Part shown: positions 1 to 64,000 of the stretch, one piece after another
Numbering within the stretch: the first letter of the stretch is position 1
How the letters are laid out: the number at the start of each line of letters is the position of its first letter
Assembly (NCBI GenBank): GCA_964584335.1
Contig: CAZOZN010000002.1
Location: forward strand, 200,025-264,024
Source of the DNA: an uncultured archaeon
Lineage (GTDB): Archaea > Aenigmatarchaeota > Aenigmatarchaeia > PWEA01 > JAGHBM01
DNA: 64,000 bases
Direction: 5' to 3'
The notes under the pieces: generated by a model
Seen by the model: only the letters and a program-made list of their open reading frames with translations
The model's database searches: none
What the model was told of the DNA's origin: nothing
Made by a program: the position numbers and the translations under genes

Positions 1-146
1 TGGGGGAAATACGGTCCTTAGGTCTCCCGAGGAGCCTTCATTTAGTATTTTTTCAAAAAAAGGAAGACTACCTTCTTTTATCCACTTTTTTATTATGTCT
101 AGTCTTGCTCCATCTATCCCAACGAAAAGAGTTTTTGAGATACCAT
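1..146 (-). CDS. N-terminal fragment of an alkaline-phosphatase-core / type I phosphodiesterase-nucleotide pyrophosphatase family protein (partial; start not resolved)
   Basis: Reverse-strand translation reads ...SQK(T)LFVGIDGARLDIIKKWIKEGSLPFFEKILNEGSSGDLRTVFPP. The GIDG...P..T.FP pattern is typical of the AlkP/NPP metal-binding N-terminus. No in-frame ATG/GTG/TTG is present. A +1 frame carries ATG GTA TCT CAA AAA..., which would join to give MVSQKTLFVGIDGA if the A5 run at about 128-132 had one more A. The reading frame continues beyond the window start. Confidence 0.4.
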
Positions 147-149
147 CAC

Positions 150-1193
150 CTATAATACTTCTTCATAAACTTTTATTAATTCATCTGTAAAGTTGTCCCA
201 AGTATATATCTTGGATTTTTTTCTGTTTTCTTCCCCCATCCTTTGAGCTTCTTTTGGATTTTCTATAAGGTATCTTATGGAATCTACCAGCTGTTTTGTG
301 TTCTCTTTTTCCACTTTAAATCCCTCGTAATCAAGGGGTATGGTAGATACTATAGCGCAACCCGATGCCATCGCCTCCGCCAGAACAAGCCCAAAACCTT
401 CTCCTATCGAAGGCAGGCAAAAAACAAGAGCCTTTGAATAATAATCAAACATTTCTTCTCTGTCTATCCATCCCAGAAACTCGACATTTTTCGGGGCCAT
501 CTCCTTAAGAGCTTTGCTTTCTCTGCCCTTTCCCGTGAGCTTGAATTTTATGTCAGGAAGTTCTCTAGCAGCAAGCATGAGATATTTCAATCCCTTTTGT
601 TTTGCAAGTCTTCCGGCGAAGAAAACAAAAGGCTCTTTCTCTGTTTTTTTGAATTTATCCCTGTCTATTACCAGGCCAGGCGGTATTATCTTTGTTATTT
701 TTTCGCTGAGACCGTGTTCAAGAGCCTGCTTTCTTGCGTAGCTGCTTAAAAAAACCACTTTGTCGTAATTGTGAAGTATTTGCATCCTTTCCATGTAGTC
801 GGATATGGAACCTAACATTTTTCCGCGCATCTTTATCCATCCCTTTCCATACATTCCATGAACTATACACACTACCGGTTTTTTTAGCAGTTTGCCAGCA
901 ACATAAGAAGGGAAACATGCATTGTAGTTGTTTGTCTGTATTAAGTCAAAGTCTTTGGCCTTTTTTAGTATTTGGGGTATTGCAAAGTTTAACGCATATC
1001 TGTTTATTGGGATTCTATGTGTTACAATGTCTTCATACTTTTTTATTTTTGGGTCTCCTGTTGTAAGAACTTCGACATAAACTCCCTTTTTCTGAAGAGT
1101 TTTTGTTACGTGATAAACAACTTCCTCTCCGCCACCATGACACACGGGCATAAACAACTCATGTGTCATTAGAACTCTCATTTTATCACACAA
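150..1193 (-). CDS. GT4-family (GT-B fold) glycosyltransferase
   Basis: 347-aa ORF. C-terminal EGFGLVLAEAMASGCAIVS matches the E-x7-E GT4 motif. It lies immediately downstream of aglB on the same strand. Confidence 0.8.
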   Translation of the reverse strand: MCDKMRVLMTHELFMPVCHGGGEEVVYHVTKTLQKKGVYVEVLTTGDPKIKKYEDIVTHRIPINRYALNFAIPQILKKAKDFDLIQTNNYNACFPSYVAGKLLKKPVVCIVHGMYGKGWIKMRGKMLGSISDYMERMQILHNYDKVVFLSSYARKQALEHGLSEKITKIIPPGLVIDRDKFKKTEKEPFVFFAGRLAKQKGLKYLMLAARELPDIKFKLTGKGRESKALKEMAPKNVEFLGWIDREEMFDYYSKALVFCLPSIGEGFGLVLAEAMASGCAIVSTIPLDYEGFKVEKENTKQLVDSIRYLIENPKEAQRMGEENRKKSKIYTWDNFTDELIKVYEEVL

Positions 1194-1212
1194 AATTATT
1201 TGAATTAATATA

Positions 1213-3381
1213 TTATATGTTTTCTATTGCTTTTTCTATTTTTAGCCTGTATATTTTTACCTGCTCGTTCATGAAAACCCTTTCAAAATATTCTGTATCT
1301 TCCTCTTCTTTAAAGAACATTCTTGTGAACAATGAGTTTTCATGATTTGTTGGTATGTAAACAGTATATCCAAATTGTGGATGAATCCATACAGTTCCGG
1401 GTATAGTGTTGTTCAGATTTTCAAAAGAAACTTGAGCAACCGAACCGTTTTGCTGGTATATTAGCATTTTTTCTATTACAACTTCACCGTCTTCTGCCTC
1501 AATTTTTGGAGTTATTGTGTTGTTTGAGAAATCTAAAACCAAACCACCCCTGTATAATAATTTTGTTTCTCTTTGTTCTGACAAAGGCATTTGCGTGTAG
1601 AGAGGGCAAATTTGCTGGCCATTGTTTGTTAGTATACCCGTTCCGTCACAGCCAGTTCCAAAGTACTGAAGCCATCTAAATTTACCTATCAAATCGTCTG
1701 ATGCAATCCAGTATATTTCTGATGCATCTCCTTTGTAGTTCAATAAAATTTTTGCAGCTTCTGTTTCATTATCCGTATTGAATATTTTGCCCAGATGTGT
1801 TATTCTTGTGTTTAACCCAGGGTCACAAGTTCTTTCTGGGCAGTGTGCCCCGTCTGCTATGTTTCTTCTTTCTGATATTGCTGCTATCCTGTGACCAGGG
1901 TCCCACCAAGTTCCGACTACACTATCTTCCGGTGTATTATCCCTAAGGAAAAAATAAGCCTCTTTCCAGTTGTTGTTTATCGGGTTTCTTTCTGATTGTT
2001 GCGTTGCGACTTGTGTTGCTTGGGATAGAGTAACTAAGCACACAAAAACAGCAACTCCCATTATTATTGCCTTTGATATTTTTGGTGTTTTTTCTTTTTC
2101 TTTTTTGTAGTAAGGATATAGAACTATCATCAGTGCGGTAAATATTGCTAGTAAAATTCCTCCAGAAGGTTGCGTGAATGATACTAAAACGGACGCGAGG
2201 AAAAGAAAACCTATCAAGGGAGCCATATTACCCATTTCTTTAAGACTTTTGTATGCTTCTGATATAGCAATGCCGCCAGAAACTGCTGCAGCGGGTGCGA
2301 AAACAAGCATAAAACGAACACCTCTTGTTATCGCGAAGAAAGTCACACCCAACCAAGTTAAAAGTATAATACCGTCTTTTAAATCCCTTTTAAGGAGAAG
2401 AATAACACCGGTTATTGAGAATATGAACGGTATTGATAGTTCGCTAAATAATCTGCTCCAAGCACCACCGAGAATGTTTAAGTTTTGCAATTCTGCTACG
2501 GAAATGTTTACTATTTGTACCTGTGCTGGATTAAATGTAAATCCTACTAATGCAGTTATTATTGAGTAGGGGTTGTAACCCATCAACCAAACCAAAACAG
2601 ACGAAGCTATGAATATTAACAGCAACGGAAAAAAAGTTTTTTTGAATATTTTGAAGGATTTTTTTGCCCTTTCTCCCATTTCAGGCATTACCTTATTTTT
2701 TTCGCTTCCGGTTCTCCATTCTTTTTTGCCTATAAAAACCAATGTGATAAAGTAAGCAAAACTTGAAATCATTACTATTATTGGAATATACCAACCTTGT
2801 CCCCATGTCAAGCCAAAAAGAACCAAACCCAGGAAAGCAAGAATATGATTAATCAAACTTTTCTTTTTGAAAGATCTTACCAGCAGGTACATTGTTAGCA
2901 GGGTGAAGAAAACAACCAAACCGTCTGTGTCGTAGAAACCGGCCATTGTTCTTGTAAGAACTGCGACACTTGTTCCTATGAAGAAGGCCGCTAAAAGTCC
3001 TGCTTTTTTGTCTGAAAATTCCTTTCCAAGAAAGAATGCGGGTATTGTAGCCAAAGCTCCATAAATACCTGCCATATACTTGCAGAAAAGCATTAAAGAC
3101 ATTCCCGAACCGAATATCATATATAGGTAAGCAGTAGTATAATGCATAACAGGCGGATGGTTTATTGGTCTGCCGGGCGGGTAATAACTCATCGAATCCC
3201 ACGCGGGCATTATTCCGTTTTCTACAACATAACCAGTATATCTGTAGTGAAAGTATGGGTCATAAGCTAACAGCCAGTCCCCGTCCAGAGTGAAAAATCT
3301 GATATGTAAAGACAATAGAAATATTATTAACAGTGCTATCAGGTACCATCTTTTTTTAAGAACTTTTTTTATTTTTTCCAT
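1213..3381 (-). CDS. aglB: Archaeal oligosaccharyltransferase AglB (STT3 family)
   Basis: 722-aa polytopic membrane protein. The N-terminal region has a DxD-type motif (LDGDWLLAYDPYFHYRY). The WWDYG-type catalytic motif is present as GTWWDPGHRIA. A C-terminal soluble domain is present. Confidence 0.9.
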   Translation of the reverse strand: MEKIKKVLKKRWYLIALLIIFLLSLHIRFFTLDGDWLLAYDPYFHYRYTGYVVENGIMPAWDSMSYYPPGRPINHPPVMHYTTAYLYMIFGSGMSLMLFCKYMAGIYGALATIPAFFLGKEFSDKKAGLLAAFFIGTSVAVLTRTMAGFYDTDGLVVFFTLLTMYLLVRSFKKKSLINHILAFLGLVLFGLTWGQGWYIPIIVMISSFAYFITLVFIGKKEWRTGSEKNKVMPEMGERAKKSFKIFKKTFFPLLLIFIASSVLVWLMGYNPYSIITALVGFTFNPAQVQIVNISVAELQNLNILGGAWSRLFSELSIPFIFSITGVILLLKRDLKDGIILLTWLGVTFFAITRGVRFMLVFAPAAAVSGGIAISEAYKSLKEMGNMAPLIGFLFLASVLVSFTQPSGGILLAIFTALMIVLYPYYKKEKEKTPKISKAIIMGVAVFVCLVTLSQATQVATQQSERNPINNNWKEAYFFLRDNTPEDSVVGTWWDPGHRIAAISERRNIADGAHCPERTCDPGLNTRITHLGKIFNTDNETEAAKILLNYKGDASEIYWIASDDLIGKFRWLQYFGTGCDGTGILTNNGQQICPLYTQMPLSEQRETKLLYRGGLVLDFSNNTITPKIEAEDGEVVIEKMLIYQQNGSVAQVSFENLNNTIPGTVWIHPQFGYTVYIPTNHENSLFTRMFFKEEEDTEYFERVFMNEQVKIYRLKIEKAIENI

Positions 3382-3430
3382 GGAATGACCGTATTTTGTT
3401 TACTCATAAAAACAATAGTATATAACACTT

Positions 3431-4105
3431 TTAAAGCTTAAAGAGTTTTTTAAACAAGAACTTTGCGTTGTGTATACCGTCCATTACTGTTATTCCTTTT
3501 ATTTTTGCTTTTGTTACTATTGGTATTTCTTTTACTTTTAGTTTGTTTTTTGCTATCTCGAATACCATTTCACCCTCTATTTCATATCTTTTTGCTTCCA
3601 AGTTCATTTTTCTAAGCGCGCTTGTTTTCAGAGCCCTGTAACCGGATTGGGTATCTCCCAACCATTTATGGCTCAATAATCCCTTGGGTCCGAAAGAGAA
3701 AAAATTTGTGATAAAGTTAAGTCCGAAGTTTCCAATTACATTTCTGGGAAAGGTGTAAAAACGACCGGCGTACCTTGAACCTATTACGACATCATTGTCT
3801 TTGAGTTCTTTAACCAGTTTGGGTATGTATTTTGGGTAATGTTGTCCGTCCGAGTCCAAAAACACTATGACATCTGCCCCGTTTTCTTCTGCGATGTAAG
3901 CTCCTGTTCTCAAAGCAAAACCTTTTCCATGGTTAAAATACAGATTTATTATTTCTGCTTCTGTTTTTTCTGCTTCCTTCATGCTACAATCATGAGAACC
4001 GTCATCCACGTATATTACATCATCTACGTACTTTTCTGTTTCACTTATAACGTCTTTTACTGTTTTTTCGACGTTATATCCAGGAATAACCGCTGTTATA
4101 TTCAT
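3431..4105 (-). CDS. GT2 dolichyl-phosphate hexose synthase-like glycosyltransferase (DPM1/AglJ-like)
   Basis: MNITAVIPGYNVEK...VDDGSHDCS...FLDSDGQH are GT-A motifs. The ORF-track start at 4186 would overlap the divergent rSAM gene by 35 nt. The internal Met (MNITAVIPGYN) at 4105 gives the canonical GT2 N-terminus and removes the overlap. Confidence 0.8.
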   Translation of the reverse strand: MNITAVIPGYNVEKTVKDVISETEKYVDDVIYVDDGSHDCSMKEAEKTEAEIINLYFNHGKGFALRTGAYIAEENGADVIVFLDSDGQHYPKYIPKLVKELKDNDVVIGSRYAGRFYTFPRNVIGNFGLNFITNFFSFGPKGLLSHKWLGDTQSGYRALKTSALRKMNLEAKRYEIEGEMVFEIAKNKLKVKEIPIVTKAKIKGITVMDGIHNAKFLFKKLFKL

Positions 4106-4151
4106 AAATATATAAAGCCCCATTAAGAATAAATAAAGTTGGGGGTAATTC

Positions 4152-5594
4152 TTGTTGAAGGTTCTTTTTTTAAATCCACCGCACAAATTCAGGATAAGCA
4201 GGTGTAGTAGGTGGCCGGAACATACAAAATCCGGAACGCTTTATTTTCCTTACTGGCTTGCTTATGCCGCGGGAGTTTCCTTGGAAAAAGGACACGAAGT
4301 TTCTCTTTTGGATGCAATAGCAAAAAATTGGAGTTTTGAAAAAACCTTGGATGAAATAAAAAAATTCAATCCGGATTTGATTGTTCTGGAAACAGTAACT
4401 CCTACTTTTTTTAGCGATATGAGATTTGTAAGTTTTGTAAAACAGAATATTGATACAAAACTTTGTCTTGTCGGTACCCACGTAAGTGTCTTTCCAAAAA
4501 AATCCTTGAGAGAAAGCAAGGCGGATTATGTTGCAATAAAGGAATATGATTATACAGTTCTGGATTTGCTTGAAAATTTGAATGGAAAAAAAGATTTGAA
4601 AGACATAGAAGGAATAGCTTATAAAGAAGATGACGATGTTTTTGTAAACAAAGAAAGGGAATTACTGACAGACATGGATTCATTACCTTTCGTTTCTAAG
4701 GTGTATAAGAAATTTCTTGATATAGAGGATTATAGGTATTCTTTGGCCAGACATCCCATGGTACAAATATGGAGTGCGAGGGGTTGTCCCAATATGTGTA
4801 CGTTTTGCCAGTATCCTCAAGTTTTTTCTGGAAGATGTTTCAGGTCAAGGTCGCCGGAAAATTTCGTAGACGAACTTGAATGGGTTAAAAAAAACCTTCC
4901 ACAGGTAAAGGAAATTTTCGTTGAGGACGATACTATGACTATTGACAAGGAGAGAATAATCAGAATATGTGATTTGATAAGGGAAAGAAATCTTAAAATA
5001 GTCTGGTCTGCCAATTTAAGGGCGGATGTTCCTTACGAAGTTTTAAAGAAAATGAAAGAATCCGGATTCAGGATGGCTATAGTTGGTTATGAGAGCGGCA
5101 ACCAAGAGGTTCTTAATAATATAAGAAAGGGAGTTTTATTGGAGAGAACGATAAAATTTACTGAAGATTGTAAGAAATTGGGGATAAAAATATTCGGCTG
5201 CTTTATGGTAGGTTTACCCGGAGAAACCAGGGAAACTGTTTACCAGACTCTTGATTATGCTAAGAGACTTAATCCTGATATGGCTTTCTTCCAGCATTCA
5301 GTTCCTTTCCCCGGGACACGGTTTTACGAGTGGGCAAAGAAAGAAAATTGTCTTGTCACTGAGGATTGGGATGAATGGCTTGATGAAAATGGAAGGTTGG
5401 GTTTTTTGATTGATTGCCCTGAGATGTCAAGAAAAAAAGTAAGGGAACTGAGAGATGAAATAACAAAAAAGTTTTATACAAACCCGAAGTGGATAGGTTA
5501 CGCGTTGACACACAATATTCATCCATATGAAATGGTCAGGATGATTAAGGCAGGTGTTGACTATTTTAAGTTTTTAGTAAGTGAGAGTGATTAA
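4152..5594 (+). CDS. Cobalamin-binding (class B) radical SAM enzyme
   Basis: N-terminal B12-binding Rossmann-like region (MLKVLFLNPP...). The radical SAM cluster motif CPNMCTFCQY (CxxxCxxC) and a C-terminal elongated rSAM domain are present. The stop is 2 nt before the next GT2 gene. Confidence 0.85.
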   Translation: MLKVLFLNPPHKFRISRCSRWPEHTKSGTLYFPYWLAYAAGVSLEKGHEVSLLDAIAKNWSFEKTLDEIKKFNPDLIVLETVTPTFFSDMRFVSFVKQNIDTKLCLVGTHVSVFPKKSLRESKADYVAIKEYDYTVLDLLENLNGKKDLKDIEGIAYKEDDDVFVNKERELLTDMDSLPFVSKVYKKFLDIEDYRYSLARHPMVQIWSARGCPNMCTFCQYPQVFSGRCFRSRSPENFVDELEWVKKNLPQVKEIFVEDDTMTIDKERIIRICDLIRERNLKIVWSANLRADVPYEVLKKMKESGFRMAIVGYESGNQEVLNNIRKGVLLERTIKFTEDCKKLGIKIFGCFMVGLPGETRETVYQTLDYAKRLNPDMAFFQHSVPFPGTRFYEWAKKENCLVTEDWDEWLDENGRLGFLIDCPEMSRKKVRELRDEITKKFYTNPKWIGYALTHNIHPYEMVRMIKAGVDYFKFLVSESD

Positions 5595-5596
5595 AA

Positions 5597-6556
5597 GTGA
5601 AGGAACCTTCTGTTACAATTTTCTTGACTGTTAAGAATTCTTCAGAAACAATAAAAAAATGCGTCGATTCTCTTTTGAATCTGAATTATAGTAATTACAG
5701 CATTTACGTAACTGATGCTTATTCTACAGACGGTACTTTTGAAATTCTTAAGGAATACGAGGACAAGATAAAACTTGAGCAAGTCAGGGGCAATATGTCA
5801 AAGGCTTACAACCATATGACAAAAAGAACTAACACAGATTTTATTGCTTACACAGATGCTGATTGTGTTGTTGACAGTGATTGGTTGAGTGAGTTGGTTT
5901 CTGGTTTTGAAAAAGAAGAAGTGATAGCGGTTGCAGGCTTTTGCGGAACTCCAGACGGCTTGTCTAATTTTCAAAATGCAATAGGAAAGGAGCTTGAGCA
6001 AAGATTCAAAGATTTCCCCAAGTACATTAAAAGGGCACCCACAATGAATCTTGCTATTAGGACAGAAGTGGCAAAGAAGGTGGAGTATGACGAGAGTCTT
6101 GACGTAAGTCAGGAGACAGATTGGTGCTATAAGATAAATAAATACGGCAAGATACTTTATAATCCGAATGCAAAAGTTTTTCATTATCACAGAAGCAATA
6201 TAAGAAGTTATTTCAAACAACAGAAGAAGTACGGAAAATTTGTTGTTCTTACCTACTTGGGCAGACATAGAAAAGAAATAAAGGGAGATAACGTGTCACC
6301 CACATACATGGCCTTGCAGATACCTTTCTTCTGGGCGTCAGTTTATTTTATTTTACTTTCTCTTATAAATTTCAGTTTGATTTATTTTTCTCTGTTTTTT
6401 GTTTTTTTGATTTTTTTGATATACCTTTTTAACATTTTTAAGATTAAACCGAGATTAATTGAACTGCCTGTTTATTTTTTTATTTTTGTCTTGAGAACAG
6501 TTGCCTGGTCGATTGGTTTCGTAAGCGGACTAATTCTTTTGATTAAATCGAAATGA
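5597..6556 (+). CDS. GT2 glycosyltransferase with C-terminal transmembrane helices
   Basis: YVTDAYSTDGT and DADCVVDSDW are GT-A DxD motifs. The last ~90 aa are strongly hydrophobic (2-3 TM). Confidence 0.8.
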   Translation: MKEPSVTIFLTVKNSSETIKKCVDSLLNLNYSNYSIYVTDAYSTDGTFEILKEYEDKIKLEQVRGNMSKAYNHMTKRTNTDFIAYTDADCVVDSDWLSELVSGFEKEEVIAVAGFCGTPDGLSNFQNAIGKELEQRFKDFPKYIKRAPTMNLAIRTEVAKKVEYDESLDVSQETDWCYKINKYGKILYNPNAKVFHYHRSNIRSYFKQQKKYGKFVVLTYLGRHRKEIKGDNVSPTYMALQIPFFWASVYFILLSLINFSLIYFSLFFVFLIFLIYLFNIFKIKPRLIELPVYFFIFVLRTVAWSIGFVSGLILLIKSK

Positions 6557-6620
6557 ATGCTTTATACCAGATAATTTTATATATAGAAAAATTTGTTTTT
6601 TAATTATAGAGGTAGATTTG

Positions 6621-6827
6621 ATGGTTAAGAAAAAAAGTACCAAGAAAAAAACAAAAAAGAAAACAATGAAGAAAGTAAGGTGCGCAGCGAAGACAAGAGA
6701 TGGAAAGAGATGCAAGAACTTTGCATCAGGCAGGTCTAAATATTGTAAGGCTCATCAGAAGGCAAGTTCAAGAGGGCCTAAGAAAAAGAAGACCACAAAG
6801 AAAAAGAAAACCAGAAAGAAAAAATGA
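6621..6827 (+). CDS. Small lysine-rich Cys3His zinc-finger protein (putative nucleic-acid-binding)
   Basis: MVKKKSTKKKTKKKTMKK-VRCAAKTRDGKRCKNFASGRSKYCKAH-QKASSRGPKKKKTTKKKKTRKKK. A single C-x9-C-x10-C-x2-H core (resembling an FCS/treble-clef finger) is flanked by two poly-Lys tails. The ATG at 6621 is preferred over the TTG at 6618. An AGAGGTAG Shine-Dalgarno sits 7 nt upstream. A TTTATATATAG TATA-like box lies about 27 nt upstream. Confidence 0.55.
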   Translation: MVKKKSTKKKTKKKTMKKVRCAAKTRDGKRCKNFASGRSKYCKAHQKASSRGPKKKKTTKKKKTRKKK

Positions 6828-7031
6828 TTTTTATCTTTCATCACAAAACACCCCCTATTTTTAATTTATTTAACCCTTCCAGTTCTTAGTATGAATGCAA
6901 TGGCGATGAAAATACCGTCCCAAAGGGATTTTTAGATGACCGGAAAGGTAGCTATTGAGCCATTGCACTATAAAAAAGCTTAAATACTTGATAATTTTAA
7001 TAAAATTACAAATTAGAACGGAGGTAAAAAA

Positions 7032-7340
7032 ATGGTAGAATTTGAGACAATTGAATCAACTGAAGTAAAATTTGGAAATAACAACTTCATTGAGATTGGG
7101 AAGAAAAAAGCCATAACTGACGAAGGGGAAAACGTTTTTATTTCTCTTTCCAGAGGTTTTTTCACACCAGACAATGAAAGGAGATATAAGAAGAATTTTG
7201 CATTACCAAACGAAGCTGGTGTAATAAAGAAAATAATAGAAGCACTACAGGATTTGGATGTGCCAGAAGGTTCAGAAGATTCTGATGAAGAAGCGGCTGA
7301 AGAAGATGCAGATGATTCAAGCGAAGAAGAAGAAGAGTGA
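7032..7340 (+). CDS. PC4/Sub1-like (ssDNA-binding fold) protein with poly-acidic C-terminal tail
   Basis: NFIEIGKKKAITDEGENVFISLSRGFFTPDNERRYKKNFALPNEAGVIKKIIEALQDL matches the pattern of the PC4 C-terminal domain (FQIGK..YVSV..FKGK.LIDIREYW...G.KGISL). The 25-residue tail is D/E/S-only. A GGAGGT Shine-Dalgarno is 7 nt upstream. Confidence 0.55.
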   Translation: MVEFETIESTEVKFGNNNFIEIGKKKAITDEGENVFISLSRGFFTPDNERRYKKNFALPNEAGVIKKIIEALQDLDVPEGSEDSDEEAAEEDADDSSEEEEE

Positions 7341-7361
7341 GAAAAACCTTTTACTTTATAA

Positions 7362-7389
7362 TTCTGCTCTTAGAGCAGAATTTTTTTTG
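7362..7389 (+). terminator. Intrinsic-type terminator: 8-bp hairpin (TTCTGCTC/GAGCAGAA, loop TTA) followed by T9
   Basis: A perfect inverted repeat immediately followed by a run of 9 T, located 22 nt after the stop of the acidic-tail gene. Confidence 0.6.
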
Positions 7390-7432
7390 TTTTTTATTAA
7401 ATAATTAAATATAACTGTCTTATACTATTATT

Positions 7433-8305
7433 ATGCCTGAAGAGTTGTTTACGGGAGGTTCTCCTTTGTGTTCTGGTTGCATGTCTTCTCTTGGTTTGAA
7501 GATTGCTCTGGAAACCTTGGGCAAAAATACTATAGTTGTAAATTCTTCCGGATGCCTTACTCTCTTATCTGTTTATCCCAATTCTCCAATGAGAGTTCCG
7601 TTTATTCATGTAGCGATAGAGAATGCAGGTGCAGTTGCTAGCGGCATATACTCGGCATACAAGCAGAAAGGAGAACATGTCAATATTTTGATTTATGCGG
7701 GAGACGGTGCTACGTATGATATAGGTTTTCAGTCGCTTTCCGGTGCTTGCGACAGAAGGGATGATTTTTTGTATGTTTGCTATAACAATCAGGCGTTTAT
7801 GAATACGGGGATACAACAATCTAGTGCGACTCCTCTTGGAGCAGCTACTAAAACAACACCAAGCGGCGAGGAAAATAAGATGGGAAATTTATTTCAAAGA
7901 AAACCTATAGAGAGGATAATTGCGGCACATGGAGTTCCTTATGTTGCTACTGCATGTGTTTCTTTTCCTGAGGATTATAAGAACAAACTTGAGAAGGCCA
8001 TGAACATTGTCGGCCCGAAATTTATAGACCTGTTATGTCCCTGTCCTACTGGATGGGGTTTCAAGCCCCAAGACGGTATAGATATAGGCAAGCGTGCAGT
8101 TCAAACTGGTCTGTGGCCTCTTTACGAGATAGAAAACAACAAACTCAAAATAACCCACAAACCCAATAAACTTAGGCCAGTTGAAGATTATTTTTCATTA
8201 CAAAAAAGATACAGGCATCTTGGTAGTGAGCAAAAGAAGACTATACAGAATGTTGTTAATCATAGATGGAAGGAGTTGTTAAAGGGAGATTTTTATGGAT
8301 TTTAG
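7433..8305 (+). CDS. porB: Pyruvate/2-oxoacid:ferredoxin oxidoreductase beta subunit (TPP-binding)
   Basis: N-terminal CSGCMSS Cys cluster. The GDG(x)nN thiamine-pyrophosphate motif is present as YAGDGATYDIGFQSLSGA...YNNQAFMNTG. Size is about 290 aa. Confidence 0.85.
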   Translation: MPEELFTGGSPLCSGCMSSLGLKIALETLGKNTIVVNSSGCLTLLSVYPNSPMRVPFIHVAIENAGAVASGIYSAYKQKGEHVNILIYAGDGATYDIGFQSLSGACDRRDDFLYVCYNNQAFMNTGIQQSSATPLGAATKTTPSGEENKMGNLFQRKPIERIIAAHGVPYVATACVSFPEDYKNKLEKAMNIVGPKFIDLLCPCPTGWGFKPQDGIDIGKRAVQTGLWPLYEIENNKLKITHKPNKLRPVEDYFSLQKRYRHLGSEQKKTIQNVVNHRWKELLKGDFYGF

Positions 8306-10255
8306 GTGGTTGAAATTTTTGTAATTTTTTGTTGTCTTATGGGATTTTTGTTTGTTTTGTTTTTGTATAGAAAACTTAATGGATTTGAAAAAGGCAACAA
8401 AAGAATGGTGGAAATATCTGACTATGTTCATAACGGTGCAAAAACATTTCTAAAGGAAGAGTACAAATCGCTCCTGATATTCGTCTTTATTTTTTCTGTA
8501 ATACTTTACTTTCTTGACTTTCGTTTATCACTGTCTTTTATATTGGGTTCATTTTTTTCTGCGCTGGCAGGAAATATAGGAATGAGAATGTCCACCTCTT
8601 CTAACACGAAGACTGCATACGCTGCAAGGAAAAGCCTTAAAAAATCTTTGAGGGTTGCTTTCTCATCTGGTTCTATAATGGGCATGACCACAGTGAGTCT
8701 GGGACTAATAGGCATTAGTTTGCTTTATATGGTTTTTGGAGATCCTAACGTAATTTATGGTTATGCTTTTGGTGCTTCCATGGTTGCATTGTTTGCCAGA
8801 GTTGGTGGCGGGATATATACCAAGGCTGCTGACATAGGTGCTGATACAGTAGGCAAGCTAGAAAAAAACATGCCCGAGGACGACCCCAGAAACCCTGCCG
8901 TTATAGCTGACCAAGTGGGAGATAACGTGGGTGATGTTGCTGGAATGGGTTCAGACCTTTTTGAGAGCTACGTCGATGCGATTATAGCGACAATGGTAAT
9001 GGGAGTTTCTATAATAGGTTTTGGCGACTTTGTCTTAATACCCTTATTGATATCCGGTATAGGTATTTTATCCTCTATAATCAGTTATTTTCTTATATAC
9101 CTGAACCTTGAAGGAGGCGTGGAAAACATGCTTGACAGGTGTGTTTATGGTTCTACTATTTTAACTGCATTGTTTTCCTTCCTGATAGTGGACTATCTTG
9201 CTGTTGGTATGCATATTTTTTATTCTATATTCACAGGACTTTTGCTGGGTTTGATAATAGGCAAATCCAGCGAGTACTATACATCAATGGATAGAAGTCC
9301 TACCATAAACATAGCTAAAGAAAGTCGCGCCGGTGCTGCCACCAATATAATATCAGGTCTTGCCACGGGAATGGAAAGTAATATAGTTCCGGTCATATCG
9401 ATAGGCGCGGCGATGGTAATTAGCTACGGCTTCGCCGGAATTTATGGAATAGGCCTTGCCGCAGTTGGCATGTTTGCTAATCTGGGTACGACTCTCTCTA
9501 TAGATTCCTACGGTCCCACAGTTGATAATGCGGAAGGCATAGCAAAGATGGGTAAGTTAAGCAAGGTCGCAAGGAAAAGATGCGAAGAATTGGATGCTGT
9601 TGGCAACACCACGGCTGCTGTAGGCAAAGGATTTGCGATAGGTTCTGCAGCTCTTGCTTCACTCGCATTGTTTTCTTCTTACATAGAGGCAACCAATCTT
9701 AGTGTCATAAGTCTTGTTTCGCCTAAGGTTATAGCCGCTCTTTTCTTGGGAGGTCTTTTGCCGTTTTTGTTTTCTTCAATGACAATGAGGTCTGTAGGAA
9801 AGACGGCATCGAAGATAGTTCATGAATCAAGAAGGCAGCTGGAAGACAAGAAGATATTTTCTGGAAAGAAAAAACCAAATTACCAGAGATGCATAAAGAT
9901 AAGCAGTGATGCTGCAATCCAGGAAATGATTTTACCAGGAGTTCTTGCGATAGGTGCTCCTGTTGCTACGGGATTGATTTTGGGGGTGGAGGCTTTGGGA
10001 GGTCTTTTGGCGGGAACAATCACTACAGGCTTGTTGCTTGCTATAATGATGGCCAATGCCGGCGGTGCATGGGATAACGCAAAGAAATATGTTGAACAGG
10101 GGCATCTCGGTGGAGAAGGTTCTGAAGTTCACAAGGCCACAATAATCGGGGACACGATAGGTGACCCATTTAAAGATACTTGCGGCCCTTCTCTTGATAT
10201 ATTGTTAAAGTTGATGTCGATAGTTGCGATAGTTTTTATACCACTTTTTATATAA
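8306..10255 (+). CDS. hppA: Membrane-bound H+/Na+-translocating pyrophosphatase
   Basis: Polytopic membrane protein. It carries the signature motifs GGG(I)YTKAADIGADTVGK, DQVGDNVGDVAGMG and IGDTIGDP. It starts 1 nt after the porB stop. Confidence 0.9.
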   Translation: MVEIFVIFCCLMGFLFVLFLYRKLNGFEKGNKRMVEISDYVHNGAKTFLKEEYKSLLIFVFIFSVILYFLDFRLSLSFILGSFFSALAGNIGMRMSTSSNTKTAYAARKSLKKSLRVAFSSGSIMGMTTVSLGLIGISLLYMVFGDPNVIYGYAFGASMVALFARVGGGIYTKAADIGADTVGKLEKNMPEDDPRNPAVIADQVGDNVGDVAGMGSDLFESYVDAIIATMVMGVSIIGFGDFVLIPLLISGIGILSSIISYFLIYLNLEGGVENMLDRCVYGSTILTALFSFLIVDYLAVGMHIFYSIFTGLLLGLIIGKSSEYYTSMDRSPTINIAKESRAGAATNIISGLATGMESNIVPVISIGAAMVISYGFAGIYGIGLAAVGMFANLGTTLSIDSYGPTVDNAEGIAKMGKLSKVARKRCEELDAVGNTTAAVGKGFAIGSAALASLALFSSYIEATNLSVISLVSPKVIAALFLGGLLPFLFSSMTMRSVGKTASKIVHESRRQLEDKKIFSGKKKPNYQRCIKISSDAAIQEMILPGVLAIGAPVATGLILGVEALGGLLAGTITTGLLLAIMMANAGGAWDNAKKYVEQGHLGGEGSEVHKATIIGDTIGDPFKDTCGPSLDILLKLMSIVAIVFIPLFI

Positions 10256-10287
10256 TATTTTATAAAACAAAAACAGGGTGATAATTA

Positions 10288-12216
10288 ATGAGTAATTGGG
10301 TAGTTAAGGACGAAGAAAAGGATTTTTTTTGGCCGTCGGATGAGATGAAAAATAAGGCTAATGTTTCTGATTCTAATGTTTATGATGATGCACTTTCAGA
10401 CCAGATCGGGTTTTGGTCTGAAAAAGCAAAGGAGCTTGAATGGTTTAAAGAATGGGATAAAGATTATGAGGATAATCCTCCAAATTTCAAATGGTTTGTC
10501 AACGGAAAAACTAACATATGTTATAACGCGGTGGACAGGCATCTTAATGACAAGGGGGATAAAACTGCAATTATTTGGGTACCCGAAAACCAGGAAGAAA
10601 CCCCAAGAAAGATAACTTATAAAGAGCTTCATGAGGAAGTCTGCAAGTTTTCTAATGTTCTAAAAGATTTGGGTGTCGGTAAGGGAGACAGGGTAGGAAT
10701 ATACATGCCAATGGTACCCGAAGTACAGGTGGCTCTTCTTTCCTGTGCCAGACTGGGTGCTATACACACCGTTGTTTTCTCTGCATTTTCTTCCGAGTCT
10801 CTTAAGGAGAGGATGGAAGATTCGGATGCAAAAGTCTTGATAACAGCGGACGGTTATTACAGGAGAGGCAAGGAAATAGACCTAAAGAAAAAGGCAGACG
10901 AAGGAGTTGAAGGTACTGGTGTAGAAAAGGTTGTTGTTGTAAGGAGATTGAAGTCCGATGTAGATATGATGGAGGGAAGAGATTTTTTCTACGATGAAAT
11001 AATCAAAGACAGCAATTCATCATTTAATGCAGAACACATGGAAAGCAATAAAACTCTTTTCATATTATATACTTCCGGAACAACAGGCAAGCCGAAGGGG
11101 ATTGTGCATGATACCGGAGGCTACATGGTACAGGCTTACCTTACAACAAAATGGATTTTTGATTTGCAGGACGACGACGTGTTCTGGTGTACTGCAGATA
11201 TAGGATGGGTTACAGGACACACTTACTCATGTTACGGCCCTCTTCTTAACGGCGGAACAATGTTAACCTTTGAGGGTTCTCCGGATTATCCTGATTTGGG
11301 TGCCTGGTGGAAGATAATAGAGGAACATGGAGTTACGATTTTTTATACCTCACCCACCGCAGTAAGGATGTTTAAGAAAGGAGGGGTTGAATTTATAAAA
11401 AAATATGATTTGAACACCCTTAGAATTCTTGGAAGTGTGGGGGAACCTATAGACAAGGAGACGTGGCTCTGGTATTTCAAAGAAATAGGGGGAGAAAGAT
11501 GCCCCATACTTGATACATGGTGGCAAACCGAAACCGGCGGAATACTTATAACAGCACTTCCCGGTATAGGGCCGATAATACCGACTGTCGCAGGAAAACC
11601 TTTCCCAGGAGTAAGAATGGAAGTTGTTGATGAAGACGGAAAAAAGGTTGAAAAGGGGGAAGGTTTTGTAGTACAAAAGAAGCCTTTCGCTCCCGGTATG
11701 TTGAGAGGTGTTTACAAAAACCCGGAAAAATATCTCAGTACCTACTGGGAGAGGTATGGAAAAGATGTTTATTACCCCGCCGATGGCGCGATAATGATGG
11801 AGGGAGGCAACATAAAGATAACGGGCAGGTCCGACGATGTCATGAAGGTGGCCGGACACAGGATGTCCACGGCCGAGATGGAGGACGCAATAAACAGGAA
11901 CCCAAACGTGGCGGAGTGTGCGGTCGTTTCGAAACCGGATGAAATAAAGGGCGAAGTGCCTATAGCATTTGTTATATTGAAGAATAGTGAAGACCCGGAA
12001 AAAATGAGAAAGGAAATAAAGAAAACAACGGACGAGCACATAGGACCAATAGCGAGACCGAAGGAAATATACTTCGTGGAAGACGTTCCCAAAACACGTT
12101 CCGGTAAAATAATGAGAAGGATACTCAAGAGCATGCTTCGTGGTAGGGAACTGGGCAACCTCAGCACGCTAAAGAACCCGGAATCGGTAGAAAAAGTAAA
12201 GGATGTTATCGGTTAG
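10288..12216 (+). CDS. acs: Acetyl-CoA synthetase (AMP-forming acyl-CoA ligase)
   Basis: 642 aa. The AMP-binding motif is present as YTSGTTGKPKG. The hinge/core motifs are GYYRRGKEID...TGD. The C-terminal region matches ACS (PKTRSGKIMRR). Confidence 0.9.
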   Translation: MSNWVVKDEEKDFFWPSDEMKNKANVSDSNVYDDALSDQIGFWSEKAKELEWFKEWDKDYEDNPPNFKWFVNGKTNICYNAVDRHLNDKGDKTAIIWVPENQEETPRKITYKELHEEVCKFSNVLKDLGVGKGDRVGIYMPMVPEVQVALLSCARLGAIHTVVFSAFSSESLKERMEDSDAKVLITADGYYRRGKEIDLKKKADEGVEGTGVEKVVVVRRLKSDVDMMEGRDFFYDEIIKDSNSSFNAEHMESNKTLFILYTSGTTGKPKGIVHDTGGYMVQAYLTTKWIFDLQDDDVFWCTADIGWVTGHTYSCYGPLLNGGTMLTFEGSPDYPDLGAWWKIIEEHGVTIFYTSPTAVRMFKKGGVEFIKKYDLNTLRILGSVGEPIDKETWLWYFKEIGGERCPILDTWWQTETGGILITALPGIGPIIPTVAGKPFPGVRMEVVDEDGKKVEKGEGFVVQKKPFAPGMLRGVYKNPEKYLSTYWERYGKDVYYPADGAIMMEGGNIKITGRSDDVMKVAGHRMSTAEMEDAINRNPNVAECAVVSKPDEIKGEVPIAFVILKNSEDPEKMRKEIKKTTDEHIGPIARPKEIYFVEDVPKTRSGKIMRRILKSMLRGRELGNLSTLKNPESVEKVKDVIG

Positions 12217-13559
12217 TCTGATTTAGAATATTCATAGAGGACTTTCAATACCTCTACGCACCTTTTAGGGGATGTGAAGCAAGGCATCCCGCCCTCTTCC
12301 AGTTTCATTTTCAATTTTTCAGTATATTCTCCACCTGCAGATACTATTGAAGTTGTCTTTCTTCCTGATAGTTTCAATATTTTATCCACTACATCTTTTT
12401 TTAACAGGGGCGGCTGGAACAGGAAAACGAGCGCTATCATGTCAACCTTTTTGTCTCTTATTGCATCTTCGTAACAAGCCTCGTACATTTCTGAGGTAAC
12501 GTCTCCCGTAAGGTCTATTATATTTTCCATTGTTGCGTGCTTGGGTAATATTTTTCTTAGATTATTTTTGCTTTTTTTGCTGACTTTAGCAAGGCTCAAT
12601 CCGAATTTTTCTGCCCAGTCTGATGTCAGTACACCGAAACCACCAGCATCTGTTATTATTCTTAGTTTCCTGCCTTCTGGGAGTGGCTGGTTTGATATAG
12701 CTCTAGCAAGGTCAAACATCTGTTCCAAATCTTCCGCTTCAATTATTCCTGTCTGATTGAACACGCCGGAATATATTTTTGCGTTTCCTGCCAAAGCACC
12801 TGTGTGAGTTTTTGCCGATTTTCTGCCGCTTTCAGTTTTACCACCCTTGAGAACTATTACCGGCTTATTTATTTTTTTTGATACTTTGAAAAATTCTTTG
12901 CCGTCCTTCAATCCTTCTATGTATATACAAATTACTTTTGTTTCTTTATCCTCATCCAAATGTTTCATCAATTCAGTAACGTCTACATCTGTTGCATTAC
13001 CATAAGATATTGCCTTTGATATTTTGTATCCTTTCAGGGACATCCAGTCCAGTGTTATGCAAAGAGTTGCTCCGGATTGTGATATGAAACCAATGTTTCC
13101 CTTTTTTGGCCTTCCCATCCTTTCTTTTGGATTGAAGATGGTATCCAAACCGAAATAAGGGTTATAAACTCCCATGCAGTTGGGCCCTATTACTCTTAGG
13201 TTATATTTTTTGATTACTTTTTTCAATTCTTTCTCTCTTTTAATGTTTCCGGCTTCTTTGAAACCTGCTGAAACTACTATGCAGTTTTTTATTTTTTTCT
13301 CTCCGCATTCTTCAAGAACATCATAAACATATTTTGCAGGTATTGCCAGAACAGCCAGGTCCACTTTTTTGTTTATATCGCTGACTTTTCTGTAACAGTC
13401 AATGCCCATTATTTTTTTGGCCTTGGGGTTTACCGGATATATTTCGCCCTTGAAATTTTCTTTGAAATTGTTTAATATTACATTTCCTATCTTGCCTTTT
13501 TTTCTTGAAGCTCCTATTATGCAAACTGACTCCGGCCTAAAAAATTTGTCTAAGGTCAT
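12213..13559 (-). CDS. acdA: ADP-forming acetyl-CoA synthetase (NDP-forming acyl-CoA synthetase) alpha subunit
   Basis: N-terminal CoA-binding domain (SVCIIGASRKKGKIGNVILNN). A succinyl-CoA-synthetase-like flavodoxin domain contains a GPNCMGVYNP phosphohistidine-loop region. Size is 448 aa. Confidence 0.85.
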   Translation of the reverse strand: MTLDKFFRPESVCIIGASRKKGKIGNVILNNFKENFKGEIYPVNPKAKKIMGIDCYRKVSDINKKVDLAVLAIPAKYVYDVLEECGEKKIKNCIVVSAGFKEAGNIKREKELKKVIKKYNLRVIGPNCMGVYNPYFGLDTIFNPKERMGRPKKGNIGFISQSGATLCITLDWMSLKGYKISKAISYGNATDVDVTELMKHLDEDKETKVICIYIEGLKDGKEFFKVSKKINKPVIVLKGGKTESGRKSAKTHTGALAGNAKIYSGVFNQTGIIEAEDLEQMFDLARAISNQPLPEGRKLRIITDAGGFGVLTSDWAEKFGLSLAKVSKKSKNNLRKILPKHATMENIIDLTGDVTSEMYEACYEDAIRDKKVDMIALVFLFQPPLLKKDVVDKILKLSGRKTTSIVSAGGEYTEKLKMKLEEGGMPCFTSPKRCVEVLKVLYEYSKSD

Positions 13560-13638
13560 AATAATCTTTCGTGATTGTAATATAATAAATTTATGTAAAG
13601 TTTATAAAAGATGCAAATAAAATATTTTTAGTGTTCGC

Positions 13639-14619
13639 ATGAATTTGAGTGATATGGCGATTATTGCGTCTATTGTTGCTGGCCTGGCTTCTGTTCCATT
13701 TGTAGCATCAACAATTTCTAATGATTACGGTCCCATAGGCGATATAATTTTAAACATGAGTTCTGATGAAATACCCGGTGAACTTTCAAGAAAAATAAGT
13801 GATGACAGGTTCGAGCAAAATTATAAGACACCATTTGGAAGATTTAAAATAACTGTAATACCAACAGGAGTTTATCAGGAGCTTGTTAGGCCTGACAGAA
13901 AGATAATAATAGAAAATACTCCATATCATGATTCTTGGATTGTAATTACAAGCGACTACAAATTAGTTATAAATAAAACTAGTGGAATGAAGGTTGAGAG
14001 ATTTGAGAGCAAGGACGGTTTCATTGAAATAGTTGAATATATGGGCAACAGAGATGAAGTAATCAAGGGCAATGTTCAAGATTACGAAGATGCAAAGAAA
14101 ACACTAAAAGAGGAGCTGTCTAGAATTAATAAAATAAGAGAAAAATATATGAATATACCCGGCACTGAGAATATTACTTCATCGGATAAAGTAAAAATAA
14201 ATGAGGTATTGCCAAATCCGGATGATACACAAGATTGTAATGGTGATGGCAGTTTTACGGATTCTGGAGACGAGTTTATTGAATTGTATAACTATGGTGA
14301 TGAGGATATAGATTTATCCGGTTGGAAAATAAGTGATAATAATGATTTGACAATAGAAAGCGGAACTACGATAGAATCTGGTGATTTTGTTTATTTTGTT
14401 TCGGGTGACAAACAAGGCAATTATGGTAGTGAGTGGTCTGGTTCATGGCCTAATTTAAATAATGGCGGGGATGATTTGAAAATTTATAATAACAATGACT
14501 TACTCGTAGATGAAATAAATTATGCTTCCAGTACTGAAGGCAAATCATGGTCCAGAATACCTGATGGCAATGAGAGTTTTTGGGAAGTTGAACCAACACC
14601 CGGGTATACAAATAACTAG
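13639..14619 (+). CDS. Membrane-anchored/secreted lamin-tail-domain (LTD) protein
   Basis: N-terminal hydrophobic signal/anchor (IIASIVAGLASVPFVAS). The C-terminal region INEVLPNPDDTQDCNGDGSFTDSGDEFIELYNYGDEDIDLSGWKISDNN matches the LTD consensus (NE....P.....EF.ELyN.....dLsGw.l.d). Confidence 0.7.
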   Translation: MNLSDMAIIASIVAGLASVPFVASTISNDYGPIGDIILNMSSDEIPGELSRKISDDRFEQNYKTPFGRFKITVIPTGVYQELVRPDRKIIIENTPYHDSWIVITSDYKLVINKTSGMKVERFESKDGFIEIVEYMGNRDEVIKGNVQDYEDAKKTLKEELSRINKIREKYMNIPGTENITSSDKVKINEVLPNPDDTQDCNGDGSFTDSGDEFIELYNYGDEDIDLSGWKISDNNDLTIESGTTIESGDFVYFVSGDKQGNYGSEWSGSWPNLNNGGDDLKIYNNNDLLVDEINYASSTEGKSWSRIPDGNESFWEVEPTPGYTNN

Positions 14620-14843
14620 TCCAACTTTGAAATCAATTCTTCAAATTTTTTGTCTAATTTTATTTTAGTTCTTTTTGTCAGATTTTTATGAACCATGTAA
14701 GATGTTAAAACACCAACCATAATGTATAGATAAAGTAGAATTATTACAGTCCAGTAATTGAAAGGAAAAAATTGAAGAATAGCAGAACAAAGAGAAGCGA
14801 TAGAAACTCCTATAAAGAGTCCTATCTTTAAACTCTGTTTCAT
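14616..14843 (-). CDS. Small membrane protein (2 predicted TM)
   Basis: The internal start MKQSLKIGLFIGVSIASL... is used. The ORF-track start at 14948 would overlap the metK 3' end by 94 nt, so it was trimmed to the first Met downstream of the metK stop. Confidence 0.4.
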   Translation of the reverse strand: MKQSLKIGLFIGVSIASLCSAILQFFPFNYWTVIILLYLYIMVGVLTSYMVHKNLTKRTKIKLDKKFEELISKLD

Positions 14844-14854
14844 CTTGTCACCAT

Positions 14855-16009
14855 TTAGTATAATCCGGCTTCCTTTTTTAATTTTTCGGCAAGGTCTGTT
14901 TTTTCCCAAGTGAATTCGGGACCTTCCCTTCCGAAATGCCCGTAACAAGAAGTTTTTCTGTAAACTGGTTTCATCAGGTCAAGCTGTTTTATTATTCCGG
15001 AAGGCGTCAAATTGAAATGACTGTTTACTATTTCTGTTATTTTTTTATTCTCGATTTTTTCTGTGCCGAAAGTATCTATCATAACAGACGTTGGCTTGCG
15101 GCCTCCTATTGCATATGAAAGCTGTATTTCACATTTTTCACATATCCCGGATGCCACTAAATTTTTTGCTATATATCTTGCCATGTAGGCAGCTGACCTG
15201 TCAACCTTTGTGGGATCTTTTCCCGAAAAGGCACCGCCTCCATGTCCTCCTGTTCCGCCGTAAGTGTCCGCTATTATCTTTCTTCCAGTCATTCCTGCAT
15301 CTGCCACAGGACCGCCTATTACAAAACGTCCAGTGTTGTTTATGTAGTATTTCGTACTATCGTTGAGCCAGTTGCAGCATACAGGTTTTATTAGCTTTTC
15401 TTTTATGTCTTTCTTTATCCTTTCCGTTTTTACATCCGTGTCGTGTTGTGTGGCTACCACTACGGAAGTTATGTATTTTGGAATACCTCTTTCGTACTTT
15501 ACGCTTACCTGGGTTTTCCCGTCAGGCCTAAGGTATTTTATTTCACCGTTTTTTCTTAGCTCGGTAAGCTTTTTTGCCAATTTCTGCGCCAAAAGTATCG
15601 GCAGAGGCATAAATTCAGGTGTCTCATTTGTGGCATAACCACTCATCATTCCCTGGTCTCCCGCTCCGCTTTCCTGACCATCGACTCCCATTGCTATGTC
15701 AGCAGATTGTTCGTGTATGCTAGTGAGGACACCTACTGTGTTATAATCAAATCCGTATTCAGGTCTGTCGTATCCTATATCACTTATTACTTTTCTTGCA
15801 ATTTGGGAGTAGTTTATACTCGTGCGAGTACTTATTTCACCTGTTATTATTACGAAACCCATTCCTACCATGGCCTCGCATGCAACCCTTGATTCAGGGT
15901 CTTTCTTTATAATTTCATCCAGTATGGCATCAGATATCTGGTCACATACTTTGTCTGGATGACCTTCTGTCATAGCTTCTGAAGTGAAGACAAAATCACC
16001 TTTTTTCAT
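14855..16009 (-). CDS. metK: S-adenosylmethionine synthetase, bacterial/eukaryotic type
   Basis: [41 protein letters not shown] and the overall 384-aa architecture are diagnostic of the MetK family. This is not the archaeal MAT fold. Confidence 0.9.
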
Positions 16010-16635
16010 TTACAAACCACCTCTTTGTAGTATTTACAAATTTTCTTTAGCTGGCACTCATTGCATCTTGGACTTATTGGCCTGCATATTTCTTGACCAA
16101 ATCTTACAAGACCCAAATTTATAAGGAATCTTTTTTTGCCTTTTATCTTTTTTTCCAAGGTTTTCCTAACTTCTTCTACGTCAGCTTCTTTTCTTACAAT
16201 TCCCAGTCTTTTTGGTATTCTGTTCACATGAGTATCTACAGCTATTGTCGGTACCCCGAAACCGTATGAGAGCACTATGTCTGCGGTTTTGTACCCAACA
16301 CCAGGCAAACTCATCAATTCTTCTCTTGTCATAGGAACCCGTCCCTTATGGTCCTTCAAGATTATTTTTGATATTTCTTTTATCCTTTTTGCTTTTTGCC
16401 TGTACGGCCCGGAAGGCCTTATCAAATTTTCTATTTTTTTCAAAGGTAGCTTGCTTATGGTTCTCGGTGTTGAAGCTACTGAGAATAATCTCTTAGAGGC
16501 TCTTTCGGTGTTTTCGTCTCTGGTTCTCTGGGAGAGAACAGTTGATATCAAAAGCTTGAAATTATCCCCGTAGCCTATTTTTGGATAACCATATCTTTTT
16601 TCTAGGAAATTAATTATCTTGTCGATTTTTTCCAT
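16006..16635 (-). CDS. nth: Endonuclease III (HhH-GPD DNA glycosylase with 4Fe-4S cluster)
   Basis: HhH motif [13 protein letters not shown]. The C-terminal C-x6-C-x2-C-x5-C cluster reads [17 protein letters not shown]. Confidence 0.9.
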
Positions 16636-16742
16636 AGTTAATTTTTATGTAATTTCCTAATAAAAGAAAGATATTTATGGCTCTTTAGATAATATTATCT
16701 CGGGAAAAAAGTCACATGTTAAAATATAACAGTGTTATATAA

Positions 16743-19571
16743 GTGGTTAAAATGAAAGAAAAAAACAACAAAAAAGACGTATTTGATGTCCTGCACCCGA
16801 AGATAAAAAAGATAGCCAAATCTAGGTTTGGTGAGGCAACACAGGTACAGAACATAACAATACCACAAATATTAAAGGGAAAAAATGTCCTTACGATAGC
16901 AGGAACTGGCATGGGAAAGACCGAATCGGTAATGCTTCCTGTTTTTTCTTTTTGGCTAAAGGAAAAGCCAAAACCGATATCTGCTCTTTACATCTGTCCA
17001 CTACGTTCCCTTAATCGTGATATGTTCAAGAGGCTTCTTTGGTGGGGGAACAAAATAGACATGGACATTTCAGTCAGGCATGGAGACACAACCCAATATG
17101 AGAGAAGCAAGCAGTCTGAATTCCCACCCGATCTTTTGATATCAACCCCAGAAACTCTGCAGGCAATTTTACCTGGATCAAGAATGAAGGAAAATTTATC
17201 AAACGTAAAATGGGTAATAATAGATGAGATACACGAGCTAGTTTCTAGCAAGAGAGGCACCCAGTTAAGTGTTGCTCTTGAAAGATTAAGAAGAGTGTCC
17301 AAAGACTTTCAAATAATTGGTTTATCTGCTACTGTTGGTTCTCCCAGGAAAGTTGCCAATTTTCTTGGAAAAGATGTGAAAATATTATCTGCTTTAAGTT
17401 CTAAGGATTTTGACATAGAGGTTGTTTCACCTGAGCTGACCGAGGAAGACAAAAAAATAGGAGAGGAAATATTCCTTGGAAGTGAAGCGACTGCAAGATT
17501 GAGAAGAATAAGAGACTTGATTAAAGAAAAAAAATCACTCGTATTTACAAATACAAGAGAAGCATCGGAAGTGCTTTCTTCAAGGCTTAGAAGACTTGAA
17601 CATAAGGGCCATGGTATACACCACAGTTCTCTGAGCAAAGATGTCAGGGTGCAGGCTGAAGACAGATTTAAGAACGATGAATTGAATGCACTGATATGTA
17701 CTTCTTCTTTGGAACTTGGTATAGATATAGGCACAGTTGAGCAGGTTGTACAGTACATGAGCCCCAGGCAGGTCTCTAAACTCGTCCAGAGAGTTGGAAG
17801 AAGCGGTCATAGCATAGACAAAAAAAGCAAGGGGCTTATAATAGCGGCAGACCCTGACGACATACTTGAAGCAGGTGTTATAGCAAGAAAGGCTATGAAA
17901 GGAGAGCTGGAGAAGACCAAGTTCCATGAAATGGCTTTTGATGTTTTATCTCATCAAATAATAGGGCTTTCTCTTGATGAGTACGGGATAGACTGGAATA
18001 AGGCGTATGAACTGATAAGAAATGCATATCCTTACAGAAAGCTGGGAGAAGAAGATTTTTTCAGAGTACTAAAGTTTATGGAAAACCTTTGGTTGATTTA
18101 CCTTGATGAAGGTATAAAGAGAAAGAGAAAATCCTGGAAATATTATTACGAAAACCTTTCAACAATACCAAGTGTGTACAATTACAGAGTCATAGACAAT
18201 ATAGAAAACAGAGAAGTTGGGGTTTTAGACGAGGCTTTTGTGGCCGAGCATGGTGAGACCGGAACAACTTTCATAGTAAAGGGCAGCCCCTGGAGAATAA
18301 TATCCGTATACGGAGGCAATGTTTATGTCGAGCCTGTTAATGACATAACTTCTGGAGCCCCTGCTTGGGAAGGTGAGCTGATACCCGTGACTAGAGAGAT
18401 ATCGGAGGAGGTTGGTGATTTGAGATTTTTAATATCCGGCCTGATAAAAGAAAAAAAGAGTAAAAAAGATATTGAATCCGAAATAAAAAACAAGTATCCC
18501 TTATCCCCGGGGGCGTGCAAAAAAGTAGTAGATTATATTTCTAACCAATTAAAGGAAAAGAAACAGGTACCTGATAAAAATAATATTTTGATTGAAAAAG
18601 ACAAGGATTTTGTTGTAATTCATTCTTGCTTCGGTTCCCTTATAAACCAGACTTTGGGAAGATTCTTTTCTTCTCTACTTATTTCCGGCTTGGGTAAGAG
18701 CGTTGGTATAAAGACAGACCCTTACAGGATAATGATACAGGGAGTTGAAATAGACGATGTTCTAAAGGCTTTGGAAAATAACACCAAGGAAGATTTTGAA
18801 ATGATAATAAACAATACAATAGACAGGACCCGTGTTTTTAGATGGAGATTTATACACGTAGCAAAAAGGTTCGGTGCTGTAAGAAAGGATGCTAAGTGGG
18901 ATAAGATGAACATGACTAAGCTTGTTGATTCTTTCAGGAACAGTCCAGTATTTGATGAGACTGAAAGGGAAGTCTATAACGAGAAGCTGGATTTAGAAGG
19001 AGCAAAAGAAATATTTGAAAAGATAAAGGAAAAAGAAATAAATGTTTTTGTCGACAATACCGCCAAACTTTCTTCTATAGGAAAAGTTGGTGTGGAATTT
19101 AAATTCAGGGAACTTGTCGGACCCAAGAAACCGGAGAAGGAAATATTTTCTGTATTCAAACACAGGCTTCTGAACACCAGGGTAAGGCTTGTATGCATGA
19201 AGTGTGGTGAATTTTCTTCAACTAGGACAGTAAGGATGATAAAAAAAGACCCCGAATGTCCCGTTTGCGGGAGCAGGTTCATAACTGTTTTGAAGCCCCA
19301 TGAAAAGGAAAAAGAAAAGTTGATAAAGAAAAACGTATCAGAAAAGGAATTAAACGAGGAAGAAAGGAAGAAGATAGAGAGAATGGAAAATGCTGCAGAT
19401 TTGGTCCTTACATATGGTTCTAAAGTAATAACTGCTCTTGCAGGAAGAGGAGTAGGTCCTGATACGGCAATAAGGGTTCTTGCAAAGCAAAAGGAAAGCG
19501 AAGACGAATTCCTAAAAGATATACTGGAAGCGGAGAGAAACTTTGCTAAGAACAAGAGATACTGGAATTAG
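16743..19571 (+). CDS. lhr: Lhr-like large ATP-dependent DEAD/DEAH-box helicase with C-terminal zinc ribbon
   Basis: Walker A AGTGMGKT and DEAH-like DEIHE are present, followed by a helicase C domain. The C-terminal CMKCGEFS...CPVCGS is a 4-Cys ribbon. Size is 942 aa. Confidence 0.85.
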   Translation: MVKMKEKNNKKDVFDVLHPKIKKIAKSRFGEATQVQNITIPQILKGKNVLTIAGTGMGKTESVMLPVFSFWLKEKPKPISALYICPLRSLNRDMFKRLLWWGNKIDMDISVRHGDTTQYERSKQSEFPPDLLISTPETLQAILPGSRMKENLSNVKWVIIDEIHELVSSKRGTQLSVALERLRRVSKDFQIIGLSATVGSPRKVANFLGKDVKILSALSSKDFDIEVVSPELTEEDKKIGEEIFLGSEATARLRRIRDLIKEKKSLVFTNTREASEVLSSRLRRLEHKGHGIHHSSLSKDVRVQAEDRFKNDELNALICTSSLELGIDIGTVEQVVQYMSPRQVSKLVQRVGRSGHSIDKKSKGLIIAADPDDILEAGVIARKAMKGELEKTKFHEMAFDVLSHQIIGLSLDEYGIDWNKAYELIRNAYPYRKLGEEDFFRVLKFMENLWLIYLDEGIKRKRKSWKYYYENLSTIPSVYNYRVIDNIENREVGVLDEAFVAEHGETGTTFIVKGSPWRIISVYGGNVYVEPVNDITSGAPAWEGELIPVTREISEEVGDLRFLISGLIKEKKSKKDIESEIKNKYPLSPGACKKVVDYISNQLKEKKQVPDKNNILIEKDKDFVVIHSCFGSLINQTLGRFFSSLLISGLGKSVGIKTDPYRIMIQGVEIDDVLKALENNTKEDFEMIINNTIDRTRVFRWRFIHVAKRFGAVRKDAKWDKMNMTKLVDSFRNSPVFDETEREVYNEKLDLEGAKEIFEKIKEKEINVFVDNTAKLSSIGKVGVEFKFRELVGPKKPEKEIFSVFKHRLLNTRVRLVCMKCGEFSSTRTVRMIKKDPECPVCGSRFITVLKPHEKEKEKLIKKNVSEKELNEEERKKIERMENAADLVLTYGSKVITALAGRGVGPDTAIRVLAKQKESEDEFLKDILEAERNFAKNKRYWN

Positions 19572-19608
19572 TTTTTTAATTAAAAAAGTTAATATAAATT
19601 AGATTTTA

Positions 19609-19749
19609 ATGAAAGAAAAAGAATTCATTAAAGAGATTGATTTAGATGAAATCAACATAAAATGGGAAGATGATTTTTTCCCGGAAGATAAACTTTTGGG
19701 AAAATTAAAATTGCCCTACAAAGAATCAAAGAAAAACAAGCGTTTTTAA
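19609..19749 (+). CDS. Hypothetical small protein (46 aa)
   Basis: Intergenic ORF MKEKEFIKEIDLDEINIKWEDDFFPEDKLLGKLKLPYKESKKNKRF. There is no recognisable motif. It is listed only because it fills the lhr-ABC gap on the coding strand. Confidence 0.2.
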   Translation: MKEKEFIKEIDLDEINIKWEDDFFPEDKLLGKLKLPYKESKKNKRF

Positions 19750-19773
19750 TCATCTCCTTTTTTGGTGTTTTAA

Positions 19774-20787
19774 ATGTCGATAGTTAGTGTTAAAAAAGTT
19801 TCAAAGAAATTCCGGGACAAAAGTAAAGACAAAAGAATAATAGACAAGCATGGTCCTTTCATGGGTTTCATAAAGAAATCTCAAAATAAAAAACATTTTC
19901 ATGCTCTTAAAAACGTGAGCTTTGACGTTGAAGAGGGCGAGATATTTGGTCTTCTAGGTCCCAACGGTTCAGGAAAAACCACCCTTATAAAGATAATTAC
20001 AGGCCTTATGAGACAGGATAGCGGCCAAATAAAAGTTCTTGGAAAAAAAGTTCCCGAGGAGATAGACAGTATAAGAGGCAAGATAAATGCTGTTTTTGCA
20101 AGGGCTGCAATGTTCTGGCATTTAACTGGAGAATACAATCTTGAGGTATATTCCCAAATATACGGAGTAAAAGATTATAGTAAGAAAATAAAAAAATACC
20201 TGAAATTTTTTGAAATAGAGAATAAGAAAGACCTCTATCTTGACAAGCGTTCAACCGGGGAGTTGATGAGATTTAATCTTGCGAGGTCTTTGCTTAATTC
20301 TCCAAGAGTTTTGTTTCTTGATGAGCCGACTATTGGTTTAGACCCTCATATAAGTCTAAAGGTGAGGAATTTTCTTAAGAAATTAAATCAAACAGAAAAA
20401 ATGACAATTCTACTTACTACGCATTACATGGAAGAGGCAGATTATCTTTGTGACAGAATAGCCATAATAAACAACGGAAAAATAATAAAAATAGATACTC
20501 CTTCTAACCTAAAAAAATTATTGAGTAAAGAGAAGATACTGGAATTCAGAATGAAAGAAATGAACAGGAAAACTATAGAAAAGATAAAAAAATTAAAGTA
20601 TGTAGAGAATGCGCACTGGGTTGACGAGGAGGAAAAACTCAGAGTAATTGTCAGCAGCCTTGATAAATGTGATAATGTTATAACTGAAATTAGGAAATCC
20701 GGCAACAACATAATTTCTATAAATACAGATGAACCGAGCCTTGAAGATGTTTTTATACACCTTACGAAAAAGAGGTTGGTTAGATGA
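19774..20787 (+). CDS. ABC transporter ATP-binding protein
   Basis: Walker A GPNGSGKTT, signature-like LSTGELMR, Walker B VLFLDEPTIGLD and an H-loop are present. It overlaps the downstream permease gene by 4 nt. Confidence 0.85.
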   Translation: MSIVSVKKVSKKFRDKSKDKRIIDKHGPFMGFIKKSQNKKHFHALKNVSFDVEEGEIFGLLGPNGSGKTTLIKIITGLMRQDSGQIKVLGKKVPEEIDSIRGKINAVFARAAMFWHLTGEYNLEVYSQIYGVKDYSKKIKKYLKFFEIENKKDLYLDKRSTGELMRFNLARSLLNSPRVLFLDEPTIGLDPHISLKVRNFLKKLNQTEKMTILLTTHYMEEADYLCDRIAIINNGKIIKIDTPSNLKKLLSKEKILEFRMKEMNRKTIEKIKKLKYVENAHWVDEEEKLRVIVSSLDKCDNVITEIRKSGNNIISINTDEPSLEDVFIHLTKKRLVR

Positions 20788-21587
20788 GATTTTTTAGAGA
20801 CCTTAGGATTATGTTCGTTGCTGAGATAAAGAGATACTATAGATGGAAAGAGAGAGTTGTATGGGATGTACTTTTTACTCTTATAGCTTTCTTTGGTTTC
20901 ATTCTAGTCTGGAGAACAGTATTAATGGGAGGTTTTCAGGGAGTAGGCGATTTGACCGCAGAGAACTATATAACATTCTTGCTGACGGGCACCGTTATGT
21001 GGGTTGTTATAAGGCAGGGGATAGGATGGCAAATGGCCTTTGCATTTACACAAGACAAACATAGAAGGGTACTTCCCTACATAATGATTTCACCAATGAA
21101 TAAAATAGCATATCTTTATGGTAAAATAGGTACTGGTTTGTTGCGTTCCATAATAAACAACATAATTATAATAATAGTTGCCTCGTTATTTTTTGAGTTC
21201 TATTATGCTGGCAGTACTGTTTTGACTATTTTTTTATTTGCTCTAACTTTCGTTGCATTTTCTGGAATAGGGCTTATTATAGCATCTCTTGGTGCTGTAA
21301 GGGAAGGTATAGCAGACTTTTCTTTGGTTCTTATAGAATTTGTTTACCTTGTCTCCGGAGTGTATTATCCTATAGAAGTTTTCCCAGAAAATATAAGAGG
21401 ATTTGTTTTGCTGTTACCGACTACACAGGCTATAAATGCAGTTAGAAAAATAGGTCTTCACGGTGCTGGTTTTTTCGATATATTACCCCAAATATTATAT
21501 CTGGGAGTTTTAGCTATAATATCTCCAATAATAGGCTATTATGTTTTTAGATGGGTTAAAAACAGGGCAATGCTTATCGGAATCTGA
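20784..21587 (+). CDS. ABC-2 type transporter permease
   Basis: 267-aa protein with 6 predicted TM helices. It is translationally coupled to the ATPase gene. Confidence 0.75.
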   Translation: MRFFRDLRIMFVAEIKRYYRWKERVVWDVLFTLIAFFGFILVWRTVLMGGFQGVGDLTAENYITFLLTGTVMWVVIRQGIGWQMAFAFTQDKHRRVLPYIMISPMNKIAYLYGKIGTGLLRSIINNIIIIIVASLFFEFYYAGSTVLTIFLFALTFVAFSGIGLIIASLGAVREGIADFSLVLIEFVYLVSGVYYPIEVFPENIRGFVLLLPTTQAINAVRKIGLHGAGFFDILPQILYLGVLAIISPIIGYYVFRWVKNRAMLIGI

Positions 21588-22533
21588 GTTTTTTTGCCGC
21601 GTATTCAGGCATTACTTCGTTTACAAAAAGTCCGAAATATTCAAAGCCGCCGTATATCTTAAGTTTTGGGTATATTTCTATATGGAAGTGCCAAAAATCT
21701 GATTTAGGAAATGAATTGTAAACTATGTGGTAAGGCAAGTCCCCGAACAATTCATTGTATTTATTAAGCAGTTTTTTTATTGTTTTTAAGAAGTACCTTT
21801 TTTGGCTAGAATCAAGTTTTGATATATCAGATATATGTCTTTTTGGAAATAGCCATGTTTCATAAGGCCACGTGGAAGCGTACGGTGCAATTACTACGAA
21901 TTCTTTGTTTTCAGATACAATTCTTTTCTTTTTTTCTTTCTCCTTTTTTATTATATCACAATACGGGCACCTGTTCTCTTTTTTGTAAAATTTTTCCGCT
22001 GCAGTCATTTTCTCCGATATTTTTTTAGGGAAAACAGGGGATGCTATTATTTGAGAATGTGAATGACCGATAGAAGCTCCTGCCATCTTTCCCTCATTTT
22101 TGAACATTGTTACGTATACTATTTCCTTTCTTTTTATGTGCTCTTTGTATCTTTTAATTAAAACACCCAATGATAATTCCATGTCTTTTATGGACAAATC
22201 ATGAAAATCTTTTGAGTGGTCTGGAGTTTCTATCACAACTTCGTGTGAACCATAAGGTTTGTAATGATTAAAGAAGCCTTTTCCTTCCTCTCCATTGAAT
22301 TTAGTATCACATAGAGCGGGAAACTTGTTCGGTATCAGCCTTACTTTCCAGTTCTTTTTAGGTTTTTGTATTATTTCTTTCGGTGTCATTTTTTCGTTGC
22401 CGGGACAGAATGGGCACTTACTCGGGTCCATCACTTCTCCTTTTTTAGCACTGAACAAATGAGGCCTCTTTGCTCTTTTTGGTGAAAAAACAACATATTT
22501 TTCAGATATGTAGTCTCTTCTTATCTCGTTCAT
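21574..22533 (-). CDS. galT: Galactose-1-phosphate uridylyltransferase (HIT-superfamily, class I GalT)
   Basis: N-terminal zinc site CPFCPGNE. The active-site HxHxQ is present as HSHSQ. A second half-domain carries a CPYCD motif. Confidence 0.8.
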   Translation of the reverse strand: MNEIRRDYISEKYVVFSPKRAKRPHLFSAKKGEVMDPSKCPFCPGNEKMTPKEIIQKPKKNWKVRLIPNKFPALCDTKFNGEEGKGFFNHYKPYGSHEVVIETPDHSKDFHDLSIKDMELSLGVLIKRYKEHIKRKEIVYVTMFKNEGKMAGASIGHSHSQIIASPVFPKKISEKMTAAEKFYKKENRCPYCDIIKKEKEKKKRIVSENKEFVVIAPYASTWPYETWLFPKRHISDISKLDSSQKRYFLKTIKKLLNKYNELFGDLPYHIVYNSFPKSDFWHFHIEIYPKLKIYGGFEYFGLFVNEVMPEYAAKKLRFR

Positions 22534-22554
22534 TTTATCACAATAATAGTAAGT

Positions 22555-23874
22555 TTATTCTTTTATTAATGATTCGACTTCCTTTAGTTTATCTTCCATA
22601 ATCTCTTTTGTCTTTCCTTCCAGATTCAGCCTTAATAGGTCCTCGGTGTTGGATGGCCTTAAGTTGAACCACCAATTTTCAAATTCTACAGTCATTCCGT
22701 CTATCTTTTCTATTTTTGCATCCGTTTTTGAGTAATATTTCTCTATTTCACTAATCTTGCCTTCTTTGTCTTTTACTTCGTAGTTGGTCTCAATTATTTT
22801 ATAGTATTTCTTGAAAGGTTTTACAACTTCTGAAAGTTTTTTGCCAGAGTTAGATAATACTTCTAACAAATTTACTAGTGCTTTCAATGTTGATTCGGCG
22901 TAAAAACAATCCTTGAAGTAGAAATGTCCGGAGGATTCTCCGCCAAAAATAACGTCTTCTTCTCTCATCCTTTTTTGTATAAAAGAATGCCCGACCCTGG
23001 ATTTTATTGGTACACCGCCGAATTTTAATATAGTTTCCGGTACTATTTTGCTGACAGTCAAGTTGTAAAGTATTTTACCTTTTTCTTTTTTTAGTACGTT
23101 TTTTGCTATTATAGACAAAATAATTTCACTAGTTACGAAATTACCTTTTTCATCAACAAAACCAATTCTATCTCCGTCACCATCGAAAGCCACTCCAAAA
23201 TCTGCTTTTTGTTTTAAAACAAATTCTTTTAATTTCTGTAGGTTACTTTCTTTTATTGGATTCGCTTCGTGGTTGGGAAATGTACAGTCGACTTCAGAAT
23301 AAATAGTCTCGTAATTTATATTCATTTTTTCCAAAAAATCCTTTATAAACAAACCTACCATGCCATTTCCAGGGTCCACAACTATCTTACCGTTATAATT
23401 TATTTTCTTGCTTGCCATGAATTGAACAAAGTCTTCTTTGATATCTATTTTATTTACGGAATAATCAGCGTATTTGTAATCCATTTCTTTAACACCTTCT
23501 TCTATTTTTGATATACCCGTATCGTATACAAGCGGCACTGCATTTTTTCTAACTGCCTTTATTCCGTTAAATTCAGCACCCAAATGGGATGCTGTAATCA
23601 TTATACCTCCATCGGCTTTAAGCTTGTTTACAGCAAAGTAAAACATAGGAGTAGTGGAAAAACCTATATCAATTATTTCTTTTCCTGTCTGATAAAGTCC
23701 TGACAGAATACCGTCTTTAATTTCATCCGATGATTTTCTGGCATCCATACCAACGACTATTTTATTTTCTTTAATTAACCCACCAAAGGCCTTTCCTATT
23801 TTGAAAGCTATTTCTTTGTTGATTTCATAAGGGTATTTGCCTCTTATGTCATAAGCCTTGAAAATACCAGACAT
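22555..23874 (-). CDS. Phosphomannomutase/phosphoglucomutase (alpha-D-phosphohexomutase)
   Basis: The catalytic Ser loop reads TASHLGAEFNGIK. The Mg site is GVAFDGDGDR. The sugar-binding GGESSGH motif is present. Confidence 0.85.
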   Translation of the reverse strand: MSGIFKAYDIRGKYPYEINKEIAFKIGKAFGGLIKENKIVVGMDARKSSDEIKDGILSGLYQTGKEIIDIGFSTTPMFYFAVNKLKADGGIMITASHLGAEFNGIKAVRKNAVPLVYDTGISKIEEGVKEMDYKYADYSVNKIDIKEDFVQFMASKKINYNGKIVVDPGNGMVGLFIKDFLEKMNINYETIYSEVDCTFPNHEANPIKESNLQKLKEFVLKQKADFGVAFDGDGDRIGFVDEKGNFVTSEIILSIIAKNVLKKEKGKILYNLTVSKIVPETILKFGGVPIKSRVGHSFIQKRMREEDVIFGGESSGHFYFKDCFYAESTLKALVNLLEVLSNSGKKLSEVVKPFKKYYKIIETNYEVKDKEGKISEIEKYYSKTDAKIEKIDGMTVEFENWWFNLRPSNTEDLLRLNLEGKTKEIMEDKLKEVESLIKE

Positions 23875-23971
23875 TAATAAGAATTGTGAACCATTATTTA
23901 ATAAATTTACAAATACCGGAAAGACAGTAAAATACTAAAAATTTTATAAACTAGGAATTTAAAATCATATA

Positions 23972-26254
23972 GTGTTTAAGATGAAAAAATACGTAGCGGA
24001 TTTTAAAGATTTATCAAAAAAGGACATACCTCTAGTGGGTGGAAAGAACGCTAACTTAGGGGAAATGATTCAGAAAACAAAGGTTCCCGTCCCTGGAGGT
24101 TTTGCTATAACAACTAAAGCTTACGATTATTTTATCAAGTACAATAAGATAGATGATGATATACGTTCTGTAGTTTCTAAACTGGATAAAAAAAATCTTA
24201 GAAATCTTGAAAAGATAGGTAAGAAAGTAAGAGATTTAATTAAGAACGGCAAATTTCCAAAAGATTTGAGAGATGAAATAGTTTCGTATTATAAAAAACT
24301 TTCTAAGAAGAACAAGAAAAAAGATATAAGTGTTGCAGTAAGAAGCTCTGCTACTGCTGAGGACTTGGCGGATGCAAGCTTTGCAGGCCAACAGGAGAGT
24401 TACCTTAACATAGTAGGTGAAAGACAACTACTTTTTGCTGTAAAAAAATGTATAGCATCCCTATTCACCAACAGAGCTATTTCTTACAGAGAGGATAAGG
24501 GATTCGACCATTTCAAAGTCAAGCTTTCTGTTGCTGTTCAAAAAATGGTATATTCAAAAAGCTCCGGCGTGATGTTTTCTATGGACCCGGATTCAGGAAA
24601 CGAAAATTTTGTTTTCATAAACGGAAGCTGGGGACTGGGTGATTACATAGTACAGGGCAAGGTCAATCCGGATTCTTTTTACGTCCTCAAAAATACTAAA
24701 ACGATAATAAACAAAAAATTGGGAAGTAAGAAAGCTATGGAAGTCAGGTCTAAGAGAGGCGTGAAGAACAAGTCAGTACCTACCAGTAAAAGAAAAAGGT
24801 TCTGTATAACTGATAATGATGTAATTAATCTGGCAAAATATTGCATGGATATTGAAAAACACTACAAAAGGAACATGGACATAGAGTGGGCTAAGGACGG
24901 TTCAGGAAATCTTTACATACTCCAAGCAAGACCAGAAACCATACACTCTTCCAGGGGGGAGAAGAAAGCTGAACAATATATACTAAGAGAGAAAAGCGAG
25001 ATAATATCAAAGGGTGAAAGCATAGGCAGAAAAATAGGTTCAGGAACTGTAAATGTCATAAAGTCAGCAAAGAACATATCAAAATTCAATAAGGGACAGG
25101 TTTTGGTAACGGAGATGACCGACCCGGACTGGGAACCCATAATGAAAATCGCTTCTGCAATAATAACCGAGAAAGGAGGAAGAACATCTCATGCTGCAAT
25201 AGTATCAAGGGAACTGGGTATTCCTGCAGTTCTTGGAGTTGAGAATGCGACAAAGAAACTAAAGAAAGGCCAGAAAGTTACCGTAGACTGTACAGAGGAA
25301 ACTGGAAGAATATGGAAAGGTAACCTAGATTACGACGTTAAAAAAATTGATTTGGGAAAGATACCCAAAACAAAAACTGAAGTATTTGTAAATGTCGGGA
25401 TACCTGAAAAAGCTCTTATACAAGGGCAACTGCCGGTAGAAGGTGTTGGCTTGGCAAGGGAAGAATTTATAATGACTTCTATAGGAGAACATCCTCTTTA
25501 CGCTATAAAAAAAGGAAGGTCAAATGAATATGTTGAAAAAATCGCTGAAGGCATATCAAAAATAGCCGCTTCTTTCTATCCACGTGATGTAATATTAAGA
25601 ACTTCCGACTTTAAGACGAACGAGTATGCTGGGCTAAAAGGAGGAAAAGAATTTGAGGGAGAAGAGAACAATCCAATGATAGGATGGAGAGGCGCTTCCC
25701 GCTACGTATCAGAGTTTGAACCAGCTTTCAGGCTTGAGTGCCGTGCGATTAAGAAAGTTAGAGATGAAATGAAGCTGACAAATATAATACCAATGATACC
25801 TTTCTGCAGAACAATAGAGGAAGCCAAAGGAGTTTTAAAGATAATGAGAAGCGAAGGTCTCAAGAGAGGCAAAAATTTCAAGGTGTATGTTATGGCCGAG
25901 ATACCATCCAACGTGGTATTGGCTGACCAGTTTTCAAAATATTTTGACGGATTTTCTATAGGTTCAAATGACCTTACTCAATTGACTTTGGGTATAGACA
26001 GAGACAGCCAAAAATTGGCCAAAAGTTTTGACGAAAGAAACGATGCAGTCAAAAGAATGATTGAGATGCTTATAAAGACAGCGCATAAACACAAGAGAAA
26101 AGTTGGTATATGCGGAGAGGCCCCCAGTTACTTCCCCGAGTTTACTGAATTTCTTATAAAGTGCGGAATAGATTCAATATCAGTAAATCCAGAAGTTGCC
26201 ATAAAAACCAAGTTTTTGGTTGAAAAGGTCGAGAAGAAAATCAAAAGAAAATAA
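23972..26254 (+). CDS. ppsA: Phosphoenolpyruvate synthase (pyruvate, water dikinase)
   Basis: N-terminal PPDK_N ATP-grasp region (VGGKNANLGEM). The phospho-His domain reads GGRTSHAAIVSRELGIPAV. A C-terminal PEP-utilising TIM barrel is present. The ATG at 23981 is an alternative start to the GTG at 23972. Confidence 0.9.
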   Translation: MFKMKKYVADFKDLSKKDIPLVGGKNANLGEMIQKTKVPVPGGFAITTKAYDYFIKYNKIDDDIRSVVSKLDKKNLRNLEKIGKKVRDLIKNGKFPKDLRDEIVSYYKKLSKKNKKKDISVAVRSSATAEDLADASFAGQQESYLNIVGERQLLFAVKKCIASLFTNRAISYREDKGFDHFKVKLSVAVQKMVYSKSSGVMFSMDPDSGNENFVFINGSWGLGDYIVQGKVNPDSFYVLKNTKTIINKKLGSKKAMEVRSKRGVKNKSVPTSKRKRFCITDNDVINLAKYCMDIEKHYKRNMDIEWAKDGSGNLYILQARPETIHSSRGEKKAEQYILREKSEIISKGESIGRKIGSGTVNVIKSAKNISKFNKGQVLVTEMTDPDWEPIMKIASAIITEKGGRTSHAAIVSRELGIPAVLGVENATKKLKKGQKVTVDCTEETGRIWKGNLDYDVKKIDLGKIPKTKTEVFVNVGIPEKALIQGQLPVEGVGLAREEFIMTSIGEHPLYAIKKGRSNEYVEKIAEGISKIAASFYPRDVILRTSDFKTNEYAGLKGGKEFEGEENNPMIGWRGASRYVSEFEPAFRLECRAIKKVRDEMKLTNIIPMIPFCRTIEEAKGVLKIMRSEGLKRGKNFKVYVMAEIPSNVVLADQFSKYFDGFSIGSNDLTQLTLGIDRDSQKLAKSFDERNDAVKRMIEMLIKTAHKHKRKVGICGEAPSYFPEFTEFLIKCGIDSISVNPEVAIKTKFLVEKVEKKIKRK

Positions 26255-26266
26255 TATGAGCATTTT

Positions 26267-26737
26267 TTAAATATAGTCTTCTTCAGTAAATATTTTAATG
26301 TTATTTTTATCTAGCAGTGCTGCTGTAACACCATTACCTCTTGTTTTTCCCCTTTTCTTTAATCCTCCCTGCGTAAAGCCATGCCCACACGAAGGACTTC
26401 CCTGTTTCATTATAACTTCATTTACGTTGAAATATTTTACTAATTTGAGTGTTTCAAACGCTCCTTTAATGAAATGTTTTGTAACATCTTCATCATTGTC
26501 TGTAATCACTTTGCTTTTTCCATCTAAAACCGATTTACCATCTCCATATACTATTCTGCTTCCGCTTCTTGGTATTGGAAGTCCCCCCAAATATTCGGGG
26601 CAAATTTCTATTATCTCATGTTTGTAATATTCGTCCATTATTCTTCTCGAAGATTTTTTAAGGTTATCTTTACCATCATATCTGCATTTAAAACCAAGTA
26701 GACATGCACTACACAATTTCATAATTATTATTAACAT
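26267..26737 (-). CDS. DUF523 family protein
   Basis: The N-terminal CSACLLGFKCRYDG matches the DUF523 (YbbK-like) signature. Confidence 0.65.
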   Translation of the reverse strand: MLIIIMKLCSACLLGFKCRYDGKDNLKKSSRRIMDEYYKHEIIEICPEYLGGLPIPRSGSRIVYGDGKSVLDGKSKVITDNDEDVTKHFIKGAFETLKLVKYFNVNEVIMKQGSPSCGHGFTQGGLKKRGKTRGNGVTAALLDKNNIKIFTEEDYI

Positions 26738-26780
26738 GAAAAACTATAATAACTTATAAAAATTATTTTATAGTGATTAG

Positions 26781-27677
26781 ATGGATAAAGAAGTTCTAGA
26801 CAAATACAAAAAAGCCGGAAGGATAGACAAAGAATGCCTTGATATGGGCAGGAAATTGATAAAACCCGGGGTAAGTATAATGGATGTTATAGAGAAAATA
26901 GAGAAAAATATAATTGATTCTGGAGCAGGATTTGCATTCCCTATAAATGTTTCAATAAATGACATGGCAGCTCATGATACAGCAGACATAGAAGACAACA
27001 GAGTCTTCAAATCAGGAGACTTAATCAAGCTTGATATAGGGGTTCAAGTAGATGGTTATATAGCTGATTCAGCAATAACTATTTCTCTTGGTTCTGAAAA
27101 AGAAGAATTGATTAAAGTATCAGAAAATGCACTTAAAAATGCTCTAAAAATGATGAAACCAGGAGGTAAAGTATCTGAAATATCCGAAGTGATAGAAAAC
27201 ACAATAAGAAAGGAGGGTTTCAATCCTATAATAAATCTTTCAGGTCATCAACTAGAGCAATATGAGTTGCATGCTGGAATAAACTTTCCCAACGTTAAAA
27301 CAGACTTGGATTATGTACTGAAAGAAAATGATGCCTTTGCTCTTGAACCTTTTGTAACAGATGGAAGTGGAAAAGTCGTAGAGACAGAGAAAACCTTGAT
27401 TTATATGTTCTTGAATGACAGGCCATCTAGATTTCATGAAAGCAGGAAAGTCCTGGACTTGGCAGAAAACAAGTACAATACACTACCTTTTACAAAAAGA
27501 TGGCTTGCAAGAGATTTGAATATCTCTCCCATAAAACTTAGGATGATACTAATTCAGCTCGAAAATATAAATTCTCTTTACGGCTATCCCGCTTTAAGAG
27601 AAATAAAAAATGGTCATGTGGCTCAATCAGAACACACGGTTATTGTAAAAGACAAACCCGTAATCACTACTGCTTAA
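26781..27677 (+). CDS. map: Methionine aminopeptidase, type 2 (archaeal)
   Basis: 298 aa with the pita-bread fold metal ligands (D...D...H...E...E pattern: [17 protein letters not shown]..., [13 protein letters not shown]). It is convergent with cdc48 and overlaps it by 4 nt. Confidence 0.9.
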
Positions 27678-29974
27678 CCAACATAACTTATTTCCCTTCC
27701 TTCACTAAATCTCTTTTTCAAATCAACATCCCTGTAATATTTCTTCATTTCTTTTGAAAGAGATGGTTTTACTTCTTTTAGTGCTTCTTTGAAATGTTTC
27801 ATTGATATTTTTTTGGAATTTATGTTTTCTCTTAGGGCATTAAGACCTGCTTCCCTGCATATTGCTTCTATATCAGCTCCACTGTATCCCTCTGTCTCCT
27901 TGGCCATCTTCTTAAGGTCAACATTTTCAAGAGACATTCCTTTTGTATGTACCTGGAAAATCTTTAGCCTGCTTTTTTCATCCGGTTCAGGTATTAACAT
28001 CTGCTTGTCAAATCTTCCCGGTCTCAAAAGTGCAGGGTCTACTATGTCCGGCCTGTTTGTGGCTGCAATAACGACGACATCGTGAAGTTCTTCCAGTCCG
28101 CTCATCTCGCTCAACATCTGTGAAACAACACGCTCACCTACTCTGCTGTCGGAAGAGCTTATTCCTCTGCTTGGTGCCATTGCATCAATCTCGTCAAAGA
28201 ATATTATTGTCGGGGATACCTGTTTGGCTTTTCGGAATATTTCCCTCACCATCTTCTCTGACTCACCGACCCACTTGCTTAGCATTTCCGGGCCCTTGAT
28301 TGATATAAAATTCGACTCGCTTTCATTTGCAACAGCTCTTGCTATAAGAGTCTTACCGCAGCCAGGGGGACCGTACAGCATTATTCCCTTGGGCGGTTTT
28401 ATTCCTATATTTTTGAAAGAGTCTGGATACTTGAGTGGCCATTCGACTGATTCCTTAAGCCTTTCTTTAACATCTTTCAGCCCACCAACATCATTCCAGT
28501 TTACCTTGGGAACCTCTATCATTACTTCTCTCATTGCAGAAGGCTGGACCATCTTCATTGCATAATCAAAATCTTTTTTAGTCACCTTTAGCCTGCTTAT
28601 TAGTTCTTCCGGAAGTGGTTCATTTTCTTCAAGTCCTGACATTTCTGGTTGAACTCTTCTAAGTACATGCATAGCTGCTTCCTTGGCAAGAGCTTCCAGA
28701 TCTGCCCCCACAAATCCGTATGTTTTTTCAGCAAGATTTTCTAGTTTTATTTCCTTTGACATAGGCATGTGCCTTGTATGTATTTCCAATATCTCCTTTC
28801 TACCTTTTTTGGTCGGCACTCCCATTTCTATTTCTCTGTCAAACCTCCCGGGTCTTCTCAGGGCAGGATCTATGGCATTTACCCTGTTTGTTGCTGCTAT
28901 CACTATAACTTTCCCCCTGCTTTTTAATCCATCCATCAAAGTCAAAAGCTGTGAAACAACTCTTCTCTCGACTTCTCCTGTAACCTCTCCTCTTTTGGGA
29001 GCTATCGCATCTATTTCATCTATGAATATTATTGCGGGAGAGTTTTGCTCCGCGTCTTCAAAAACCTTTCTAAGGTTCTGTTCGGACTGGCCGTAAAACT
29101 TGGACATTATTTCAGGACCTGCAAGTGAGATAAAATGCGCACCGGCCTCGTTTGCAACGGCCTTTGCCAAGAGAGTTTTTCCTGTTCCGGGCGGCCCATA
29201 CATCAAAACTCCTTTCGGTGGGGCTATTCCTAGCCTATCAAATAACTCAGGATGCTTAAGCGGCAGCTCAATCATTTCCCTGACTTTTTTAATCTCGTCA
29301 TGCAGTCCGCCAATATCTTCGTAAGTGACTGTAGGTATTCTAGTTTCCTCTATTTTTTCGACTGCGTGTTCCTTTAACACTATTTCAGTATTTTCACCTA
29401 CTCTCACTATACCTTCTGGTGAAACTTTCGCTATAATTAGTTTTATTTCTGTACCGAAACTTCCAAATGAGCCAGGACCCATTGTGCCTATGTTTATACC
29501 AAACTGTTTGAATATATCTTCAAACGGGTCTGTTCTTCTTCTTTTGTTTATTACAGATGAAGGCACTATAACATCGCCCTTTGTGGCCGGTCTCATGATA
29601 AGTTTCTGCCTCAAAAGGTTTTCATTCATAAATATCTTCATGCCTTTTTGTGTCGGTGCGAGAACTATCTTTTTTGCTTCTTTTACATCAGCTTTCCTTA
29701 CCTTTACCATTTCGCTTATACCAGTCCCCGCATTTCTTCTGACAAGCCCGTCCATTCTTATTATATCAAGACCTATATCGTCGGGGTAAGGACCAACAAC
29801 AATAGCGCCTGTCTTGTTTTTGCCCTCTATTTCTACAATATCACCGTCTCTAAGACCTAATTTTTTCATAGCTTTGGAATCCATCCTTGCTATTCCCTTG
29901 CCGTATTCCTCCCTGCTTGTAAGCTCACCAACTTTGAGTTTTAATACATCATCTTTATCTTTTTTGAAAACCAT
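27674..29974 (-). CDS. cdc48: Cdc48/VCP-like double-ring AAA+ ATPase
   Basis: An N-terminal double-psi-barrel domain is followed by two AAA modules. Each has a Walker A ([16 protein letters not shown]) and a second-region-of-homology arginine motif. Size is 766 aa. Confidence 0.95.
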
Positions 29975-29982
29975 GAAATCAC

Positions 29983-30345
29983 CTACTTTATTTTTATTTC
30001 TTTTGATTTTATTTTTTTATATTCTTCAGGTTCTAAAAGAACCTTGAAAAAATCATAATCTATTTTTTCCTCCCACTGTTTCATATAATTCATTATTTTT
30101 TCCATTTCTTTTAGTGCAACTATGAATACAGAGTTATCTACCTTTATATGAGGAGTTTCTGTCAATAAACCCTCTCTTCTGTACCTGTACTCGGATTTTT
30201 CATTCCTTATTGTTTGAGTCCATCCGTACAACCCTCTAAAAAATTTGTTTCTCTCGTAATTAGACTCAAACTTGTCCGAGTGAGTGTTGAAGCTTATTAG
30301 CACGGCCACTTTACCGTCCTTGCTTTCTTTTATTTTTATCTTCAT
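29983..30345 (-). CDS. Hypothetical protein (120 aa) immediately upstream of, and co-oriented with, cdc48
   Basis: There is no recognisable motif (KFFRGLYGW...YRYRREG). An 8-nt gap separates it from the cdc48 start, suggesting an operon. Confidence 0.5.
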
Positions 30346-30616
30346 ACCAACACTTTTAGTGTTTATTTAAACTAAAAAGTATATAAAACTTTCGGTTGAA
30401 GGGTACTTTTTTAAAAAAGAGAGGCAGGAGGCAGAACCTCCTGATAAACTAATCCAAAGCGTTTTTATTTCAGGTTGTAATTAGAAATCTATTTTTTATT
30501 CGCTGTTTTTCTTCTTTTTTCTTGGAGCCATGAAGGACACACCTCCTATTTTTTACATTTCTAAATAATTTATTGAGTATTTAAGCCTATCCAATGAAAG
30601 GCAAGGAAAATTCTTT

Positions 30617-31405
30617 TTACAAGAAGAAACTCAAGACAGACAAAATGCCTATTATAATGCAAAACCAACCGAATTCGATTTTTTCTGCAACTCTTATTAG
30701 TGTTTTTATAGTGGCAAGCCCGAAAATGAAAGAGAAAAATATCGCTATTATAGAATAAATGCTGATGTTAATTTCACCCAGAATACCCAGCCCGATTTCA
30801 GCAACAAGTATTGCTGGGATACTCATAAGAAAGCTCAATTTAAGTGCCTTTTCCGGTTTGTAATTTTCAAACAAAAGCACGGAAGTAGTTAATCCCGAAC
30901 GACTTAAACCGGGCATTACAGAAAATCCCTGTACCAATCCCACTATAACAGAATCCCAAATACTTAGCTCTTTTTTGTTAGAGACAAAAATTTTACTGTA
31001 TTTTTGTAATAATCCCGTTATCATTAAAAAAATTCCTATAATCAGCATACCAACCTTAAGTGATATTTCTATTTCGTTTATGCCGAAAATAAGTATCGGT
31101 GCTCCTACAATACCAGTAAAAACCGTTGAAATAATTAGGAAAGTGGTAAGTCGGTTGTAATTTTTACTGTCCTTTATTTTGTACTCCGGTATGTTTTTGA
31201 GAATTCCTGCTATGTCTTTGCTGAAATAAACTATTGCGGCAAGTAAAGTTCCTGAATGCAGCCATATAGAAAGGAATATTGATTCAGAAAAAGTCTTACC
31301 AAAAAAATTCATTAACACCAATGATATTATTCCCTCGCTGCTTACTGGAAGCCATTCTAATATTCCTTGTAGCGTGCCTATTATAACAGGTTCAAAAAAA
31401 CTCAT
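30617..31405 (-). CDS. uppP: Undecaprenyl/dolichyl-diphosphate phosphatase (BacA/UppP family)
   Basis: 8-TM protein. BacA signature regions are present (GILEWLPVSSEG; SRSGLTTS...). Confidence 0.85.
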   Translation of the reverse strand: MSFFEPVIIGTLQGILEWLPVSSEGIISLVLMNFFGKTFSESIFLSIWLHSGTLLAAIVYFSKDIAGILKNIPEYKIKDSKNYNRLTTFLIISTVFTGIVGAPILIFGINEIEISLKVGMLIIGIFLMITGLLQKYSKIFVSNKKELSIWDSVIVGLVQGFSVMPGLSRSGLTTSVLLFENYKPEKALKLSFLMSIPAILVAEIGLGILGEINISIYSIIAIFFSFIFGLATIKTLIRVAEKIEFGWFCIIIGILSVLSFFL

Positions 31406-31459
31406 AATATAATTTATTCAAGATATAAAATATACTTAAGCATTAGAATCAAATAAGAA

Positions 31460-32164
31460 ATGGGTGTTTGTGTGGAAATTAACAGGAAGTTGCCTTTTGA
31501 CCAGAAAAATCTGGATGAGTTCTTTGGTGGTGGTATAGAATACAAATCTCTTACAAACATATACGGTCCACCCGGCTCTGGAAAGACTAATATAGCTTTA
31601 TTATCCTGTGTTTCATGTATTAAAAAAGGAAAAAAGGTCATTTTCATAGATACCGAGGGAGGCTTTAGTGCTGAAAGGTTTTCACAGATATCTGGGGATT
31701 TTGAAAAATTTTCCAAGAACATAATTTTAATTGAGCCAAAAACTTTTGACGAGCAAAACAAAGTGGTAAAGGATTTAGAAAAAAAATGCGACAATAAAAT
31801 CGGATTGATAGTTCTGGATTCTCTTGTCAATCTTTACAGGCTTGTGCTTGATGATGAGAACTTCCAGAAAATAAACAGGATGCTTTCTTCCCAGCTGGCA
31901 AAACTTTCAAAAATATCCAGAGAAAAAGACTTGCCAGTTCTAATAACTAATCATATGTATTCAGGAAACAACGGCACACAGCCAGTTTCCCGTGATATAA
32001 CAAAATACTGGTCCAAATGTCTTGTTGAGCTTATAAAATTAGATAAGGGAAAAAGGGTAGCAATATTAAAAAAACACAGATCGATGCCGGAAGGCAAGGA
32101 GATACATTTCAAAATAACAAACGAGGGAATTTCCCCCGCAGAGAAAAAATTTAAGCTGTTTTGA
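31460..32164 (+). CDS. radB: RadB recombinase paralog (RecA/KaiC-like ATPase)
   Basis: Walker A GPPGSGKTN and Walker B LIVLDS are present. Size is about 234 aa, with no N-terminal HhH domain. This matches RadB rather than RadA. Confidence 0.85.
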   Translation: MGVCVEINRKLPFDQKNLDEFFGGGIEYKSLTNIYGPPGSGKTNIALLSCVSCIKKGKKVIFIDTEGGFSAERFSQISGDFEKFSKNIILIEPKTFDEQNKVVKDLEKKCDNKIGLIVLDSLVNLYRLVLDDENFQKINRMLSSQLAKLSKISREKDLPVLITNHMYSGNNGTQPVSRDITKYWSKCLVELIKLDKGKRVAILKKHRSMPEGKEIHFKITNEGISPAEKKFKLF

Positions 32165-32173
32165 TTTTTTTCT

Positions 32174-32305
32174 TCACTTAGGCATGTTTATATATTCTAT
32201 TCCTTCTCTCTTTGCATTTTCATGCATCCTTCTCGAAACATCGAGAGTGAAAAGTATCTTTGAATATTCTTTTTCTTTTGATTCTAGATATTCTTTATCC
32301 TCCAT
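32174..32305 (-). CDS. Hypothetical 43-aa protein, possibly ribbon-helix-helix-like
   Basis: MEDKEYLESKEKEYSKILFTLDVSRRMHENAKREGIEYINMPK. A GGAGGT Shine-Dalgarno is 8 nt upstream. It lies below the 60-aa ORF-track cutoff. Confidence 0.25.
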   Translation of the reverse strand: MEDKEYLESKEKEYSKILFTLDVSRRMHENAKREGIEYINMPK

Positions 32306-32437
32306 ATTAAAACCTCCGAAGGGAGAGAAATCGAGGTCGATTGAACCCGACCATAGTTATTCTTATATCAATAAAAGCATTTCTATACATCAGAACGATA
32401 ATTTTAATTACTCAAGAAAACAATAATTAAATGTATT

Positions 32438-34525
32438 CTATTTTTTGTTCTTTTTGTATTTTTTCTTGCCCCAGTTAGCCTTGCTGGGACATTTTGGGTC
32501 TATGCACATTGTGTATGGACGAAGACCTTTTCTTATGACTTTTATCATAGGCAGTCCACAATCCTTGCATTTTCCAGCTGATTCTATTTTCCCGTTTTGA
32601 GGCAATGGGAAAGAATTCCTGCAACCATCAGAGTAACCTTCGCAACCCACAAATCTCTTTTTTGTCTTTTTTGAAACTATTATCCTAAGGTTTTTACTGC
32701 ATTTTGTACATTCTCCCAAAATGTATGAATTCCTTATTGTATTTGTTAGGGCTTCCTGTAACTCAGAGCCTATATTTTCCTCGTTTTTTTTGAATTCTTC
32801 CAGTATTTTACCTAGCGTTTCTACGGCATCTTTTATTACTTTTTCTCTTTTTCTTTTCCCCTTTGATACATCATCCATCTCTTTTTCGAATTTTTCTGTA
32901 AGCTTCTCTGATAGTATTTCTGGACAGTATTTTTCGAGTGTTTTTACCACAGCGAAACCCAGTTCTGTTACCTCTATCTTTTTTCCCTTAATATAACCTC
33001 TGTCATATAAAGTTTGTATTATGTTTGCTCTTGTTGCTTTTGTTCCAAGATTAAGTTTCTGAAGTTTTTTTACAAGAGAAGCTTGATTATATCTGTTAGG
33101 CGGTTTCGTCTCTTTTTCTAGCAGTGATATTTTTATAACATCTAGCATGTCTCCTTTTTTTAGTTCAGGTAATATTTGTTCCTTATATTTTACATATTTC
33201 TCGTAAAATTCAATCCAGTTTTTTTCTAATGTTCTCTTTCCCTTTGTTACAAATTCCTCTTCATTTATTTCGAATAAAATATCCATTGTCTGTCTTAAAG
33301 CGGAGTCCCCAAAAGTTGCCATAAACCTTCTTACAATTAAATCATATACCTTTGATTCGTACTTGTTCATGTTTTTCGGTTTTTCTCCTGTAGGGTATAT
33401 GGAAGGATGTGCCGGATCTTTTTTCTTACCCTCGTTTGGTTTTAATTTTTTATTTTCTAAAAGTTTGTTTGAAAGTTCTTTGTATTCTTTTTGATTAGAT
33501 AATTTTTTTAGTATGTTTTTGTATCCTATCCTTGCCGGAAGCTTCTGGCTTGATGTTCTGGGATAAGATATTAAAACAGAATCATATAGGCTTTGAGCGA
33601 TATCAAGTGTCTGTTTGGGTGTTAGCCCGAATGCCGAATGAGCTTCTGTCTGAAGAGTGGTTAAATCAAAGGGTACTGGTGGTTTTTGTCTGTATTTTCT
33701 TTTGTTTACCTTTGATACAGTTGCTTTTTTCCCCTGAGTTTTTTCCTTTATTTCTTCTGCTTTTTTCTTTTCCCATATTTTACCTTCAACATGATTTGCT
33801 ATTATCTCTTCTTTACTTTCTGTCATTAAATTTGCTTCTAATTCCCAGTAGGGTTCTGAAACGAATTTTTTTATTTTTTCTTCTCTTTTTGCTACTATTT
33901 TTAAAGATGGTCCTTGAACTCTTCCAGTGCTCAAAACTTTGAAATAATTGGTCGCCTTTTTTATCGAAATACTCAATGCCCTTGACGTGTTTATACCATA
34001 AAGCCAGTCAAGTTTATGTCTTACTATACCGGCTTCTATTTGCGGGAAGTCGAGTTTTTCTGAGGCTTTATCGTAAGATTCACACAATTCCGAGGCTGTT
34101 AGAGTTGAAAATTTCATTCTTTTTGCATCTTCTGTCTCGCATATGAATCTTAAAATATTATATCCTATCACGGAACCCTCCGAGTCGTAATCCGTAGCAA
34201 CAATAAATTCATTTGCCTTCTTGCTAAGCTTCTCAAAATTTTTGAAGTAAGGTTTGGAGAACGCGGAATTTTTTGATTCAAAACTAGGCACCCACTCGGT
34301 CTCAAATATTGGATATTTCCAGTCTTTTTTCCCTTTTTGTTTTAGACCAAAAAGATGACCGACTGCAGGAACTACAAGAACTTCTTCCCCGTTTATAAAT
34401 ATTTCAAACCAAACTGCCTTACCGTTTCTTTCTTTCTTAACATCTTCCTCTGATAGTGCATATGCTATTTTTTCAGCAGCTTTTGGTTTTTCTGATATTA
34501 TAAGTATTGTCAAAATAAACACCAA
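32438..34525 (-). CDS. topA: DNA topoisomerase I (type IA, TopA) with C-terminal zinc ribbons
   Basis: N-terminal Toprim domain (MVFILTI...EKPKAAEKIA). Catalytic Tyr region (ISYPRTSS). C-terminal C4 ribbons (CTKCSKN...CEGYSDGC; CKDCGLP...CIDPKC). Confidence 0.9.
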   Translation of the reverse strand: MVFILTILIISEKPKAAEKIAYALSEEDVKKERNGKAVWFEIFINGEEVLVVPAVGHLFGLKQKGKKDWKYPIFETEWVPSFESKNSAFSKPYFKNFEKLSKKANEFIVATDYDSEGSVIGYNILRFICETEDAKRMKFSTLTASELCESYDKASEKLDFPQIEAGIVRHKLDWLYGINTSRALSISIKKATNYFKVLSTGRVQGPSLKIVAKREEKIKKFVSEPYWELEANLMTESKEEIIANHVEGKIWEKKKAEEIKEKTQGKKATVSKVNKRKYRQKPPVPFDLTTLQTEAHSAFGLTPKQTLDIAQSLYDSVLISYPRTSSQKLPARIGYKNILKKLSNQKEYKELSNKLLENKKLKPNEGKKKDPAHPSIYPTGEKPKNMNKYESKVYDLIVRRFMATFGDSALRQTMDILFEINEEEFVTKGKRTLEKNWIEFYEKYVKYKEQILPELKKGDMLDVIKISLLEKETKPPNRYNQASLVKKLQKLNLGTKATRANIIQTLYDRGYIKGKKIEVTELGFAVVKTLEKYCPEILSEKLTEKFEKEMDDVSKGKRKREKVIKDAVETLGKILEEFKKNEENIGSELQEALTNTIRNSYILGECTKCSKNLRIIVSKKTKKRFVGCEGYSDGCRNSFPLPQNGKIESAGKCKDCGLPMIKVIRKGLRPYTMCIDPKCPSKANWGKKKYKKNKK

Positions 34526-34564
34526 TTATAATAGAAAAATTTGTATTAATTTAAAAGTTTCTAA

Positions 34565-35851
34565 TTAGAAGCTTATTTTTTTCTTTCCATTCATATACGG
34601 TCTAAGAACCTTCGGTACTCTTATCGAACCGTCCTTGTTTTGGTATTGCTCTAATATGGCTATCATCGTTCTTGAGGTGGCCAGTGCCGTATTGTTGAGG
34701 GTATGCACGAAACCTTTTGGAGGTTGCCCTTCCTTTTCCCTGTATTTTATATTTAATCTCCTTGCCTGATAGTCCGTGCAGTTTGAATTTGAGCCGACTT
34801 CCCTGAATTTTCCGTCCGCCATCCAGGCTTCCGTGTCATATTGTTTTGCCTGTTTTTTGCCTATATCACCGCTGCATATGTCAACAACCCTGTAATACAA
34901 ACCAAGCTCTTTGTAAAGTTCTTCAGAATTCCTCTGCAGTTCTTCAATATATATGTAAGACTCATCAGGAAGGCATATTAAAAATTGTTCTACCTTGTTG
35001 AACTGGTGCATCCTGAAAAGACCCTTTGCGTATTTCCCATGGGTCCCCACTTCTTTCCTGAAAGCAGGCGAGACACCAATCAGTTTTATTGGAAGTTCAT
35101 CCGTGTTTATTACCTTGTCGATAAACATTCCTCCAAGTGGGTATTCTGCCGTGGGTATCGGGTAAAGCTCCTCCCCTTCTATTTTGTATCCCGCCTCTCC
35201 GAGTTCCGTGGGGTCTCCTATCATGGAATCATATGTCCTCTTGTTTACCATGTATGGAGGTTCAATTAAAGTAAAACCTTTTTTTATAAGAAAGTCTATT
35301 GCGAATCTTTGCAGAGCCAAGTCAAGCAATACCATATCATTTTTGAGGTAAGCGAATCCACTGCCGGATGCTCTTGCACCGGATTCAAAATCTATAAAAT
35401 CTTTGGCTATCTCCAAGTGGCTCTTGGGTTTGAAACTGAAAATGGGTTTTTTGCCCCATTTTCTTATTTCCATGTTATCTTCTTCGTCCTTACCCGTGGG
35501 AACAGAATAATGAATAAGATTTGGTATTTTTAGAAGAAGTAAGTCACAATCTTCTCTCAATTTATCTATCTTTTCTTTGTTTTTCTTTATCTTGTAAGGT
35601 ATGTTTTTAACTTCTTTCATTTCCTTTGATGCTTTCTTATTCTCTGACCTTAGCCTTCCTATTTTTTTGCTTAATACGTTTCTTTTGTGCTGAAGTTTTT
35701 GGTTCTTAGACTTTAATTTTCTCCATTCTTCATCTTTTTTGAGAAGTTTATCGAGAAGCCTTATGTAATCTTTTTTACCCCTTTTCTTTAGGTTGTCTTT
35801 TACCATTTCAGTCTCGTTTCTGATAAGGTTTATATCTAACATTTTTATCAT
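34565..35851 (-). CDS. serS: Seryl-tRNA synthetase
   Basis: N-terminal coiled-coil arm. Class II motifs are present (motif 2 FRKEVGTHGKYAKGLFRMHQFNKVE; motif 3 GSNSNCTDYQARRLNIKY). Confidence 0.9.
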   Translation of the reverse strand: MIKMLDINLIRNETEMVKDNLKKRGKKDYIRLLDKLLKKDEEWRKLKSKNQKLQHKRNVLSKKIGRLRSENKKASKEMKEVKNIPYKIKKNKEKIDKLREDCDLLLLKIPNLIHYSVPTGKDEEDNMEIRKWGKKPIFSFKPKSHLEIAKDFIDFESGARASGSGFAYLKNDMVLLDLALQRFAIDFLIKKGFTLIEPPYMVNKRTYDSMIGDPTELGEAGYKIEGEELYPIPTAEYPLGGMFIDKVINTDELPIKLIGVSPAFRKEVGTHGKYAKGLFRMHQFNKVEQFLICLPDESYIYIEELQRNSEELYKELGLYYRVVDICSGDIGKKQAKQYDTEAWMADGKFREVGSNSNCTDYQARRLNIKYREKEGQPPKGFVHTLNNTALATSRTMIAILEQYQNKDGSIRVPKVLRPYMNGKKKISF

Positions 35852-36840
35852 CTAAATGTTTCTAACATGTCCTTATGTTTTTCAAAATATTTTCTTATTG
35901 GTTTTAGTATTTCGGTTAGTTCTTTTGCTAGACTCTTTTTTAAATCAAGTGGATGTAATTTACCTAACCCGAATTCTTTTTCTAATTCCTTGTAATTGTT
36001 GAATATTATATCTCCTCCGAATTTGCTTGGTCTTTCTATTTTTAATTTGCTTTTTCTTGGGAAAACTATGAATCTGATGTACTCAAGTATCGGATTTTCT
36101 TTTGTCTGTCCTTGTGGACAGTAAGCATTTTTGATTCTTTTTTCTATTGTTTTTTCTGACGCAAAAAGTTCCAGTCTTGATTTTTTCTCGCTTGCTGACA
36201 TTTTATTATTTCCGTCAAGACCAATTCCCAAAGGTGAGAAAACGCATACAGGTTTTTTATAGCCTATTTTTGGTAAGTATTCCCTGCTTAACATATAAAC
36301 ATGTCTTTGGTCTATTCCACCTGCTGCTACATCAACGTCAAGTCCTATACAATCAAGGCTCTGCATTAATGGATAAATTAGCTCTGAAATTGTTGAATTT
36401 TTCATTCTGCACACTTCTCTGGCTGCTCTTTCGGCTCTTTTGGAAGTCACAAAACCGGAAATTCTCAGTATATCCATAAAATATTTTTTATCTGTTTGAA
36501 ATTCTGAACCTTTTATGAATTCAGCTTCTTCTAGGCCGAATAAACTAAGGCATTTTTCATATATTTTGGCTCTTATGTCTAGTTCTTCCCATGGTGATTT
36601 TCTGTCGTCAAGGTATGCGTGCAAGTCAGCAATTAAAACTTTATGTTTAAACCCCGCTTTTATAAGCTCTATCTGTTTTGCAATTGACCTGTAATAGCCT
36701 ATATGTGGCGGACCAGTGGGCGCAATTCCGACATAACTTACAGGCCTCTTCTTTTTTTCAAGGGTGTTTTTTAGTTCTTCTTTTGTTATTATTTCTTCTG
36801 TTCCGTTTGTTACCAATTCCATTCTATCTTCTACATCCAT
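35848..36840 (-). CDS. tyrS: Tyrosyl-tRNA synthetase (archaeal class I)
   Basis: The HIGH-region is PTGPPHIGYY. KMSAS serves as the KMSKS motif. Size of 330 aa fits archaeal TyrRS. Confidence 0.8.
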   Translation of the reverse strand: MDVEDRMELVTNGTEEIITKEELKNTLEKKKRPVSYVGIAPTGPPHIGYYRSIAKQIELIKAGFKHKVLIADLHAYLDDRKSPWEELDIRAKIYEKCLSLFGLEEAEFIKGSEFQTDKKYFMDILRISGFVTSKRAERAAREVCRMKNSTISELIYPLMQSLDCIGLDVDVAAGGIDQRHVYMLSREYLPKIGYKKPVCVFSPLGIGLDGNNKMSASEKKSRLELFASEKTIEKRIKNAYCPQGQTKENPILEYIRFIVFPRKSKLKIERPSKFGGDIIFNNYKELEKEFGLGKLHPLDLKKSLAKELTEILKPIRKYFEKHKDMLETFR

Positions 36841-36853
36841 TTTAACACCCTTA

Positions 36854-36873
36854 TAAGATTAATTAAAATCTTA
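36854..36873. other. AT-rich hairpin (7-bp stem TAAGATT/AATCTTA, loop AATTAA) between tyrS start and DUF1015 stop
   Basis: Inverted repeat seen directly in the sequence. It is a possible weak terminator or operator. Confidence 0.3.
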
Positions 36874-38004
36874 ATAGAATAAATATACGACTAGACCGCT
36901 CAACAGCTTAGGGTCGAACCATGTTGATTTCGGAGGCATGTCTCTGCCGGCATCAGCTACTTTTTCAACTTCCCTTACGCTGGTTGGAAATAAACTGAAT
37001 ACAAGGTCATTTCCTTCTTCCACGTATTTTTCCCATCTCTGCTTTCCACCTTCAAAGAATATATTGGGATCTTTTCTTGGGTTTTCTATTCCCAGTATCG
37101 GTCCCAGTATTTTGTTCTGTAGAATGGATGCATCCAAACTCTTTACAGAATCTTCAGGCACCTCTTTCGTCACTAACTTGTACCATTTATCGTGATACAT
37201 GCATATTGTTCTTTTTTCCGGTATTCCACCCTCCACGACTTCAAAATTTTCTTTTATTTTTTCCATAAAATCTTCAAAAGGAATAGGAAGCTTTTTTATT
37301 ACCCTGTTATAAGGAAGAACACGCACTTCGTCGTCGTTTGCCACATAAGCCATCAAGTAGTTCCAGGGTCCCTCTTCTTTTGATTTCATATATTCATATG
37401 CTGAAGCTATCCTATGATGACCGTCAGCTATGTAAAGATTAACAGGTTCCAATATTTTTTTTATTTCTTCTTCAATTTCTTTGGGTATTTTCCATAGTTT
37501 GTTTTTCCAACCGTATTTTTCAAAGGCTTTAAATGGCTCTGTTTTCTCTGTTTCGTCAAAAACTTTTTTCAAATCTTCATTTGATTTTACTGTCAGCCAA
37601 ACCAATCCTGTTTGCGCTTCCGTATTTTTTATATGTTTTATTCTGTCTCTTAGTGGTTTTTCTCTTGTCTTTTCGTGTATCTTTATATTACCATTCCCGT
37701 AATCTTCTAAATCAAACCCGCCAACCAGTCCTCTTTGGGTCCATTCTCCGTTGCTCTGTTTGTACAGATAGAAAGAAGGAGATTGTTCTTCTAAGATGTT
37801 TTCTTTTACCATTCTATCGAGTTCTTTTTTTGCATTTTCATACCTTTCTTCATCCTCTCCTTTAGGTAATATTACATGAATAAAGCTATTAGGCTCTTTT
37901 CTAATTTCTTCAAGTTCCCTTTCTCCTATAACATCATATGGATTTGTAGTAAATTTTTCCGGTTCTTTCGGGATAAATAGTCGTATAGGCTTTGATTTTA
38001 CCAT
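36871..38004 (-). CDS. DUF1015 family protein
   Basis: 377 aa with the family-typical YIADGHHR motif. Confidence 0.7.
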   Translation of the reverse strand: MVKSKPIRLFIPKEPEKFTTNPYDVIGERELEEIRKEPNSFIHVILPKGEDEERYENAKKELDRMVKENILEEQSPSFYLYKQSNGEWTQRGLVGGFDLEDYGNGNIKIHEKTREKPLRDRIKHIKNTEAQTGLVWLTVKSNEDLKKVFDETEKTEPFKAFEKYGWKNKLWKIPKEIEEEIKKILEPVNLYIADGHHRIASAYEYMKSKEEGPWNYLMAYVANDDEVRVLPYNRVIKKLPIPFEDFMEKIKENFEVVEGGIPEKRTICMYHDKWYKLVTKEVPEDSVKSLDASILQNKILGPILGIENPRKDPNIFFEGGKQRWEKYVEEGNDLVFSLFPTSVREVEKVADAGRDMPPKSTWFDPKLLSGLVVYLFY

Positions 38005-38055
38005 AAAACTTATTTTCGACCCAAAGTTTATAAACTTTACCTGAAAGACACCTCA

Positions 38056-38064
38056 TTATAAATA
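38056..38064 (+). promoter_or_regulatory. Archaeal TATA box (TTATAAATA) about 27 nt upstream of the beta-CASP gene ATG. A mirrored TTTATAAAC box (38024-38032, opposite strand) serves the divergent DUF1015 gene
   Basis: Box A consensus at the expected distance for leaderless transcripts. Similar TTTATAAA boxes occur about 25-35 nt upstream of ppsA and of the 6621 gene. Confidence 0.4.
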
Positions 38065-38086
38065 GTAGGTCCACAAAATTTTGTGT

Positions 38087-39364
38087 ATGAATTTAAAGTT
38101 TTTGGGAGGTGCAATGGAAGTTGGCAGGTCGGGAGTTCTTTTAGACACAGGAAGCGAGAAAATATTGATGGATTACGGGATAAAGATAGTAAGCCAGGCA
38201 GAAGGGCCTCTCCAGTCGCCTAAAATACCAATTGCTACCAACCTTAAATTAGATGCGATGTTACTTTCTCATGCCCATTTGGATCACTCCGGTTTTGTTC
38301 CCAACCTTTATAACAGGGGATATAGAGGCCCTACTTATTCCACTGCCACTACTTTTGATTTGGCAAAGGTTTTGCTTAATGACAGCATAAAACTAGCGGA
38401 TTTGAGAAACCAGGAGAAGTATTTCTTTAAAAAAGACCTTAAGAAAATGGAGAAAAATGAGTACAGAATAACTCATGGCCAGCAGTTTTACATAGGAAAA
38501 ACCTCTGTTGGTGTTTACGATGCCGGGCATATACCGGGGTCTGTTTCTTTCCACTTAAACACAGGCAAAAAGTCTATAGTTTATTCAGGTGATATAAAGA
38601 GCAGGGATACCGAGCTTTTGAGGGGTCTTGAGAAAATAAGAGAAAATACAGACATTTTGATTATGGAATCTACTTACGCACAGAGAGACCATCCCGACAG
38701 GGAGGTTCAGGAAAAGAGGCTAACCGATGCGGTAAGAGAGACTCTTGACAAAGGCGGAACAGCTATGATACCTTGTTTTGCTGTAGGCAGGGCTCAAGAG
38801 GTGCTTTTAATACTGCAGAAGTATGGCCTAGACAAGTATCCGATATACCTTGACGGCATGTCTGTGGCAGCCACCGAAATAATTTTAAGATACCCCGAGC
38901 TCATAAACCAGCCCAAGAAGCTTAAAAAAATATATAGTACGATTACTAAAGTTCACAACAACAGGCAAAGAAGCGCTATAACTAAAAAACCCTGCATAAT
39001 AGTTACTACATCCGGAATGCTTAACGGAGGGCCGATTGCATACTACCTCGGCAAGCTTTATAATAGGAAAGATTGTTCTTTAACTTTGACTGGTTTCCAG
39101 GTACCCGGGTCTGCTGGACACGGGCTGTTAGAGACGGGAAATTATGTAACTGATGATAAATCATTTAAGGTAAAATGCAATATAGATTTTATAGATTTGA
39201 GCGCACATTCAGGTAGAAAGGAACTATTTGAATATGTCCAGATGATAGACCCGGAAAAGGTTTTCGTTATACATGGAGATTCCTGTGACAGGTTCGCAAG
39301 GGAACTCGCTGAGAAAGGTTATGATGCATACGCGCCAGAGAGAGGCGAAAAATGCGATTTATGA
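38087..39364 (+). CDS. Beta-CASP family ribonuclease (MBL + beta-CASP, aCPSF2/RNase J-like, no KH domains)
   Basis: MBL motif LSHAHLDHSG. Beta-CASP motifs are present (ESTYA, ...HGD). The ATG at 38087 (MNLKFLGG...) is preferred to the TTG at 38081. Confidence 0.85.
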   Translation: MNLKFLGGAMEVGRSGVLLDTGSEKILMDYGIKIVSQAEGPLQSPKIPIATNLKLDAMLLSHAHLDHSGFVPNLYNRGYRGPTYSTATTFDLAKVLLNDSIKLADLRNQEKYFFKKDLKKMEKNEYRITHGQQFYIGKTSVGVYDAGHIPGSVSFHLNTGKKSIVYSGDIKSRDTELLRGLEKIRENTDILIMESTYAQRDHPDREVQEKRLTDAVRETLDKGGTAMIPCFAVGRAQEVLLILQKYGLDKYPIYLDGMSVAATEIILRYPELINQPKKLKKIYSTITKVHNNRQRSAITKKPCIIVTTSGMLNGGPIAYYLGKLYNRKDCSLTLTGFQVPGSAGHGLLETGNYVTDDKSFKVKCNIDFIDLSAHSGRKELFEYVQMIDPEKVFVIHGDSCDRFARELAEKGYDAYAPERGEKCDL

Positions 39365-40388
39365 TGGTGTTTTTTTGATTGAAGTGGATGGTTCTTACTT
39401 GGAAGGAGGAGGCCAGATTTTGAGGACATCTGTTGCACTTTCTTCTGTTACTGGAAAACCTTTCAAAATTTACAATATAAGGAAAGGCAGAGACAGGTCC
39501 GGACTAAAACACCAGCACTTAAAAGCCATAGAACTCGTTTCTAAAATATCAAGAGCTAAAGTTAAAGGAGCTTCAATAGGTTCAAGCAATGTGGAATTCT
39601 TTCCCGGTTCTTTGAAAGGCGGTAAGTATAAAGTTGATATAGGAACTGCAGGTTCTATAACACTATTGTTGCATGCTGTAATACCACCATGCCTTTATTT
39701 GGGTGAAAATGTTGACATAGAGCTTGTAGGAGGCACCAATGTTCCCTGGTCTCCGACAACTGACTTTTTTCGTCATGTTTTCTGTAATTTCCTTGACAGA
39801 ATGGGTGTTTTTATAAGAGTTGATGTCAAGAAACATGGATTTTATCCTAGAGGTGGAGGAAAAATAAGAGTTCTTATGGAACCGCGCAAAAGACTTAAAA
39901 AACTAAATCTTACTGAAAGAGGCAAGTTCAAAAGAATAGACGTATGGTCTATATCTTCCAAAGATTTAAAGGACAGAAAAGTTTCTGAAAGACAGTTAAG
40001 TTCTTTTAAGGAAAAGCTTAAAATGGAAGGTCACGAACACGCGGTTTACACCGATACTTTGTCTACCGGTACTTCCATACATGCTCATGCACATTATACG
40101 AAAACCAAGCTGGGTGCCGATGTCCTAGGTCAAAAAGGCATACCAGCAGAAAAAATAGGTTCTGACTGTGCTGAAGTATTAAAGAAGCAAATGGAAAGCG
40201 GTGCATGTCTTGATGAGTGGATGGCTGATCAGATACTTCCTTATATGGCTATTTCAGGTGGTGGAAAGGTTTCTGTCGCGGAAGTAACAGAACACTCTAA
40301 GTCAAACATGTGGGTAATAGAAAAATTCCTTCCAGTCAAATTTAAAATAAGGAAAAACATCATAAGTTGCTATAAAGATAAAAAATAA
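39321..40388 (+). CDS. rtcA: RNA 3'-terminal phosphate cyclase
   Basis: IEVDGSYLEGGGQILRTSVALS is the RtcA N-terminal signature. The catalytic His region HAHAH is present. The start is chosen at an internal ATG (MMHTRQ...). The ORF-track start at 39273 would overlap the RNase gene by 92 nt. A TTG at 39375 is another option. Confidence 0.8.
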   Translation: MMHTRQREAKNAIYDGVFLIEVDGSYLEGGGQILRTSVALSSVTGKPFKIYNIRKGRDRSGLKHQHLKAIELVSKISRAKVKGASIGSSNVEFFPGSLKGGKYKVDIGTAGSITLLLHAVIPPCLYLGENVDIELVGGTNVPWSPTTDFFRHVFCNFLDRMGVFIRVDVKKHGFYPRGGGKIRVLMEPRKRLKKLNLTERGKFKRIDVWSISSKDLKDRKVSERQLSSFKEKLKMEGHEHAVYTDTLSTGTSIHAHAHYTKTKLGADVLGQKGIPAEKIGSDCAEVLKKQMESGACLDEWMADQILPYMAISGGGKVSVAEVTEHSKSNMWVIEKFLPVKFKIRKNIISCYKDKK

Positions 40389-40397
40389 GGGAATTTT

Positions 40398-40814
40398 TTA
40401 TTTCAGTTTTATTTTCTTTCCCTTCATCTTCTTTTTTTCTTTCTTAGGAAGATTTACTTTAAGAACGCCGTCCTTCATCTCGGCTTCTATGTTTTCTTCG
40501 TCCACTTCTACTGGCAAAGTAAGTTCTCTGTAAAACTTACCACATCTTCTTTCCTGCCTGAAGTAGTTCTTCTTTTCTTCGACTTCTTCTTTGTTTTTTT
40601 CGGCTTCTATAATTATTCTGTTATCCATGATTCTCAGTGAAACGTCTTTCTTGTCAAATCCAGGCAGATTAGCTTTTATTATTATTTCTTCATCATTTTC
40701 CGACATATCTGTCGGTATTCCTGAAAAATATCCCCCTGAAACTTTTTCTATTTCGTTCCATGGTTCCCAGTCTTCATCTTCCCAGAAAAATCTGAATGGC
40801 CTTCTCCTTCTCAT
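40398..40814 (-). CDS. Small heat-shock protein (Hsp20/alpha-crystallin family)
   Basis: Alpha-crystallin domain with the A-x-x-x-n-G-v-L motif (AEMKDGVLKVNLPK) and a C-terminal basic tail. Confidence 0.9.
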   Translation of the reverse strand: MRRRRPFRFFWEDEDWEPWNEIEKVSGGYFSGIPTDMSENDEEIIIKANLPGFDKKDVSLRIMDNRIIIEAEKNKEEVEEKKNYFRQERRCGKFYRELTLPVEVDEENIEAEMKDGVLKVNLPKKEKKKMKGKKIKLK

Positions 40815-40890
40815 TTTATCACCACCTTTTTAGTTTACTTAAACACTAAAAATATACAGGTTCAATTATTTAAAATTAACCCAGAAATAA

Positions 40891-41541
40891 TCATATGCTT
40901 TCAAGCGCTTTCTTTATAGCATTCTTCGCGTAAATGTTTCTTTTTGATGCCGGTGCTCCATGGCCCGGTAATAGTATTTCTATTTCACCGAGTTTTTTTA
41001 TTTTACCCAAAGATTTTTTGAGTTCATTTTCTTTTCCTCCGGGCAGATCTGTTCTTCCTATGCCATCGAGGAATAAAGTATCACCGCTTATCAGTATTTT
41101 GTTGTTTTCGTCCCATAAACATACCCCACCCGATGTATGTCCCGGAGTATGAATGACCTCAAAAGAGTAGCTGCCTGTTTTTATAACATCACCTTCTTTT
41201 ATTGTACTGTCCGCTTTTACTTTTTCATAATCTATTTCGAAATCCTCGGCCATAGTATCCTTACCTGTCTCTAAACCCTCTTTATCTTTTTCATGTACGA
41301 GTATTTTTGCCCCTGTAAGTTTCTTCCATTTTTTTGCAGCGCCACAGTGGTCAAAATGTGAGTGTGTTATTATTATTTTGCTTATTTTCTTTGGATTTAC
41401 TCCATATTCCTTTAGTTGTTCTATAGTCTCCTCAAAAAACAAACCGCTACCACAGTCTATCAATATGTCATTGTTTATGCAGAATACGTTTGAGTCAAAT
41501 TCTGCACCGTCTACCAGGAATATGTCCTCGCTCAGTTTCAT
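40891..41541 (-). CDS. MBL-fold metallo-hydrolase (glyoxalase II-like)
   Basis: HxHxDH motif THSHFDHCGAA, plus downstream His/Asp ligands (HTPGHTSG, LPGHG). Confidence 0.8.
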   Translation of the reverse strand: MKLSEDIFLVDGAEFDSNVFCINNDILIDCGSGLFFEETIEQLKEYGVNPKKISKIIITHSHFDHCGAAKKWKKLTGAKILVHEKDKEGLETGKDTMAEDFEIDYEKVKADSTIKEGDVIKTGSYSFEVIHTPGHTSGGVCLWDENNKILISGDTLFLDGIGRTDLPGGKENELKKSLGKIKKLGEIEILLPGHGAPASKRNIYAKNAIKKALESI

Positions 41542-41609
41542 TTTCTCACCAATCTAAAGAAGAATTCGTAAATTTAAATAAATTTATCTATTTGGAGATA
41601 CAGTTTAGT

Positions 41610-42482
41610 CTATTCAATTTTTTCGTAGAGCTTTTCATATGCTTTTAGTACGGAAACCACGACTTCTTTTATCTCTTTTTCATGGTTTTTGGCACCAGGC
41701 CTTACATCTTTCAGCTGCTTTAAAACTTTATCACATTCTTTCTCGACATTTTTTGATAATTTGAAAGGTTTCTTTATTTTTTCTTTGTACTTTGCTGATT
41801 TCATCTCTAAGGGAATCCACATGTTGTGATAGCCTATAAATATTATCATTAGGTTTGCCAGGTTTTTTCTGCTTGTTTTTATTTTTTTATTGTTTTCGAA
41901 TGACAACAACTTCTTTTCTTCATATATTTCTTCTTCAAACCCGTTCTCTATAAGAATAGTATCAACTATAAGGTCTTTCATGCATAGTATGCAAAAGGTG
42001 ACCAGTTTTATTATGTCTGATAGGACTTCTTCGTAATTCTCGCCTATTCTTTCGAGAGTTTTTATTATTAAAGGCCATTGTTTTTTTCCAACTTCTGATA
42101 TTCTTGGTTCTATGCCGTTTGATTTTACAACTGTGTGCATGTATTCGTGAGCTATCAACCCCTTTGCGTATTTTCTGTTTTTTATGAATTTGTCTTTTAT
42201 GTTTATCATTATCTTTACTTTCTTTTTTTCTGTTATAGAAAATGATGAAACGCTTTCTGAAAGCCAGAACTCCATCTTATCGTATCTTCTTCCATGGTAC
42301 ATCTTTTCAGGGTTTGCTATCTTTAGGAATGCTTTTTTGGGATTTTCAGTAAAAAGGAAAAAAACCTCGTCAAATTTATTTTTTCCTATTTTTTTTACTA
42401 TTTCGTCAACAATGGGATATAACAGTTCCTTTACAAATTTTTTTCTGCTATCGGTTTTTTTTATTAGTTTCATAAAAATCAT
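41610..42482 (-). CDS. Hypothetical protein with HExxH zincin-like motif
   Basis: LIAHEYMHTVV carries the HExxH motif. Otherwise there is no recognisable family. It is co-oriented with, and directly downstream of, porA (stop-start overlap). Confidence 0.5.
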   Translation of the reverse strand: MIFMKLIKKTDSRKKFVKELLYPIVDEIVKKIGKNKFDEVFFLFTENPKKAFLKIANPEKMYHGRRYDKMEFWLSESVSSFSITEKKKVKIMINIKDKFIKNRKYAKGLIAHEYMHTVVKSNGIEPRISEVGKKQWPLIIKTLERIGENYEEVLSDIIKLVTFCILCMKDLIVDTILIENGFEEEIYEEKKLLSFENNKKIKTSRKNLANLMIIFIGYHNMWIPLEMKSAKYKEKIKKPFKLSKNVEKECDKVLKQLKDVRPGAKNHEKEIKEVVVSVLKAYEKLYEKIE

Positions 42483-43624
42483 TAAAGAATCCAGTATTTC
42501 TTCGGTTTTTTTGTTCTAACCGTCTTTTTGTATATGTCAGTAAAGTCCTTTAGTCCGGTGTGAGTTCCACCCAAACTCACTATGAAATCGGATACCACAG
42601 CATTATTATCGTAAAGTGCCGACTTTATCTCAGGAAAAACTATACCGCCGTATCCGGGTGCTATATTGTTGTCTATTACAGCTACTCTTTTAACATCATC
42701 CAAGGATTTTTTTATTTGTTCTTCAGGAAAAGGCCTGTAACTTCTCAATCTAAGCAAACCCACTTTCTTTCCTTTTTTTCTTAAGTTGTTTACTGCTTCT
42801 TTTACTGTAGTCGATATTGCTCCGGTAGTTACAAAGGCGAACTTGGCGTCACTCATTTTATATTCTTCAACCAGTCCGTATTTTCTTCCAAATTTTTTCT
42901 CGAATTTTTTCCCAACTTTTTTTATTTTTTCGATAGCATTAAGTTGTGCTTTGTGTTGCTGTGCCCTAAATTTCATATAGTCCTTGCCCATTGCGGAAAT
43001 TCCCTGGCACATTGGATTTTTTGGGTCCAAAACAACCTTGGGCCTGTACCTTGGTATGAAATTTCTTACGTCAAATCTGTCCGGTATCTCCACAGGCTCT
43101 CTGGTGTAAGAATGTATAAATCCTTCCATGTTTACCAAAGCTGGAAGCATCACTTCTTCATCTTCACATATTTTATAAGCCTGAATTATAGAATCTAAAA
43201 CTTCCTGGTTGTTTTGAGAAAAGAATATCAACCATCCAGTATCTCTCATTGCAAGTATATCGTTTTGATCTGTCCACAGGGTAACGGGCGCAGACAGACC
43301 GCGCGATACATTTACCATTACAATTGGTAATCTCATACCGGATGCTATGTACATAACCTCGTGCATATAGAGAGTGCCCTGGGAACTTGATGCGGTAAAA
43401 GTTCTTAATCCAGATGCTTCTGAGCCTATGCATGCAGACATTACAGAATGCTCCCCGTCAACATCTACAAATTCTCCTCTCCATTTACCGTCTACTTTCC
43501 ATTTGGCCAGTTTTTCTATAAGTTCGGTTTGTGGTGTTATTGGAAAGTTAGGGACAACTTTTACGTCAGAAAGCCTTACTCCCCATGCAGCAGCCGTGTT
43601 ACCGTCCATCAAGGTCTTTTTCAT
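42482..43624 (-). CDS. porA: Pyruvate/2-oxoacid:ferredoxin oxidoreductase alpha subunit
   Basis: 380 aa with the transketolase-like POR alpha fold (GNTAAAWGV..., pyrimidine-binding and C-terminal domains). Confidence 0.9.
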   Translation of the reverse strand: MKKTLMDGNTAAAWGVRLSDVKVVPNFPITPQTELIEKLAKWKVDGKWRGEFVDVDGEHSVMSACIGSEASGLRTFTASSSQGTLYMHEVMYIASGMRLPIVMVNVSRGLSAPVTLWTDQNDILAMRDTGWLIFFSQNNQEVLDSIIQAYKICEDEEVMLPALVNMEGFIHSYTREPVEIPDRFDVRNFIPRYRPKVVLDPKNPMCQGISAMGKDYMKFRAQQHKAQLNAIEKIKKVGKKFEKKFGRKYGLVEEYKMSDAKFAFVTTGAISTTVKEAVNNLRKKGKKVGLLRLRSYRPFPEEQIKKSLDDVKRVAVIDNNIAPGYGGIVFPEIKSALYDNNAVVSDFIVSLGGTHTGLKDFTDIYKKTVRTKKPKKYWIL

Positions 43625-43923
43625 TTACTCACCCCACTTTCATGAAAGTCCTTTTTCATTTCTATTGCATTTACTGGACAATTTTTTGAGCATATACCAC
43701 AGCCTTTGCATATTTTATAATCAAAAACCGGTCTCCCTTTCTTATCAATTTTTATTGCATTCTCGGGGCAAATCTTAAAACAAAGCTTGCATGATATGCA
43801 TTTTTCATTCCTTACTGGTTTGTATACTCTCCAAGCCCCAGTGTTAATGGTTTTTGCTTCGTTTGCCTTTATTACGGGTATTCCTTTAACTCCTTTATAT
43901 TTTATTTTGTGTTCTTCAATCAT
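43621..43923 (-). CDS. porD: POR delta subunit (2x[4Fe-4S] ferredoxin)
   Basis: Two CxxCxxCxxxCP motifs (CISCKLCFKICP; CKGCGICSKNCP). Confidence 0.85.
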   Translation of the reverse strand: MIEEHKIKYKGVKGIPVIKANEAKTINTGAWRVYKPVRNEKCISCKLCFKICPENAIKIDKKGRPVFDYKICKGCGICSKNCPVNAIEMKKDFHESGVSK

Positions 43924-43932
43924 GATATCGTC

Positions 43933-44478
43933 TCATATTTTTAGCTTATTGTAACAGGTCTCTATTGCTTTTTTGTTTTTTTCTATAAGTTCTTCTTTGC
44001 CTTCTTCTTCCAATTCTTTTTTCATTGCATCGATTAGAGATTCTATGGTTATTTTTTTGAAAATTTTTACAAATGCTCCCAGTATAGCGGTATTCGGTAT
44101 CGGAACCCCGATACAATCAATTGCTATTTTTGTTGCATCTATAGTATAGACTTCTTGTTTCAATTTTGAAAAATAGCCCGGATATTTGTTGGTATTAATT
44201 AATAGAGTACCGTCTTTTTTTAATCCTTTTGTTACTTCTTCCATATCGAGGGTATCATCTATGCATATAACAAAATCTGGGTCGAAAATATAGTCTCTCT
44301 CAAGTATTTCTTTTTTGTCCATTCTCAAGAAAGAAGTCAGTGGAGCTCCCCTCCTTTCCGCTCCGTATACAGCAAAACTTTGTGTTTGATAACCCGAAAG
44401 AAAAGCAGCCCTGCCCAATATATGAGCAGCCAATTTTATTCCTTGCCCTCCCCTGCCGTGAAACCTAATTTTATACAT
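43933..44478 (-). CDS. porG: POR gamma subunit
   Basis: MYKIRFHGRGGQGIKLAAHILGRAAFLSGY is the canonical gamma-subunit N-terminus. Confidence 0.85.
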   Translation of the reverse strand: MYKIRFHGRGGQGIKLAAHILGRAAFLSGYQTQSFAVYGAERRGAPLTSFLRMDKKEILERDYIFDPDFVICIDDTLDMEEVTKGLKKDGTLLINTNKYPGYFSKLKQEVYTIDATKIAIDCIGVPIPNTAILGAFVKIFKKITIESLIDAMKKELEEEGKEELIEKNKKAIETCYNKLKI

Positions 44479-45017
44479 TATCTACCCCTTCTATAGTTTC
44501 TTTGAGTGTAGTTGTTTTGTTTGTAGTCTGATGAATTTCCTTGGTTGTAGTACCTTCTTGTGACCCTGCTTATGGCTTTGTTTATTATATTTTCGACTTC
44601 TCTGGGTTTGTTTACTGAAAGCAGCCAGAATTGGGCTTCTCCCGTGTCTATTTCTATATTTCCAATCCCAAGTATCCTATCGTGCCATTTATTGTCAAAT
44701 AGTATCTTTTCAATCATCTGGTAAGGTATGTAGTCAGTTTTTTTGTTTATTATACCTTCTTCCTTGATTATTCTGTTTTCAGTTATGCTATATTTTACCA
44801 TCAGTCTCTTTATTTCTACCAATATAACAAAAAGTATGCTTAATCCAATGAGCAAGTATGATAAGTAGTCAGCAAATGCTGCCAAAAAACCTATTTCTAT
44901 TATACCAAACAGTAAAACACCGGTTAATGCTAAGAATAATATAGAAACAATGTAATAATGTAGGAATGCCTTTCTTGATTTTTTACCTTTCCAAAAAATT
45001 CTTTCTTCTTTCATCAA
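44478..45017 (-). CDS. Membrane-anchored bacterial-type PH-domain protein (bPH_2/YdbS-like)
   Basis: Two N-terminal TM helices are followed by a ~100-aa PH-like region. It sits between acdB and porG on the same strand with overlapping stop/start codons. Confidence 0.6.
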   Translation of the reverse strand: MMKEERIFWKGKKSRKAFLHYYIVSILFLALTGVLLFGIIEIGFLAAFADYLSYLLIGLSILFVILVEIKRLMVKYSITENRIIKEEGIINKKTDYIPYQMIEKILFDNKWHDRILGIGNIEIDTGEAQFWLLSVNKPREVENIINKAISRVTRRYYNQGNSSDYKQNNYTQRNYRRGR

Positions 45018-45616
45018 TTCACCCTTATGTCAACAGCCCAGGTATTTTTTCTAGAACACATGACAGGATTTATATCCATCTCTTTTATACCTTCTTTCAA
45101 CATCAAGTTAGATACTTTTTTTATTGTTTCACAAAGTCCTTCAATATCATATTTCTTACCCCTGTAGCCCTTCAATATACGATATATCTTGCTTTCTTTA
45201 ATCATATCCTTGGCTGCCTTTTTTGATACGGGACAAACCCTAAAACTTATATCGTCGAGTATTTCTACGAATATACCACCAGTACCAAAACTAACACAGG
45301 GACCAAACTGGGAATCTTCTATACCCCCTATTATTGTTTCTATACCCTCCACTTGTTTTTGCAGCAACACGGAACCTTCTGATTTTTTCATAATCTTGTT
45401 GAAAGCATTTTTCAAATCTTTCCTATATAGGTCAGTCAATACGCCGCCCGCTTCGGTTTTATGGCTTATGTTTGGAGAAATTGTTTTAATTACTACAGGA
45501 TAACCGACTTTTTCTGCAAAATCCAAAGCATCTTTTTGCCTTTTGGCAACCAAGTACTTTGGTGTTTTTATTTTATATTTTCTTGCAAGCTTTATAGATT
45601 CTTCAGGGGGCATCAT
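45014..45616 (-). CDS. acdB: ADP-forming acetyl-CoA synthetase beta subunit (ATP-grasp domain)
   Basis: 200 aa. KIKTPKYLVAKRQKDALDFAEKVGYPVVIKTISPNISHKTEAGGV matches the ATP-grasp_5 nucleotide-binding region of ACD beta. Confidence 0.8.
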   Translation of the reverse strand: MMPPEESIKLARKYKIKTPKYLVAKRQKDALDFAEKVGYPVVIKTISPNISHKTEAGGVLTDLYRKDLKNAFNKIMKKSEGSVLLQKQVEGIETIIGGIEDSQFGPCVSFGTGGIFVEILDDISFRVCPVSKKAAKDMIKESKIYRILKGYRGKKYDIEGLCETIKKVSNLMLKEGIKEMDINPVMCSRKNTWAVDIRVN

Positions 45617-45723
45617 GATTATAGTTAATAAAATAGTTTATATAATATTTTCTAAGGCATTCTGACATGTACAGAACATACCAAATTCTCATTATCGAAT
45701 AAAATATGATAACACTAGACAAA

Positions 45724-46011
45724 TCAGTCTTCTTCCATTTCGTCAGGTTCTTTTATTGTCGGTGGAGTTATATGCTGTACTATTACTATGTCATCCACTG
45801 ACTTAACCATTTGATAAGGTACAATAACTCCTCTCTTACTACCAACCATTTCAGCCAAATAAGAGTTTCTGGCAGCTTCTATAACGAGAGATCTTACTCT
45901 GAATTTGTTTAAATTAACCTTTACATCTCCTACTCTTCCACAATAAGTTCCCTTAGTGGTAAAAACGTCTTTTCCAAACATTTCAGAAAGATTTTTCACA
46001 TTTATTGGCAT
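45724..46011 (-). CDS. PRC-barrel domain protein
   Basis: 95 aa with the small beta-barrel pattern (VKVNLNKFRVRSLVIEAA...) typical of archaeal PRC-barrel proteins. Confidence 0.65.
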   Translation of the reverse strand: MPINVKNLSEMFGKDVFTTKGTYCGRVGDVKVNLNKFRVRSLVIEAARNSYLAEMVGSKRGVIVPYQMVKSVDDIVIVQHITPPTIKEPDEMEED

Positions 46012-46120
46012 AACTCTACCCCCTTTTTAATATAATCGTTTACTTTTAATATTTATAGCTCTTACATCTATTTAAATGTTAAAAGAATTTGGGAATTTTA
46101 GATTTTTTGGTTTTAAAGAG

Positions 46121-46208
46121 GCTGAGGTGGCCGAGTGGTTTAAGGCGCTGGCCTGCTAAGCTAGTGGGGCACGTCCCCGCGAGGGTTCGAATCCCTCCCT
46201 CAGCGCCA
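46121..46208 (+). tRNA. tRNA-Ser (anticodon GCT), type II, intron-less, CCA encoded
   Basis: Acceptor GCTGAGG/CCTCAGC. Anticodon loop CT-GCT-AA. Long variable arm. T-arm GAGGGTTCGAATCCCTC. Discriminator G followed by CCA. Confidence 0.85.
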
Positions 46209-46255
46209 TTAAAATCTAATAAGCTTAAATACTAAGAATATAATAAAAAATTGAC

Positions 46256-46387
46256 GGGCTGGTAGTCTAGTGGTTATGACGCTGCCCTTACAAACCTTTT
46301 ACTCAGCGAAAAAGGTTTAATAAAATTGGCTGGATTAAAGTTTGTGAAAGGCAGAGGTCGGGAGTTCGACTCTCCCCCGGCCCACCA
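46256..46387 (+). tRNA. tRNA-Val (anticodon TAC) with a ~55-nt intron at the canonical 37/38 position, CCA encoded
   Basis: Acceptor GGGCTGG/CCGGCCC. Anticodon stem CTGCC...GGCAG with loop CTTACAA. The intron ACCTTTT...GTGAA contains an internal hairpin. T-arm GGGAGTTCGACTCTCCC. Confidence 0.7.
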
Positions 46388-46448
46388 CCAAGGAAATAAA
46401 ACTATAAAAAGGTTGAAAGACCAAGAAGATAAATCAGGAAATGAAAAT

Positions 46449-46624
46449 GCTCCCGTAGTCTAGCTCGGTTAAGGATGCCGGCCTTTCGATTCAAGTCGAA
46501 AGATTTGAGAACCAACTGGGTTCAGTGAAAGAAGAAAGCCGGAGACTCGGGTTCAAAAAAGCTTTTCTTTAAAAAAGAAAAGACTTTAGAAAAGAAAGCT
46601 TGGATTGTCCCGGCGGGAGCACCA
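46449..46624 (+). tRNA. tRNA-Glu (anticodon TTC) with two introns (anticodon loop 37/38 and T-loop), CCA encoded
   Basis: Acceptor GCTCCCG/CGGGAGC. The anticodon stem-loop CCGGC-CTTTCGA is identical to the canonical archaeal tRNA-Glu loop. The 3' half of the stem, GCCGG, lies ~48 nt downstream. The T-stem TCGGG/CCCGG is interrupted after TTCAAA by a ~50-nt insert. The insert is closed by an AAGCTTTTCTTT...AAAAGAAAGCTT helix. Confidence 0.65.
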
Positions 46625-46798
46625 ATAAAATTTATGGGAATTTTGAGTTTCTCAAACCCCTTAAAATAACATTTTTAGGGCTTCTAGTATATAAATCTTA
46701 TTAAAAATGCCCCTAAACCTTTATATTTGAGTGTTTCAAAATGTTACTATAGACGGCCTAGAGGCCTCTTAAACACAATTTAGTGGAGGTGTAAAAAA

Positions 46799-46966
46799 AT
46801 GGCATTGATTGTAAAGAACGCAATAAAAGATTTGGTAAGAGGAAAAGCAAACGTAAGCGCTGATTTCTATGATGCTTTGGACACAGAAGTAAAAGACATA
46901 GTACACAAAGCATTAAAAAGAGCAAAAGACAACAGCAGAAAAACAATTCAAGCAAGAGACCTTTAA
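46799..46966 (+). CDS. Histone-fold protein truncated after helix alpha2 / L2 (55 aa)
   Basis: MALIVKNAIKDLVRGKANVSADFYDALDTEVKDIVHKALKRAKDNSRKTIQARDL aligns by eye with archaeal histone HMfB ([53 protein letters not shown]). It ends where alpha3 would begin. A GGAGGTG Shine-Dalgarno is 7 nt upstream. Confidence 0.55.
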   Translation: MALIVKNAIKDLVRGKANVSADFYDALDTEVKDIVHKALKRAKDNSRKTIQARDL

Positions 46967-46995
46967 ATCGGTCTCTTTTCTCTTTTTATTTTTTT
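46955..46995 (+). terminator. Hairpin (AGAGACC/GGTCTCT, loop TTTAAATC) followed by a T-rich tract
   Basis: A perfect 7-bp inverted repeat overlaps the stop of the histone-fold gene and is followed by TTTCTCTTTTTATTTTTTT. Confidence 0.5.
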
Positions 46996-47078
46996 AACTT
47001 TTTAACTTTTTTTTAAATGATTAATAATAAAAGATTAATAAGACTAAGAAAAAACAGGAAAAACACATTTGCATTATG

Positions 47079-47255
47079 CGGGGGTACCCAAGAGAGCTTT
47101 TAGAAAAAGCTCAAGCAAAAATCTAAAGCTCTGGGAATGGCCAAAGGGGCAGGACTTAAGAAAGCTTTTTGGAAAAAGCTTTACCAAAAACTTCAACTCT
47201 GAGAAATCCTGTGAACGTAGGTTCTCCGTGAGTTCGAATCTCATCCCCCGCACCA
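47079..47255 (+). tRNA. tRNA-Leu (anticodon TAA), type II, with two introns (D-loop and anticodon loop 37/38), CCA encoded
   Basis: Acceptor GCGGGGG/CCCCCGC. The D-loop is interrupted by a ~40-nt insert closed by AGAGCTTT...AAAGCTCT. Anticodon stem CAGGA/TCCTG with loop CTTAAGA, and a ~45-nt intron after position 37. Long variable arm. T-arm TGAGTTCGAATCTCA. Confidence 0.65.
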
Positions 47256-47289
47256 ATCTTTTTATTTTATTAAGTTCTAAGATGTCTTT

Positions 47290-47838
47290 ATGAACAACTT
47301 GGTTGCTGTTGTCGGTATGCCCGGATGCGGAAAGAGTGAATCAGTTAAGATTTTTGAGGATTCTGATTTTTTCAAGGTTTATTTTGGAGGGGTAGTTATA
47401 GAGGAATTAAAAAAAAGAGACATGGAAATAAATGAAAAAAATGAATCTTTCATGAGAGAAAAACTTAGAGAAGAACAGGGGATGTCTGCAATGGCTAAGC
47501 TTAGCATCGATAAGATAAAAGAAAAGCTTTCAGAAAGCAATGTAGTAATAGATGGACTTTATTCAATGGAAGAATACGAACTTCTTAAAAAAGAATTTCC
47601 AAATATGATGGTTTTTTGCGTTTTCTCTTCACCAAAGACTAGACACGAAAGGCTTTCAAAAAGGACTGTAAGACCTTTAAAGAGAGAAGAGTCTTCTAAT
47701 AGGGATAAGAATCAGATAAAGAATCTTCATACCGGCGGTCCTATAGCACTTGCTGATTTTACAGTTGTTAACGAATCAACTCTTTATGAACTGAAGGAAA
47801 AAACTAATGCTTTTATTGAGAGCATAACTAAAGATTAG
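47290..47838 (+). CDS. P-loop nucleotide kinase family protein (dephospho-CoA-kinase/adenylate-kinase-like fold)
   Basis: Walker A VVGMPGCGKSE at the N-terminus. Size is 182 aa, and it resembles the archaeal UPF0200-type kinases. Confidence 0.65.
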   Translation: MNNLVAVVGMPGCGKSESVKIFEDSDFFKVYFGGVVIEELKKRDMEINEKNESFMREKLREEQGMSAMAKLSIDKIKEKLSESNVVIDGLYSMEEYELLKKEFPNMMVFCVFSSPKTRHERLSKRTVRPLKREESSNRDKNQIKNLHTGGPIALADFTVVNESTLYELKEKTNAFIESITKD

Positions 47839-47839
47839 T

Positions 47840-48949
47840 ATGCCTCTTTCACATTTTCAATGCTTTAATTGTAAAAAAGATTTTTCAAAAAATGATGTCC
47901 TGTTTTGGTGTCCCGAATGCGGAGGCTCTTTGGTAGTTCTTTACAAAAAAGACAAGATTAAAAGGCATATAAAAAAGACCAAATTCAAAAGTCAGAAACC
48001 TTCTCACTGGAAATATTGGATGTTCTACCCACTACCCAAGAACGTAGAAAGGGTGACAATGAGCGAAGATGACACCCCTTTAATAAAAGATAAGAACAAT
48101 GATGATTATTTTTTAAAATTCGAGGGAGCCAATTCTACAGGCAGCTTCAAGGATAGAGGTTCTACTGTAGAAATAACGCATGCCAAGCAACTTGGTGTAA
48201 AAAAGGTTGCCTGTGCATCCACAGGTAATATGGGCGCTTCTGTTTCGGCTTATTCCTCAAGGGCTGGTATAAAGGCAACGATATATGTTCCAAAGGGAGC
48301 TCCTATAATAAAGAGAGAACAAATAAAAAAGTACGGTGCAAGAATAGTCAGAATAAATGGAGATTATACAGACGCATTAAACAAGACAAAAAAGCTTTGG
48401 ACCGAGAAGAAGACATATCTTACCGGCGATTATTTGTATAGACAAGAGGGCCAAAAATCTGTTATAATCGAATCGATTGACCAGATGAATTTTGATGTTC
48501 CTGATTACGTCGTTATTCCTGTCGGAATGGGAAATCTTTGTTACGCGACTTACAAGGGATTGATAGAAATGAAAATGGTCGGTCTTATTAATAAAATACC
48601 AAAGATAGTGACTGTTCAATCCTTTCATTGTTCTACCGTTGTAAAGGCCTTAAATAAAAATATGGATAAAATACCTGTTGTTAAAAATCCTAATACTATA
48701 GCCTCTGCTATTTCTTGCGGTAAACCCAACTACGGCAGGGAGGCACTTTTTGCTGTAAGAGGCACGGGAGGTACTGGAGTGTCTGTAACTGAAAAAGAAA
48801 TAAAGGATTCGAGGAAAAGTCTTGCCAGGCAAGGCATTTATACAGAGGCTTCCGGCGCAGTCAGTTATGCTGGTGCAAAAAAACTAAATCTTAAGGGCAA
48901 ATGTTTAATAATCTTGACAGGACACGGCCTTAAAGATACACTAATTTAA
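47840..48949 (+). CDS. thrC: Threonine-synthase-family PLP enzyme with N-terminal C4 zinc ribbon
   Basis: PLP-lysine motif GSFKDRG, glycine loop GNMGAS and a fold-type II layout. The N-terminus is CFNCKK...CPECGG. It starts 2 nt after the kinase stop. Confidence 0.75.
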   Translation: MPLSHFQCFNCKKDFSKNDVLFWCPECGGSLVVLYKKDKIKRHIKKTKFKSQKPSHWKYWMFYPLPKNVERVTMSEDDTPLIKDKNNDDYFLKFEGANSTGSFKDRGSTVEITHAKQLGVKKVACASTGNMGASVSAYSSRAGIKATIYVPKGAPIIKREQIKKYGARIVRINGDYTDALNKTKKLWTEKKTYLTGDYLYRQEGQKSVIIESIDQMNFDVPDYVVIPVGMGNLCYATYKGLIEMKMVGLINKIPKIVTVQSFHCSTVVKALNKNMDKIPVVKNPNTIASAISCGKPNYGREALFAVRGTGGTGVSVTEKEIKDSRKSLARQGIYTEASGAVSYAGAKKLNLKGKCLIILTGHGLKDTLI

Positions 48950-48983
48950 AAACGTTTTAAATAAGTTTTTACAAGATTAAATC

Positions 48984-49964
48984 ATGGATTCGAAAACATT
49001 AAGAAAGCACAGTCAAAAACTTCTAAAACTTAAACAGGAAATACAGAAAGGAATAATAGGACAGGAGTATGTAATAGATTCCGTAATAAAATGTTTGATG
49101 TGTAATGGTCATGTTCTTTTGGAAGGAGTTCCAGGCTTGGCAAAGACCTTACTTGTAATGCTTTTGGCGAGGTCTGTTTCTGATAGTGTTTTCAAGAGAA
49201 TACAATTCACCCCTGATTTGTTGCCTTCTGATATAACAGGCACGACCATGTATATAGAGAGAGAAGGCACGTTCAAGGCACAGAAAGGTCCAATTTTTGC
49301 AAACTTCGTTCTTGCCGACGAAATAAACCGTACAACACCAAAAGTACAGAGCTCAATGCTTCAGGCAATGCAGGAGAGGGAAGTTACCATAGGCAAGGAG
49401 ACTTTTTCTCTTCCTAAGCCGTTTATAGTTCTTGCTACCGAGAACCCTCTCGAACAGGCAGGTACTTATCCATTAGCTGTTGCTCAAACAGACAGGTTCC
49501 TTTTTAAGATTTTTGTTGATTATCCCAAGGAAGATGAGGAAATTAAAATTATAGATATAAATTCAGTTGTTAAAGGCATGAAAGATTACAAGACCAAGCC
49601 AGTAGTTACACCTAAAGATATTCAAAAAGTACAAGAAATAGTAAGGAAAATTAAAATAAGCGACAGTGTTAAGGATTACATACTTAATATAGTCGAATCT
49701 ACAAGAGTTCCTGAGAAATATGGTCTCGAGTTTCACAAGTTTATAGATTATGGTGGAAGTCCTAGAGCTTCTATTTATCTTGCTCTTTCAGGTAAGGCAA
49801 GTGCTCTCATGAACGGAAGGGATTATGTAATACCAGATGATATAAGGGAAGTGGCACCAAACGTACTCAGACATAGAATAATAATGAACTATGAAGGCAA
49901 GGCAAGAAACATTTCTACTGACGATATAATAAAAGAGATTATAGATACTGTTCCGGTGGTTTAG
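48984..49964 (+). CDS. MoxR-family AAA+ ATPase (copy 1)
   Basis: Walker A GVPGLAKT. Walker B/sensor region VLADEINRTTPKVQSSMLQAMQEREVTIG. Size of 326 aa is typical of MoxR/MRP. Confidence 0.9.
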   Translation: MDSKTLRKHSQKLLKLKQEIQKGIIGQEYVIDSVIKCLMCNGHVLLEGVPGLAKTLLVMLLARSVSDSVFKRIQFTPDLLPSDITGTTMYIEREGTFKAQKGPIFANFVLADEINRTTPKVQSSMLQAMQEREVTIGKETFSLPKPFIVLATENPLEQAGTYPLAVAQTDRFLFKIFVDYPKEDEEIKIIDINSVVKGMKDYKTKPVVTPKDIQKVQEIVRKIKISDSVKDYILNIVESTRVPEKYGLEFHKFIDYGGSPRASIYLALSGKASALMNGRDYVIPDDIREVAPNVLRHRIIMNYEGKARNISTDDIIKEIIDTVPVV

Positions 49965-50954
49965 ATGGTTGAAGGAAATATAGAAAAGAAAATAGATTTT
50001 TATAGTGATAAGATTTCCAAAATAGAAGATGAGATACACAAGTGTGTTTACGGACAGCAAGATACGGTCTCTTCGATTATAAAATGCTTGATATGTAATG
50101 GTCATGTTCTTATAGAGGGGGTTCCCGGAATAGCTAAAACTTTAACTGTGGTTGTTCTTTCAAATACAATAAAAGGAGCTAAATACAACAGGATACAATT
50201 CACCCCTGATTTGTTGCCTTCTGATATAGTAGGTACTCTCATATACAGAAAAGGAAGAGGGTTCGAGGTTCAGAAAGGTCCTGTTTTTGGAAATATTATA
50301 GCTGCTGATGAGATAAACAGAGCCCCTTCCAAAGTACAGAGCGCTATGCTTCAGGCAATGCAGGAGAGGGAAGTTACCATAGGCAAGGAAACATATCCTC
50401 TTCCAAAACCCTTCATGGTTCTGGCCACGCAAAATCCACTGGAGACCAAGGGGGTTTATCCCTTACCCGAGGCTCAGATAGACAGATTTTTGTTTAAGAT
50501 ACAAGTTGATTACCCCAAAAGGGAACATGAAAAGAAGGTTATTGATATAAACGCTGAAGTAAAAAACATGGAAGATTATAAAATAAAAAAAGTGCTTTCT
50601 ATTAAAGATATAGTAGAGATGCAAAAGTTAGTACCCAGAATAAAATGCTCCGAAGAAATAAAGAAATACATAGTAAAGCTGGTTAATGCTACGAGGTATC
50701 CGGATAAATATGGAATAGAGTTCGGCAGGTATATAAAGTGGGGTGCATCACCCAGAGCTACTATATATCTTAGCTTGGCAGGCAAGGCAAATGCCTTGAT
50801 GAAAGGAAGAAGTTATGTTACCCCGGATGATATAAGGGATATAGCACATCACGTTCTTAGGCACAGAATGATTTTAAATTACGAAGGAAAAGCTGAAAAG
50901 ATAAAAACTGAAGATTTGGTCGATGAGGTTATAAATAGTGTTCCAGTGATTTGA
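49965..50954 (+). CDS. MoxR-family AAA+ ATPase (copy 2, tandem paralog)
   Basis: GVPGIAKT and IAADEINRAPSKVQSAMLQAMQEREVTIG are present. Several blocks are nucleotide-identical to copy 1 (e.g. TACAATTCACCCCTGATTTGTTGCCTTCTGATATA). The start codon abuts the copy-1 stop. Confidence 0.9.
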   Translation: MVEGNIEKKIDFYSDKISKIEDEIHKCVYGQQDTVSSIIKCLICNGHVLIEGVPGIAKTLTVVVLSNTIKGAKYNRIQFTPDLLPSDIVGTLIYRKGRGFEVQKGPVFGNIIAADEINRAPSKVQSAMLQAMQEREVTIGKETYPLPKPFMVLATQNPLETKGVYPLPEAQIDRFLFKIQVDYPKREHEKKVIDINAEVKNMEDYKIKKVLSIKDIVEMQKLVPRIKCSEEIKKYIVKLVNATRYPDKYGIEFGRYIKWGASPRATIYLSLAGKANALMKGRSYVTPDDIRDIAHHVLRHRMILNYEGKAEKIKTEDLVDEVINSVPVI

Positions 50955-51910
50955 TGAGGGAAGAATCAAAAAATAAAAAAATAAGTGATGCAATAGGTGA
51001 ACTTAAGAAAGGGGAGCCAGATGACTCTAAGCTATTTGACATGAAAGAAATGATGTATGAGATAGATTCCAAAGTTAAAAGATTAAGCGACATTTTTTCT
51101 TTTCTCTTAACATACCAGATGCTTTTTAGAGGAACGGGACTTGAGTTTGCTCAGTTAAAGGAATATATACCGGGTGAGGACGATGCAACCAAGATAGACT
51201 GGAAATCCAGTCTCAGGACCGGTAAAATTTTCATAAAACAATACGAGGAGGAAAGGGACTTGGATATAGTTGTTCTTCTTGATGTTTCTTCTTCCATGAA
51301 TTTCGGAACTCAAAAAAGAATAAAGAGAGAATATGCCGGAATAATAGCAGGCGCGATAATAAGTGCAGGTATACAAATAGGCGATAATGTTGGTTTTTGT
51401 ATATATTCTGATGAAGTGATAAAATTTCTTGAACCTTCCAATGACGAATCACAGTATTACAGAAGTCTGGAGCTTATAATTGACAAAAAAAACTATGGAG
51501 GCAAGGCGGACCTGGATAAGGCACTTAGATTTGTATTGAATAACGTAAAAGAGAGTACAATACTTTTTCTCGTATCTGATTTCATATCTACCGGAAAAGA
51601 ATGGGAAGACAGCATAAAAATGGTTTCAAACAAGCTTAATGATGTAATGGGATTTATGGTTAGAGATTTAAGGGACGAGTTTCTTCCAGAAGGTTCTGGC
51701 AACTTCAGGTTTAAAGACCCACATACCGAGAAGACTATAATAGTAAATCTTGATAAAGCAAAAAAGAAATACGAAGAAATGGCCAAAGAACAGTCCGATT
51801 ATGTTAAAAAAATATTTAGGAGCAGTAATACGGGTTTTGTAAAGGTTTTTACTCATGAGCCATTCGTAAAGGCATTGGTGAAGGAACTGACACTAAGAAG
51901 AGTTTTATAG
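50951..51910 (+). CDS. DUF58 (vWA-like) protein, MoxR partner
   Basis: LEFAQLKEYIPGEDDATKIDWKSSLRTGKIFIKQYEEERD is the DUF58 signature. It is followed by a VLLDVSSSM MIDAS-like motif. It overlaps the MoxR-2 stop by 4 nt. Confidence 0.8.
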   Translation: MMREESKNKKISDAIGELKKGEPDDSKLFDMKEMMYEIDSKVKRLSDIFSFLLTYQMLFRGTGLEFAQLKEYIPGEDDATKIDWKSSLRTGKIFIKQYEEERDLDIVVLLDVSSSMNFGTQKRIKREYAGIIAGAIISAGIQIGDNVGFCIYSDEVIKFLEPSNDESQYYRSLELIIDKKNYGGKADLDKALRFVLNNVKESTILFLVSDFISTGKEWEDSIKMVSNKLNDVMGFMVRDLRDEFLPEGSGNFRFKDPHTEKTIIVNLDKAKKKYEEMAKEQSDYVKKIFRSSNTGFVKVFTHEPFVKALVKELTLRRVL

Positions 51911-51977
51911 CTTTAATTTCTCTTTTTATATACTTTAGATTAAGCTGATTTTTATATAAACTCTACTTAATAAGATT

Positions 51978-52940
51978 ATGAAAATTTTGAAACTGTTTTT
52001 TGTAATTTTTATTCTTTTAGTGACCTTAACAGAGGTAAATGCATCTGTAATAAATACACGAAACGGGGAAGATGATTTTCTAATAAGTCTTGATTTTAAA
52101 GGCTTAAATCCCATGGAAAATGAGCCAATTGTTTTTCTTTGCAGAGAAATTTGTATCAGTACTGATGTAAAATCTGTAAGCTTTAACGAAAACGGAGAAA
52201 TTGATATTTTTATAAAACCAGAATACACCGGTAACTATACTTTAAAGGTCTTTTTTAATTCAAGCGAAGAATTGCTTTTATTTGAGGATGAAATAGAAAT
52301 AAGTGAAATATACAAAAGCGAAGAATTTTTAGTGGAGGAAGATTTTGGAGTTACAGGAAATATAGTCAGAAACTCCACCAATCCACTTTTTTTACTTGGT
52401 TTTTTGAGTTTGGTTATCATTCTCATGTTTTTTAAGTTAGATAATGATGTTATTTTTGAAAAAAATAAGTTTTTAAGACACTTTAAAACCAAATTAAAAC
52501 CTTTTATAGTCTTTATGCTCTCTTTCGTTGTTTTAACTGTTTTTACTCATGAGTTATTTCATATAATTACTGCAGGTATTTTTGGATGTGCGGCAAGTTT
52601 GGAATCTTTTTTGCCAATTTATTCTCCTTCTTCCGTTTCCATTAGCTCGTGCAAAATAACATCTTTCCAGAGTATAATGATATTATCTGCAGGTATAATC
52701 GGTAATATGATGGTGGGCCTGTTTCTTTTGTATTTTCCTCTTAAAAGGAATAAAAAAATTTTAAATACAGTTTCTCTGGCCTTTTTTGTTTCATCCTTCT
52801 CATATTTTTTCTACAAAACCGGCGATATTCATAACATAATAAATATAATGAATTTAAGCATCCCGCAAATTTACTTGAATATTTTCGGAGTATTGACTCT
52901 ATCCGGCTCCTTTTATCTTTTTTTAAGAAATTATAATTAG
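51978..52940 (+). CDS. Membrane protein with signal peptide, ~110-aa extracytoplasmic domain and HExxH motif inside a predicted TM helix
   Basis: N-terminus MKILKLFFVIFILLVTLTEVNA. The HExxH motif is in VLTVFTHELFHIITAGIFG. Four or five further TM helices follow. It is the last gene of the MoxR operon. Confidence 0.55.
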   Translation: MKILKLFFVIFILLVTLTEVNASVINTRNGEDDFLISLDFKGLNPMENEPIVFLCREICISTDVKSVSFNENGEIDIFIKPEYTGNYTLKVFFNSSEELLLFEDEIEISEIYKSEEFLVEEDFGVTGNIVRNSTNPLFLLGFLSLVIILMFFKLDNDVIFEKNKFLRHFKTKLKPFIVFMLSFVVLTVFTHELFHIITAGIFGCAASLESFLPIYSPSSVSISSCKITSFQSIMILSAGIIGNMMVGLFLLYFPLKRNKKILNTVSLAFFVSSFSYFFYKTGDIHNIINIMNLSIPQIYLNIFGVLTLSGSFYLFLRNYN

Positions 52941-55198
52941 AAAATAGGAACAAGTCCCATATACCATAAAAATATGTAGATTATTAGTATAATTGTAATT
53001 ATTGAAGAAATCGGATAAAGTATGCCTACATATCTTCCTCTCCTTCTCATGGTAATAAGACTTAACAAAAATACTATGAAGAACAACAATAGTAATGGTA
53101 TTAAAAGCAGTCCTCCTGGCAGTAAAGCCGAGGGAGATGAAACATTTATTTTTATTCTTGAGAAAGCATAAGCATTTTCTTTTGATTCTATTATAAGCAT
53201 TGCATTACATGTCTTTGGTCCTGTTCTTGTCCTAACCTTTAAGTTAAAATTTGCTTCTTCCTCACTATCTAGTTTTAACTCAGGAGAAGTTATGTTGACT
53301 ATGCAGTTTTCTATGTTTTCTAGTTTTGCACTTATTTTAGTAAGTGGCTTAACTCCTACATTTTTTATCATTATTGGTATTTCTCCTACAGAATCTGATT
53401 CAAGTGTTATTTCTCCCGGGCTTTCCAGTATTTTTATCTTTGCAAGAAATTCTCCGGGCAAAACTTCAAACCAAAAATAGGCAAGATCTAAGACGTTACC
53501 GCTACTATCTAAAGCCTGTACAGGAATTGCATAAGTCGAGGGCTCCACTTTATATGTAGGTGTTATAAATAAAGTTCTGTTTAGTTTTTCTCCAGAATCA
53601 ATTGTGTCTATTTGTGCACTTTCAAATCCCCACTCCTCACCTACTATAGGCTCTAATGTTATATCTGAAGCGGTACTTGAACCAAGATTTTCTATTTCAA
53701 ATAATACGGGTGTTGTTTGTTCCTGCATTCCGCTAATTTCAGGTTCCACCGGATATATGTTTATTTCTATAGGACCGGGCAATGGTGTTGGCAGGGGTTC
53801 AGGAGTGGGGCTCGGAGAGGGGCTGGGTTCCGGTTTAGGTTCCGTCTCGGGTGAAGGTTGCTCTTCTTCGCCCCCGAACTCCTTGACTACTTCAAAATCT
53901 TCAACTATTTCCATGCTTCCGTTGCATTGTATCTTATCGTAACAAGCAATCTTGTTAATAGTATAATTAACTTCACATTGGGAAACCACGTACCTGTCTA
54001 CACAACTTGTAAAAGTCTCGGAGAAGGTGACATTCCTTCCGTTCGGGTCCATTGAGGTTATAGTCATATTGCCTAGTTCGTTTTTTATTATATTTCCCTC
54101 AAACCAGTCTGTGGAATATGAACACTCATCTTCTGTTAAGTTCGTGTCGTCACTAATGCATGCATAACAATATTCACTGCAGTCCTCCATATTAAACGTG
54201 TAAGCGTTGTATATTGTGTTTGATATGTTTGCTGTGCCTGCATATGTTGTTGTGTTTGGCGTCTGGTTTTCTAATGTAAGTGAAGAGGAAGAAGTAGTGT
54301 TAAATTGGTACTCTTTTGCATATGCGTTGAAGCATCTGTGGCTAAAATGGTTGTAGCATGTGGTTTCGTTTTCACCGTCAAAGTCGATATCTTCCGGTTT
54401 AGTACAGTTGGCAGTTTGGTTGTAATCCGGCCAGTCGTAAAATGTTTCGCTCATTCCGCTTGGTGTCCTTCCTACGAACCTTGTTATACCGTGCCAATAA
54501 TATACTCCCAGAGCGGTACTGTTATATGTCTTCCACAAGCCGTAATGAAGATCATCTTCCCAAGGTTCCAGCTCTGTTGTTTGGTCAAGATAAGGCCCCC
54601 AGATAAGGGTCCCGTCGTTATATTCTATGTACATACTGCTCGTTTCGTTAACATCCATGTTTCCTATATTTTCGTTTATTTGCATAAAGAAAACAGTCTG
54701 CTCTCTTGTAACCTCTTCAGGTACAAAATAGAAGCTGAATCCCACACCGCAATCAGGAGAAACCTCGACGCTTATTATAACTTCATCAGATTCTGTTTTT
54801 GTTATTCCGAAAGTATATCTGTCTGATTTTGTGTAGTTACCGCTCGACTCGTTAACAAATATGTTATAATAGTATATGTCTGTGTAGTTGTTCAATTTGT
54901 ATGCTATTGTAAAGGTACCCCCATACCTGTAAGGGTCTGAAGTGTTAGACATTTCAAAAGTTTCTACTACTTCAGTACTTCCGTTCATGTAAGTTATGTT
55001 TGCTAATACAGTGTCTATGTAACACCCCGGGTTTGTAATGTTTTCTCTCGTTACTTCAGTTAATATTGTCACATTTTCGTTGTATTCTAAAACACTTGGA
55101 AAATCCTGAACATAATCTATCGTCGGCGTTGCATATACAACATTAAAACTGAGAACAAATATCAAAATTATTAATTCCTTCGGGGGTGCTCTTTTCAT
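52937..55198 (-). CDS. Secreted cell-surface protein with Pro/Thr/Ser/Glu-rich linker and C-terminal membrane anchor
   Basis: Signal peptide MKRAPPKELIILIFVLSFNVVYA. Many N-x-S/T sequons. Linker PSPETEPKPEPSPSPSPTPEPLPTPLPGP. C-terminus LLPGGLLLIPLLLLFFIVFLLSLITMRRRGRY plus a second hydrophobic segment. Confidence 0.7.
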   Translation of the reverse strand: MKRAPPKELIILIFVLSFNVVYATPTIDYVQDFPSVLEYNENVTILTEVTRENITNPGCYIDTVLANITYMNGSTEVVETFEMSNTSDPYRYGGTFTIAYKLNNYTDIYYYNIFVNESSGNYTKSDRYTFGITKTESDEVIISVEVSPDCGVGFSFYFVPEEVTREQTVFFMQINENIGNMDVNETSSMYIEYNDGTLIWGPYLDQTTELEPWEDDLHYGLWKTYNSTALGVYYWHGITRFVGRTPSGMSETFYDWPDYNQTANCTKPEDIDFDGENETTCYNHFSHRCFNAYAKEYQFNTTSSSSLTLENQTPNTTTYAGTANISNTIYNAYTFNMEDCSEYCYACISDDTNLTEDECSYSTDWFEGNIIKNELGNMTITSMDPNGRNVTFSETFTSCVDRYVVSQCEVNYTINKIACYDKIQCNGSMEIVEDFEVVKEFGGEEEQPSPETEPKPEPSPSPSPTPEPLPTPLPGPIEINIYPVEPEISGMQEQTTPVLFEIENLGSSTASDITLEPIVGEEWGFESAQIDTIDSGEKLNRTLFITPTYKVEPSTYAIPVQALDSSGNVLDLAYFWFEVLPGEFLAKIKILESPGEITLESDSVGEIPIMIKNVGVKPLTKISAKLENIENCIVNITSPELKLDSEEEANFNLKVRTRTGPKTCNAMLIIESKENAYAFSRIKINVSSPSALLPGGLLLIPLLLLFFIVFLLSLITMRRRGRYVGILYPISSIITIILIIYIFLWYMGLVPIF

Positions 55199-55199
55199 A

Positions 55200-55970
55200 C
55201 TATCTCCTTTTTCTGTATAAAATATAAATTATCAGACTGACAATTGCTAAAATTATTATGTAGTATAAAATACCGGATTCGTCTTCTTCTCCTCCCAAAG
55301 AAAAAAATCCTGTGGGAAGTTCTCTTCTTTCTTCGATATTACTTTCTTCTTCATCATTTTCTTTTACTTCTATATTCCAACTATTCCCAGTATCATTAGA
55401 TTCGTAACTTTCTCTTTGAACTTCCTGATAAAACTCTTCCAATGTTTCCTCGTACTCTTCCTCGGTCCTTGCATTTATGTTGCCGGGAACTGTTATTGCG
55501 AAACTGTATTCGTGAACGGATTTCATCCTCTCTTTTGTTCCTCCGAAGTTGGTGTCTTCAGATGAAGCTGTCGCTACTATTTTTATTTTATGGAAATTTT
55601 TTGTTATCTCGCTTATGTTATCCGGCACTTTTATTATGACTTGAACAGGAACACATTTTGCATAATTTTCTCCAAGAACTACCCATTCTTCTTCACCCAT
55701 GGGATTTACGACTTTTTTATCGCTCTCTAACAAGAAATATCTTGGATTTATGCTAGTAATTATTTCGTCGCTCCCTGAGTTTTTCAAGTCGACAACCAAT
55801 GGAGTTTTTCCATAGTTAAAGAATGATAATTTTACCTTTTTAATATCACCAGGGACCATTGTAAACCTTTGGTTATGTCCCACAGAACCAAAACTGAGCT
55901 GGTCTGCGTAAGATGTTTTTGTCAATAAAAGGAATATTATTAAAAAATATACCAGATGCTTTTTTTTCAT
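55200..55970 (-). CDS. Secreted protein with acidic stalk and C-terminal TM anchor plus basic tail
   Basis: Signal peptide MKKKHLVYFLIIFLLLTKTSYA. C-terminus ...ELPTGFFSLGGEEDESGILYYIIILAIVSLIIYILYRKRR. Its stop is 1 nt from the next gene's start. Confidence 0.6.
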   Translation of the reverse strand: MKKKHLVYFLIIFLLLTKTSYADQLSFGSVGHNQRFTMVPGDIKKVKLSFFNYGKTPLVVDLKNSGSDEIITSINPRYFLLESDKKVVNPMGEEEWVVLGENYAKCVPVQVIIKVPDNISEITKNFHKIKIVATASSEDTNFGGTKERMKSVHEYSFAITVPGNINARTEEEYEETLEEFYQEVQRESYESNDTGNSWNIEVKENDEEESNIEERRELPTGFFSLGGEEDESGILYYIIILAIVSLIIYILYRKRR

Positions 55971-56006
55971 GATATAACCTTATTTTCTTTGAAATTTATA
56001 TTTTAA

Positions 56007-59000
56007 TTACCAAGAGGCGTTAGCCATTATTGTTATTACTCCTGAATATTCACCGAAATAAACCGGATAAGAGTCTATCCAGAAGTACATGTTGTATATT
56101 ATTCCAGACTGGGGGTTTGATTGTATTGTTTTGTACGTAGTGCTGAGGTTTTCAGATGTCGGATATCCGCTACAACCCTTACACCAGCTTATGTTTCCAA
56201 CTCCCAGATTAGAATACCCAGATGAAAGATGTGTTCCTTTTATGTAAATACCGTCACCATCATTTGAGTTTTTAGCTAATCCAATCTGATAAGGATTTCC
56301 TGGTGCTGCCAATCCTTGCTGGTTGGGGTTTTCATTTCCCCAGTCTATACTGTTAGTTGATACATTCAGCACCAGTACTTTACCTATCCTTATCAGAGAG
56401 TTGGTTGTGTCGTTAGAGGGGTTATAGAATATAACATCAATGTTGTAGTAATCATCAAGATTGCCTGTTGCATTTACTATCCATAACATGTTGCAGCTTT
56501 CATCCTGGTTTAGGTTGCATGTTTGCGGGTTTGCGTTTAAAGTGTAGAAAGGAGTCCCGCTTGCTGGGATGTTTGTGTTGGGTTCTCCCGAGGTTGAATT
56601 GTATCTTACTGCTCCTTCTATGTTACCGCAGTTGTCATCTTTACATGTTACTGTTGCATTTACAGTGAAGTTTCTGTACAAAGGAACTATTGTATTATCC
56701 GGAGGCGTGTTTAGTTTTACCACCAACCTTCCCGCATATTCTACCTGAGTTATATTGACTGTAGAATTGTCTTCATAGTTACTGGAGGAGTTGTAGTAAA
56801 GAGAATTTTGGTTGGTTATGTTACATTTTGTATAATATATTCCATTTGAATATATACTCTTGTTTACGTACCAGTTAGCCGTAGCTCTTCCTGACGGGGA
56901 TGACTCAGTAGTATTTACAAACCACTCGTGTGTGTTGTTGTATACATAGAAACTTACATTATAATCTTCTATTCCAGAGTCTGTTTCATTGTCTTTTACG
57001 TCACATTGTAGCTGTATGGTTTCTGTTTGGTTATATTTTGAACCAGAGGGTGGAGAAAACCATTCAATTTTTGAGTAACCTCTTACGAATATGTCTCTTT
57101 CATCAAAACCATTCTGGTAATTGTTCTTGTAAGTTGTTATATTTATTTTGTTTATTCCAACGCTCATGTCATTTGGAACAATCCAAGTGGAATTTTCCTG
57201 GTTTGATATTTCTCCCGGTTCGCTTTTCCATGACACGGAGTCAGGGATTATATTAATTCCATTCTCGTCTTCGGTCGTAGAGTTGAGTTTAACGGTTTCT
57301 CCTCTCCAGTATTCACTTTCATTTATCGGATATTGTATTGAAGTGTTTAAAATTCCCTGAAGTGTAATTGTACCGGAATCATCCGATATTATACTTTTCT
57401 CGTAATAAAGTGAGGGCTCATCTCCTATTTCACAATGGAGTGTCTCGTCGCCAACAGGATAACCGGAAAAATCATAATCTATGCTTGCATGGCCCGAAGA
57501 GTTTGTGTCTGATGAACCCAACTGGTCCCAAGTGGAGTTGTAGAAAACTACAGTATAATCTTCAATGGGCTGACCATTGTTGTAATCTTTTACCCTGGCT
57601 ACCAGTTTTAAACTTCCCCTATTTTTATATCCCGTGGGTGATATCCATTCAACTTCCGAGTATCCCTTAACAGTAAATTCTATGTATGGAAGGGAGTCAT
57701 TCATATTTCCAAGTGAATCGTTTGCATAGGCTTTTATAACGTGTTTTCCAACTAACCAGTCGTCTCCTATTCCTATGCTTATGTTTGTCCAGTTTTGGGT
57801 GTAGGGAGAGTCTGCACCATTCTCTATCATAGAAGATGAGGTTGAGTTGTACTCCCAGTATGCATAATCAGGCATATCATCCCATAGAGCGTAAGCCTTT
57901 ATGGCTTCATCCTTGTATACATTAGTTTCATTTATGTTATAATTGTTATTTACTATTCTGGGTGCCTGTGTATCTTCTCCAGGAACAGCCGTATAAAGAG
58001 TGTCCGATAAAACGTAGTTTTCAGAAGCGTTGTAATAACTGGGTAAATTATCAGTTATATTGCATGTTATTAATTCATTCCCGCTGCTCTGGTCTGTATA
58101 ATTCCAGTAAGCCCAGCCATCACTTCCCGTTGTGTTTGTTCCTAGTTCGTGTGTTTGGTTGTAGAATTTCACTGGATAGTCTTCTATTGATTCCGAAGAA
58201 TTAGAATCCTCCACTTTACATCCTATTATACTTGAGTTACCCACGTAAATTGTATCAGGGTTGAGTTCTATTTCTGTAACAGAAGCCCATCCCCAAGCTT
58301 CAAAATCGAGAATGCCAGTCACGTTGTAGTTTCCGAAAAAGTCCTCCCCGAAAATTCTCCATTGAACCGAACCGAGCTCGGAATCAGCGGGATAACTAAA
58401 GCTGAAGTTGGACCATGACTCGTTTCCTGACATTGATAGGGGGCTGTGCAGGCTCGAGTTAAGAAATACACCTGTATCATTTGATTCCAATACAGCCTGA
58501 GACAGCCGGTAGTTATCGGTCCAGTAAGCAGAAATCTTAAGGCTTTCTCCCTTGTGAACCACTTCCTTGCTGCTTTCGGTGCTGTACCACTTCGGCTTTT
58601 CATTTTCTCTTGTTGTCAGCTCCAGGGTTCTTTGATAGCTTGTTTCAGAGGCGTTATAATAACTTGAAGGCTTGTCAGTTATGTTGCATGTTATTGTTTC
58701 CGTACCGAGTGAGTTGTCTGTCCAAGTAAAGTTAGACCATCCTGTTTGGTTGGTTTTGCCTACATACATGAGGTCCGTGGAATTGTAGAAGCTTATGTTG
58801 TAATCTTCCAAATAATAATTTTCGTCATCCCTTACTCTGCAGTAGAAAGTTACCTGCTCTCCTTGGTTTATTGTTTTGGATGACGGGCTTGAATCTGTAA
58901 CAGAAGCTATTCCGTAAACTTCAAATTCCATGTAAGTTAGGGTTCCATTTATATTGTCATTCAAATCATAACCGTAAATCTTTGCGACATGTTTTCCAGT

Positions 59001-62000
59001 ATCCCAGCTGCTGTTAGTCTCCATGGTAAAGTTTGTCCATGTTCCCGAAGGGCTTAAACTCTCGTTCTTTAATGGGTTCGTTGAATTAAACTCGACCTTT
59101 GATGTACCCATTTCTTCTGTCCAGTTTGCGTATATCTTTATGTTTTGACCCCTCAAAACTGATTCCGGTTCAATTCCATATATCTCGTTTTTAAGTTTTG
59201 GCGGTTGGTCTTCTGAAAGTATTATGTTAAAGGTGTCTGTATATGTCTTTATGAAATCTGTATCATTTATTATGAACTTGACAGCCTTTTCTTCCTGCGA
59301 AGTTGTGTTTATTTCCAACACATAATAAAAAGTCGCATTGGAACCCGGGGAAACTTTACCTCCCTGACCGGTATTCCATGATACATTTCCCTGATTAAAA
59401 GAACCTCCAGTAAATTCGGTACCATTATTATACCAAATATCGCTTTCTGATATTTTCCAGTTATTTAGGAACACATGAACTATATCAGAACCGCTTATAT
59501 CCCAGTCTTCTGTGCTTTGCATACTATTCTCCAAGTAAAATTCAATCCTGTATTTTTCACCCGTGTAAAGATTGAAAGTCTTGTTCAAACCATAATCAAT
59601 TAGATTGCTTGTGTTTGTATGTGTGTTGCTTGCTTCGGTTACATCATACACTGTTATATTCTTCAGGCTAACCCTTGAATCTGGTTGGGTTATGTTGAAT
59701 TCATATGTTCCTATAATGTAACTACCGTTTGTATTTTCAAGTATGTTGCCGTAAGGGTCTGTGAAACCCACCCAAGCTCTATATGTATCATTATCGCACC
59801 TTTTTGTATTCCAACTATCCCAAATGTTTCTTAGTTCCAGATAGTTGTAAGAACTAACATTTCTTCTTATCGATTCGTTTGTATCGTCCCATACAACTTC
59901 AAAGTCACCCCATCCTGTTCCTGTTTTCTTCTGAACTTTCATTAATAGGTAACCTGATGTATTTAGCTCCAATTGGTTAACAAAACTTGGAGACTGATAA
60001 TACTCCCCGCTAAGAGATGTGGATATTCCGGATGCTGTTGATTCTATTTGGCCGTAGCTAGTCGAACCAACTCCCGAATCAGTGTAATACATATAGTAAG
60101 TTTTTTCCGAATTCGGGTTAATAGTAACATTGAAAACGACTGTTGCGTTTTCGTAATAGTTTCCATCGTATTGAGCTTCCTTTATAAAGGAGTGAATAGA
60201 ACTGCCTGTTGAGTTGTAAATTCTTATTGAGTTGTTGTAGGCGTGTTCTTCTGCGAAGTTTACAAAAATTTCTGCAGGTTCTTTGTTTCTTCCAACACCA
60301 TTTTCTTCGGTTACGTTTATTTCTTTTCTGTATTTCCATGAAGGGTTGAACCAATTGTCCAATATATCCTCCAGCATTACATTCTCATTAGGGCCATATT
60401 CTTTTTCCTCGGTTTCAATATCTATAAGAGCAGATGATAAAACCTCAAAACTGAAAGTGCTGGAATTCCCTATGTTGTTTAAAGTATCATTAGCCCAAAC
60501 ATAATAGTAATAATTTCCTATTTCCCATGTATCTTTGAATGAACCCCTGAAGAAATTTGTTTCAGATTCTCCGTATGATATGAGAGAATCCGTTCCTGAC
60601 ATGAAAGTGGAATTTATCCAAGAGTCTGTTCTTGTTATATTGGAGAACTGTATTTCATCTATTTTACCTTCAAAGTAGCTTGTATCATCGAAACCCCCGC
60701 CTGTCTGACTTTCTGTTGCAGAGAACGCCATATATTGACTGCCTGGTGCACTTCTAGTACATTCGTAAATGTCTTTAAGTTCTCCGTCTAAATAGGCCTT
60801 TTCGTGTGAGCCGTTGTAAACCAAAGTTAAATGGTACCATTTGTTTTGGTTTATTGTTCCGAAAATAAGGTCGTCATTACAATTCCATATGTTTCCTCTT
60901 AGCTCTTTGTCACTGTTAAGACCTATCTTAGTGTAGTGATAACCAGAGTTTATTGTCTTCTGGCCCAATTCCGATACTATAACACCAGAATCTTCGGCAT
61001 AAACCCATAGGGAAAGTGTTTCTGTGCTCGGTGATGAAGTAAGCTGGTCGCTTATTAAGTAGTCATCGTTACCGTCAAAACTGTCTGCCCCGTCTATTTT
61101 ACCTGTCTTTTGCATGTTTGTATCCGGCGTTACATATTCCGTCAAATTGTTACCCCTTGAAGTAGAATCTGTGGCATTACCCGTGTTTTGGGAGAGATGC
61201 CATATTCCTATATAATCAGTATCCCAGACACCGCTGCTGTTCTGTCTGTCCTCCGCATTGCTGTTGCCGTAGTAAAGCCAGAAGGTTGTGTTTGAAGTGG
61301 ATGAAACAGCAGGCAGCCTTACCCAGACAAAGGAATCACCCGATTCATTCCACTTTTCTATCTCGTAGTCAAGCAAAGTATCATTCAAGATAAACCTTAC
61401 GTCCTCCCCGTTATCCTGTGTATTCGAGTAATCTATTCTAGAGGAATTAAGTTTAACCATTACCGGGAAATCAGACAGGTCTTCCTTTATCTTCCCCGAG
61501 TCTATTAAAAGTGGCATCCTATGATTCCAGGAAGAGTTCCAAAAGTTTTCAAGGCTTACATTTTCCATTTCAATCCAGTATTCATATCCTTCGGGACTCT
61601 CTATGTGGCTTCTTACTTTGTCTAGGCCATCCTCGTCTTCCACTTTAGATGATATGTTTATTTTCTGGCCATAACCTATTTGTTCCTGCGAAACTTCTGT
61701 TTCCGATATCTGCGGATTATCATGTATTGATATGGTCGTATAATTGTAAGAGTAAAATGTGAAGTAAGGGTGTCCTGTCTGTGAATGGGTTACGTTTATT
61801 GTATAGTTTCCTATATTCTTTGTATCGGGTATCTGATATTCTATTGAACCGTATCCTGAGCTATTGGTCTGAGAAAATCCTATATTCTCACCGTCCATTA
61901 TAAAGTTTATAAATTCTCCCTCAACGGGGTTTTGTGTGTCGTTATACAACAAGACCGAGGATATTTCTATAGTGTCTCCCGTTACCGGATTGTAGTTGCT

Positions 62001-64000
62001 TGATTTTGTTTCTGTAACAAGGGTACCGGTCCATACTTCTATGTCTCTTTTTCTTAAATCTTCATAGCCGTTTGAAGATTCTGATTCTATTATTACTTCA
62101 TTTGGCCCAAGGGAAGACGATGAATTGACTTCTATTGTTATATTGTTCCATTTTATTTCTCCTGGTGTTATATTACCAACAAATTTTTTCATACTACCAC
62201 TTGTGTTTATCCAACCGTTCGGGAGCGTATAATTTAGCCATACGTTTGTTATGTTTGTGCTTGAAAGTGTGTTATTTACATATGTTGTAATATTTACAGT
62301 GTTTGTTCTGGTAATGTTTTGAGGATAGTTGTATTCTATTATTTCTAATCCTACTGACCTTACTTTAAGTATCTGGCTTTCTTGAGTGTACCAGTTTCTA
62401 TTTTCGGAACCCGGGTTAATGTAACTCAGGTTTGCAGTTATGTTGTAGTCTCCCACCGGAGTAGAACTGTTTGTTTGTATTACAAAACTGGCTGTCCATG
62501 AATTTCCTCCTTTCTCATCCCCAAAATCTAGAAGGTAGTCTTTTCCTGACTGGTATGTTGCGTTTATCCATCCTATAGAACGGTCTTTATCTGATACTCT
62601 AACCTCATCTATGTCTCCAAGGAAATACTCGTTTACTGCATTACATGATGCTCCTATTGATACGTAATTCTGCCAGTTGAAGTTTGATTCGTTTTTGCAG
62701 TTGCTTGCCTTTTGTGCTCCATCTATGTATATCTTTTGTCCCGATAGACTGTTTACAGTATGCACTACCTTATGCCATTCACCATCCGCAACGTTTTCAC
62801 CCGAAGTGCACAGGGTCTCAGAACATCCGAATTCTGTTGGCCATGTCCTTACGCATATATCTCCCCCGCTTATGTATACATGCCTGTCATGTCCGTTTTG
62901 ACAAGAACCCGTGTTACCATGAGCATGGAATATGCCTCTGTTGTTGTTTGTTGTCTTGAACCATATTTCTGTTGTGAAATTTGTTAAAGGCATTACTAAA
63001 GGAACTTCTACGTGGTCGTTACTTCCATCGAAATTATTTGCACCATCAAATATTCCTTTTTGGTCTAAATAGGAGTCTGACATATCCATAGCCTCACCAT
63101 TTTTACTATTTCCAGAAGAATCGTAATGGTCATTGTAACTTCCGCTGGTCCTTGAAGTTTCTTCAAGATGATGAACCATCATATAGTTTTCATCCCAGAC
63201 ACCGCTGCTGTTCTGTCTGTCCTCCGCATTGCTGTTGCCGTAGTAAAGCCAGAAGGTTGTGTTTGAAGTGGATGAAACAGCAGGCAGCCTTACCCAGACA
63301 AAGGAATCACCCGATTCATTCCACTTTTCTATCTCGTAGTCAAGCAAAGTATCATTCAAGATAAACCTTACGTCCTCCCCGTTATCCTGTGTATTCGAGT
63401 AATCTATTCTAGAGGAATTAAGTTTAACCATTACCGGGAAATCAGACAGGTCTTCCTTTATCTTCCCCGAGTCTATTCTAATCTCTCTTTTTTTGTCCCA
63501 AGATTCGTTCCACCAGCTGGTTGACTCAAGAATATTATTTACTTCGCATGTTCCGCCATATTGTCCTGTCAAATTACATGAGCAATTAAATCCCAAAGAG
63601 TCCGGACAATTTATCGTGACATTAACATCTGTTATATTTTCCGACCAGGGATTAGTTATTTTGAAGCTGTATTCTGAGCTGTTTCCTTTGTATATTTCAT
63701 CCGGCGTTAGCGATGATGTTAGCTGTTCTTTTAAATTGTGTACTGTAAATGTCTCTGATGTGATAAAAGTGGTGTTCGCGTTTTTACCCATTATTGTTAT
63801 GTTCCAGTTAAATGTGTAAGTTCCTGTTGTAGCATCTTTAGGTATTCTGTAACCGTTTGAGGAATTATCGAACATCTTGGTGCAGAATTGGTTTTTTTCT
63901 ATATTGCTGCAATTTTTGGTTTCATTCGGACCCCAGCTGACTTTCTCTCCGTCTTTAAGTATGTTGAGTGTCACATTTACGTTTACTGCTTCTGACTCAA
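56007..64000 (-). CDS. Giant (more than 2655 aa, N-terminus outside window) cell-surface protein with repeated DUF2341/LamG-like (concanavalin-type jelly-roll) and Ig-like beta-sandwich modules
   Basis: The reading frame stays open from 56007 to the window end. The ORF-track M at 63974 is an internal GTG. It contains two identical 96-aa DUF2341-like modules (DSGKIKEDLSDFPVMVKLNSSRIDYSNTQDNGEDVRFILND...FWLYYGNSNAEDRQNSSGVWD). LamG-like segments include FDGSNDHVEVP...TTEIWFKT. There are hundreds of N-x-S/T sequons and no C-terminal anchor. Confidence 0.8.
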   Translation of the reverse strand, partial: ESEAVNVNVTLNILKDGEKVSWGPNETKNCSNIEKNQFCTKMFDNSSNGYRIPKDATTGTYTFNWNITIMGKNANTTFITSETFTVHNLKEQLTSSLTPDEIYKGNSSEYSFKITNPWSENITDVNVTINCPDSLGFNCSCNLTGQYGGTCEVNNILESTSWWNESWDKKREIRIDSGKIKEDLSDFPVMVKLNSSRIDYSNTQDNGEDVRFILNDTLLDYEIEKWNESGDSFVWVRLPAVSSTSNTTFWLYYGNSNAEDRQNSSGVWDENYMMVHHLEETSRTSGSYNDHYDSSGNSKNGEAMDMSDSYLDQKGIFDGANNFDGSNDHVEVPLVMPLTNFTTEIWFKTTNNNRGIFHAHGNTGSCQNGHDRHVYISGGDICVRTWPTEFGCSETLCTSGENVADGEWHKVVHTVNSLSGQKIYIDGAQKASNCKNESNFNWQNYVSIGASCNAVNEYFLGDIDEVRVSDKDRSIGWINATYQSGKDYLLDFGDEKGGNSWTASFVIQTNSSTPVGDYNITANLSYINPGSENRNWYTQESQILKVRSVGLEIIEYNYPQNITRTNTVNITTYVNNTLSSTNITNVWLNYTLPNGWINTSGSMKKFVGNITPGEIKWNNITIEVNSSSSLGPNEVIIESESSNGYEDLRKRDIEVWTGTLVTETKSSNYNPVTGDTIEISSVLLYNDTQNPVEGEFINFIMDGENIGFSQTNSSGYGSIEYQIPDTKNIGNYTINVTHSQTGHPYFTFYSYNYTTISIHDNPQISETEVSQEQIGYGQKINISSKVEDEDGLDKVRSHIESPEGYEYWIEMENVSLENFWNSSWNHRMPLLIDSGKIKEDLSDFPVMVKLNSSRIDYSNTQDNGEDVRFILNDTLLDYEIEKWNESGDSFVWVRLPAVSSTSNTTFWLYYGNSNAEDRQNSSGVWDTDYIGIWHLSQNTGNATDSTSRGNNLTEYVTPDTNMQKTGKIDGADSFDGNDDYLISDQLTSSPSTETLSLWVYAEDSGVIVSELGQKTINSGYHYTKIGLNSDKELRGNIWNCNDDLIFGTINQNKWYHLTLVYNGSHEKAYLDGELKDIYECTRSAPGSQYMAFSATESQTGGGFDDTSYFEGKIDEIQFSNITRTDSWINSTFMSGTDSLISYGESETNFFRGSFKDTWEIGNYYYYVWANDTLNNIGNSSTFSFEVLSSALIDIETEEKEYGPNENVMLEDILDNWFNPSWKYRKEINVTEENGVGRNKEPAEIFVNFAEEHAYNNSIRIYNSTGSSIHSFIKEAQYDGNYYENATVVFNVTINPNSEKTYYMYYTDSGVGSTSYGQIESTASGISTSLSGEYYQSPSFVNQLELNTSGYLLMKVQKKTGTGWGDFEVVWDDTNESIRRNVSSYNYLELRNIWDSWNTKRCDNDTYRAWVGFTDPYGNILENTNGSYIIGTYEFNITQPDSRVSLKNITVYDVTEASNTHTNTSNLIDYGLNKTFNLYTGEKYRIEFYLENSMQSTEDWDISGSDIVHVFLNNWKISESDIWYNNGTEFTGGSFNQGNVSWNTGQGGKVSPGSNATFYYVLEINTTSQEEKAVKFIINDTDFIKTYTDTFNIILSEDQPPKLKNEIYGIEPESVLRGQNIKIYANWTEEMGTSKVEFNSTNPLKNESLSPSGTWTNFTMETNSSWDTGKHVAKIYGYDLNDNINGTLTYMEFEVYGIASVTDSSPSSKTINQGEQVTFYCRVRDDENYYLEDYNISFYNSTDLMYVGKTNQTGWSNFTWTDNSLGTETITCNITDKPSSYYNASETSYQRTLELTTRENEKPKWYSTESSKEVVHKGESLKISAYWTDNYRLSQAVLESNDTGVFLNSSLHSPLSMSGNESWSNFSFSYPADSELGSVQWRIFGEDFFGNYNVTGILDFEAWGWASVTEIELNPDTIYVGNSSIIGCKVEDSNSSESIEDYPVKFYNQTHELGTNTTGSDGWAYWNYTDQSSGNELITCNITDNLPSYYNASENYVLSDTLYTAVPGEDTQAPRIVNNNYNINETNVYKDEAIKAYALWDDMPDYAYWEYNSTSSSMIENGADSPYTQNWTNISIGIGDDWLVGKHVIKAYANDSLGNMNDSLPYIEFTVKGYSEVEWISPTGYKNRGSLKLVARVKDYNNGQPIEDYTVVFYNSTWDQLGSSDTNSSGHASIDYDFSGYPVGDETLHCEIGDEPSLYYEKSIISDDSGTITLQGILNTSIQYPINESEYWRGETVKLNSTTEDENGINIIPDSVSWKSEPGEISNQENSTWIVPNDMSVGINKINITTYKNNYQNGFDERDIFVRGYSKIEWFSPPSGSKYNQTETIQLQCDVKDNETDSGIEDYNVSFYVYNNTHEWFVNTTESSPSGRATANWYVNKSIYSNGIYYTKCNITNQNSLYYNSSSNYEDNSTVNITQVEYAGRLVVKLNTPPDNTIVPLYRNFTVNATVTCKDDNCGNIEGAVRYNSTSGEPNTNIPASGTPFYTLNANPQTCNLNQDESCNMLWIVNATGNLDDYYNIDVIFYNPSNDTTNSLIRIGKVLVLNVSTNSIDWGNENPNQQGLAAPGNPYQIGLAKNSNDGDGIYIKGTHLSSGYSNLGVGNISWCKGCSGYPTSENLSTTYKTIQSNPQSGIIYNMYFWIDSYPVYFGEYSGVITIMANASW
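61222..61507. repeat. Perfect 286-nt direct repeat, copy A (inside the giant surface-protein gene)
   Basis: Nucleotide-identical to 63192-63477 over its whole length, checked base by base in the printed sequence (offset 1970 nt). Confidence 0.9.
63192..63477. repeat. Perfect 286-nt direct repeat, copy B
   Basis: Identical to 61222-61507. It encodes the same 96-aa DUF2341-like module. Confidence 0.9.

Follow-up and report, generated by a model that had tools for sequence, protein, structure and literature searches.

An exact 286-nt repeat inside a giant putative surface-protein gene of a DPANN archaeon, probably left by recent copying between two old lectin-type cassettes

When two stretches of one gene are identical to the last nucleotide and the sequence beside them is not, it may be asked whether a domain was recently duplicated, whether a patch was copied between older modules, or whether the assembly is at fault. 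This question is raised by a giant gene at the end of the window, as we call the whole 64,000-nt stretch of DNA analysed here. DPANN archaea live attached to other cells, and giant surface proteins are prime candidates for contact with their hosts; to our knowledge, very little has been established about the evolution of the corresponding DPANN genes. Identical DNA repeats in surface-protein genes are well known from bacteria and yeasts. The window also holds an intron-containing tRNA, CDC48 and an archaeal topoisomerase I whose best named matches are in Aenigmatarchaeota, a context that indicates a DPANN archaeon as host, probably one of the Aenigmatarchaeota.

The giant gene and its parts are the following, with amino acids numbered along the visible translation.

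56007..64000, minus strand: 3' part (2663 codons and the stop) of a gene for a giant, putatively secreted or cell-surface protein, recognised from its continuous frame, Pfam matches, syntenic homologues and sequons
63531..63998, minus strand: segX, aa 1-156, which adjoins segY in every homologue; 37-48% identity to P0001, P0002, P0003, P0011 and P0027
62511..63530, minus strand: cassette A, in which DUF2341(A) (aa 162-275) precedes LamG(A) (aa 276-496), a LamG/ConA-like lectin domain; recognised from custom HMMs, an alignment gap and an AF2 model
63192..63477, minus strand: identical tract, copy A, N-proximal, in the core of DUF2341(A); codons 175-269, exact match to copy B
61554..62492, minus strand: segY, beta-sandwich domains between the cassettes, aa 503-815; colinear with homologues, 32-39% identity
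60558..61544, minus strand: cassette B, in which DUF2341(B) (aa 819-931) precedes LamG(B) (aa 933-1147); custom HMMs
61221..61506, minus strand: identical tract, copy B, in the core of DUF2341(B); codons 832-926, exact match to copy A
60060..60353, minus strand: degenerate third DUF2341, here DUF2341(C), aa 1216-1313; custom HMM, E = 1.1e-9
56739..59201, minus strand: diverged Ig-like stalk repeats (Big_1, Big_3_5 or MG-like), aa about 1600-2420; Pfam Big_1

The stop codon lies at 56007-56009 and the frame is free of stops up to base 63998, so the gene runs off the window and its 5' end lies beyond it, as originally predicted; homologues measure 3226 to 3970 aa or more. Pfam recognised DUF2341 (PF10102) in three stretches, with 91.9 bits against a cut-off of 23.4 (E = 3.5e-26), and Laminin_G_3 (PF13385) in two, with 101.1 bits against 27.6, which upholds the earlier description of the repeated module as DUF2341-like. 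It also detected Big_1 in the stalk (40.2 bits, cut-off 34.9), where internal repeats are 33-48% identical, and an NPCBM_assoc/NEW3-like match of 27.5 bits in segY, together with a weak MG2 match. The protein contains 127 N-x-S/T sequons, against 57 ± 6.6 expected from shuffles, and AglB/STT3 and glycosyltransferases are encoded in the same window. Because its N-terminus is outside the window, secretion and anchoring are taken from homologues, among which P0001 has an N-terminal signal peptide of the ordinary Sec type, not class III. On inspection, the C-terminus shows neither a hydrophobic segment nor a PGF-CTERM. Together, these features suggest an all-beta protein with many N-glycosylation sequons, in which Ig-like stalks bear lectin-like heads, and presumably a surface or adhesin role; the sequons, the signal peptide of P0001 and the lectin fold of the cassettes (see below) agree with the giant, adhesin-like class proposed at the outset.

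Within this frame, 286 of 286 nt match between 61221-61506 and 63192-63477, on the minus strand. The original prediction of a perfect 286-nt repeat was right, but its coordinates for the first copy, 61222-61507, are one base too high: taken literally, these strings (offset 1970) differ, and a shift of -1 base makes the match perfect. The distance between copies is 1971 nt, that is 657 codons, so they are in frame with each other, inside one continuous gene as had been claimed. Each copy comprises 95 whole codons and one third-position base (I175-D269 and I832-D926), encoding 95 aa and not the 96 first given. Its edges are sharp, with identity in 30-nt windows falling from 30/30 to ~5-12/30, the random level, within one window on both sides. 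The only other exact repeat of at least 31 nt in the window is one of ~31-33 nt common to two MoxR paralogues, near 49200 and 50193. Chance is excluded as the origin of the repeat. The tract also differs from the rest of the gene in composition, with a GC3 of 0.54 against a gene mean of 0.38 (z about 2.8, relative to 96-codon windows of the gene).

The tract occupies the same position in both cassettes, with the motif W-x-N-x-S-W-x-x-R upstream and (D/E)xxY..HL downstream. An AF2 model of cassette A (pLDDT 89, pTM 0.90) matched lectin jelly-rolls and ConA-like lectin domains in Foldseek with E about 6e-9, the partners being AbnA, the TeNT/BoNT Hc, PTX3, trans-sialidase and the PilC minor pilin, and profile matches of the LamG part in the PDB were 4qvs (E = 5.8e-21), an "S-layer domain-containing protein", and 5hon. 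Beyond the tract, the two cassettes have diverged far. Identity between LamG(A) and LamG(B) is about 25%, and either of them is nearer to foreign LamG domains (35-38%) than to its partner. Identical residues are encoded by the same codon in 92 of 93 cases in the DUF2341 domain, against 17 of 51 in LamG, which is the level expected by chance. The divergence of the flanks reported earlier was thus confirmed, both beside the tract and in LamG. Since the LamG halves have diverged this far and their synonymous codons match at chance level, a fresh domain duplication, as first proposed, does not account for the identity, which is confined to the 286-nt DUF2341 core. Likewise, we rejected a tandem duplication of the whole 1971-nt unit, as cassette B is not followed by a second segY and the sequences outside the tract match no better than at random. 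From these comparisons, the cassettes are best regarded as old paralogues or independently acquired modules, whose homology outside the tract is ancient.

Comparison with homologues suggests how one of them arrived. Aligned with MAFFT to P0001, P0002 and P0003, cassette A appears as a single clean gap of 339 aa (aa 157-495), and in Blast comparisons segX and segY are directly adjacent in all five homologues, P0001, P0002, P0003, P0011 and P0027, in none of which a custom HMM detected LamG. The best protein match to cassette A among 5.8 billion protein clusters is only 38% identical. Cassette A thus has the appearance of a lineage-specific insertion, absent from the five sampled homologues, two of which are confirmed as syntenic. 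Colinearity of the homologues across both junctions, apart from the cassette insertions, gives no support to the idea that two genes had been joined by error. As to the remaining DUF2341 domains, Blast shows the linker before DUF2341(C) to be colinear with P0001 and P0002, which puts DUF2341(C) opposite their DUF2341, whereas MAFFT pairs the DUF2341 of the homologues with DUF2341(B). DUF2341(C) may be the positional equivalent of their single DUF2341, although with this disagreement the choice between (B) and (C) as positional orthologue is ambiguous.

Three further features bear on the family to which the gene belongs.

56010..56996, minus strand: C-terminal region of the giant protein, 329 aa, three beta-sandwich domains, ending in ...TIMANASW; family-defining and conserved
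55200..55970, minus strand: 256-aa protein with a signal-like N-terminal segment and a C-terminal transmembrane anchor, co-oriented and downstream of the giant gene
52937..55198, minus strand: 753-aa protein whose N-terminus is signal-like and whose C-terminus is hydrophobic, with a Pro/Glu-rich linker, co-oriented and downstream

The best whole-protein homologue is 42% identical, and a scan of genome contigs retrieved only three CPR-bacterial loci, at 44-48% identity. Synteny holds for the homologues P0001, of 3970 aa, and P0002, of at least 3226 aa. Loci L004 and L005 share with the window the order giant gene, gene of about 250 aa, gene of about 750 aa, DUF58/VWA and MoxR, and on account of this synteny we consider them true orthologous loci. 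The 256-aa protein has 55% identity to its counterpart in L005 and 27% in L004; the 753-aa protein, rich in sequons (33 per 1000 aa), has 60% and 35%, respectively. Neither has a Pfam match. The C-terminal region matches 357 cluster representatives at E <= 1e-3; among the 150 matches listed, almost all reach to within about 10 residues of the protein C-terminus, in proteins of about 140-5300 aa. Over its full 329 aa it shows 45-49% identity to P0268 and P0001, and the TIMANASW motif is kept in P0001, P0002 and the upstream gene of L004. The region has no sequence match in Pfam or the PDB, and its AF2 model (pLDDT 88) retrieved only generic Ig-like arrays in Foldseek. By this region and by synteny, the giant protein belongs to a TIMANASW C-terminal-domain family with P0001, P0002 and P0003.

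The explanation that we favour, with a probability of roughly 0.6, is that the gene encodes a giant DPANN adhesin, with lectin heads on an Ig stalk, in which two old cassettes recently came to share a tract by non-reciprocal copying, leaving repeats that may serve as a substrate for recombination. It builds on what could be shown: that the repeat exists and is in register, which domains are present, that the flanking sequence is old, that cassette A is an insertion, and that the setting is archaeal. That only the 286-nt DUF2341 core is identical, next to LamG domains that are old, points to a recent copy between pre-existing modules. The Ig-like beta-sandwich domains would form the stalk, and the two DUF2341-LamG cassettes the lectin-like binding heads, of a fibrillar-adhesin-like molecule. 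The cassettes would be old paralogues or separate acquisitions, cassette A having been inserted into the scaffold. Very recently, about 286-300 nt of one DUF2341 core would have been copied over its counterpart 1971 nt away in the same gene, either by gene conversion over a short tract or by two switches of template at conserved motifs; the copying would have removed all differences, including synonymous ones, and left the flanks as they were. The perfect direct repeats would in turn offer a substrate for RadA-type homologous recombination, with the exact in-frame loss or gain of 657 codons (LamG(A) plus segY) as its probable outcome and a variant in adhesin length or heads as its product. Two observations weigh against parts of this account: the flanks offer no long homology from which classical homologous recombination could start, and the GC3 of the tract might mean that the donor was a third sequence, foreign or located outside the window, and that there was no simple copying from A to B or from B to A.

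An artefact of assembly or polishing is unlikely, although it has to be taken seriously. Similar DUF2341 cores might have been forced to one consensus, through De Bruijn bubble-popping or the polishing with multi-mapped reads, or a repeat node might have been mis-threaded, in which case the number of copies or their linkage would be wrong. The contig comes from a metagenome-assembled genome, and assembly is well known to go wrong at exact repeats that exceed the usual k-mer length. An exact 36-mer from the tract had no match among the public contigs of JGI metagenomes, and equally perfect intragenic repeats exist at two other MAG loci. Besides, both Logan contigs of the giant gene break at the same base, 58300, indicating that this gene is hard to assemble. 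Against this, any such artefact would still need real reads that join the tract to four different unique flanks, so that two highly similar copies must exist in any case. The assembled order yields two intact, correctly registered cassettes in an unbroken frame of 2663 codons. Assemblers do not always homogenise, either, since the 562-nt repeat of locus L001 keeps 2-3 mismatches. Where two independent Logan assemblies cover the giant gene and its neighbours, for 7.9 and 5.2 kb, their sequence agrees with that of the window to 100%; this overlap ends at 58300, with the tract beyond it.

If copying did take place, it might reflect a wider habit of these genes, a doubtful extension in which the DUF2341 core is a constant scaffold, kept uniform by recurrent and possibly GC-biased conversion while the LamG heads diversify, and the repeats work as an in-frame head-switch. 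Sharp-edged exact intragenic repeats are found in two other DUF2341 giant-gene MAG loci, L001 (467 nt) and L002 (339 nt), and patches of 91% identity in L004. Across 56 multi-cassette proteins, DUF2341 copies within a protein are 58% alike, against 36% for LamG copies, and raw same-codon fractions are higher for DUF2341 than for LamG in P0004, P0022 and P0037. After correction for domain codon usage, however, the same-codon excess was similar for both domains in two of these three proteins, in a control that is itself partly circular. A general rule that DUF2341 is homogenised by conversion failed this control, and for these reasons we make no general claim on the concerted evolution of DUF2341. 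The GC3 of the tracts at the other loci is mixed, with z from -0.5 to +2.1. A second high-GC3 block in the giant gene, at 58300-58830, ends exactly where both Logan contigs break. Were the extension true, this block would be another such tract, with its partner outside the window, in-frame recombination would delete, duplicate or swap lectin heads, and the DPANN archaeon would have an adhesin system that varies in phase or length.

It is improbable that the cassette, or its core with the junctions, was recently duplicated and that the LamG and upstream linker of one copy were then swapped by recombination with another DUF2341-LamG gene, of the same genome or acquired by horizontal transfer. 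Such an origin would fit the lineage-specific nature of cassette A, the greater likeness of each LamG to foreign domains than to the other, and the wide distribution of DUF2341-LamG cassettes, as modular units, among DPANN and other archaea and CPR bacteria. It requires, however, at least three events in place of one conversion. The tract is diverged on both sides, so two separate replacements would be needed, with breakpoints exactly at its edges, and the 38% match to cassette A leaves no close donor in sight among the 5.8 billion protein clusters. Finally, a DNA- or RNA-level function that maintains the identity (the template/variable repeat pair of a diversity-generating retroelement, DGR, a structured RNA or a programmed-variation cassette system) might be suggested by the atypical GC3 and by DGRs, which are known to target surface proteins in DPANN and CPR organisms (PMC5758913), but is very improbable. 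Adenines are where the template and variable repeats of a DGR differ, and here there are 0 mismatches in 286 nt; the ~40 window ORFs scanned showed no domain of a reverse transcriptase, integrase or transposase; two tRNAs are the sole Rfam matches in the window; and on both strands the RNA fold was not superior to that of shuffled sequences (z = +1.1 and +1.2). We thus rejected a DGR, an embedded RNA and a mobile element: among the scanned ORFs there is no nearby reverse transcriptase or transposase, no adenine-specific mismatches occur, and the tract has neither an Rfam match nor excess structure.

Copying between old cassettes, our preferred reading, can be set beside several known systems. 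The closest relatives in architecture are the multi-cassette DUF2341 and Laminin_G_3 giants of archaea and CPR bacteria (for example P0004, P0005 and P0037), annotated at NCBI as "DUF2341 domain-containing protein", which have the same cassette, a DUF2341 beta-sandwich with a ConA-like LamG directly after it, cover the same size range, and in which DUF2341 is likewise more alike within a protein than LamG. They form tandem arrays of 3 to 10 cassettes, whereas the window protein has only two, set in a segX/segY/Ig-like TIMANASW scaffold whose other sampled members have no LamG. DUF2341 has also been noted in giant proteins of Patescibacteria (PMC11809585). In periscope proteins and fibrillar adhesins (SasG, Aap, Rib and Sgo_0707), repeats highly identical at the DNA level were proposed to drive intragenic recombination and in-frame length variation (PMC8201768). 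The window protein resembles them as a putative surface protein with a stalk, a lectin-like head and highly identical DNA repeats. However, in those proteins whole identical domains follow one another in long tandem arrays; here, in an archaeon, two dispersed patches of sub-domain size (95 codons, 1971 nt apart) lie in diverged modules, and the stalk repeats have only the low identity given above.

DUF2341 adhesins are associated with type IV pili, as with arCOG03508 in the Methanococcus epd locus, which is PilY-like (PMC4858521), and a DUF2341 gene is required for transformation in M. maripaludis (PMC10133366). The domain and a presumed adhesive role, at a tip or at the surface, are shared with the window protein, and the cassette-array homologues P0004 and P0028 have an archaeal pilin-type N-terminus (PF07790). 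Such adhesins are expected in a type IV pilus locus, with a class III signal peptide, or both. The signal of P0001 is of the Sec type, and the window genes at 1-56 kb, downstream of the giant gene, yielded no domain of a pilus ATPase, platform protein or prepilin peptidase. Gene conversion in surface-protein genes is known both as concerted evolution of intragenic repeats and as antigenic variation of the pilE/pilS type. A sharp-edged perfect tract amid diverged paralogous sequence, in a protein likely to be surface-exposed, recalls these systems; those of the pilE/pilS type diversify a variable head, whereas here a conserved scaffold domain appears to have been homogenised. We know of no silent donor cassettes for the window gene, nor of any study of the conversion mechanism in DPANN archaea.

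Among DPANN archaea, the "ARMAN" Mia14 has large secreted surface proteins with LamG jelly-rolls, for which a role in cell-cell contact was proposed (PMC5498576). The likeness ends at DPANN membership and large secreted LamG proteins: the phylum is another, the proteins are built differently, and the account of Mia14 does not report an identical tract within a gene. Archaeal S-layer proteins are abundant and lattice-forming, and are usually held by a C-terminal transmembrane, PGF-CTERM or other anchor. The LamG match to 4qvs is the sole link of the window protein to them, and its C-terminus has no hydrophobic segment or PGF-CTERM. Taken as a whole, the 286-nt tract, apparently copied, is a real and fairly ordinary feature of repeat-rich surface-protein genes.

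For giant genes derived from metagenome-assembled genomes in general, perfect intragenic repeats of this kind call for validation at the read level before domain counts are trusted. For the DPANN archaeon, the locus would provide a clean, datable snapshot of how a giant gene of this type evolves, in which a conserved scaffold received lectin-type cassettes before a single patch of them was homogenised, and it predicts a simple in-frame polymorphism, the deletion or duplication of 657 codons.

A giant gene lies on the minus strand of the window, in a frame that is open from position 63998 to a stop codon at 56007–56009 (2663 codons). As originally predicted, there is no stop at the window edge and the protein therefore extends further upstream. 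Within this gene, positions 61221–61506 and 63192–63477 are identical over 286/286 positions, at an offset of 1971 nt. The expected 100% nucleotide identity thus holds after a one-base shift of the first copy, but not for 61222–61507, because the offset is then 1970 nt and the strings are not identical. The flanks are indeed diverged: just outside both edges of the tract, identity in 30-nt windows drops from 30/30 to ca. 5–12/30, the random level. No other exact repeat of at least 31 nt occurs in the 64-kb window, apart from ca. 31–33 nt common to two MoxR paralogues, and a chance origin of the match is excluded. The offset equals 657 codons, so the copies are in frame as proposed, although each holds 95 whole codons (I175–D269 and I832–D926) plus one third-position base instead of a 96-aa module.

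Pfam searches agreed with a DUF2341-like module (PF10102, 91.9 bits, three stretches of the giant protein), and also matched Laminin_G_3 (PF13385, 101.1 bits, two stretches) and Big_1 and NPCBM_assoc beta-sandwich domains. The borders of the DUF2341 and LamG domains, numbered on the visible translation, were set with our own HMMs, made from search matches:

aa 162–275, minus strand, DUF2341(A)
aa 276–496, minus strand, LamG(A), directly after DUF2341(A)
aa 819–931, minus strand, DUF2341(B)
aa 933–1147, minus strand, LamG(B), after DUF2341(B)
aa 1216–1313, minus strand, DUF2341(C), degenerate

The tract is the core of both DUF2341(A) and DUF2341(B). The DUF2341 + LamG units, cassettes A (62511–63530) and B (60558–61544), can be aligned over their full length, yet they are far diverged beyond the tract. 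LamG(A) and LamG(B) show ca. 25% identity, each being nearer to the LamG of unrelated proteins (35–38%) than to the other, and identical residues use the same codon in 92/93 cases in the DUF2341 domain versus 17/51 in LamG, which is about chance. By these comparisons, the cassettes are ancient and only the patch of ca. 286 nt is young, which speaks against the very recent in-frame domain duplication suggested by the original prediction.

Identical synonymous sites beside saturated flanks rule out protein-level selection as the explanation. A single non-reciprocal copying event between cassettes A and B would suffice, by short-tract gene conversion or a double template switch, with end points inside the conserved motifs bracketing the DUF2341 core; we give this gene-conversion reading a probability of roughly 0.6. 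The tract has a GC content of 0.44 and a GC3 of 0.54, versus 0.39 and 0.38 for the whole gene, and ranks near the top of the gene's 96-codon windows (GC3 SD of 0.058). Either GC-biased conversion or a third donor, foreign or located out of the window, could account for this; GC3 at other loci examined gave mixed signals.

It is also conceivable, if rather unlikely, that the assembler made two near-identical cores perfectly identical; nevertheless, reads must connect the tract with each of four different flanks and, therefore, two very similar copies must exist in any case. A recent duplication with later replacement of both flanks is improbable, because it needs more events than a single copying and no donor is known for the swap. 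A function at the DNA or RNA level (DGR or embedded RNA) or a mobile element is very hard to reconcile with the zero mismatches between copies, the lack of reverse transcriptase or transposase among the window ORFs scanned, the lack of Rfam matches in the tract, and its folding z-scores of +1.1 and +1.2.

Where they overlap the window, two independent Logan assemblies, L006 (SRR15425351) and L007 (SRR15425353), agree with it at 100% identity, and both end at 58300 (aa ca. 1900). Here also lies the 3′ border of a second block of high GC3 (58300–58830, aa ca. 1724–1895, GC3 ca. 0.5–0.6), at which GC3 falls to ca. 0.25–0.33. The coincidence hints at a second repeated or converted tract, whose partner would lie upstream, outside the window, or else in a paralogue; no k-mers of at least 17 nt from this area recur in the window.

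The window is an ordinary archaeal chromosome: besides an intron-containing tRNA, it encodes CDC48, SerRS, PEP synthase, a RadB-like Rad51/KaiC ATPase, a topoisomerase I of archaeal type and AglB/STT3, the last together with a cluster of glycosyltransferases, and the ORFs scanned included no genes of mobile elements. This topoisomerase I is matched at 100% by P0107, and the best named relatives of the enzyme are from Aenigmatarchaeota (DPANN phylum). The tRNA match (46256–46384, 129 nt, full coverage of the Rfam model), for which an intron of ca. 58 nt is therefore implied, was not found by ARAGORN in bacterial mode and adjoins a tRNA-Ser(GCT) at 46121–46208. In this otherwise archaeal genome, the S-adenosylmethionine synthetase (14855–16009) belongs to the MetK type of bacteria and eukaryotes (PF00438/PF02772/PF02773) and may be a horizontal acquisition.

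The giant protein has no close relative, its best matches being P0001 (3970 aa) and P0002 (at least 3226 aa), with ca. 42% identity. Their loci, L004 and L005, respectively, are syntenic with the window: the giant gene is followed by genes for products of ca. 250 and ca. 750 aa and then, convergent and in syntenic order, by M50B-like, DUF58/VWA, MoxR, MoxR and PALP genes. Neighbour proteins show 45–80% identity between the window and L005. In P0001, P0002 and the further homologues P0003, P0011 (Altiarchaeales) and P0027, the counterpart of aa 1–156 directly abuts that of aa 503–815; aa 157–495, corresponding to cassette A, form a single clean gap in all three orthologues aligned with MAFFT, and LamG was not detected in any of these five homologues (0/5). 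Together, this marks cassette A as a lineage-specific insertion. About one more DUF2341 + LamG unit has been gained after aa 503–815, the ancestral DUF2341 being, ambiguously, B or C.

L004 (1175–20421, JGI sample 3300068096) contains two tandem giant paralogues of 2446 and 3970 aa, with a 7-nt overlap, N- and C-terminal regions in common, and nucleotide patches 86–91% identical (1334–1558/8629–8853 and 12103–12367/15094–15358). The tandem MoxR-type AAA+ ATPase paralogues of the window (48984–50954), followed by the DUF58/VWA protein and the M50B-like membrane protein, have patches 77–79% identical to each other. The pair is kept in L005; L004 has one MoxR only, fused to an N-terminal HTH/sigma70_r4-like region.

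The giant protein contains 127 N-x-S/T sequons, versus 57 ± 6.6 in composition-preserving shuffles, or 48 per 1000 aa versus 1–9 in cytoplasmic proteins of the window. Its homologue P0001 has an N-terminal Sec-type signal peptide, and the products of the two co-oriented downstream genes begin with a signal-like segment and carry a membrane anchor at the C-terminus. The AlphaFold model of cassette A (pLDDT 89, pTM 0.90) is a beta-sandwich packed against a jelly-roll, with Foldseek matches to lectin-like domains of arabinanase AbnA, tetanus/botulinum Hc fragments, pentraxin PTX3, trans-sialidase and the PilC minor pilin. The cassette sequence profile matched 4qvs ('S-layer domain-containing protein') in the PDB (5.8e-21, LamG part only). 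DUF2341 has been tied to archaeal type IV pilus adhesins (PMC4858521, PMC10133366) and to giant Patescibacteria proteins (PMC11809585). In all, the giant protein is best described as an N-glycosylated surface protein that resembles fibrillar adhesins and has lectin-type heads. A glycosylation cluster at 150–6556, with a GT4/GT1 glycosyltransferase, the AglB/STT3 oligosaccharyltransferase (1213–3381), two GT2 enzymes and a B12-binding radical SAM protein (4152–5594), fits the predicted heavy N-glycosylation. The 326-aa product of 13639–14619 contains a Lamin Tail Domain (PF00932, E = 6.6e-20), whose Ig-like fold is common among secreted prokaryotic proteins.

The last 329 aa (56010–56996) define a conserved family with 357 cluster representatives (E ≤ 1e-3). 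Among the 150 matches listed, in proteins of ca. 140–5300 aa, almost all stop at the C-terminus or within ca. 10 residues of it, and the handful of members read end in a TIMANASW/Y motif. Neither Pfam nor the PDB gave a sequence match to this region. Its model comprises three Ig-like sandwiches with only generic Foldseek neighbours, and the module may serve in anchoring or sorting.

Sharp-edged exact intragenic repeats flanked by random-level identity also occur in other DUF2341 giant genes, from a Saccharibacteria MAG (467 nt, 11199–11665/13476–13942 of L001, spanning two FN3-like domains) and a Peribacteria MAG (339 nt, 13136–13474/14084–14422 of L002); this can be read two ways, as a phenomenon or as an artefact common in such genes. 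Across 56 multi-cassette proteins, identity between copies is 58% for DUF2341 and 36% for LamG within proteins, and 41% and 29% between proteins; for 45 cassettes, the closest DUF2341 belongs to the same protein and the closest LamG to another, and only 15 show the reverse. Raw same-codon fractions favoured DUF2341 over LamG, but the excess was lost in 2/3 proteins after a codon-usage control that is itself partly circular, and we consequently do not claim a general DUF2341-specific conversion.

The finding is real, and its novelty modest: the new points are the archaeal DPANN host, the sub-domain conversion patch and the fact that the cassettes were inserted into another scaffold family. The closest functional analogue is the bacterial Periscope proteins, surface proteins whose DNA-identical repeats are proposed to allow recombination within the gene and variation in length (PMC8201768). 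Unlike these, the giant protein does not have the tandem array of identical whole domains that defines the class; the consequence in common is recombination between identical repeats, which here would mean the in-frame loss or gain of exactly 657 codons.
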